Source: Gemmatimonadales bacterium (GTDB lineage: Bacteria; Gemmatimonadota; Gemmatimonadetes; Gemmatimonadales; Gemmatimonadaceae). Taken from it: a stretch of DNA of 37,014 bases. Shown in pieces: positions 1-37,014 of this stretch. The notes below the pieces were generated by a model, which saw only the letters and a list, made by a program, of their open reading frames with translations, had not been told where the DNA came from and made no database searches. The stretch spans positions 1-37,014 of the forward strand of contig JBDUEH010000001.1 of the NCBI GenBank assembly GCA_040002555.1, in the 5' to 3' direction. The translations under genes and the position numbers were made by a program. Within the stretch, counting starts at the first letter, position 1. Each line of letters opens with the position of its first letter.

Positions 1-448
1 CGAGATGCCGCTCGGCTTTCTGATTTCCGCGGTACACCTCGATGGTGTAGCTCATGGCCTGGAACGTATGGAACGAAAGACCGATCGGCAGGATTATCGC
101 GAGCGGCGCAATACCGTATGGCCAATGAAACACCTCGGCGATTGCATGGGCGTTCGCGTTGAGGAAATTGAAATACTTGAATACCGCGAGGACGCCCACG
201 TTGGCGACGATGCTCATCACCAGGTACCACTTTCTCCGTTGCCCCAAGGCGTTCTCGATCATTATGCCAGCCACGTAGTCGATCGCGATCGTGAAGAACA
301 GGATCAGGATGTAGACGGGGATGAACGCCATGTAGAAGTAGCAGCTCGCCGCGAGCAGCCACGCCCAGCGAACACGGTGCGGCAGGACGAAATAGATCGT
401 CGCCACCACCGGGAAAAAGATCAGGAAGGTAAAGGAATTAAATAGCAC
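1..448 (-). CDS. MBOAT family O-acyltransferase (AlgI/PatA-like), N-terminal part, runs off window edge
   Basis: Manual minus-strand translation from GTG at 448: VLFNSFTFLIFFPVV...LLAASCYFYM...LAVFKYFNF...LPIGLSFHTFQAMSYTIEVYRG, all typical AlgI-type MBOAT motifs. Missing from the ORF track, which shows only the plus-strand shadow 5..445. Confidence 0.92.
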   Translation of the reverse strand, partial: MLFNSFTFLIFFPVVATIYFVLPHRVRWAWLLAASCYFYMAFIPVYILILFFTIAIDYVAGIMIENALGQRRKWYLVMSIVANVGVLAVFKYFNFLNANAHAIAEVFHWPYGIAPLAIILPIGLSFHTFQAMSYTIEVYRGNQKAERHL

Positions 449-494
449 TTATGAGGTATCGTTTCGTGAGTTGGCATGTCAATTTAACCCTCCG

Positions 495-1775
495 ATGACC
501 AGATTATTGAACGACAAGTGGTTTCCGTGGGCGGTCGGAGTGTTGGCCGCGGCGTACCTGATTCAGATAGTGACTCCGCTTCGTCTCGACCACGACTCGG
601 TTCTCTATTTTCGCATCGCGATGTCGTTTGCTGATCACACGCCCAGACCGGACATCGGCCTGCCAAACGGATTTCCGCTGCTGATCGTCTTTCTCGAACG
701 GCTGGGTTTTGCGGTAAAAACTGCGCTTGTCCTCCTGGGCGTGTTGTCAATCTTCGCAGGGCTTCTGGGTGCATGGGCGGCGATGGACAAAGTCGATGTG
801 AGAGTGCGGCGGATTGCGATTGTCATGACATTGCTATGCTTCAGCGTCATCAGAGCTGCAGTCGTTCCGGAGCCTGATGCGATCTATTTCGGATTGTCCC
901 TGCTCGCCGTCGGCGCAATGCAACGCGCAACCGATCCGGCTGCGAGACAACGCTATGTCCTCTTGGTCATCGCCGTTGCCCTCACTACACTTGCCGGAAC
1001 TCTTCGATCGGCCGGCGTTGCGATGATTCCCGCCCTGCTCTGTTCAGTGTGGATGACCGTAACTCTTGAGGCGGGCCGTGATCTGCGAAGGCGCATTCAA
1101 TTCGCGATGGCACTAATGCTCGGCGTCGCGTTACTCGCCGGCGTGTCTTTCGGAGTCGTCAACGGGTCACTCGGCAGTTACGCCGGCTCCGCATTGCAGG
1201 GCTATTCGGCCGGCACTGGCTTGTCACATGTTTGGAAGCGCTTCGGGGGTACCGTGAATCGGTTCGGCGAGCTGTCACTCAATGTTCCCGCATTGAAGTA
1301 TCCCATAATCCGGCCGTTGGAGCGGTATCCGGGACCTGCCGTCGCAATATTGCTCTTGATCTACGCGCGAACGCTGCGCAGAATCGATCCTCTCGTTGTA
1401 TATGTCGCCTGCTATATGGGCATGCTAATCGTGTGGCCATTCGATGCTATCCGCTTATGGATTCCGATACTTCCCTTTCTGATCGCCGTTGTGGCGAAGG
1501 CGCTTTTAGATCTCGATCGCTTCCGCGTCGTAGCCGTCATGAGCCGGTTGTGGCTCGCGTGGATGATAGTGATCGGCCTTGGCGCGATTGCATACACGAC
1601 GCGCATTTCTTTTTCGGGGAAGAATTTTCCGCTGAGATACGGACTGCGAGGCGGCCTGGCCAGCCCCGGCGAAGAGGCGCGAAATCCGCTTCACGACCTC
1701 TCCGCGCTCAGAATCATTGCGAGGTATGATGCGGACCAGGCTGAGTTGAGGCGCGCGCTTCCAGTCGATCGTTGA
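495..1775 (+). CDS. Polytopic membrane protein, GT-C (ArnT/PMT-like) glycosyltransferase-like
   Basis: Many hydrophobic helices; acidic loop after TM1 (LRLDHDSVLY) plus EPDAIY and RxxG motifs. Start is ATG 495 or TTG 471. Confidence 0.6.
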   Translation: MTRLLNDKWFPWAVGVLAAAYLIQIVTPLRLDHDSVLYFRIAMSFADHTPRPDIGLPNGFPLLIVFLERLGFAVKTALVLLGVLSIFAGLLGAWAAMDKVDVRVRRIAIVMTLLCFSVIRAAVVPEPDAIYFGLSLLAVGAMQRATDPAARQRYVLLVIAVALTTLAGTLRSAGVAMIPALLCSVWMTVTLEAGRDLRRRIQFAMALMLGVALLAGVSFGVVNGSLGSYAGSALQGYSAGTGLSHVWKRFGGTVNRFGELSLNVPALKYPIIRPLERYPGPAVAILLLIYARTLRRIDPLVVYVACYMGMLIVWPFDAIRLWIPILPFLIAVVAKALLDLDRFRVVAVMSRLWLAWMIVIGLGAIAYTTRISFSGKNFPLRYGLRGGLASPGEEARNPLHDLSALRIIARYDADQAELRRALPVDR

Positions 1776-1787
1776 TAGCAGACTGAA

Positions 1788-2138
1788 TTGTCAGTAACCA
1801 GAGTGTTGAACGGCCGCGCAATCCCGCTTGTATGTGGACTGCTTACGCTGCTCATGGTCGCCAGGTGGTGGGAACGAAAAGGATTTGTTCCGCGGGTCTC
1901 GGATGAAAGAGCCTATCTCCTTCAGGCCGAGATTTTCGCTTCGGGAAAATGGAAGCTGCCGGCGCGTCCGCTTCCGGAGTTCTTCGACGATCGGTCGTCG
2001 CGTCTCGAGCGGCGTCGTAGCGCTGCTCACCTGGTCTCTGTGGATCGAAATGTTGCCCAACCTCAACTTTTTGTCGAGCTATTTTTCGGAGGCGCCGGAG
2101 CCTCGCGAAACGCCCGAGGTTCACCCAATCAACGTTGA
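1788..2138 (+). pseudogene. Collapsed GT-C-like membrane protein remnant
   Basis: TM helix then SDERAYLLQAEIFASGKWKLPARPLPEFF; protein-like sequence continues in another frame (RRVSSGVVALLTWSLWI..LNFLSSYFSE) and then runs into the convergent gene. Confidence 0.6.
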
Positions 2139-3214
2139 ATCAGAGTTTCGTAAAGGGTTTTAAACCGATTCGCGACATCTCTCCATTGGAATTCGGTCGA
2201 GACAAATTCCCGGCCCCGCTCGCCCATTTTGTGAAGCGCTAGAGAATCAAACGAAGTTGCGATTCGCAGTCCATCCGTCAGCGCTTCGACAGTCGGCGCT
2301 ACTGACCAGCCACAACCTCGATCTCGCAACATCGCCCAGGGCGCCGCGGTAGTCGTCAACACCGGCACAGAATGCGCCAGTGCCTCGCCCACAGAAAGTC
2401 CGAAGTTCTCCGAGTATGACGGAAGGATGAAGAGATCGGCTTCGGCCCACTCGGCTTCCTTTGCCGCGCCCCTCACGGGACCAGCAAAGGAAACAGCATC
2501 GCTCAATCCCGCGCGTTCGACTGCCCTCTCCACTACTCGCCTGTGCCCTGACTCATCGGGCCCCGCGATGCGAAGCCTCCAACCTTCGGGACGAACCGCG
2601 TTCCACGCCGCTACAAGCATCGGCAATCCTTTAACCGGATAGATCCTGCCGAGAAACAGAGCGGTGCGGTTTCCGCGTCCGTGAGTGGCGCCGGAAGGTT
2701 GACCGCCGCTTGCATTTGGAAGATCGATACCGTTGGAGATAACCTGCGGATAAATACCTGCTAGCCGGCGGGTAATGTTTTCAGCCTCTCTTTGCGAGGT
2801 TGCGTGAATCGCGTCAGCACTGATGATGTCCCGGCGCTGATAGAGCGGCCAGGCCATCATCTTTTTCCATTTCTTGTGACTCATTGCCCACGGCTCCATC
2901 ATGCCACGGGTACTCACCACTCTTGGTATCCGTTGTCGTCTCGCAACGTTGGCGAGGTGGTTGTTGTGCGCCCGCCAAAGGCCATTGTCATGAATCAAGT
3001 CCGGGCGACCGAATTCTCGAAGCGCGCTGTCGAGGCCGCCGGCCAATTCTCTCACTTCTGGCGATCTGTTGACGAAGTCTCCAGGCGAGCCATCGGCAGA
3101 CCAGAGCGCGACCTCCACTCTGGTCGCGGCGAGCTCGCTTGCGAGGCGCGATACCGAATACGCGGGACCACCGTAAGTCGAACTGAGACTTGTAGCGGCA
3201 AGGAAAACTTTCAC
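2129..3214 (-). CDS. Glycosyltransferase family 4
   Basis: N-terminal GGPAYSV, FLGRIYPVKG, PSYSENFGLSVGEA (E-x7-E). Confidence 0.92.
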   Translation of the reverse strand: MKVFLAATSLSSTYGGPAYSVSRLASELAATRVEVALWSADGSPGDFVNRSPEVRELAGGLDSALREFGRPDLIHDNGLWRAHNNHLANVARRQRIPRVVSTRGMMEPWAMSHKKWKKMMAWPLYQRRDIISADAIHATSQREAENITRRLAGIYPQVISNGIDLPNASGGQPSGATHGRGNRTALFLGRIYPVKGLPMLVAAWNAVRPEGWRLRIAGPDESGHRRVVERAVERAGLSDAVSFAGPVRGAAKEAEWAEADLFILPSYSENFGLSVGEALAHSVPVLTTTAAPWAMLRDRGCGWSVAPTVEALTDGLRIATSFDSLALHKMGERGREFVSTEFQWRDVANRFKTLYETLIQR

Positions 3215-3432
3215 GGAACAAATACAGCGGCGCCAATACCGAGCCGCTCCATGTTAGTCGCCTGCGGCCATGACGCAGCATGAATCGCCGACGGTGATTT
3301 CACGTCCGACCCCTGATACGTCGCCCCCGCAAGAAGCTTGTTCCATTTCTTGTGCTGCATTGCCCAAGGCTCGAGCAATCCTCGTGCGCTGACGATGCGC
3401 GGAACACCCGTAAGATCCTCACAACTCATCAT
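3211..3432 (-). pseudogene. GT4 internal fragment paralogous to 2129..3214
   Basis: VPRIVSARGLLEPWAMQHKKWNKLLA..Y...DV...SAIHAAS aligns with IPRVVSTRGMMEPWAMSHKKWKKMMA..Y...DI...DAIHATS of the adjacent gene. Confidence 0.8.
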
Positions 3433-4404
3433 CCGTCACCCTTCGAGCATTTTCCTTCACACCATTACGAAATGCGTTATACCCGAAACGCTTCGATACT
3501 GCATCATGCAGGCACTGCCGGTCGAACCAGCAATCAGGGCCGTCTCGTCCCAGCAGAGCAATCAAACCTGCTGATATCTCATCAATGCTATCGGGATCGA
3601 CAAGCCTGCCAAGTCTTCCCTGGTCCAGCGCATCGACGGACCCGTCACAGTTTCCTGCCAGCACGGGAGTGCCGCACGCCATCGCCTCAAGAACAATCCC
3701 GAAGCCTTCGCCAGTGCTCGGCATGGCGAAGGCATCTGCAAGCCGATAGTGGTCGAGGAGCTCCGCATCGGGAACGAAGCCTGCGAAGGTGACCTGTTTC
3801 AGCACCCCTTCGTTCCGCGCGATGCCCTCCAGTCGCTTCCTGTCGGAGCCTTTTCGTACCACAAGATAGCGGACAGGTCCAACGGCGCGCTGGACTTCGG
3901 ATGGCGACTGTATGAGACGATCACAGCCTTTATGTCCATGCTGATGCTTACCAGTGTTCTGGTGCGACCTGCCGGGTGGGGCGTGTCGTTCACTCGGGTC
4001 AAGACGCGCCACCGTGAGAACGACACGCTCATCCGGTTGAATTCCATATCGTGCCCGGAGGTACAGCGGTGGTGGGCCAACGCTGAACCGTGTTTCGTCG
4101 ACTGTATTAGGAAGAATGAAAATCCGTTTTGCGTTCACGCCGGTGAAATCCAGCAGTCGTCGCGCGTCCACGCGCTCACTGCTACCACCTGGTCGGCTGC
4201 CTTGAGAGCATTAAGCCGCATCACTGACATCGAGCGATGGACGTCGATTCCGTGAGCAACGAGGGTGACCCTGACCGAAAAGGCTGCCCGCGCCATCTCG
4301 GCGATCGGTCCGAAATTCACATGGGTGCTAATAATCCGATCGGGACGACTCAATGTTATTTTGCAAAGCCATATCAAACGATGGTTAGCCGGGCGCAAAA
4401 ACAC
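3419..4404 (-). pseudogene. GT4 glycosyltransferase, frameshifted and N-terminally truncated
   Basis: ORF 4135..4404 (STHVNF..VAHGIDV..VAVSAWTRD) joins ORF 3419..4171 (RLLD..PNTVD..PSTGEGFGIVLEAMACG) via a 1-nt frameshift near 4158; also has an in-frame 51-nt insert. Confidence 0.8.
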
Positions 4405-4906
4405 AACAAAATGACTGGACTAGGCGTTGCCCGGTTTTTAGGTTTGAATGTTGCACCATAAATATGCGGGACTCCCGCCGCCGGTCAGATTTCCTTTTCC
4501 TCCACTTAATGCACAGTCTCAGCCGGCTCGCTGCCGCTGAATTAATTGCGATTGCCGCCTCAGCCGCCATCGTCAACATCTTCGTCAGATAGCTGTGGCA
4601 GACCTGGTTCCGTACCGCGGAGATCCCGGCATCGGCGTGTCCGAAAATGGGGCCTACTATCACTATGAGTACGAGTACTCAGCCGCCTCGGAAGATCCGG
4701 AGATCAGGCAGAGCTGATACGGGCGCATGCGCTCAAACGTCGACGACTATGTCGCTACGAATCCGAAAGCCTTCGTGAGCATGATCTAGTTGAGTCTCCT
4801 GCTCGAAATCGACGCTTGCCTCTAATGAGCACAAATCGCAAGGAGGAGAAACTCCCATGAGCAATGTCGTTTTCGGCACGCATAGCCTTGTAAAGAGCGG
4901 CGCTTT

Positions 4907-5899
4907 TTGAAAGCGGCCGCCACATCCACTGTCGCGCTCATCGTGGCGTTTCTAGTGGCAGAAGCCGGTCTCAGGCATTTCTCTCCGATTTACACGGTCG
5001 GCATCCAAAGCTCCTACCAATACGACCCGGAGCTCGGCGTTGTCCTCAGAAAAAGCGTGAATCTGTCGCGCCTCACGGATCACCGCGAGGAAATCAGAAC
5101 CAATCGTTTCGGCGTCGCTGATTTCAGGGAGAGTTATGCCGGTTATCCCAAGCTCGCGTTTGCAATCGGAGACTCATATACGCAGGGCACTGGACTTCCG
5201 GCCGATGAGAGTTATCCGATGCAGCTGGATCAAATGCTGAATCGCGATGGCGCCGGAATGTTTTTGAAGCGAATCGCGGTCGTCAACGTGGGACTTGGCA
5301 GTTACGGGGGCGAACAGTCCCTTCTCGCCCTTAAACGGTTCGAAAAGACTCTCGGAGCGCCGGCTTATTGTCTGTACCTCGGTAGCGACAACGACTTCGA
5401 CGACGACCTTTTATTCAAGAGCGGATCTCGGCACCGTCAGCTTGTAGTTGGTTCTCCAAAATGGGGTCGTTTCGCACGCCCGCTTGCGTGGATAGGAGGC
5501 TTTCAGACGATTCTTCGCGCAAAGCTTCTGCTTGCGGACAGAAGGTTGAACGCTCTCAGGCGAGCGGCATTTCAAACGCGCGGCGCAGATACTTCCGTGG
5601 CCGCGAAGGAGTGGCCAATCGTCGAACAGATCGTGAGCGAGTGTCGGGCGAAACCCGCTGTCCCGATACTTTCGTGGGTGGTTGGCGCCAATAGCGATTC
5701 GTACGCCTGGCTAAGATCGAAGTCTGCGGCGAATGGCATCGCATTTAACGACTGGTACCCTCGGTTCACGTCGGTAGCTCGGGAAATTCCACAACTTCCG
5801 GAATACAACCCGCATTCTGGCCGACACTATCGCGGGTGGGTGGCTTCGATCATCGCCGACGGCTTTCGGCGGCAGATGCGAGACGCTCAGGTTTTTTAG
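4907..5899 (+). CDS. SGNH/GDSL hydrolase-family protein with N-terminal membrane anchor
   Basis: TM anchor (..VAEAGLR), N-x-x-G (NRFG), block I GDSYTQG, block II NVGLGSYG, block III GSDND, late His. Confidence 0.85.
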   Translation: MKAAATSTVALIVAFLVAEAGLRHFSPIYTVGIQSSYQYDPELGVVLRKSVNLSRLTDHREEIRTNRFGVADFRESYAGYPKLAFAIGDSYTQGTGLPADESYPMQLDQMLNRDGAGMFLKRIAVVNVGLGSYGGEQSLLALKRFEKTLGAPAYCLYLGSDNDFDDDLLFKSGSRHRQLVVGSPKWGRFARPLAWIGGFQTILRAKLLLADRRLNALRRAAFQTRGADTSVAAKEWPIVEQIVSECRAKPAVPILSWVVGANSDSYAWLRSKSAANGIAFNDWYPRFTSVAREIPQLPEYNPHSGRHYRGWVASIIADGFRRQMRDAQVF

Positions 5900-6015
5900 T
5901 CCAGTTTCACGGCGGTCGAGTGTATATTCACCCGTGCAAAATGCCGCGTTTCCTTCGGCCCTCGCCGAGACCCGGCTCGGACTAGGTCTTCCGTCATTTC
6001 CGTCACAACGCATCA

Positions 6016-7773
6016 ATGTACATCCTCGGAATCAACGCTTATCACGCTGATGGCTCTGCTGTTCTCCTCAAGGACGGCGAGCTAGTCGTAGCCGTCGAAG
6101 AAGAACGTTTTCGCCGCATCAAGCACTGGGCAGGGTTCCCGACAGAATCGATCGCAAAGGTTCTGGAGATCGGCGGCATTACCGGCGCTCAAATCGACCA
6201 CGTAGGGATCAGCCGAGATCCGAAAGCGAATCTCATGAAGAAGGCGGCCTTTGCGGTAACAAATCGCATGAAGGTCTCCAATATCGTGAACCGCACGAAG
6301 AACCTGCGGAAAGTCCACGACGTCCGAGACCCGCTGGCCGCCGCGTTGGGCGTAGCCGACAAGGATCTCCCTCAAATCCACTTCGTCGAGCACCATCCTT
6401 CTCACCTCGCCAGCGCATTCTTCGTTTCCCCGTTCGACAATGCAGCGCTTTGCGCGATCGACGGATTCGGCGACTATGTCTCGACGTCCACGGCAATCGG
6501 GCGCTACAACAAGATCGAGATGCTGTCAAAGGTCTCGTACCCCCACTCACTCGGCGTACTCTACACGGCCGTCACGCAGCACCTCGGCTTCCCGAATTAC
6601 GGTGACGAGTTCAAGGTCATGGGCCTCGCTCCGTATGGTTCGCCGGACTACACGAAAGCGCTGCGCAATCTCGTCACGCTCAAAAAGAACGGCGACTTCG
6701 AGCTCACACGGAAATATTTCCGCCACTGGGACGAAGGCGTGTCGATGGAGTGGGAAGGCGGCATTCCGACGATGGGTCCGCTTTTCACGGCTGAGCTCGA
6801 CAATCTGTTAGGGCCGGCGCGAGCGAAGGGCGAGCCTCTCACACCAAAGCACGAGAACATAGCGCGCTCACTCCAGGCCGTCTATGAAGAGTGCGCGTTC
6901 CACGTGCTCAACAATCTCTTCGAGAAGACAAAAAATCCTCGCCTTTGCCTCGCTGGTGGGTGCGCGATGAACAGCGTCGCCAATGGAAAAGTTCGCGACG
7001 AGACGCCGTTCACAGACGTCTATATCCAGCCGGCAGCCGGCGATAATGGAACAGCACTTGGCGCCGCCTATCAGGTCTGGAATCAGATCCTCGAAAAGCC
7101 GCGTGGCTTCGTGATGGAACACGGATACTGGGGAACGCAGTATCCGGATGCTGACGTGACGGCGATCGTTGACGAGCGCAATGATACCGACTGGCGCTAC
7201 GAGCACACGCGCTACGAAACCGAAGAGGAAGTCTGCGGCGCGACGGCGCAGCTGATCTCTGAAGGCAACGTCATCGGTTGGTATCAGGGAAAAATGGAAT
7301 GGGGCGCACGCGCACTTGGCAACCGCAGCATTCTCGCGGACGCCCGTCGCGGCGACATGCGGGATTTGATCAACGCGAAGATCAAATTCCGCGAGAAGTT
7401 CCGTCCATTCGCTCCGTCAATCCTCGAGGAGTCGATGGACGACTACTTCGTCGGCGCTGCGGCCGATCCTTTCATGCAGCAGGTGTATCCGGTTCGCGAA
7501 GACAAGCGGGCGATCCTTCCAGCGATCACGCACGCGGATGGAAGCGGACGCCTCCAGACAGTCAGCAACAGAACCAACCCCCGATACTATCGCCTGATAA
7601 AGGAGTTCGAGAAGCTTGCCGGCGTGCCGGTTCTCCTCAACACGAGCTTCAATGAAAACGAGCCAATCGTCGATACTCCCGAGCAGGCGCTCGACTGCTT
7701 CCTTCGGACGCGCATGGATGTGATCGTCGTGAACAACACGATCATCCGCCGATTCGCAAAGGCCGAGGCCTGA
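6016..7773 (+). CDS. nodU: Carbamoyltransferase, NodU/CmcH/TobZ family
   Basis: ILGINAYHAD, EEERF.R.KH, EHHPSH, DGFG, AGGCAMNS, GDNG, GARALGNRS, KFRE.FRPFAPS, LNTSFN.NEP. Confidence 0.95.
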   Translation: MYILGINAYHADGSAVLLKDGELVVAVEEERFRRIKHWAGFPTESIAKVLEIGGITGAQIDHVGISRDPKANLMKKAAFAVTNRMKVSNIVNRTKNLRKVHDVRDPLAAALGVADKDLPQIHFVEHHPSHLASAFFVSPFDNAALCAIDGFGDYVSTSTAIGRYNKIEMLSKVSYPHSLGVLYTAVTQHLGFPNYGDEFKVMGLAPYGSPDYTKALRNLVTLKKNGDFELTRKYFRHWDEGVSMEWEGGIPTMGPLFTAELDNLLGPARAKGEPLTPKHENIARSLQAVYEECAFHVLNNLFEKTKNPRLCLAGGCAMNSVANGKVRDETPFTDVYIQPAAGDNGTALGAAYQVWNQILEKPRGFVMEHGYWGTQYPDADVTAIVDERNDTDWRYEHTRYETEEEVCGATAQLISEGNVIGWYQGKMEWGARALGNRSILADARRGDMRDLINAKIKFREKFRPFAPSILEESMDDYFVGAAADPFMQQVYPVREDKRAILPAITHADGSGRLQTVSNRTNPRYYRLIKEFEKLAGVPVLLNTSFNENEPIVDTPEQALDCFLRTRMDVIVVNNTIIRRFAKAEA

Positions 7774-7776
7774 TCG

Positions 7777-8772
7777 ATGGGTGACGGAATCTCCCGAGCC
7801 GATGGCGCCCCGAAGCGAGCACTCATCTGCGGCGTCTCAGGACAGGACGGTGCGTACCTCACGCAAATCCTCTTGTCGAAAGGCTACAAGGTCTTCGGAA
7901 CCTCGCGCGACGCGCAGATGTCGCACTTTGAAAATCTTCGGAAAGTGGGTGCCTTCGATCGGGTGAAGCTCGAATCGATGGCTGTCACCGATTTTCGTAG
8001 CGTGCTGCAAGTGGTCAGAAAGACGATGCCGGACGAGATCTACAACCTCGCGGGCCAGAGCTCGGTAAGTCTTTCGTTTCAGCAGCCCGTGGAAACACTC
8101 GAGAGCATTGGCCTCGGCACGTTGAACCTCCTCGAGGCGATCCGGTTCATAGACAGGCCGGTTCGCTTTTATAACGCAGGATCCAGCGAATGCTTCGGTG
8201 ACACTGGTGGCGTAGCCGCAACTGAGGAAACTCCCTTCAGGCCAAGGAGTCCCTACGCTGTGGCTAAGGCAGCAGCTTTCTGGGAAGTGGCGAACTACCG
8301 CGAAGCTTACGGCCTCTACGCGTGCTCGGGGATTCTCTACAACCACGAGTCACCGCTTCGCCCGCAACGATTCGTCACGCGAAAAGTTGTGGCCGCCGCG
8401 GTTCGAATTGCCGGAGGAAGCGGGGAGACTCTGCACCTTGGAAATGTTGACGTCGAACGGGACTGGGGTTGGGCTCCCGAGTATGTCGAGGCAATGTGGC
8501 TGATGCTTCAGCAGATCGAACCTCGCGATTTCGTAATTGCTACCGGTGAATACAACCGCTTGTCCGATTTCGTCGAGCTCGCTTTTCGTCAGCTCGGGCT
8601 CGACTGGAAGGAACATGTAAAGATCGACTCCTCGTTCCTGCGTCCAACCGATCTTCAGCGAGGGCTTGGTGACCCCTCCCTGGCGGAGAAGGAACTGGCG
8701 TGGAAAGCGAAGTATCGAATGAAGGACGTTGTGCGGATGATGGTCGAAGCTGAGAAAACTACCGGGAGCTGA
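7777..8772 (+). CDS. gmd: GDP-mannose 4,6-dehydratase
   Basis: GVSGQDGAYL, YNLAGQSSV..SF, SSECFG, PRSPYAVAK, NHESPLR..FVTRK, RDWG.A.EYV. Confidence 0.93.
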   Translation: MGDGISRADGAPKRALICGVSGQDGAYLTQILLSKGYKVFGTSRDAQMSHFENLRKVGAFDRVKLESMAVTDFRSVLQVVRKTMPDEIYNLAGQSSVSLSFQQPVETLESIGLGTLNLLEAIRFIDRPVRFYNAGSSECFGDTGGVAATEETPFRPRSPYAVAKAAAFWEVANYREAYGLYACSGILYNHESPLRPQRFVTRKVVAAAVRIAGGSGETLHLGNVDVERDWGWAPEYVEAMWLMLQQIEPRDFVIATGEYNRLSDFVELAFRQLGLDWKEHVKIDSSFLRPTDLQRGLGDPSLAEKELAWKAKYRMKDVVRMMVEAEKTTGS

Positions 8773-8779
8773 TCCCGCG

Positions 8780-9559
8780 TCACGCCCAGGGAAACACCTT
8801 CTTCCACGAAGAGGGCGCCTTGCCGGAGAAGGCATCAACGGGCGCGGGCTTCTCCGCTCTTACAACTCGCTTGGCATTCCTGATGAGCTCGTCTGCCTGC
8901 ACATCCATCCCCCTCCGGCGTATCTCTGCAAAACCCGCCGCAACACTGCAGTTACCACGGCTATGATAGTCCGAACACATATAATCAGCTTGCCCGCTTT
9001 CGAGAATTGACCACGCAAGCTTCTTTGCGCGCGCGCCGTACTGGCCCAGTATCGATCCAGCGTTGATCTGCATGAAGGCGCCCGCCTCTTTCCACTCGTC
9101 GATCAATTCGAATTTTGACTCCATGTTGGCGTACCGCTCGGGGTGTGCAACAATGGGAATCCATCCTCTATCGCGCAGTTCCCGCAGCGCGTACCCGCTG
9201 TTTGGCGGAACGTTCATGAACGGAAACTCGATCAGGGCGAACTCCGTACCCGCGAGCCGCAAAAGCGGATTGTCGAGATTCGGGTGAGGAACGTCGAGCA
9301 TCACCTCGAACCCTCGAGCAAGCTTCAACGTCGGGAATTCGGCCGCGACCAGCGCCTGGAGCGCCGTCCACCCGATCTCTACCTTTTCGAGATACTGATT
9401 GAGCACGCCCCTGTCGACGAGAGAAGCAGCAATGTGCGGCGTGGTGATGATCCCGGTAATGCCACCAGCAATCATCGCCTTGAGTCCGGCACGCGATTCG
9501 TCAACATCAACAGCGCCGTCGTCAACACCGGGCATCAAATGATTGTGAAAGTCTAGCAT
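8780..9559 (-). CDS. cpsB: PHP-family protein-tyrosine phosphatase, CpsB/CapC/YwqE type
   Basis: DFHNHLMPGVDDG, TTPH, AHPERY, QINAGS, SDYH. Confidence 0.93.
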   Translation of the reverse strand: MLDFHNHLMPGVDDGAVDVDESRAGLKAMIAGGITGIITTPHIAASLVDRGVLNQYLEKVEIGWTALQALVAAEFPTLKLARGFEVMLDVPHPNLDNPLLRLAGTEFALIEFPFMNVPPNSGYALRELRDRGWIPIVAHPERYANMESKFELIDEWKEAGAFMQINAGSILGQYGARAKKLAWSILESGQADYMCSDYHSRGNCSVAAGFAEIRRRGMDVQADELIRNAKRVVRAEKPAPVDAFSGKAPSSWKKVFPWA

Positions 9560-9749
9560 CTCATAGCAACTTATTGCCCGTCATGGTCAAGATGAAGCTC
9601 GCGCGAGGTATTGCGTGGAGCTATACCTGTTCACATCGGGAAAGCTACCGCCTAATCCTTCAGAGCTGATTGGCGGCGACGGGCGCAAATCTGCGATATC
9701 CGTCGTAGTTTACCTGACAATCCAATTCCTTAACGATCGGCCGGCTTAT

Positions 9750-10445
9750 ATGGGTGTGGTTCGTCGCGTAAAGTCGCAACTGGTCCCGAGCGGCACTAAG
9801 CCGCGGAGGGTTCTGACCGGCATATACAGAGGGCTCGTTCTCGACCTCGACCTACAACACGACACGCAGGTCTACCTCGGCCTTTGGGAACGGGAGACAT
9901 ACCGTTTTATTGAGAAGGCTGGAGCACGTTGCGCTTGGGCGGTGGATGTCGGCGCAGGGAGAGGCGAGCTCTGTCTTTACGCGCTTAAACGCTCGACTGC
10001 CCGCGTCGTGTATGCTTTTGAGCCGGAGCCCTCCGAGCTTGACCGCCTCCTGAAAAACGCGAAAAGGAATTCGTGGGCGAACAACAAGACGTTAATCACG
10101 CAGAATCGCTTCGTCGGCGCAGCCGACGGCCAGGAATGCGTAAGGCTGGACTCCCTCGATCTGCCGGAATCGGAACCGGGTTTCATAAAGGTCGATGTCG
10201 AAGGCGCGGAACTTGACGTGCTGCGGGGCGCGGACAAGTTGCTCAGGCGCTCTCCGCTGGATGTACTCGTCGAAACGCACTCGCTCGATCTCGAGCACGC
10301 CTGTGCCGACTATCTGACGAGCAGAGGATTCCGCATCGAGATCATCGATAAACTGTGGTGGAGGGCGGTGATACCGGAGCTCAGACCTATCCCGCACAAC
10401 CGCTGGCTCTCCGCGTCGAACATTAGCCCGGAGGGCCGAGCATGA
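9750..10445 (+). CDS. FkbM family SAM-dependent methyltransferase
   Basis: GLWE, VDVGAGRG, AFEP, IKVDVEGAE..VL.G, VETH. ATG 9750 preferred because the upstream in-frame stretch resembles a Wzc fragment. Confidence 0.88.
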   Translation: MGVVRRVKSQLVPSGTKPRRVLTGIYRGLVLDLDLQHDTQVYLGLWERETYRFIEKAGARCAWAVDVGAGRGELCLYALKRSTARVVYAFEPEPSELDRLLKNAKRNSWANNKTLITQNRFVGAADGQECVRLDSLDLPESEPGFIKVDVEGAELDVLRGADKLLRRSPLDVLVETHSLDLEHACADYLTSRGFRIEIIDKLWWRAVIPELRPIPHNRWLSASNISPEGRA

Positions 10446-10543
10446 TGTTGCGCCGCTTAGGGGCTGTCAGGCGCATGTGCTACCGCGCTGATAACGTGTA
10501 TCTTCAGCGATGGATTTGAGCCTGAACATGGGCTTTGCCAGAT

Positions 10544-11563
10544 TCAATGCGCCGTACCAGAAGGGACGCCCATGTCGCTACCAAGCGTTTGGCCGAGCCG
10601 ACGGCTGAATATGGCGGCGCCTGACGGCGCGAGGTGGAACGGGTCGAGGAAACCGTCGTCGGGGACCCAGTCCGTGGCATCGATGAGTCTCGCACCCTGC
10701 GCCTCGAGGAGGCGTTGGATGTAGCCCTTGTAATTTGCCCATTCGACCAACCCGTAACGTGGGAGGCGATGCGTCGTTGGCATCGGCATCGCTATGAAAA
10801 CCACCGCCGCCCCCCTGCGATGGACCGTTTGGATGAAACCAAGGATGGGAGCGGTAAGGGGCCGTCGGCGGGCCACCGCCAGACCAATGTGACTTCGAAA
10901 GGACGCGGCGCCGAGTGCCGCGACTTCCGCGAAGTCCTTGTCGCGCCCAAAGCGGCTGGTAGCTTCGGCGGGCAATCCGATTCTTTCAATCCGCCGGCGC
11001 AGCTTCTCAACGCGGCCCCAGATGGCGGTTCGGTCGACGACCATCGGAATAAGGCGTCCCAAGCGGAGCAGAAACTCCAGGCCATGGCTTTCCGAGGCAT
11101 AATAGCGGATGGCTGTGTCGGGATACACGTAGTACACCATAGCCCGATTCCCGGAGAGGGCACTGAAGTCCGCTCTGATGGAATCGGTCAGTTCCGTGTC
11201 GACGAATCCATAGTAAACAGCAGATGGCCGAAGGCGCGCCGAGGCGAGAAGCATCAGGTAGTGCTCTACCGGCGCTGTTGCACCTAAACCGAGGTTTACC
11301 GCTTTTCGTCCGGGGAAGCCTAACTCGAATGCGCGCGCGTCGACGCCTGCGTCAATCAGGGAGTTGCCAAAGAAAAGATCGGTGACCGGGCCGGACTCCT
11401 GGATGGTCTTTAGTCGCTGGCGGGGACTCGAGGATCGCGCGAGAAAGGGCACCGCGATATTCACCAGCACGATTATCCCCAAGACAGTGAGCACCTGAAG
11501 CGCGAAGCGGGTGGGGGCGAACGAGAGGTACCGACCGAGACGCAAGCGGGGGTCAGAAGTCAA
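10544..11563 (-). CDS. Membrane-anchored SGNH-like acyltransferase (DltD/AlgJ/PatB-like)
   Basis: N-terminal TM, FFGNS (Ser nucleophile), NLGLGA, C-terminal DPFHL (DxxH); lies downstream of an MBOAT. Confidence 0.8.
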   Translation of the reverse strand: MTSDPRLRLGRYLSFAPTRFALQVLTVLGIIVLVNIAVPFLARSSSPRQRLKTIQESGPVTDLFFGNSLIDAGVDARAFELGFPGRKAVNLGLGATAPVEHYLMLLASARLRPSAVYYGFVDTELTDSIRADFSALSGNRAMVYYVYPDTAIRYYASESHGLEFLLRLGRLIPMVVDRTAIWGRVEKLRRRIERIGLPAEATSRFGRDKDFAEVAALGAASFRSHIGLAVARRRPLTAPILGFIQTVHRRGAAVVFIAMPMPTTHRLPRYGLVEWANYKGYIQRLLEAQGARLIDATDWVPDDGFLDPFHLAPSGAAIFSRRLGQTLGSDMGVPSGTAH

Positions 11564-11741
11564 TGTAGAGGAATTTTAACGTCTGACCCGAAAAGGCGAC
11601 GATGAAGAGAATGAGCAACCCCCACCAGAATCCCCAGAAGTAGGACGACGTTGAGGGTAGCCGCGGAATATTCGACTCGTCGTGTACGCCACCCAGATAC
11701 TCCAGCGCATTCTTCAGCTTCACCGCGAATTTGCGAAGCAT
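11553..11741 (-). CDS. 62-aa single-TM microprotein with C-terminal FLYIDF (DltX-like Tyr motif)
   Basis: ATG 2 nt after the MBOAT stop; 3' end overlaps the SGNH start by 11 nt; hydrophobic helix FWGFWWGLLILFIVAF followed by KFLYIDF-COOH. Confidence 0.85.
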   Translation of the reverse strand: MLRKFAVKLKNALEYLGGVHDESNIPRLPSTSSYFWGFWWGLLILFIVAFSGQTLKFLYIDF

Positions 11742-11743
11742 AG

Positions 11744-12925
11744 TCAGAACAGCCTACTATAGAAGAAGAGCGCCGTGTCAATGTTCATGGCGAACATTGG
11801 CCACCCGATCGTGACCCCAGCAGCCGTGAGTGCCCAGTTGCCCAGTTGCCCCTTCCATTGAGGCTGGGCTAAATAGCCGCGCCGACGACGATATGTCACC
11901 CACACACGATGTATGCTCAGCATGACGCCGTGCCATGCGCCGAACACCACGAAGTGAGCTGCCGCACCGTGCCAGAGTCCGCTAACGACCATGGTCAGCA
12001 GGATATTTCCGCACACCAACGCAAGTGATCTCCGGGACCCGCCGAGTGGAATGAAGACGTAATCGACCAGCCACTTGTAAAGCGAGATGTGCCAGTGTCT
12101 CCAGAATTCGCTGATATTCGACCTGAAAAAAGGCCAGTCGAAATTTTCCGGGATCCTGATACCGAGAAGCCGGGCAGAGCCGATGGCGATGTCCGAATAG
12201 GCTGAAAAATCGAAGTACGCCTTCCAGCCATAGGCAATGATCCAGAGGAGGAGCGTCAGGCGGTCGGCCTGCGCGATGTCCGACCGGTTCAGATGAACGG
12301 TGAAGCTGCCCAGGACATCAGCGACCGCGAGCTTCTTTACGAGGCCTGTCAGAATCCGTGTGATGCCGCGGTTCCAGTCCAGCGTCCAGTCTGTGCTTGG
12401 ATTGCGCAGCTGGGGGACGAAGTCCTGAAACCGCTTGATCGGCCCCGCCACCATTGTCGGAAAAAAAAGTATGAACGCGAAATATTCGCCCCGGGTACCC
12501 TGTTCTGCCGTTCCCTTGTAGCGATCTGCGGCGTAGTGAATGAACTCGAAAGTGAAGAACGAAATGCCGAGCGGGAGGAATGCTGTTTCCCACCGGAAGG
12601 GATTCCGCCCCAGCGGCATCGTCAGCAACCCGGTCGAGAAGTTCCAGTATTTGAAAACCCCCAGAATCGCTACCGCTATCGCAATACCGACGAGGCATAG
12701 CCTCGATCGCGGGTGGTAAAGGCGGCTGAAGAAACCTTCCCACAACAGGATCAGCAGGCAAGCAGCCGCGATCCATCCGGCAAGCTCGACAACCGAGAAA
12801 TACACGAAGAAAGCGGAGCCGAAAAGGGCGCACACCCATGGTCGCAGCGACGGGCGGGCGACGCGAAACAACATGGCGCAAGGTAGGAGCAGAAAGAGAT
12901 AGTACTCGATCCTCGTGAAGATCAA
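11744..12925 (-). CDS. MBOAT family O-acyltransferase (DltB/AlgI-like, short form)
   Basis: FKYWNF, LPLGISFFTF, FFP.MVAGPI, DFSAYSDIA, ENF..PF, FWRHWHISL..W..DYVFIPLGG, GLWHGA (catalytic His); no C-terminal FIYFQF tail. Confidence 0.95.
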   Translation of the reverse strand: MIFTRIEYYLFLLLPCAMLFRVARPSLRPWVCALFGSAFFVYFSVVELAGWIAAACLLILLWEGFFSRLYHPRSRLCLVGIAIAVAILGVFKYWNFSTGLLTMPLGRNPFRWETAFLPLGISFFTFEFIHYAADRYKGTAEQGTRGEYFAFILFFPTMVAGPIKRFQDFVPQLRNPSTDWTLDWNRGITRILTGLVKKLAVADVLGSFTVHLNRSDIAQADRLTLLLWIIAYGWKAYFDFSAYSDIAIGSARLLGIRIPENFDWPFFRSNISEFWRHWHISLYKWLVDYVFIPLGGSRRSLALVCGNILLTMVVSGLWHGAAAHFVVFGAWHGVMLSIHRVWVTYRRRRGYLAQPQWKGQLGNWALTAAGVTIGWPMFAMNIDTALFFYSRLF

Positions 12926-13770
12926 GCGTGGCTTCCAGGCGAGGCCACGAGCTCGACACTTCCGTACTCCTCAAGGGGATCGCTCTGACCGGTGAGGGGC
13001 ACGGGACGCAGACCAAGCTCGGCGAGCAGTCCCCTCGCGTCAGTGCCGCTCGTGCCCCAGTCCCAGGCAGCCGGGTGCATCTCCACGAAGATGCTCAGCT
13101 TCCGCCGGGAACGCTCGATAAGCCGGCGAGCGCCGGCGAGAACGTCGATCTCATACCCCTCCACGTCGATGAGCAGTACATCCGGATCCTGTCCTTCAGT
13201 ATCGAAATAGTTGTCCAATGACTCCACACGTGTGGAGACCGACTGCGTACTTCGGAGGAACGGATTCGGCTCGTCGAGCCGGCTCATTCCGTCGGCGACA
13301 TTCGTGAAGAGTGTCGCCGTTCCGGCGCGAATACCAACTGCGAGAGGTACGATCGTAACGCGGTCCTCGAATCCGTTGAGACGTACATGCCTCGTCAAAC
13401 ATTGCAGTGCCGCCGGGTTCGGCTCAAACGCCACTACTCGGCCGCGCGGGCCAACGACCCGCGCCATCTGAAGAGCATATACGCCGACGTTCGCGCCAAC
13501 ATCCACGAAAGTCATTCCAGGTGACAGGCGCTCGCAAATTGCGGCTGCAACCTCCGGCTCGTACTCGTGACCCATGCGGTGCCTGTGCCTCGGGTCAATT
13601 CTGAATGACTCGCCGTTGATTTCCCAAGGTATTCCTCGCCCTCCACTCGCCGCCTCGAGAAACGTCTCGTACGGCGGGCGAAACATTCTGACCGCGGCTG
13701 AGTCATGGCCGACCCGTTTCGTCAGCCAGCTCACGGAGGACTGAAGCCGTTCCAGGAAAGCACCGCTCAT
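12922..13770 (-). CDS. FkbM family SAM-dependent methyltransferase
   Basis: FVDVGANVG, AFEPNP, LDNY, IDVEGYE, EMHP. Confidence 0.92.
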   Translation of the reverse strand: MSGAFLERLQSSVSWLTKRVGHDSAAVRMFRPPYETFLEAASGGRGIPWEINGESFRIDPRHRHRMGHEYEPEVAAAICERLSPGMTFVDVGANVGVYALQMARVVGPRGRVVAFEPNPAALQCLTRHVRLNGFEDRVTIVPLAVGIRAGTATLFTNVADGMSRLDEPNPFLRSTQSVSTRVESLDNYFDTEGQDPDVLLIDVEGYEIDVLAGARRLIERSRRKLSIFVEMHPAAWDWGTSGTDARGLLAELGLRPVPLTGQSDPLEEYGSVELVASPGSHA

Positions 13771-13813
13771 GGTTTCGAGACAGTGTGCATCATCCCCCGA
13801 CGCGGGGGGCCCC

Positions 13814-14722
13814 TCACGGTGTCTCTAGCGGAACGTGCGATTCGCCGAAAAAAAGACGTTTGTGAGCAAAGCGGAATGACAATCCGTAACGCGGCGGCTG
13901 ATAATGATTCTCGGCCGTAAATGGTGGGGCGAAGCGGTCCCCGACGAGGTCTTCCCGGACGAAAAACGCGTTGATCCCCGCCAGGTCGCATCCCACAAGG
14001 CTGTAACCAAGTTTGCGCCCGAGCAGCTCATACGCCTTCAGGCTGGCCCCGAACGCCTGGCTGTGATCCCAGTCGCGCCCCGGCTCGAAGGGATGAATCC
14101 ATGATTGATCGGGTGGGATGGCGGCGTTGTACTCAACTATCACAACTCTCGGCCTCAACTCGCCGAGCGCCGCCCAAAGGTGGTACGTATTGAGATCGAT
14201 GTCGAGAGAGAACAGATCAACCTCATCCGGAACCCCCATTTCTCTGAGCAGGCTCATGACGTTGTCCGGGGTCGCGATGCCCTGACGGAGTTTTAGCCGA
14301 GATGCAAGAGATGGCATTTCGCGAAGCCGGGTCGAGACAGCAGAACAATCGTGATGACTGGCCTCGATCCACCAGCCGCTCCAGCCCAGGGCCAGAAGGA
14401 ACGTGGTGTTTGTTTCAGAGCCGTCTCCGACACCGATCTCGAGAAAAGTTCGATTGGGGGAACCGATTCGTCGAAAAATCTCCGCTGTCATCCCGTCTTC
14501 GAGATTCTGCGACCAATACTGCGCGCCGTGAAGCAGGAGCCTGCGAGAGTCTCCGTAACGGACGTCATTCGCCTTGAACGATGCCAGCGCCTGAATCATG
14601 GCGGTCGTCTCGAGAACGCGCAGCGGCCCCGACATCGCGGCAAGGCTGCTCTGAATGTCGCGAAGCTCACGAACGACGGGCAGCCGTCTGTAGACCCGGC
14701 TGAGCCAGCGTGCTGAATTCAC
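13814..14722 (-). CDS. FkbM-like (Methyltransf_21-type) methyltransferase
   Basis: SQNLEDG, FLEIGVGDG.ETNT, LFSLDID, PRVVIVEYN, GASL, NAFFVR. Confidence 0.8.
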   Translation of the reverse strand: MNSARWLSRVYRRLPVVRELRDIQSSLAAMSGPLRVLETTAMIQALASFKANDVRYGDSRRLLLHGAQYWSQNLEDGMTAEIFRRIGSPNRTFLEIGVGDGSETNTTFLLALGWSGWWIEASHHDCSAVSTRLREMPSLASRLKLRQGIATPDNVMSLLREMGVPDEVDLFSLDIDLNTYHLWAALGELRPRVVIVEYNAAIPPDQSWIHPFEPGRDWDHSQAFGASLKAYELLGRKLGYSLVGCDLAGINAFFVREDLVGDRFAPPFTAENHYQPPRYGLSFRFAHKRLFFGESHVPLETP

Positions 14723-15015
14723 GGGTGTGACTCCTTGCCGTCTCGTGGGGCCGCATCAAGAACATCCGTCAGCGCGCGGATGTGGCGCTCCGCTGAAAAT
14801 CTGCCGGCAACCTTAAAACGCCATAGCTTAAGTGTCTGTGATGCTCCAATGCTCTCGCCACTCCTGCGAATCGTACAATCTCCTCGATGGGCCGCCGGCA
14901 TGGGCATCGCGATCCAGTATACGGATGCGCCTCTCTTGTTCGCAAGCCTGAACCCGGCAAGAACCGCCGAATTCAAAGACGTATGCTTTTCAACGCGCCA
15001 CATACACGTCATCAA
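14719..15015 (-). pseudogene. Chimeric remnant: SGNH-like fragment fused to a GT4 C-terminus
   Basis: RGASVYWIAMPMPAAHR matches RGAAVVFIAMPMPTTHR of 10544..11563; the ending RFSAERHIRALTDVL resembles GT4 C-termini. Confidence 0.7.
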
Positions 15016-16011
15016 CTACGCGTCGGCCGAATCATCAGACAGTTTTTTTCTCAGGACATAGAAAAGAACTCCGTCCGGCCCGCGCCTGGACGCGGCGTGC
15101 GCTCTTAACCCGGCTATAGGCTGGAATTCGCCGCCGCCGTCAAATTCAAGTTCTACAAAACTGTCGAACATTTGCGCCAATTCATCGATGAACGTCTCAG
15201 GATCAAAACCCGCGCGTGTAAGTCCGTAAGGCCAATATTCAGTGGCCAGATACTCGGTATTGCTCAGAATATTCCTGGCCCCTTTGAGAATCGCCGGCTC
15301 AGAACCCTGGCAGTCAAGCTTCATGAGCCGGACAGGCCCTCCGCTACCAGCCTTCGCCAAATCCGGTAGCGCGTCATCGAGGGCCACCGCCTCAACGACG
15401 ATCACGGACCTGCGAGATTCGTTCTCCAGCTCCGGCAGCACTGCGGTAGCGGAAGCCGTTTCAAATCGAACCCTGTGATCTCCGTAGTTTATAGGCGACA
15501 ATTCAAATTGGACCTCGCCGGGCTTATTGAGCGCTGCCAGCCGATATGCGGTAACAGTCTCAACCACTCCGTTGATTCGCAGGTTCTCCGACAGAAGGTC
15601 GTAGTTCCCCGGATCAGGTTCGAAAGCGATGACTCGGCCTGTCTTGCCAACCGCGCGCGCTAACTGTACGGAAAACCAACCGAGGTTGGCCCCGACATCG
15701 ACAATCGTGTCGCCTTCTGAAACGAGACCGGTCAGGACTTTAGTCTCGAGTTTCTCCCAAACACCGTCGATGGCTAGTGACCACCCCACGACCGTATCCC
15801 GGGGGTCGAACATGAACCGCCCATAATCGGTCGTCGCGCAAAGCCGGGAAATGCAAGTGTGCTCGCGAATGAGTCCAGCAAATCCTGCCCTCGGCCCGAA
15901 CGTGTCGAGAAATCTCTGTCCCAGTTTATGGTTCGAGGTTAATAGCCGTTGTCGGCGCCATTGACGCATGCTGTCAGGGATCATGTACACAAGTAAGGAC
16001 CGGAGGCTCAT
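15016..16011 (-). CDS. FkbM family SAM-dependent methyltransferase
   Basis: GVWE..ET, VDVGANLG, AFEPDP, KLDCQGSE, EYWP. Confidence 0.92.
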   Translation of the reverse strand: MSLRSLLVYMIPDSMRQWRRQRLLTSNHKLGQRFLDTFGPRAGFAGLIREHTCISRLCATTDYGRFMFDPRDTVVGWSLAIDGVWEKLETKVLTGLVSEGDTIVDVGANLGWFSVQLARAVGKTGRVIAFEPDPGNYDLLSENLRINGVVETVTAYRLAALNKPGEVQFELSPINYGDHRVRFETASATAVLPELENESRRSVIVVEAVALDDALPDLAKAGSGGPVRLMKLDCQGSEPAILKGARNILSNTEYLATEYWPYGLTRAGFDPETFIDELAQMFDSFVELEFDGGGEFQPIAGLRAHAASRRGPDGVLFYVLRKKLSDDSADA

Positions 16012-16053
16012 AGATCGTTGGTTGACACAACAACACTTCCAGGTGGAGTCACA

Positions 16054-16887
16054 CTAATTCCTCATCGCGGGCCGTGCGGACCACTCCACTACGTCGCTGG
16101 ATATGTCACTCCTCGGAACGACATCATAACCAAGTCTCCTAAGGTAAGTCTGTGCAGCTTCGACTGGTATTTCGAGCGCGCGCATTCGCGGCTTATTTTG
16201 CTCATACCACACCTCCTCGACCATCCGCCCAGCGAGGAGGCGTTCGCACCCCTCCAGAGCCCAGCTGTCAGCTCCCTCCGCGTCGATCTTGAGGAGCGCT
16301 ATCGGCCTATTGGATGCGACGTAATCATCTACCCTTATTACGGCCACATCGATCGTCGAAGCACCAGCCTTCGCGGCGAAGCCTCCCCATCCGGTCTGCT
16401 CCGCTGGACCAACGTCGAACGCAAGCCTTCCTGAAGCAGCCCCAGCCGCCATTGGCACTACATCGATTCGGTCCTCGAAGCCGTTTCGAGAGACGTTACT
16501 TCTCAGCATTTCGATGATCCGCGGTGATGCCTCGAACGAGATGCAGCGGTTGTTTTTTCGTGCAGATGCCCAGAGGAGACTGAAGTATCCAATGTTTGCG
16601 CCGACTTCAATCATCGTTCCGCCCGCGCGCGCAAGTGCGGATACGCGTCGAGTCAGCAATCTCTCATAAATTCCGGTAAACGCGATGCAGTCAGAGATGA
16701 CGTCGCCGGGTTTCAAACGCATTGTTACCCCAGGCGCGTAACGCAGGTCTGCGGTGTGATAGAGCTCGCTCCATCTCGCATGCTTTCCGCGGTAAGCGCG
16801 TGACCAAAGAGCGATGGCAAGTCGGTCTGGAAGAGCGCGAAGCAAAAGGGGACGCCTGGCGGATGGAAAGGTTGCCGGTAACGTCAT
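16054..16887 (-). CDS. FkbM family SAM-dependent methyltransferase
   Basis: GIYE, IEVGANIGYFS, SFEASP, LKIDAEGAD; ATGA overlap with the upstream GT4. Confidence 0.92.
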   Translation of the reverse strand: MTLPATFPSARRPLLLRALPDRLAIALWSRAYRGKHARWSELYHTADLRYAPGVTMRLKPGDVISDCIAFTGIYERLLTRRVSALARAGGTMIEVGANIGYFSLLWASARKNNRCISFEASPRIIEMLRSNVSRNGFEDRIDVVPMAAGAASGRLAFDVGPAEQTGWGGFAAKAGASTIDVAVIRVDDYVASNRPIALLKIDAEGADSWALEGCERLLAGRMVEEVWYEQNKPRMRALEIPVEAAQTYLRRLGYDVVPRSDISSDVVEWSARPAMRN

Positions 16888-17957
16888 CTCACATCCTTGC
16901 GGTACACCGCCACAGTTTCGCTAACGACATCGTCCCATGTCCTACCCGAAGCGACCTTTTGGCCGGCCAAAGCGACTCGCTCGCGAAGCGACCGGTCTTC
17001 TTTCAAAATCAGGAGTCCGGCGACGATGTCACTGATATCAGACCCTGCAATCCAGCCGGATGCGCGATCAGTAACCAGATCGGCAATCCCCGCATCCCGT
17101 GTCAGAATCACTGGCACTCCATACGCCATGGCCTCGGCGACGACCATCGCAAAAGTGTCATAAATGGTGGGGTGAAGCAGCACGTCCGCGGCCGAATACG
17201 CAGGCAAAATGTCATCCAGTCCGCCAGCCCAGTGCACGCGGTCGGAAACGCCGAGGGATTTCGCGTTTTCCAAATACGTGGTCGATTCGGACCGGCTCAC
17301 AACAAGGAGATGGACCCCAGGTGCGCGGGACACAGCGCTTATGGCTCTATCAAGCCCCTTTCGAGCGTCACCAGCGTACAACGCTACGAACGCATCTGGA
17401 GGCAGCCCCAGTCCCAACCGCGCCGAGCGCCGGGGGGGCAGATTGCGGGCGGGCGGGAACCCGTGATGAACGACGAAGACGTCGCGAGTCCTTCCGTAAA
17501 ATCGTGCGACGTCGGTTGCCGCCCGTTTGCTTGGCGCAATCACGACGCGGGCACGCCGAAAGAGATCTCTCTCCCTTGCCGTCACGTATCCACCAAGCCA
17601 TCTCTCTCCGGGACGGGATCTTACGCCGGCCCGCCGCGCCGCATCACGCCATGCAGCGAGCACGATGTGGGTCGTTACCACGTCGGCATAGCGAGTAACC
17701 CAACCCTGCGCATGAACGACGTCGTGCTTGCGGCGGACACTCGCGAACCCCGCAGGGAAAGTGAGGATTCTCGTGTATGCACTGGCGCCTACCGCCGGAA
17801 CGCGAATCACGGTAACGCCTTCTGCGACCGGCGAACGAATGCTGGCCGCGTATAAAGTGACGTCGTGGTTTCGCGCCAGTCGGTTTACAAGTTCCACTGC
17901 ATAGCCGCCGGTACCATCTGCCGCATAAAAGTCGTGGGTCACAAAACCGATATTCAC
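16884..17957 (-). CDS. Glycosyltransferase family 4
   Basis: MNIGFVTHDF..GTGGY, RKGL, PTIYDTFAMVVAEAMAYG. Confidence 0.9.
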   Translation of the reverse strand: MNIGFVTHDFYAADGTGGYAVELVNRLARNHDVTLYAASIRSPVAEGVTVIRVPAVGASAYTRILTFPAGFASVRRKHDVVHAQGWVTRYADVVTTHIVLAAWRDAARRAGVRSRPGERWLGGYVTARERDLFRRARVVIAPSKRAATDVARFYGRTRDVFVVHHGFPPARNLPPRRSARLGLGLPPDAFVALYAGDARKGLDRAISAVSRAPGVHLLVVSRSESTTYLENAKSLGVSDRVHWAGGLDDILPAYSAADVLLHPTIYDTFAMVVAEAMAYGVPVILTRDAGIADLVTDRASGWIAGSDISDIVAGLLILKEDRSLRERVALAGQKVASGRTWDDVVSETVAVYRKDVR

Positions 17958-18304
17958 GGTGGTTGAAAGCTTTGGCGCCTTCGGCCGGTTGCCAACAGTT
18001 CCTCCTCAACCAGATTTTAAACGCGCCCGACGGGCACCCCATCGTCGATCCACCCGCGCGCAACCATAATCCCTTTTCTACCGTCTTCCAAACGCCCAGG
18101 AATGCGTTGGCGATTGTGAAGCGCAGCACGATCGGACTTAGCCGAGTAGTCAGAACCTGGGAACAATCTAGAACTCATCTCGAAACCGTGCTACCATTTT
18201 TGCATTGGCTCGGCATGCGCCCAATAAGCTCAACGGAATTCCGACTCGATTTCCGAGAAACGCATCCCAGGTTTCCTTCACCGAAGAAAACAAGAGGCGG
18301 CCAC

Positions 18305-19534
18305 GTGCGTATCGCGATCGTAAACTCAACGAACAGGATTATCGGTGGAGCGGAGAGATATATCGACGAAAGCCTTCCTCTTCTGCTATCCTCTGGCCAT
18401 GAGACAGCTCTCTGCGTGTTGCAGAACCATCCACCGAGGCTGACCGACGCTGCTCAACATGATGCTGTTCGACTAATTGGCGATGACGTTGTGGCACTTC
18501 ATAGCCTCGCCGGAATTGGCGCGCTCGTGGAGTGGCATCCTGACGTGATATTCGTACACTGCCTGCTTCCGCAAAAACTCGAGGAGCGGCTCTTTTCCGT
18601 GGCGCCTTCGGTGTTGTTTGCCCACGATTACGTGCGCACCTGCATCAGTGGGTCGAAGACGCTGCATAGCCCAAACGCGCGTCCTTGCTCTCGCCAGCTG
18701 GGTCCAGGATGCCTGGCCCACTACTATCCTCACAGATGCGGCGGCTTGGACCCTGTGACCATGGCGCGGAACTATCGGCGGGGCCGTGACGCGCTTACGA
18801 GACTAACGCGATATCAAGCAGTGGTGACGTTTTCTGATCACATGAGGGCCGAATACGTCAGGAATACCAAAGGAGCAGCGAATGTTGTGCTGATTCCGCC
18901 TTTTGCGACCGTTCCGATGACGAACGATTCCGTCCGATACTTTGCGCATGCGCGCCTCGGGTTTCTGGGCCGGCTTGAGCAGGAAAAAGGAGTCGACCTC
19001 CTTATCGATACGCTGCCTCTTGCGGCGGATGGGCTCGGGCGCAGCATCACTCTCACAATCGCCGGGCGAGGCCGACAGAGGGCGTCTCTGGAATCCCAGT
19101 CGCGAAAGCTGATGCGCAGCCGCAAGGATATCACTGTCCAGTTCACTGATTGGGTGACCGGCGAAGCGCTTCGAGGGTTCTTCGACAACCTGGACCTGCT
19201 GGTCATACCGAGCACCTGGCCAGAGCCATTTGCGCTTGTGGGGCTGGAGGCGGCCGCGAGAGGTGTCCCGGCAGTCGCCTTTTCAGTCGGAGGCATTCCC
19301 GACTGGCTGAGCGACGGGTTCAACGGGCATCTTGCGCCGGGCGCTCGACCATCCGCCATCGGGCTCTCGGACGCGGTGGTCGCCGCGCTTGATGATCAAG
19401 TTCATCATCAGCGTCTGCGAAATGCCGCGGCCGAAGTGTGTTCACGGTACACGGCTCAACTCCACATTGCCCGGCTTAAGGATCTCCTGGGCAAAATTGT
19501 TGTTGCCAGAGATTCGAATGGGAGCGCTTCATGA
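18305..19534 (+). CDS. Glycosyltransferase family 4 with Cys-rich insert
   Basis: GTG 18305 after GAGG; MRIAIVN..GGAERY, HDY..TC, FLGRLEQEKG, PSTWPEPFALVGLEA. Confidence 0.9.
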   Translation: MRIAIVNSTNRIIGGAERYIDESLPLLLSSGHETALCVLQNHPPRLTDAAQHDAVRLIGDDVVALHSLAGIGALVEWHPDVIFVHCLLPQKLEERLFSVAPSVLFAHDYVRTCISGSKTLHSPNARPCSRQLGPGCLAHYYPHRCGGLDPVTMARNYRRGRDALTRLTRYQAVVTFSDHMRAEYVRNTKGAANVVLIPPFATVPMTNDSVRYFAHARLGFLGRLEQEKGVDLLIDTLPLAADGLGRSITLTIAGRGRQRASLESQSRKLMRSRKDITVQFTDWVTGEALRGFFDNLDLLVIPSTWPEPFALVGLEAAARGVPAVAFSVGGIPDWLSDGFNGHLAPGARPSAIGLSDAVVAALDDQVHHQRLRNAAAEVCSRYTAQLHIARLKDLLGKIVVARDSNGSAS

Positions 19535-19538
19535 GTTT

Positions 19539-20624
19539 TCACCTTCTGTAGGCTGCCAGACACTTGGACACGACACTCGGCCAATTGAATTTTTCAACGA
19601 CGCATCGTCGTGCAGCTTGCCCCATTTTGTCGGACTCGGAAGGATTGTCGCGCAAGAACTCGAGCCTTCCCCTCAGTGCTGCACTGTCATTAGGGGGAAC
19701 CACAAATCCGGTGCTTCCGTGATCGACAAGTTCCGGCATGCTGGCAACGTCGGTGCATATCGCCGGAGTGCCACATGCCATCCCCTCGAGCAACGTCTGC
19801 CCAAGCAGTTCAGGCACGGCGGTTTGGTGGCCATACATGTCGCGGTATACGCTTGGGAGGACGACGCACATCGCGCGCCGGTACGCGTGAATTATCTCCG
19901 CATCGTCGCAGTCATGACGGAACGTGACACGCTTGCCCTCCGCAAGTTGATGAAGGCTTGCCTGATATCGTTCATCATACGACCGGCCAATGAGTTCCAG
20001 GGCCAGGCCGTCGGGCAACGCAGCAATGAGGTCATCGACGCCCTTGTGAGGCAGGATCCTTCCGACGAAGACAACAACGGGCTCTTTAGGCGTCACCGCG
20101 CTGGGCGAGAACAGCTGCGCATCGACGCCGCCATAGATCACTTCGGAGCCCTTCATCCCTCCATGACCGGCGATTCTTTCGCTGTAAGCGCTAATGTGTA
20201 AATGGCCATCGAACCATGAATCCGTTCGCGCATATCCGGAGAAGCCCCAGCCGCCGCCGCCAAGATCAGTGGCAAATACTCTCCGGCCGGTAACCCGAGC
20301 CAAAATAGCTGAAAGCTCCGCGGCGAGAGTATGAGGCTGGTGACAATGCACTATGTCTGCGGACAAAACGGCGCGCGCTATTCCAGGGTGAATCCGATTG
20401 AATTGCTGACCGCGGACTTTCCATGCTGGCGCCAGGACTTTTACACTCAACCCTTCCGGCGTAGTGAATTGCCGAGGCTCATCTCCAAAGCTTACAAGTG
20501 TCGTCGGCGCAGACTTCGCCATATGACGGGCAAGCTCAAAAGTATATCGCTCAGCACCACCAAAAATACCGTTTTCGCCAAAGAGCGCAGGCACAATATG
20601 CACTATCTGCGGTTTCCGATTCAT
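19539..20624 (-). CDS. Glycosyltransferase family 4
   Basis: ATG 20624 in ATGA overlap with the upstream gene; GGAERY, FVGRILPHKG, ELLGQTLLEGMACG. Confidence 0.9.
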   Translation of the reverse strand: MNRKPQIVHIVPALFGENGIFGGAERYTFELARHMAKSAPTTLVSFGDEPRQFTTPEGLSVKVLAPAWKVRGQQFNRIHPGIARAVLSADIVHCHQPHTLAAELSAILARVTGRRVFATDLGGGGWGFSGYARTDSWFDGHLHISAYSERIAGHGGMKGSEVIYGGVDAQLFSPSAVTPKEPVVVFVGRILPHKGVDDLIAALPDGLALELIGRSYDERYQASLHQLAEGKRVTFRHDCDDAEIIHAYRRAMCVVLPSVYRDMYGHQTAVPELLGQTLLEGMACGTPAICTDVASMPELVDHGSTGFVVPPNDSAALRGRLEFLRDNPSESDKMGQAARRCVVEKFNWPSVVSKCLAAYRR

Positions 20625-21175
20625 TCCCCGGTTTTTATGACCTGCAGCTCGAAGGACAGGAACCATGCGGGGAAAATCCACGCCCATCTTCGCTCATATT
20701 CGGTCGGCCATCGCGCGGCCATCCGCCAAACGAGCTTGTTGAGGAGTGTCGGCGCGAAGATGATGCTCGCCTGAACGCGGCGAAAGCGCTTGCTCGAATA
20801 GAAAGCGAATTCATTATCGCCGGTAAAATAATTAAAACTCGCGACGGAGAAGTAGTGCCGGTGAGTGATGTCGGTAAAAGCGTTGGCACACGAGAAATGG
20901 GGTGTGGTAATGCGAATCGTAGCCCCGTTCACGCAGACTCGATGGATCTCCTCCATGGTTGCAACGAGGTCGTCGAGATGCTCGATGACATCGAACGCCC
21001 GGACTTCAGTGAAATGATCGTTCGGTAACGGCCAGGGAAGGATATCCAGGTCATGCACTATGTCCGGCTTGGTACTGGGGGTAATATCCAGATTGACGGC
21101 GTCAGTCATGTACTTCATGCCAGATCCAATGTGAAGTACACTTCTCGCGGCAAGCAATCCTGGCAGTTGAGTCAT
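20621..21175 (-). CDS. Class I SAM-dependent methyltransferase (Methyltransf_11-like)
   Basis: LHIGSG..VNLD..PDIVHDL..PWP, VIEHL, EEIHRV, TPHFS, DITH; ATG 21175 lies 10 nt after the wzx stop. Confidence 0.85.
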   Translation of the reverse strand: MTQLPGLLAARSVLHIGSGMKYMTDAVNLDITPSTKPDIVHDLDILPWPLPNDHFTEVRAFDVIEHLDDLVATMEEIHRVCVNGATIRITTPHFSCANAFTDITHRHYFSVASFNYFTGDNEFAFYSSKRFRRVQASIIFAPTLLNKLVWRMAARWPTEYERRWAWIFPAWFLSFELQVIKTGE

Positions 21176-21185
21176 CTTGTTAGCC

Positions 21186-22697
21186 TTAGAACGCCGGAGC
21201 CGCCCAACGGATAATGCGCTGTGGCAGGTATTGGGATAGCGGCGACGTAAGTACCGCAACCCTCATTGCCGCGGTGTACACAACCGTGACCCCTATTGCA
21301 GTGAGCGCAACGCCGAAAAGGCTCTCCGGAACCAACCACTGCTGAAGCAAAGCGCATCCCGCCGCAAGAGGGATAAGGCGCAAGGCCCAAGGCACTAGCG
21401 GGCGCCAATAGTCGCGAAAAGTGGATTCCGTGATCGATAGGAGTGCTGAATAGTTAGCCGGCAGGCTCACCAGTGTAACGCCGGCAATTAGCCCGATCGC
21501 CGCACCGGCGATTCCGACACGGGGTAACAGAAATGAAGCCACACCCATTGATACCAGGCCGTCGATCAAATTCACGATAGCGATTCGCCTCTCTGCACCG
21601 AATGCAAAGATCGTGTAAACAGCGCTGACATTCAGATGCCGAAGAAGCATACCTATCAGCATCAAACCGGTGATTGCGAACCCGCCGAAGTGTTGCCTAC
21701 CAACCCAAGTCCAGACAAATGCGCGATTTGTCGCCAGAACGACACATACGACGAGCCCGGTTACCAGGAGCATTCCCTGGGTTAGCGCGCAAGAAACTCT
21801 TGCGATTGCTGAAGGAGTCGAAAAGCCCCTCATCTCCGAAAGTCCTGGCACGGCGACTTGCATCAGTATCTGCGGCTGATTCGCAAGAACGGCGATGAGC
21901 TTCCCCGTAATGGCGTAGGTGACCACGGCCTCCGCCCCAAGAAGTTTGCCGATAAGAAGAACGTCCGTGCCGGCCAGTAACATCTGTGCAACCTGAGCAA
22001 CGCTTACCCAACCGCCCTGCGCCAGCAGTTTGCGTTGGGCGCGAAAGTCAAAAACAGGAAACCGTCGTGGCACGGTTTCCGGAAACCGAAGCAATAACCT
22101 GAATATCGAGCAAAAGGATATAGAGCATTGTGTCAATATCCATCCCGCTGCCAGTGATTTGAGAGCATACCCTCGATACACCAATAGCACCGTCGCAATC
22201 GTACCCAAACCCCATGCGAGCAATTGCAGAATACCGAGGAACCGATTGTCCTGCAGGCCAGCCAGGACTGCTTGAGGAATCCGAAGTGGAAACAGGAAAA
22301 CGTAAACGACGAGCAGCATCGTAATAGGAATTCGGATTGGTTCCCACGGCGAAGGTAAGAAGATAAGCAGTAGCGCTGCTGCCAAGCCTGCCAACAGCGT
22401 TTGTACCCCGACTATAGGCAGAATAGAGGCGATCCGATGGGAAATTTCAACAGCGCGGCTCGTTGCGTCACCGCTCCCTGCGGCACCCGCGACTGACCTC
22501 GGTAGAATCGCGACAATCCCAAAATCGAGGAGTCCGAGATAAACAAGAACCTGGGCGACCACCACCCATAAACCGTACTGGCTCGTTCCCAGCGTGCGAA
22601 GAAGGAACGGCGTAAGCCACAGTCCCGCAGCCATAAGGACCATCTGGTTTACGTAACCGAACCCGACGCCATAGGCAAATTTCCTGGTGCGGCTCAC
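21186..22697 (-). CDS. wzx: Wzx polysaccharide flippase (MOP family)
   Basis: Polytopic membrane protein; TPFLLRTLG..QYGLW, LLDFG, TDVLLIGKLLGAEAV..Y. Confidence 0.9.
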   Translation of the reverse strand: MSRTRKFAYGVGFGYVNQMVLMAAGLWLTPFLLRTLGTSQYGLWVVVAQVLVYLGLLDFGIVAILPRSVAGAAGSGDATSRAVEISHRIASILPIVGVQTLLAGLAAALLLIFLPSPWEPIRIPITMLLVVYVFLFPLRIPQAVLAGLQDNRFLGILQLLAWGLGTIATVLLVYRGYALKSLAAGWILTQCSISFCSIFRLLLRFPETVPRRFPVFDFRAQRKLLAQGGWVSVAQVAQMLLAGTDVLLIGKLLGAEAVVTYAITGKLIAVLANQPQILMQVAVPGLSEMRGFSTPSAIARVSCALTQGMLLVTGLVVCVVLATNRAFVWTWVGRQHFGGFAITGLMLIGMLLRHLNVSAVYTIFAFGAERRIAIVNLIDGLVSMGVASFLLPRVGIAGAAIGLIAGVTLVSLPANYSALLSITESTFRDYWRPLVPWALRLIPLAAGCALLQQWLVPESLFGVALTAIGVTVVYTAAMRVAVLTSPLSQYLPQRIIRWAAPAF

Positions 22698-22967
22698 CCT
22701 GCGCCTTCGGGATCAATCCGGAACTGTTCTCCGTTGGTGGTCCAGGGAATGCCGTTCCCCCCGCTGGCAATCGAGAGGAAAAACTTGTATGGACGACGCA
22801 TCGCTCGAACGAAAATGGAATACCGCCCCAACCGGACCGGATATTTGTCTATTATCATGGCTCATCCAATAATATGAACTTTCTTGCAACCGTGTCGTGC
22901 GTCGGCTCTTCCGTCCAACCCCCTCAGAATCTGAGTTGGGTCAAGTCACGCGTGAGAACTTGTCCGC

Positions 22968-24140
22968 GTGCCAACAGGCATCGGAAGGTTGAGTGACGCC
23001 ACGAGGATCCGAATCTGTCTGGTCAGTGACATGCTTGCCGAAGGCTGGCCGAGCATGGACCTCTTCTCGGAAATGCTCACGAGAGAGCTTCCGAAGGCAG
23101 ACTCGTCCATTGATGTCGACAGTATCCGCCTTCCGCTAAAAAAGCGTCTCGGCAGGCTAAGTGGAAACGCCAAAGGTTCAGCAACTGATCGGCTGCTTGC
23201 CCGGCATCTTGATTACCCCCGAGCGGTCCGACGCAAAACACCATCCGCCGACGTATATCATGTCCTCGACCATACCTATGCGGCGTCAATCAATTCACTG
23301 GGAGACCGCACAACAGTCGTCACCTGCCATGATCTCGACGCGTTCGAAGTGCTCTACTCGCAGACCACGTTCGCCGAGCACATACTCGCCTACTTCGCGC
23401 GCATCACGCTGCGCGGTCTCAAGAGTGCTACACATGTCGTGTGTGATTCCGCGACCATCCAACGCGAGATCGTATCCCGCGGTTGGGTTGAATCGGCAAG
23501 CACAAGTCTCATACCAGCCGGGATTCATCCCACCTGCACCGTTGTGCCTGGCGACGCAGCGGATCGGACTGCGGAATCACTTCTTGGCCCTGCAACGGGC
23601 CCGGAAATACTTCACGTCTCGAGCACTATACCACGAAAGCGGATCGACACTCTTGTTGGATCCTTCGCATCAGTGCTCGGCGATCGCCCCGACGCACGCC
23701 TCATCAGAGTTGGTGGCCCGTTCACCAAATCCCAGGCGAGAATGGTATCGGAACTTGGACTTGAAAACTCAATCACCGTCTTGCCGTTCCTCGACCGGGC
23801 GACCCTCGCAGCCGTGTATCGCCGCGCCACGCTCGTCGTCCTCCCGTCCGAACGCGAAGGTTTTGGGCTACCGGTGATTGAAGCCATCGCCTGCGGCACG
23901 CCAGCACTCGTGAGCGACATCGAAGTGCTACACGAAGTCGGCGCCAGCGCTGTTTCATATGCGCCCGTCGGTGATGACGACGGATGGGCAACGGCAATTC
24001 TGGATATGCTCGACGAACACGACAAACATCCTCAACGTTGGTCGGAGCGAATTGCAGCCGGTATTGTACATTCGCGGCAGTATTCATGGCGTCAACACGC
24101 CCGCCAGCTCGTTCAGCTTTACCATACTCTCGCGCACTAG
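22968..24140 (+). CDS. Glycosyltransferase family 4
   Basis: EGWPSMD, VTCHDL, RKRI, PSEREGFGLPVIEAIACG; an alternative TTG start lies at 22989. Confidence 0.9.
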   Translation: MPTGIGRLSDATRIRICLVSDMLAEGWPSMDLFSEMLTRELPKADSSIDVDSIRLPLKKRLGRLSGNAKGSATDRLLARHLDYPRAVRRKTPSADVYHVLDHTYAASINSLGDRTTVVTCHDLDAFEVLYSQTTFAEHILAYFARITLRGLKSATHVVCDSATIQREIVSRGWVESASTSLIPAGIHPTCTVVPGDAADRTAESLLGPATGPEILHVSSTIPRKRIDTLVGSFASVLGDRPDARLIRVGGPFTKSQARMVSELGLENSITVLPFLDRATLAAVYRRATLVVLPSEREGFGLPVIEAIACGTPALVSDIEVLHEVGASAVSYAPVGDDDGWATAILDMLDEHDKHPQRWSERIAAGIVHSRQYSWRQHARQLVQLYHTLAH

Positions 24141-24161
24141 CCCGCGTCCCGCCGTCGAACC

Positions 24162-25376
24162 GTGCGAATTGCATTCCTTAATCCCTCAGGAACAGTCGGA
24201 GGTGCCGAACGTTGTCTTCTGGATCTGCTCCGCGGCATCCGGGAGTCGGAGCCGGATTGGGAGCTCCATGTCATCGTCTCCAGTCATGGCGAGTTGGCCG
24301 AGGAGCTTGCGAAGCTGGAAATTCCGTGTGACGTCGTTCCGTTCCCGTCCGCTCTATCCCAGCTTGGAGACGCCAGCTTGAGGGGTTGGAGCAGACGGAT
24401 GCGTGTCACCGTGCGAGCGGCCGTCGCCATTCCATCAATCCTTCGCTACGCGTCCCGGCTCCGGCAACTTCTGGTCAGGTATCAGCCAGACGTGGTTCAC
24501 ACCAATGGACTGAAGATGCACGCAATCGGCGCATTGGCGAAACCGGCGGGTGCAGTTCTCGTCTGGCATATGCACGACTTCATTTCGTCCCGGCCGGTCA
24601 TGGCTCGCGTTCTTCGCTTTCTGTCCCCACGCTGTGCACTATGTGTCGCGAATTCAAGAAGTGTCGGCGACGATTCAAGAGCCACCTTTGGGAGCAGGCT
24701 TCCGATCCGGACAATAATGAACGGTGTTGATCTTCTCTCGTTCCGGCCCGACGGAGCGAAGCTGGACCTGGACGGGATGTTCGGGGTCGTTCGCTCGGGT
24801 TCGGCGCCGGTGAGGATCGGGCTCGTAGCAACGATGGCGCCGTGGAAAGGTCACTCCGTTTTTCTTCGCGCCATAGCTCTTATCGATCGATCGATACCAA
24901 TTGCGGCATACATAATCGGCGGGCCCATCTATGCAACCGGGACTGAGCAGGAGAAGCTCGAGAGACTGAAGGGGATGGCGGCATCATTGGGTATTTTGGA
25001 TCGAGTATTTTTTACGGGCCATATCCAGGATGTCCCTTCCGCTATGCGCGCGCTCGACGTTATTGTTCACGCCAGCACCTTGCCGGAGCCCTTCGGCCTC
25101 GTCATCATCGAGGCGATGGCCACCGGACGCCCAGTAATAGTGAGCCCGCTTGGTGGCGCCGCCGAAATTGTCGCGGAGGGATCCTTTGCTCTTCGCGCTG
25201 AGCCGGGAGACCCCACGAGCTTGGCTCATCAGATGACTCTGCTCGCGCTGGATGGCAAACTCCGTCAGGCGATGGGCGAGGCTGGGAGAAGCGAGGCTGA
25301 GCGAAAATTCGCTTCACTCAGACTTTCGAAAGAATTCATTCAGGCATATGCGACCATCCGTCCTACGCGCAGTTGA
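24162..25376 (+). CDS. Glycosyltransferase family 4
   Basis: MRIAFLN..GGAERCL, WHMHD, WKGH, EPFGLVIIEAMATG. Confidence 0.92.
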   Translation: MRIAFLNPSGTVGGAERCLLDLLRGIRESEPDWELHVIVSSHGELAEELAKLEIPCDVVPFPSALSQLGDASLRGWSRRMRVTVRAAVAIPSILRYASRLRQLLVRYQPDVVHTNGLKMHAIGALAKPAGAVLVWHMHDFISSRPVMARVLRFLSPRCALCVANSRSVGDDSRATFGSRLPIRTIMNGVDLLSFRPDGAKLDLDGMFGVVRSGSAPVRIGLVATMAPWKGHSVFLRAIALIDRSIPIAAYIIGGPIYATGTEQEKLERLKGMAASLGILDRVFFTGHIQDVPSAMRALDVIVHASTLPEPFGLVIIEAMATGRPVIVSPLGGAAEIVAEGSFALRAEPGDPTSLAHQMTLLALDGKLRQAMGEAGRSEAERKFASLRLSKEFIQAYATIRPTRS

Positions 25377-25558
25377 GAGTACTTCATGTTACCGCTGGCA
25401 ATATCCAGGGCGGGGTTGAGAGATCTCTCGAGACTATTTCGCTGGACAGAGGCTTGCCCCCGCATGAAATCGGAAATTGCCATCGAAACCTTGATGAGAA
25501 ATCCGGCATCGGCCGACGCGATCCGATCGCGCGGAAAGGCGAAGGCTTAAACACGTGA
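25373..25558 (+). pseudogene. Collapsed GT4 gene (N-terminus only)
   Basis: MRVLHVTAGNIQGGVERSL is a GT4 N-terminus but the ORF is only 61 aa; it overlaps both neighbours by 4 nt. Confidence 0.75.
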
Positions 25559-26907
25559 CAGCGATTACAATCTGTCTGCTGGCTTTTGCGTTCACTTTCT
25601 GGGCAAGAACACAGTCGCGAAGCGCCGGGCTCTTGAGCGTGTTGGCGTTTGGCTATTCATACGGAATTCTCCGTGCAAATCTCACCACGGCAGGGTACTT
25701 CATCTTTGACTCGGCAGCCGCTGGATTGTACCTGGCCGAGCTTAGAACGCACCTGTCCCCCGCTCAAAGACTCAGAGAGAATCGGTTGCGCGACTGGGTA
25801 GTCGCGCTGGCACTTGTTCCCTCCCTTTTGCTTTTGCTTCCAAGGCAGGATGTTCTAGTACAGCTCGTCGGATTTCGCAGTGCCATTCTTTTTCTTCCAT
25901 TCATCCTTCTGGGAGCGCGGCTCGAGCGGGACGACTTCAGGAAGCTGGCGATTGGAGTAGCCATCCTGAACCTGGTTGCTTTTTCGTTTGCGGGATATGA
26001 ATTCGTCAACGGGATCAACTCCTTATATCCGGTGACAAGTGTCACATCTATCATCTACAGATCCACTTTGCAAGACGCCTCGTTTTATCGGATACCCGCC
26101 ACGTTCTCGAGCTCTGCTTCATATGGGGGTACCATGGTTGTCACGATTCCGCTGCTCGGTATGGCAATCTCGGGCAAACATGTCAAAGGCCTATGGTACG
26201 CCGTATGTTTCGCCGGGCTCGCGATCGGCACTGTCGGAGTCTTCGTGTCTGCGTCACGTAGCACTGCCGTTTTGGCCATTGTTGCCCTGGTCGCCATACT
26301 GATTCAGAATCGCCGCACTCCGCGCGTCGCGATGGCACTCGCGGGCGGAGCCATTATCGTCGCCACTCTCGTGGCCAGCCAAACACGTTTACAACGCTTT
26401 CTTAGCCTCGGAGACACCGAATATGTTGCGCAGCGCCTTATCGGAAGCGCCAACGCTGGCATAGTGGACATAGTCATGCGGTACCCGTTCGGAAACGGAC
26501 TCGGGGCCGGTGGCACGAGCCTTCCATATTTTATCGAGAAGCGGGTGGAGGGAGCGATCTGGCTCGAGAATGAGTACGCCCGCCTGGCACTCGAGCAAGG
26601 CGCTATTGGCCTCTTTTTATGGATCGGCTTTATCGCCTGGGTACTTGTTCCCTCGCACGGCGACTCGCGCACGCAGGGAAAACTGGCGATACGAATTCTG
26701 ACGGCCGCAATATTCGCGACTGGAATGGTGGGAACCGGGCTCCTTGCCGCTATCCCGGGTACCTGCTTCCTCTTCCTTATGATAGGGGTGTTGTTCAACG
26801 ACTTGTCGCCTTCAAGAGCGCCTGGGCGTATTCAGCGGCCTCGCGGTCGAATGGTTCGAAAGCCGGTAGCTCCCGCGCTTACCGCAACGGCACGCCTGCC
26901 TGGATGA
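25555..26907 (+). CDS. wzy: Wzy-like polysaccharide polymerase / O-antigen ligase family membrane protein
   Basis: Polytopic; R..ATF, SASRS, PFGNGLG, ENEY..LALEQGAIGL (Wzy_C-like). Confidence 0.78.
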   Translation: MTAITICLLAFAFTFWARTQSRSAGLLSVLAFGYSYGILRANLTTAGYFIFDSAAAGLYLAELRTHLSPAQRLRENRLRDWVVALALVPSLLLLLPRQDVLVQLVGFRSAILFLPFILLGARLERDDFRKLAIGVAILNLVAFSFAGYEFVNGINSLYPVTSVTSIIYRSTLQDASFYRIPATFSSSASYGGTMVVTIPLLGMAISGKHVKGLWYAVCFAGLAIGTVGVFVSASRSTAVLAIVALVAILIQNRRTPRVAMALAGGAIIVATLVASQTRLQRFLSLGDTEYVAQRLIGSANAGIVDIVMRYPFGNGLGAGGTSLPYFIEKRVEGAIWLENEYARLALEQGAIGLFLWIGFIAWVLVPSHGDSRTQGKLAIRILTAAIFATGMVGTGLLAAIPGTCFLFLMIGVLFNDLSPSRAPGRIQRPRGRMVRKPVAPALTATARLPG

Positions 26908-28070
26908 CTAGTCCCGGAGGCCTCAGTCGGCCTTCGATGCAATGGGCAATACTTACCCCGGAGTTTCCGCCTGCGTCTGGTGGAGTCAGCGACTACTCCT
27001 CCCTCGTCGCAAAGAGCCTCCTGGCTGCGGGTGATACTGTAAGCGTATGGTTTCCGGGTTCAACGAAACAGGAGCAACGTCAGGGTACCCCGTGGCTCAT
27101 CCCGTTGCAAAAAGGTTTCAGGCTGTCCGGCCTTAACCTTTTGTTGAGGGATCTCGACGCGTTGCCGCCCGATGCGAGGGTGCTTCTTCAGTATGCGCCT
27201 CACGCGTTTGGTTACAAGGGCATGAACATTCCGATCGTCAGAGCTCTTTCCAGATTCAACCGCAACCCATTGGACGTGATGTTCCACGAGGTGGCATACC
27301 CCCGCCTCCGCGGTGACACCGTTCGGCATCAAGCGCTTTCCATAGTGCAATTCAGCATGGCACGACAGATAGCAGCAAGAGCTGACCGGATTTTTGTCTC
27401 CACTGAGGCTTGGCGACCAGTGCTGGCGCCTTGGGCGCGGGATCCAGCATCCATTGTCTGGCTCCCGGTTCCGAGTAACTTGCCGAAACGCGTCCGGCCG
27501 GAAGATACGGCCGCGGCCAGGCTGAGCCTTGGAGTAAGCAATGGCACTATCCTCGGGCACTTCAGCACTTACGCGCCAGGCATAACGGCGTTCCTGTCGG
27601 CCTCAGTTCCTTCGCTTCTTCACGCTGACGCAAGCCGCGCGTGCGTGCTGATGGGCAGAGGCGCACGGAATTTTCGGAATGCGATGTCACTGGCGAACCC
27701 GGCGATAAGCTCGCAACTGTTCTCGTTCGAAGGTTCGCCAGCACTCGAGCTCGCTGGCTTTATCTCGGCGTGTGACGTGATGCTCCAGCCCTATCCCGAC
27801 GGGGTTACTGGTCGGCGAACCACCGTAATGGCCGCAATAGCGCTAGGCGTCCCCACCGTTACAACGAATGGCGTGCTTACCGAGGATATCTGGAAAGAAA
27901 GTGGAGGCGTCGCGCTAAGCCCGGCCCACATGACTACCGCGTTTGCGCCTACGGTCGAAGAGCTCGTTCGCAATGCTGTGATCCGTGCTCGACTCGGGCG
28001 GGCCGGGAAGAGATTGTATGAGGCGGCGTTTGACGTCTCGCACACTGCTAGGCTTCTGCGTCAAATTTGA
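26904..28070 (+). CDS. Glycosyltransferase family 4
   Basis: ATG 26904 in ATGA overlap with wzy; EFPP..GGVSDYS, MFHE, QPYPDGVTGRRTT..AA..LG. Confidence 0.85.
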   Translation: MTSPGGLSRPSMQWAILTPEFPPASGGVSDYSSLVAKSLLAAGDTVSVWFPGSTKQEQRQGTPWLIPLQKGFRLSGLNLLLRDLDALPPDARVLLQYAPHAFGYKGMNIPIVRALSRFNRNPLDVMFHEVAYPRLRGDTVRHQALSIVQFSMARQIAARADRIFVSTEAWRPVLAPWARDPASIVWLPVPSNLPKRVRPEDTAAARLSLGVSNGTILGHFSTYAPGITAFLSASVPSLLHADASRACVLMGRGARNFRNAMSLANPAISSQLFSFEGSPALELAGFISACDVMLQPYPDGVTGRRTTVMAAIALGVPTVTTNGVLTEDIWKESGGVALSPAHMTTAFAPTVEELVRNAVIRARLGRAGKRLYEAAFDVSHTARLLRQI

Positions 28071-28090
28071 GTATTAGCTCCAAAATGTTG

Positions 28091-28136
28091 TGGCATAACG
28101 TATGCCTACTCCGAAGGTATCATTACCTTGTATAAT
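28091..28136 (+). promoter_or_regulatory. Candidate promoter/operator: sigma54-like TGGCA-N7-TGC, two palindromes and TATAAT
   Basis: TGGCATAACGTATGC has GG-N10-GC spacing; GGCATA-N3-TATGCC at 28092-28106; AAGGTA-N4-TACCTT at 28114-28129; TATAAT at 28131-28136, all in an AT-rich gap. Confidence 0.45.
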
Positions 28137-28203
28137 GCTAGCGACACTTCAGCATGACGATGTTTTGAATTCTTCGATCTGACTCCCCAGGCAACTGACG
28201 AAA

Positions 28204-29223
28204 TTGAAGACGTTAATAACTGGGGGAGCGGGCTTCATCGGCAGCAATGCCGCAGCCCATTATATCCGAAAAGGAAGCGCAGTTGTTATTCTTGACAATT
28301 TGGCCAAGGTTCGCTCGAGAACCAATCTGGAATGGCTGCGTCAAATTGGCAGTTTCACCCACATCCAGGCGGACATCCGTGACGGTGACGCTGTAGACGC
28401 GGCAATGCAAGAGCACGCCGATGCAGACCTTGTTCTTCATCTCGCCGGACAGGTAGCAGTTACAGCCTCCCTCGTAAACCCGAGACATGATTTTGAGGCG
28501 AATGCCCTTGGCACTTTCAACATACTCGAGGCCGTTCGAAAAAATGCGCCTCAAGCAACCCTGATCTACTCTTCCACCAACAAAGTCTACGGGGGAATGG
28601 GAGATATCCCGGTCATTGAAATGCCGGAACGCTATTCATATGACGGTGCGGTTTCCGGAATAGCCGAAACGAGGGGGCTCGATTTTCACTCGCCCTACGG
28701 GTGTTCCAAAGGGGCTGCCGATCAATATGTTCGAGATTATCACCGTATCTTTGGCTTGAAAACGGTCGTGTTCAGACAGTCCTGTATTTACGGGCCTCGC
28801 CAGTTTGGTGTTGAGGATCAGGGGTGGGTCGCATGGTTTACGATTGCAGCCCAGCTTGGCCGACAAATCACAATTTATGGCGACGGCAAGCAGGTGAGGG
28901 ATATCCTGTTCGTGGATGATTTACTGGAGGCGTTCGATTCCGCACATGACCGTATCGATCGGGTAGCGGGACGCGTCTACAACATGGGCGGTGGACCCGA
29001 AAACACGATATCCTTGTGCGAGCTGGTTACAAATCTCGAAGCTCGCCTTGGGAGGAGGATCGATGTTCAATCATCCGATTGGAGAGCAGGCGACCAGCGC
29101 ATTTACGTAAGCGACACGCGTCGTGCGGTCGCTGATCTGGCTTGGCAGCCAACGGTATCCGCAAATGCAGGAATTCAGCGCCTGTTCGACTGGGTGGCTG
29201 AACACGCAGGAGAATTCCACTGA
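28204..29223 (+). CDS. rfbE: NAD-dependent epimerase, CDP-paratose 2-epimerase (RfbE)-like
   Basis: TGGAGFIGS, HLAGQVAVT.S, YSSTNKVYG, SPYGCSKGAADQY, DQGWVAWF, GDGKQVRD, GDQ. Confidence 0.85.
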   Translation: MKTLITGGAGFIGSNAAAHYIRKGSAVVILDNLAKVRSRTNLEWLRQIGSFTHIQADIRDGDAVDAAMQEHADADLVLHLAGQVAVTASLVNPRHDFEANALGTFNILEAVRKNAPQATLIYSSTNKVYGGMGDIPVIEMPERYSYDGAVSGIAETRGLDFHSPYGCSKGAADQYVRDYHRIFGLKTVVFRQSCIYGPRQFGVEDQGWVAWFTIAAQLGRQITIYGDGKQVRDILFVDDLLEAFDSAHDRIDRVAGRVYNMGGGPENTISLCELVTNLEARLGRRIDVQSSDWRAGDQRIYVSDTRRAVADLAWQPTVSANAGIQRLFDWVAEHAGEFH

Positions 29224-30437
29224 CAAGACGTCGCCGGCTCCGCATTCTTCACGTTGGGAAGCACTACCCGCCATTCATGGGAGGGATTGAGACTCATCTC
29301 CGCACGCTCGTTGAGGGCCTTGTAGATCGGACCGATATAGACGTTGTGGTGGCGCATTCAATCCCCGAAACGGTAGTGGAACGCATTGGCGGTGTCCGAG
29401 TGAAACGTCTCAAGAGGCAATTCTCGTTCAGGGGAGCACCGATTTGCCTGGGTTACGGGGCGGCGATCCGTGAGTCTAAGGCGGACATCGTGCACCTTCA
29501 CCTCCCAAATCCCGCCGCAGTCATTGCCTTGTTGTGGAGCCGCTATTCCGGTCCTCTAGTTGTGACTTACCACAGCGATATCGTTCGTCAACGCTTCCTG
29601 GGCAAGCTGTTCGAGCCCGTCTTGCGCATCCTGCTCGCGAGGTGCGATGCAATCATCGCTACCTCCGATGCGTACGCAAGTTCGTCGCCCACACTAAAGG
29701 CTTTTTCATCGAGTTGCAGGGTCATTCCCTACGGCATTGATCTCGCGTTGTTCGTCTCGCCTTTTCCCAACAAAGTGGCCGAGATCCGGACTCGCTACGG
29801 AAAGCGCATTGTGCTAGCGGTTGGGCGCTTAATCTACTATAAAGGCTTTGACATTCTGATTGACGCGATGAAAGAAATTGAAGCGCATCTCGTCATCATC
29901 GGCGATGGGGCGCTAAGGGATTCCCTTTCCAGTCAGGCGAAAGCGCTGGGAATCGCCGATCGTGTCACGTTTCTCGGAGAACTTCAAAATGAAGAGATCG
30001 CTGTGTTTTATCGAGCGGCCGATGTTTTTGTTCTTCCCTCCGTGGCGCGAAGCGAAGCCTTCGGGATTGTCCAGATCGAGGCGATGGCTTCTGGAACTCC
30101 CGTCATCAACACGAGCCTGGACTCAGGAGTGCCCTCGGTGTCACTCGACGGACTGACCGGCCTGACCGTTCCCCCCCGAAGTGTCAAGGCGTTGGCGAGA
30201 GCCATACGTCTTTTGCTGGATAACCCCGACCTCGCGCTGCGCTTCGGCGATGCTGGCGGGCTCCGCGCGAGGGAACGCTACTCTGCCGAAAGAATGTGCG
30301 ACGACACCCTTCGCTTATATTCGGATATTGATTCACGCAGACGGGCGTCAATCCAGGAAGTCTCACTTAGCGACACGACGGCTGGCCGGATTTCACGCAC
30401 TAAAGTGCGGAACACACAGGATAGGTATGCAGTCTGA
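29220..30437 (+). CDS. Glycosyltransferase family 4 (probable CTG start)
   Basis: RILHVGKHYPP lies in frame upstream of ATG 29277; YHSD, GRLIYYKG, SEAFGIVQIEAMA. Confidence 0.9.
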   Translation: MTRRRRLRILHVGKHYPPFMGGIETHLRTLVEGLVDRTDIDVVVAHSIPETVVERIGGVRVKRLKRQFSFRGAPICLGYGAAIRESKADIVHLHLPNPAAVIALLWSRYSGPLVVTYHSDIVRQRFLGKLFEPVLRILLARCDAIIATSDAYASSSPTLKAFSSSCRVIPYGIDLALFVSPFPNKVAEIRTRYGKRIVLAVGRLIYYKGFDILIDAMKEIEAHLVIIGDGALRDSLSSQAKALGIADRVTFLGELQNEEIAVFYRAADVFVLPSVARSEAFGIVQIEAMASGTPVINTSLDSGVPSVSLDGLTGLTVPPRSVKALARAIRLLLDNPDLALRFGDAGGLRARERYSAERMCDDTLRLYSDIDSRRRASIQEVSLSDTTAGRISRTKVRNTQDRYAV

Positions 30438-32877
30438 CGATAAAATGGACACCGTAAAGGGAACTGCTGTCGTTTCAGGCCCTGGCGCGCAGACAGAATC
30501 GGGTGAATCTGATTTTTTCATTGAGACTTCCCCAGAACCTGTATCCCTTCGGGACAGGATTGCGGTTGTTCGCCAGAACTACTGGATTATTCTTGCTGTC
30601 TGCGCCTTCTCCACCGGCTTGGCGGCCTACATTGTGGCGAATACCCCTTCGCTTTATCGCGCCGCCGCTACCGTGCGCTTTAACGATATGCGTTCGAACC
30701 TGACATCTGGCGTTGGAACCGAGTTGGCCGCTCAAATGTCCTGGGCTGTCGATCCGGTAAAGACCCAGATCGAACTACTTACCAGTCGAGCAACGGCAGA
30801 AAAAGCAGTTGATGACGGAAAACTTCAAGCTCAGCCGATCGGGTCGCGCGAAACGCCTGACTGGATACAGAGTTTAGACGCGCACGCACTCCGCAAGCCA
30901 GATACGCTTCGTCTGCTTTTTGGCGATTCAACCTATTCTGCCGTATTTGGCACTACGCGGTCCGCTGCTGGCTACGGGGGACCACTTGATGTTGGCGACG
31001 TTCACCTGACGGTTTTCAAGCGGCCCGCGGTATCGGCGGCAACTGTGCTCGTCGTTCCACGGGTCGATGTAGTTGAGCGTGTTATGTCAGGAATCAAATC
31101 CAAACGGCGTACTGAAACAGACATTGCAGATTTACTGTTCGATGATACGAACCCCGCGTTCGCCCAGCGCGCCATCAATGCTACGGCCAACGCTTTTCAA
31201 GTCCTCAACGCGCTGTCTTCTCAGGAGGCCGCTCGCGCAAGACGCGTTTTTATCGATGCACAGCTCAGGAAAACAGATTCACTCCTGGAAATTCAACGTC
31301 TTCAGTTGAGCGAATTCCGAAGCGCCGCGCAGGCGTTCAGCTCAAAGGACAAGATCGCTTCTGAGCAGACTAGCTTGGCTAACCTTCGCGCGCGACGCGA
31401 CGAAGTTCAGGCAGACAGGCAGGTTTATTCCATTTTGCTCAACCGTGCCCAAGCGGCCATTTCAGCTGGCGATGTGGACGGGTTGCGATCCATAGTGGCA
31501 AGCCCCGGTTTGGCGAGTAGTTCAGCCATTGGAGAACTTTACAGTCAATACGCCAAGATTAGAGGCGTGCGGGACTCGCTTACCACTGGTCCATTTCCGG
31601 TCGCAGCGACTAATCCGGATTTGCTGAGAGCCAACGGGCTACTCGCTTCGACAACCGAGCGCCTGCTTGCCGCCGTCAGGAGCCAGATCGAAACGCTGGA
31701 CGCAAGAATAGGAGCACTCGATGCGATGAGTTCGCGAACCGCCAGTGCTGTCAGTTCGCTACCTCAAACGGAGGCTGAAGAGGCTCGCCTAATCCAGCAA
31801 TCGGAAGGGACCGAGAAAATGGCCGAGCAGTTGCGCGAAGAACAGCAGCGGAGCCGGATATCCGAAGTTGCGCAGGTGGGACAGGTACAGATTGTCGACT
31901 TGGCAAGGCTTCCAGAGTATCCGGTAAATGGTGGTCAATCACGCAAGATCATTTTTGCGGCTTTGCTTGGTCTGGGGCTAGGGGTCGGATTGACGCTCCT
32001 TCTCGATAGCTTTGACACATCACTCCGGCGTATCAGCGATGCCGAAACGTTCCTTCGGTTACCAACCCTCGGTGCGATCCCCGAACTGAGCGGCGCAAAG
32101 CCAAAGGCACGGCGTCTGCGGCTCCCGTCGGCAAGGCTGTCGGATGTCCAGGTGAATCAAGCGCGTTCGATCTCAAATGAACCGGCAACAACAGCCAGCC
32201 TTCGCTATGTCAACCCATCTGCACCCGCGTTCGAATCTTTTAGGGCTCTCCGGACAAGCCTGATATTTTCAAACGCTGTAAAGAGCCTTCGATCTATCGT
32301 CGTTACAAGTGCAGCGGCAGGAGACGGCAAGAGCACCACCTCTACAAACCTTGCCGCTGCCTTTGCCCAGCAAGGTATGCGGGTTCTTATTGTAGACTGT
32401 GACATGCGACGAGGTCGTTTGCACGCTGCCTTTGACGTGCCTCGATCACCGGGGCTGACCGAGGTCATTATCGGGTCGTCATCAGCGGCAGACGCGGTGC
32501 ACCAAACTGTGGTGCCGAACCTTTGGCTGCTAACGGTTGGGCTTCAGCCTCCGAATCCCACGGAGCTACTCGGAAGCGACTCTGTAAGGGCAATACTTAT
32601 GTCGCTAACCAAAGCCTACGACTTGGTAATTATCGACACGCCTCCAGTCCTCGCCGCAGCGGACGCTGCCGTACTTAGCGCGATGGTTGACGGAGTAATA
32701 ATGGTGGTTCGCGTCGGAGTCACCGACCGGCGTGCGGCTAAGCGGTCGCTCGAACGCCTTCAAATCGTCGGGTCGCGAGTTCTGGGAACCGTACTGAACG
32801 ATCCCCAGGAAATTCTGGGAACATCAGAAGACTACTACTATTACCAGTATCGTTATTCGGCCAAAAAGGTCGGCTAA
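30427..32877 (+). CDS. wzc: Wzc polysaccharide co-polymerase / tyrosine autokinase
   Basis: Two TMs flanking a coiled-coil region; Walker A GDGKST, A' IVDCD, Walker B IIDTPP, C-terminal Tyr cluster DYYYYQYRY. Start is ATG 30427 or 30445. Confidence 0.95.
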   Translation: MQSDDKMDTVKGTAVVSGPGAQTESGESDFFIETSPEPVSLRDRIAVVRQNYWIILAVCAFSTGLAAYIVANTPSLYRAAATVRFNDMRSNLTSGVGTELAAQMSWAVDPVKTQIELLTSRATAEKAVDDGKLQAQPIGSRETPDWIQSLDAHALRKPDTLRLLFGDSTYSAVFGTTRSAAGYGGPLDVGDVHLTVFKRPAVSAATVLVVPRVDVVERVMSGIKSKRRTETDIADLLFDDTNPAFAQRAINATANAFQVLNALSSQEAARARRVFIDAQLRKTDSLLEIQRLQLSEFRSAAQAFSSKDKIASEQTSLANLRARRDEVQADRQVYSILLNRAQAAISAGDVDGLRSIVASPGLASSSAIGELYSQYAKIRGVRDSLTTGPFPVAATNPDLLRANGLLASTTERLLAAVRSQIETLDARIGALDAMSSRTASAVSSLPQTEAEEARLIQQSEGTEKMAEQLREEQQRSRISEVAQVGQVQIVDLARLPEYPVNGGQSRKIIFAALLGLGLGVGLTLLLDSFDTSLRRISDAETFLRLPTLGAIPELSGAKPKARRLRLPSARLSDVQVNQARSISNEPATTASLRYVNPSAPAFESFRALRTSLIFSNAVKSLRSIVVTSAAAGDGKSTTSTNLAAAFAQQGMRVLIVDCDMRRGRLHAAFDVPRSPGLTEVIIGSSSAADAVHQTVVPNLWLLTVGLQPPNPTELLGSDSVRAILMSLTKAYDLVIIDTPPVLAAADAAVLSAMVDGVIMVVRVGVTDRRAAKRSLERLQIVGSRVLGTVLNDPQEILGTSEDYYYYQYRYSAKKVG

Positions 32878-32886
32878 CCACTTGGC

Positions 32887-34551
32887 GTGAGATGCCCGGG
32901 CCTGTGGCTAGCAGTCGTACTTGTTACCTGCCCTCTGCGGCTGTCTTCTCAGACAACCGCCGACACAGGCGGACGTAGCGAGGTCTTCACGGGCAGTGTT
33001 TTGGAAAGCTATCTGCGGTACCTGCAGACGCTGGGCAAATCGCCTTCGTATCCGATGTCTGTGCGAGGCTTCTCCCTGCATGAACTCGACTTGATGGCAC
33101 CGCGAGATTCGGCCCACCCGTGGGCGCAGCGTTACTCGCTGAATGCGACTCCCACTCAACAACATCGATGGGATTATGTGAGGCCCACGGCCGAGTTCAC
33201 ATTCAATAGCGCATTTCCCTACGGCAGCAATGACGGCGCTGTGTGGAAAGGAAAAGGGATTACCAGCTCAGTCGTTGCAGGTGTTTCAGCAAGATGGAGC
33301 GGGCTGTCAGTCGTCCTGGCACCAACCCTGTTCCGCGCCGAGAATGCTGCGTTTCCACTGATGAAACACCAGAACACGTCGGAAGGTGAATTTGCCGACG
33401 GTCCGTTTCCGCAGATCATTGATCTGCCCCAACGTTTTGGGGACACGCCCTATCAACGCATCGATTGGGGCGAGAGCACCATCAGATTAGATGCGCATGG
33501 AATGGCGCTCGGAGTCTCGACAGCCAGCGAGTGGTGGGGACCCACGAACGACTTCCCTTTCGTGCTCGGCAACAACGCGGGAGGTTTTCCGCACGTCCTC
33601 TTCGGTACGAGTGAGCCCGTAAACGTCGGCGTGGGCAAGATGCACGGCAGGGTCATCTACGGTCTCATCGATCAATCTGCCTTCTCCCCCGTAACCGGTC
33701 CAACATACGTGACCGATTCACTGAACCTGGGTACGAGGCGTTTTGCCGCGGGTTTGGTCGCAGTGCTTCAGGTTCGCGGAGTGCCCGGCCTCGAAATCGG
33801 GGGCGCCCGTTTTTTCCACGCCGGTTATAAGCGGGGAGGCATTACGGCTCAGCGCTTTAGTCTTCCTTTTCAGCAACTGCTGAAAGGCCGCGTTAACGCG
33901 GTGGTCGATTCGTCGCTGGGGTCACCTGACGCGGGAGAAAATCAGCTTGCGTCCCTGTTTTTCCGATGGAGTCCGCCCGGAAGCGGATCCGATATTTACG
34001 GCGAATTTGGGCGGGACGATCACAGCCAGGATATACGCGACTTTCTTTTCGAGCCAGAGCACGCGTCGGGGTTGAATATCGGCTTCCGTCATGCGTGGAT
34101 GTCCGGTACGAACATCACCGCAGTTCGCGCCGAGGCCTTCGAGTACGGCGAAGCGCGTTCGGAGGGCGACCGTTTTGAAGGGTTCATATACACGCACGCT
34201 TTTCTCCGTCAGGGTCACACTAGTCGCGGGCAACTGCTCGCGGCGGATGTAGGCCCCGGGAGCGGGAGCGCTCAAATCATTGCGCTCGACCGATTTTCAA
34301 CCGTGGGAAGATCTACCCTTTATTTTCGGCGAGTCGTGCAACATGAGAAAAATGGCGAATTGATAGGCATCGAGCCCGGAACAGTGAAAAAACCTGTGGA
34401 TGTATTGAACTCATTGGGTTGGGAGATGAGCCGGTTTGTCGGAAAAGTCGATATCACGGTGAAGGCCGCTCTGACCTTCGATCTCAATCGTTACTTCCTG
34501 AGCGACCAGACAAACGCCACAGTCGGAATCGCTGCTCGCCAGAGCTTCTGA
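32887..34551 (+). CDS. wzi: Capsule assembly Wzi-family outer membrane beta-barrel
   Basis: Signal peptide, WWGP..LGNNA.GFP, ENQLAS..IYGEFGRDD, C-terminal Phe; follows wzc. Confidence 0.8.
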   Translation: MRCPGLWLAVVLVTCPLRLSSQTTADTGGRSEVFTGSVLESYLRYLQTLGKSPSYPMSVRGFSLHELDLMAPRDSAHPWAQRYSLNATPTQQHRWDYVRPTAEFTFNSAFPYGSNDGAVWKGKGITSSVVAGVSARWSGLSVVLAPTLFRAENAAFPLMKHQNTSEGEFADGPFPQIIDLPQRFGDTPYQRIDWGESTIRLDAHGMALGVSTASEWWGPTNDFPFVLGNNAGGFPHVLFGTSEPVNVGVGKMHGRVIYGLIDQSAFSPVTGPTYVTDSLNLGTRRFAAGLVAVLQVRGVPGLEIGGARFFHAGYKRGGITAQRFSLPFQQLLKGRVNAVVDSSLGSPDAGENQLASLFFRWSPPGSGSDIYGEFGRDDHSQDIRDFLFEPEHASGLNIGFRHAWMSGTNITAVRAEAFEYGEARSEGDRFEGFIYTHAFLRQGHTSRGQLLAADVGPGSGSAQIIALDRFSTVGRSTLYFRRVVQHEKNGELIGIEPGTVKKPVDVLNSLGWEMSRFVGKVDITVKAALTFDLNRYFLSDQTNATVGIAARQSF

Positions 34552-34679
34552 TTGTTTCTAAGCCTCAGGCTCAGGCCGGCACCACACAGAAGTGAGCGCC
34601 GCACAAGCAGGCAGTTCAACAACAACCCTGCCGTGGGAGCTCTCGTTGTTAGAGTCAAAGAATTTCGGCGAGAAAAACG

Positions 34680-34845
34680 AAGCCAAATTGTTGACTACGG
34701 CATCGTACGAAGTGGGCAAAACCCTTAGCGACCCAATTCCACTTCAAACTTTTCTCAACGTATTTTTTCCCCGAAGCCCTGAATCGCTGAGTGCCGGCAA
34801 CGGGGTGTCATCGACTGTCCACCCTGCGCCATCTCTGGGACTCAC
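34680..34845 (-). pseudogene. Degenerate GT4 C-terminal remnant
   Basis: Across two frameshifts reads RDGAGWTVD...GLRGKKYVEKSLKWNWVAKGF..YDAVV, similar to RDRGCGWSV...GERGREFVSTEFQWRDVANRF..LYETL of 2129..3214. Confidence 0.5.
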
Positions 34846-34979
34846 TTAGCGGGAAGCCCCGAAAATGGCGGGAGTCGACTGGACCTCGTCCTCAAGTCGT
34901 GCCTGCGTACCAGAGTGCGGCGGCAATGTTATTTGGACCGTTTCGGACCCTGGGGAGCGATGCGGCGGGACAGGTAGCT

Positions 34980-36029
34980 CTACAAAACGCTCGACATGAA
35001 CTTCAGCCGCCCGGCTTCTTTCTGGCCAATGTCGATGTGAACTATGGCCTCGCGGCCAACCCGCTTCCCGTGCCAGTCAGCGCAGAACTGTCGTATGCCG
35101 TCGGCAGACGATGACGCATTGTCTTCGGCGTTCTTGAGCTGAAGCAGGAACGGAACGGGCGCAGGAAAGTCCGTGTCCCTGTAGCCAATCACACACGCGA
35201 TTCCCATCGCAAGGTATTCGCGGACCTTCAGCGGGCACGCTTCGTCCATGCTTTTTCTATGGAGCGCAAGCGTTGCAATGGCCGCATCGCTTTGACCAAG
35301 CACGCTTTCGTACTCGTGTCGAGGCAGTATTCCGTACATCCGCACATTTGCCGGCAATCGCGGAGCTGAATCTGGTCCGACGAGATCGAAGTCGATTTCG
35401 GGAAGGAGCGACGCGAGATCCACGATCTTGTCGATGCCATGCCAGACGGCACGCGGAGCTCCGATGAACACCAACCTGAGGCGTTTACCGCTGGAGGGTG
35501 GCACCGGCCGATATGCGGACAGGTCAATTCCGTTCGCGATGACCTCGGTGGGGCGTCCGAACTCCGCGTAACGCGCCGCGATTTCATGAGTCACAGCCAC
35601 AAATCCCGCCGCACCGCGAAGCGTTTTCCCTCGCACAAGCCGATGGTACCGGTATTGGTACCACGGCAGATACAGTCGATACTCGGGAAGATCGACACTG
35701 TTCAATTCAAGAACTGTCGGCACCTCTCGCATGAGCTCTGACATCGCGGACGACCCGGTGTCGAATCGCGCGTAGACCAGGTCGGGTTTCCAGCGCTTCA
35801 CAGCGCGAGTCAAACCAAAGAGTCGAATTCCGCGCGTTGGCCATCCGGTTTCCAATACGACGGCCTCGGTAACGCCTCGCGCATCAGTCCACACATCGTC
35901 ATCGCGCGAAAGAAGGAACAGAGACGCATCGTGACCGGCGGCGCGCCAATTGGTTACCTGCGCGACCAACTTCTTGAGGACACCGTTTTCCGTCGATGCG
36001 TCGCACCGCGCGACGTAAGCGATCTTCAA
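34980..36029 (-). CDS. Glycosyltransferase family 4
   Basis: GVLKK, IANGID, WHGIDK, EACPLKVREYLAMG. Confidence 0.88.
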   Translation of the reverse strand: MKIAYVARCDASTENGVLKKLVAQVTNWRAAGHDASLFLLSRDDDVWTDARGVTEAVVLETGWPTRGIRLFGLTRAVKRWKPDLVYARFDTGSSAMSELMREVPTVLELNSVDLPEYRLYLPWYQYRYHRLVRGKTLRGAAGFVAVTHEIAARYAEFGRPTEVIANGIDLSAYRPVPPSSGKRLRLVFIGAPRAVWHGIDKIVDLASLLPEIDFDLVGPDSAPRLPANVRMYGILPRHEYESVLGQSDAAIATLALHRKSMDEACPLKVREYLAMGIACVIGYRDTDFPAPVPFLLQLKNAEDNASSSADGIRQFCADWHGKRVGREAIVHIDIGQKEAGRLKFMSSVL

Positions 36030-37014
36030 GTCGCCGAAGGCGCTACTGGCTTCATGTTGCGGCGCGCCACCGCGCGATAGACTCGCCGCGTGTTCCGGTA
36101 CGCCGTGCTGCGGGCCATCCGCGCATAGGACGGAAAATCCCAGAACGATCGGGGCGGCTGATTCATGATTGCATCAAACTCGGACTTTGTCAGCTCGAGT
36201 TTCTTCGTCACGTAGTCGATGTCGGCGCGTTGGAGCTCAGGCGCGTACGGCGCACTCTTCAACTCGTGTAAGGCCGCGTCACGACTCATCTCTCCGCTGC
36301 AGACGAGGCTCGAGAGATGTGCCTTCCGCTTGTCATAGCCGAATTTTGTGGGAAGGATGTAGCCCTGATAAAACCGCGTGTAGATCGATTCGTGATGCTT
36401 TCCGCTGAAATTCTGCCAGCCAAGCTCCCTCTGGATCAGCTCGATCGCTGGCGACTTGGCATAGTCGAGATAGTCGAGCATATCGATGCGAGCAGTTCCC
36501 GCCATGTAGTCCCTCGCGCGGAAAAACCCAAGCCGCGGGAAAGTTTTCAGCCGAACCTTACCGAACTGGCGATGAACCGTCTTGATGTAGAGCCAGTCGA
36601 GGTGGCCCGACGACCACGCAAGCGGCAGATGGCTTTCAGTGCGATGATTGGCGCCGCTGATGATCGTGCGTGCGCCTACCTTCGCGGCAGTCTGAGCGAG
36701 AACCGCCGTAATCGCGTGGTCACTCGGAATTTCGGAGTCGGGGGTGGATGCTCTCAGGAACGCTGTCTGAAGATCGCGGAACTCCTCCCAGTCGAGGACG
36801 TGTGTGATCAGATCGATCTCGAGCCTGGCGACAGCATTCTGGATGTTCTTGACCGCGATCTCTGTATCCCACCCGTTGTCGAGGTGCACCGCGACTGGAC
36901 GCAAACCGAGACTCTTGACCTTGTACGCCAGGAACGTGCTGTCAACGCCACCGCTCAGGCCGATGACACAGTCGTATCGTTTTCCCTTTCCATCCTCGCG
37001 GATGCGCTTGACGG
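36026..37014 (-). CDS. wbpG: N-acetyl sugar amidotransferase (WbpG-like), 5' end outside window
   Basis: Frame is open to the window edge: YDCVIGLSGGVDS (PP-loop), HLDNGW, DHAI, KHHES..TRF, FGYDKRKAHLSSL. Confidence 0.9.
   Translation of the reverse strand, partial: VKRIREDGKGKRYDCVIGLSGGVDSTFLAYKVKSLGLRPVAVHLDNGWDTEIAVKNIQNAVARLEIDLITHVLDWEEFRDLQTAFLRASTPDSEIPSDHAITAVLAQTAAKVGARTIISGANHRTESHLPLAWSSGHLDWLYIKTVHRQFGKVRLKTFPRLGFFRARDYMAGTARIDMLDYLDYAKSPAIELIQRELGWQNFSGKHHESIYTRFYQGYILPTKFGYDKRKAHLSSLVCSGEMSRDAALHELKSAPYAPELQRADIDYVTKKLELTKSEFDAIMNQPPRSFWDFPSYARMARSTAYRNTRRVYRAVARRNMKPVAPSAT

Follow-up and report, generated by a model that had tools for sequence, protein, structure and literature searches.

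The three-gene cassette and its locus

Three ORFs on the minus strand of the window (the whole stretch of DNA that was analysed, 37,014 nucleotides) encode an MBOAT, a small membrane peptide and an SGNH-fold protein (Table 1), at the same coordinates as in the first-pass annotation of this DNA. The MBOAT carries the WHG motif and ends in FYSRLF, and an F-x-Y-x-x-F tail is absent from its C-terminus. The microprotein has a single hydrophobic stretch (19-residue Kyte-Doolittle means of 1.6-1.9 for averages starting at residues 32-42) and ends in FLYIDF, a hexapeptide of the FXYXXF type defined in PMC12148441. From the N-terminus onward, it comprises a helix containing a conserved [ED][YF]LxG stretch, a Pro-rich linker, one TM helix and a GQxxKFxYIDF tail. 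The third protein is anchored in the membrane and has the GNS and DPFH motifs. The motifs and C-terminal tails given for these proteins in the first-pass annotation were all reproduced.

A 4-nt overlap joins the start of the MBOAT gene to the stop of the FkbM gene that precedes it. The tight packing described earlier was found between the MBOAT and microprotein genes, but the proposed 11-nt overlap of the microprotein and SGNH genes exists only if the latter starts at TTG 11563; the alternatives are TTG 11545, which leaves a 7-nt gap, and GTG 11494, the start of the 316-aa database call P0002. His319 of the MBOAT aligns with the WHG of DltB, and its putative catalytic role is assigned by analogy with His315 of PatA (PMC12148441). 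The AlphaFold model of the SGNH protein has a pLDDT of 91.5 and a helix at residues 11-38. SGNH folds were the top matches in both structure searches, and the best match to the predicted fold had a Z score of 13.6 and an rmsd of 3.3 over 157 residues. A PDB sequence search with the SGNH profile gave no match, and one with the peptide gave nothing significant; no solved relative of the peptide was found.

Table 1. Positions of the triad genes, their predicted functional residues and the neighbouring glycan genes in the window
Feature	Coordinates	Strand	Evidence or remark
Tail-less MBOAT, 393 aa	11744..12925	-	TTG start; Pfam PF03062 MBOAT, E 9.9e-33
His319 of LWHG, predicted catalytic base	11969..11971	-	Invariant in 35/35 aligned family members
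Membrane microprotein, 62 aa	11553..11741	-	ATG 2 nt past MBOAT TGA
FLYIDF, putative acyl-shuttle hexapeptide, microprotein C-terminus	11556..11573	-	Tyr59 codon 11565-11567, position -4
SGNH-fold protein, N-terminally anchored, 316-339 aa by start codon	10544..11563	-	AlphaFold model, structure searches
Ser68 of G-N-S, predicted nucleophile	11360..11362	-	Ser in 128/130 homologues
D307-P-F-H310, predicted catalytic Asp/His (D-x-x-H)	10634..10645	-	Asp in 127/130, His in 129/130 homologues
GT4, three FkbM methyltransferases and one ORF without Pfam match, upstream and co-directional	12922..17957	-	Pfam
Wzx-like flippase, GT4s, Wzy-like ORF (below Pfam cut-off), Wzc-like kinase, Wzi	21186..34551	.	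Pfam

Conservation and distribution of the split arrangement

The hexapeptide motif by itself is only modestly enriched over chance: of 75,332 stop-to-stop segments in the six frames of the genome, three end in F-x-Y-x-x-F, against 0.54 expected. Each of the three is the tail of a membrane protein with an SGNH-like gene next to it. We accept the ORF as genuine because it is conserved in other genomes, beyond the motif statistics. When 80 metagenome loci were retrieved using the SGNH protein alone as the query, 77 had a free-standing ORF ending in F-x-Y-I-D-F, with the tail F[IV]YIDF, immediately upstream of their SGNH gene. In loci L009 and L010 the SGNH gene is present, and the 4.3-5.9 kb upstream contain neither an MBOAT nor a peptide. 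A query from the peptide side found the full triad in order in 65 of 80 wide-flank genome loci. The synteny of the three genes with a Tyr at position -4, which the first-pass annotation had named as a check, was borne out.

Every one of the 71 distinct tails encodes the Tyr (TAC 49, TAT 22); the pattern used for this count itself demanded Tyr, but all 77 of the tails recovered fit it. Over the last 11 codons of 22 sequences, pS was 0.87 and pN 0.03, and the peptide tail is under purifying selection. In alignment A2, the invariance of the tail from row L084 onward follows in part from the search pattern, which demanded the motif, and the tail statistics were restricted to L004-L083. All three stop codons are in use in the microprotein genes.

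An MBOAT was visible in 61 of the 80 SGNH-retrieved loci and has its own stop in all 61. The first-pass annotation had named an unconserved small ORF or tail and fused homologs as contrary evidence; the conservation data speak against both. The MBOAT/peptide junctions differ among loci in stop codon, frame and gap, mostly from -11 to +10 nt. Two contigs assembled from two public runs of one study show zero differences from the window over the MBOAT stop and the entire peptide gene, although one run may be the source sample and the agreement is not independent confirmation. A probable frameshift nested among fused forms (L256) and an apparent fusion in two overlapping frames (L153) show that such cases exist at other loci. 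For the present split, a local origin by frameshift, nonsense mutation or misassembly of a fused AlgI-type MBOAT has practically no probability given the separate stops, their variable junctions, the conserved N-terminal half of the peptide itself and the agreeing contigs, and is ruled out by the conservation data. A conserved three-gene cassette of an MBOAT, a free-standing Tyr-motif microprotein and an SGNH protein, rather than a frameshift, is therefore confirmed.

The triad family occurs mainly in Acidobacteriota and Verrucomicrobiota, and further in Planctomycetota, Armatimonadota and Myxococcota (Cystobacter fuscus), and at least about 110 loci in GTDB species genomes match its pattern. 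The count by phylum came to 110 after leaving out, from 119 pattern loci, L132 (TGG, not a stop), L134, L148 and L193 (chance matches), and L106, L159, L174, L177 and L182 (fused or probable fused tails). Where the SGNH gene is not adjacent in Armatimonadota, a family SGNH was found elsewhere in four of four genomes tested (E at most 1.6e-70). A search for an SGNH homologue gave none in 60 relatives and none in 300 other genomes of the window's own phylum; for comparison, a Wzc-like gene was found in 33 of 60 genomes of the genus. The GC content of the triad (0.585) equals that of the genome (0.584), and nothing therefore points to misbinning or very recent transfer.

In a word-indexed homology search, the peptide alone as the query returned only itself, and its relatives were reached by SGNH homology and by a DNA pattern. 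It has no Pfam match, falls into unnamed Atlas clusters of 104-171 members and is a 'hypothetical protein' in RefSeq for Cystobacter and Acidicapsa. The Cystobacter fuscus copy has the accession WP_002623193.1, and the Cystobacter MBOAT is named AlgI-like by JGI and NCBI. The earlier suggestion that annotation easily misses the microprotein did not hold, as it is usually called and merely unnamed. A literature search found no paper on the triad family, although the survey of Schultz (2023) might already list such clusters.

Relation to Dlt and to fused MBOATs

According to PMC12148441 and PMC13653941, and to Schultz, Snow and Walker (2023) as described in them, DltB-DltX-DltD forms the core of teichoic-acid D-alanylation. 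The triad resembles it in its tail-less MBOAT of similar length (119-123 residues beyond FWxxWH in the four triad MBOATs listed, 116-122 in DltB, 183-254 in fused forms), its separate single-TM microprotein ending in F-x-Y-x-x-F and its membrane-anchored SGNH protein. DltD also gave the longest structural alignment of the triad SGNH protein (244-249 residues, against about 145-195 in the other rows; Z 11.4 and rmsd 5.0 at 244 residues). Unlike in Dlt, the triad hosts are diderm, in agreement with the Omp85 match of 149 bits that upholds the earlier assignment of this host, dltA and dltC are not linked to the triad, and the gene order is MBOAT-peptide-SGNH instead of dltXABCD. The triad MBOAT scored 170.7 bits against NCBIfam LTA_dltB and thus fails the cut-off of 375, and it belongs to a different clade.

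The peptide, which has an extra conserved N-terminal helix, is unrelated to DltX by profile. Pfam DltX (PF12459) matched neither the window peptide nor three homologues, whereas the S. aureus DltX control gave an E value of 2.1e-14; hhalign aligned the peptide to DltX with a probability of 0.8%, and a DltX cluster appears for it in Atlas only at 0.86, which is a lead. DUF5989 (PF19451) did not match the peptide either, while two other peptides were positive (E ~1e-24). Pfam DltD gave no match for the window SGNH protein and weak matches (best E 8e-05) in two of six homologues, with an hhalign probability of 7.9%. As noted in the first pass, no DltA or DltC was found in the window by Pfam. For DltA, the best TIGR01734 score in the 86%-complete genome was 135.5 against a cut-off of 559.85, and five other triad genomes had none over the cut-off.

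A first quick tree contained 108 rows, without L106, L238 and L294 (missed by the motif) and duplicates. In a careful tree of 41 chosen rows, the triad MBOATs formed their own clade (support 100/100), separated from DltB by a 100/98 branch, although the AU test left a union of triad and DltB unrejected (p 0.061). The PLGG[SN]R motif is present in the triad MBOAT and in the fused AlgI/PatA type, but not in DltB. The triad likely works like DltB/DltX/DltD but is not itself Dlt, given the MBOAT score below the DltB cut-off, the clade of its own in which the MBOAT falls, the missing DltX match of the peptide and the lack of any DltA above the cut-off. The likeness to Dlt proposed earlier therefore stands for the architecture, but not for the MBOAT clade or for the peptide.

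With the fused O-acetylation systems of the PatA/PatB, AlgI/AlgJ and WssH/WssI type (PMC12148441), the triad shares the lack of a linked carrier or ligase, the PLGG[SN]R and AGPI motifs of the MBOAT and a frequent location in glycan loci. In contrast to these systems, the triad hexapeptide lies on a separate gene, the MBOAT is without the two extra TM helices and falls outside the fused clade, and the SGNH protein keeps the probable block II Gly. Two other split cassettes, from two Bacillota genomes (L237 and L238), are carrier-less and combine a tail-less MBOAT, an adjacent F-x-Y-x-x-F peptide of 36-38 aa and an SGNH gene. Their MBOATs are sister to the triad at 93/96, and the profile of the triad peptide matches the peptide of L238 with 95% probability. 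However, their peptides are shorter and without the N-terminal helix, the gene order of L238 is different, and the SGNH proteins are only distantly alike (42% probability). No paper was found on these cassettes.

All 24 fused MBOATs and all 17 tail-less MBOATs fall on opposite sides of a 99/97 branch. For this reason we raise, as a speculative and rather doubtful reading, that a tail-less MBOAT with a free Tyr microprotein is an old and widespread envelope-acylation architecture, and neither peculiar to Dlt nor the product of a recent fission, from which the AlgI/PatA types perhaps arose by peptide fusion. In such a scheme the N-terminal helix of the peptide, which is predicted to touch the presumed cytoplasmic face of the MBOAT, might gate or select the acyl donor.

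A possible acyl relay, its acceptor and its donor

In PatA/PatB, transfer from acetyl-CoA to the Tyr of FXYXXF and then to the SGNH Ser was shown experimentally (PMC12148441). We consider the triad probably to be a relay that moves acyl groups across the inner membrane onto an envelope glycan. The MBOAT would take an acyl group from a cytoplasmic thioester and load it onto Tyr59 of the free-standing microprotein. From Tyr59 the group would pass to Ser68 of the SGNH protein on the periplasmic side, and from there to the glycan, here probably the Wzx/Wzy/Wzc polysaccharide. By analogy with PatA/PatB and Dlt chemistry, acyl-Tyr and acyl-Ser intermediates would very likely be formed.

A three-chain model of the complex gave an ipSAE of 0.79, compared with 0.10 for the best of three controls; the mark is reached by 116 of 157 solved pairs and 2 of 215 mismatched pairs, rates that are only rough for a three-chain job with custom alignments. 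The runs agreed in at least 66% of contacts, with a partner pLDDT of at least 69. The model supports binding of the peptide to both MBOAT and SGNH, although resemblance to known MBOAT folds may account for part of this score. The peptide TM helix (residues 36-54) is predicted to pack against both MBOAT helix 185-204 and the anchor of the SGNH protein. Tail residues 55-62 have zero confident contacts, and Tyr59 is consequently not placed. The structure prediction proposed in the first pass thus has the peptide bound to both partners, but not the tail Tyr positioned between them.

Based on the same analogy, the acceptor here would more likely than not be a capsule-type polysaccharide, and the Wzx/Wzy/Wzc locus is the candidate acceptor pathway in this genome. 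The overlap of the MBOAT start with the FkbM stop, the co-directional run and the large glycan locus speak for this assignment, as does the position of the triad next to GTs, WecA-like genes, FkbM or Wza in several unrelated lineages. A somewhat unlikely alternative is that the same relay serves a general component of the envelope (peptidoglycan, LPS, a glycolipid or a protein glycan) and that its position in a capsule locus is incidental. The upstream GT4/FkbM run is local context and not conserved with the triad, housekeeping genes are often neighbours, no fourth gene recurs across lineages, and the Armatimonadota parts are unlinked. Of 46 genome loci, 14 have a GT2/GT4 gene within ~8 kb and 32 have none, compared with 9 of 54 control contigs that have one, and glycan genes are among the two nearest genes on each side in ~13 of 40 loci, as judged by reading. 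Because a nearby GT was found in just 14 of the 46, the capsule as acceptor is a local inference; acylation of an exported polysaccharide, as first proposed, fits this locus but not the family.

As for the donor, PatA/PatB and Dlt chemistry slightly favours an acyl-CoA, most simply acetyl-CoA. The same Tyr relay could instead draw on a carrier-bound donor supplied in trans (for example FkbH-made glyceryl-ACP, an aminoacyl carrier or fatty-acyl ACP), nearer to Dlt in logic, which we regard as rather unlikely. The earlier proposal of acyl-CoA remains plausible, but locus L084 has FkbH and an ACP directly upstream of the MBOAT. In 4 of 108 loci, large adenylation-domain genes lie close to the triad, the window's own genome has an adenylation gene together with an ACP on contig G000:C321, unlinked to the triad, and the AU result given above also fits a carrier-bound donor. 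Against it, L084 was the only one of the 108 loci with a free ACP, in an insensitive screen whose profile recovered just one of its own training sequences and whose Pfam re-screen was also of limited sensitivity. The DltA results in this and the five other triad genomes also argue against it, as does PLGG[SN]R as a fused-type motif, if a correspondence of motif and donor is assumed.

The probable block II position of the SGNH protein, assigned by sequence only, is Gly in 112 of 130 homologues. A retained block II Gly goes with hydrolases and not with PatB/OatA-type transferases (PMC12148441), which counts against a transferase relay. Considering also that esterases are among the best structural matches and that the model leaves the tail unplaced, the MBOAT might place the acyl groups directly, with the peptide as a purely structural subunit and the SGNH protein as an esterase that removes or edits these groups. 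We judge this very improbable, since the near-invariant F-x-Y-I-D-F at the exact C-terminus, with its synonymous variation, matches the experimentally defined shuttle, the MBOAT has no tail of its own and the longest structural alignment is with DltD.

MBOAT/SGNH pathways other than Dlt were said to have no DltX-like microprotein, and the separate-microprotein arrangement to be confined to the Gram-positive D-alanylation pathway (PMC12148441, 2025). The triad family is a counterexample to this statement on non-Dlt pathways, although the relay chemistry as such would be nothing new. Its hosts belong mostly to abundant soil phyla with poorly characterised envelopes and include the cultured and non-pathogenic Cystobacter fuscus, Acidicapsa dinghuensis and Verrucomicrobium sp. 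BvORR106. The family gives a testable role to an unnamed hypothetical protein of 57-62 aa, which would be a separate shuttle peptide decoupled from carrier protein and D-alanine.

The triad and its separate microprotein

The three ORFs proposed by the first-pass annotation were recovered in the window on the minus strand, with a 2-nt gap between the MBOAT and microprotein genes as described. The 11-nt overlap reported between the microprotein and SGNH genes holds if the latter starts at TTG 11563, but not if it starts at TTG 11545 or GTG 11494.

Coordinates of the triad and related cassettes (G000:C, other contigs of the window's genome; L, other loci)
Feature	Position	Strand	Source
MBOAT ORF, 393 aa	12925-11744	minus	window
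Microprotein ORF, 62 aa, C-terminus FLYIDF	11741-11553	minus	window
SGNH ORF, 339 aa, with G-N-S and D-P-F-H	11563-10544	minus	window
Fused MBOAT ending FIYFQF, adjoining SGNH-like gene	G000:C205:2461-5101		window's genome
Carbamoyltransferase, TM gene, 47-aa DUF5989 peptide ending FIYTIF, SGNH/TPR gene, one run	G000:C23:6665-11092 (L325)		window's genome
Carrier-less split MBOAT, F-x-Y-x-x-F peptide, SGNH	L237:110-2625		Bacillota genome
Carrier-less split MBOAT, F-x-Y-x-x-F peptide, SGNH	L238:1261-3694		Bacillota genome
FkbH and free ACP, directly upstream of triad MBOAT	L084:9534-11583	minus	Bryobacteraceae genome

MBOAT and microprotein had been read as separate ORFs, and homologous loci bore this out. 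An SGNH profile built from 6 sequences matched 176 metagenome stretches; in 77 of the best 80 (74 by script and 3 at contig edges, some loci being near-duplicates), a free ORF ending GQ[TSA]S[KR]F[IV]YIDF lies directly upstream of the SGNH gene. The remaining three are L078, which is cut off, and L009/L010, one locus in two assemblies with both partners absent upstream. An MBOAT match was visible in 61 of the 80 loci, with its own stop in all 61; 17 of the other 19 have <700 bases of upstream sequence. The MBOAT/peptide junctions differ in stop codon, frame and gap (mostly -11 to +10 nt; 1,129 nt in L020, 76 nt in L025), and the L046 peptide appears broken. Across 71 distinct peptide tails, the Tyr codon is TAC in 49 and TAT in 22, and all three stop codons occur. 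Over the final 11 codons, 22 sequences gave a mean pS of 0.87 against a pN of 0.03, so selection acts at the protein level. The split is real.

A DNA pattern for the peptide tail found at least 119 loci (about 140 estimated) in GTDB species genomes. The gene order whose conservation the first-pass annotation had proposed to test was complete in 65 of 80 wide-flank loci. The SGNH gene lies ~1.5 kb further on in one locus, and five, all Armatimonadota, have MBOAT and peptide alone, with a family SGNH elsewhere in the four such genomes tested. Three lack the MBOAT (one lies at a contig edge; the other two have frame-broken SGNH genes), two hold true fused MBOATs, one looks like a fusion in overlapping frames, and three are chance matches. 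By record title, 110 loci fall into Acidobacteriota (46), Verrucomicrobiota (29), Armatimonadota (8), Planctomycetota (7), Myxococcota (4) and five small groups (8, whose labels may be wrong); 8 have no label. A search of 300 other genomes from the window's phylum did not find the family, so the triad probably reached the window's genome by lateral transfer.

Relationship to Dlt and fused MBOAT systems

The window MBOAT scored 170.7 on the DltB model (cut-off 375). In triad MBOATs His319 is invariant, and the PLGG[SN]R motif is shared with fused AlgI/PatA-type enzymes, whereas DltB has other residues there. In a 41-row tree without a true root, triad MBOATs form one clade (100/100), sister (93/96) to the tail-less MBOATs of L237 and L238, whose free peptides have 36-38 aa; the 24 fused rows all group together (99/97). 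DltB lies apart from the triad clade, and an AU test did not reject triad plus DltB as one group (p 0.061). Further tail-less MBOATs occur in L274, L275, L279 (Bacteroidota) and L306 (Pseudomonadota), with no F-x-Y-x-x-F peptide found within ~1.5 kb; downstream of the L306 MBOAT come an SGNH-like gene and a short TM ORF, the latter truncated by the locus edge.

The triad peptide, labelled hypothetical in RefSeq, matched neither Pfam DltX nor DUF5989. By profile, it matched the L238 peptide (95%) and did not match S. aureus DltX (0.8%). Of 75,332 stop-to-stop segments genome-wide, 3 have a terminal F-x-Y-x-x-F (0.54 expected): the triad peptide, the C205 fused tail and the C23 DUF5989 peptide, and thus three different architectures in one genome. 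The C23 run, whose TM gene we take to be SxtJ-like, has no adjoining MBOAT and is possibly a Tyr-shuttle for carbamoyl groups. A DUF5989 peptide also occurs in L106 (Pelagibacter).

The third protein has a confidently predicted SGNH fold (pLDDT 91.5). A structure search gave a best Z of 13.6, with PatB at 12.0 and DltD, the longest alignment, at 11.4. Among 130 homologues, Ser68 is conserved in 128, Asp307 in 127 and His310 in 129. With blocks assigned from sequence alone, 112 of the 130 retain the probable block II Gly, and the canonical block III Asn is absent.

The MBOAT-peptide-SGNH complex prediction, a check suggested by the first-pass annotation, scored 0.79 (best control 0.10); 116 of 157 solved pairs reached the score mark, as did 2 of 215 mismatched ones, figures that are rough for a three-chain job. 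Runs share at least 66% of contacts, with partner pLDDT at least 69. Peptide residues 36-54 are predicted to contact MBOAT 185-204 and SGNH 13-28 and 168-183; peptide 10, 16-19 and 21 and MBOAT 245, 260 and 264 also lie in the predicted interface. The model supports peptide binding to both partners, but the tail Tyr was not placed, since residues 55-62 are not among the named contacts.

Acyl donor, acceptor and likely function

No DltA scored above cut-off in the window's genome or in five other triad genomes. Adenylation-domain genes flank 4 of 108 triad loci, being large genes within a few kb of the triad in L020, L064, L142 and L157 (the last two labelled delta proteobacteria), and a weak ACP screen found a free ACP in 1 of 108 (L084). 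The simplest reading is that acyl-CoA is the donor; the FkbH gene and ACP suggest glyceryl-ACP in the L084 lineage. A carrier acting in trans may instead supply the acyl group. Contig C321 of the window's genome has an adenylation gene and ACP unlinked to the triad, with an ORF that, from its motifs, we presume to be flavin-dependent halogenase-like.

As a glycan locus, the window carries numerous GT4s along with FkbM methyltransferases, a carbamoyltransferase and genes resembling Wzx, Wzc and Wzi; an Omp85 gene in the genome is consistent with a diderm host. Between 9615 and 16887, the triad is surrounded by four FkbM-family methyltransferases and one unassigned ORF (13814-14722), which points to a heavily O-methylated polysaccharide. 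At 4907-7773 (+), a TM-anchored SGNH-like ORF precedes a carbamoyltransferase, with no F-x-Y-x-x-F peptide found nearby. GT2/GT4 genes lie within ~8 kb of 14 of 46 genome triad loci, against 9 of 54 contigs of the window's genome as a rough control, and no recurring fourth gene was found across the lineages compared. The cassette is thus a portable unit, often on its own, and the capsule is a fair guess as acyl acceptor in the window's genome only.

No description of the family was found in freely accessible main texts. Parts of PMC12148441, with which its preprint agrees, state that MBOAT/SGNH pathways other than Dlt lack a DltX-like microprotein, and parts of PMC13653941 support binding of the DltX tail to DltD. 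The triad differs from AlgI/PatA systems in carrying its shuttle on a separate gene, and it resembles DltB/DltX/DltD in its likely working, yet falls outside Dlt by its MBOAT score, its peptide family and the absence of a DltA above cut-off in the genomes searched. It is a real, conserved three-gene cassette without a name, which likely works like DltB/DltX/DltD and would pass an acyl moiety from its MBOAT through peptide Tyr59 and SGNH Ser68 to an envelope glycan.
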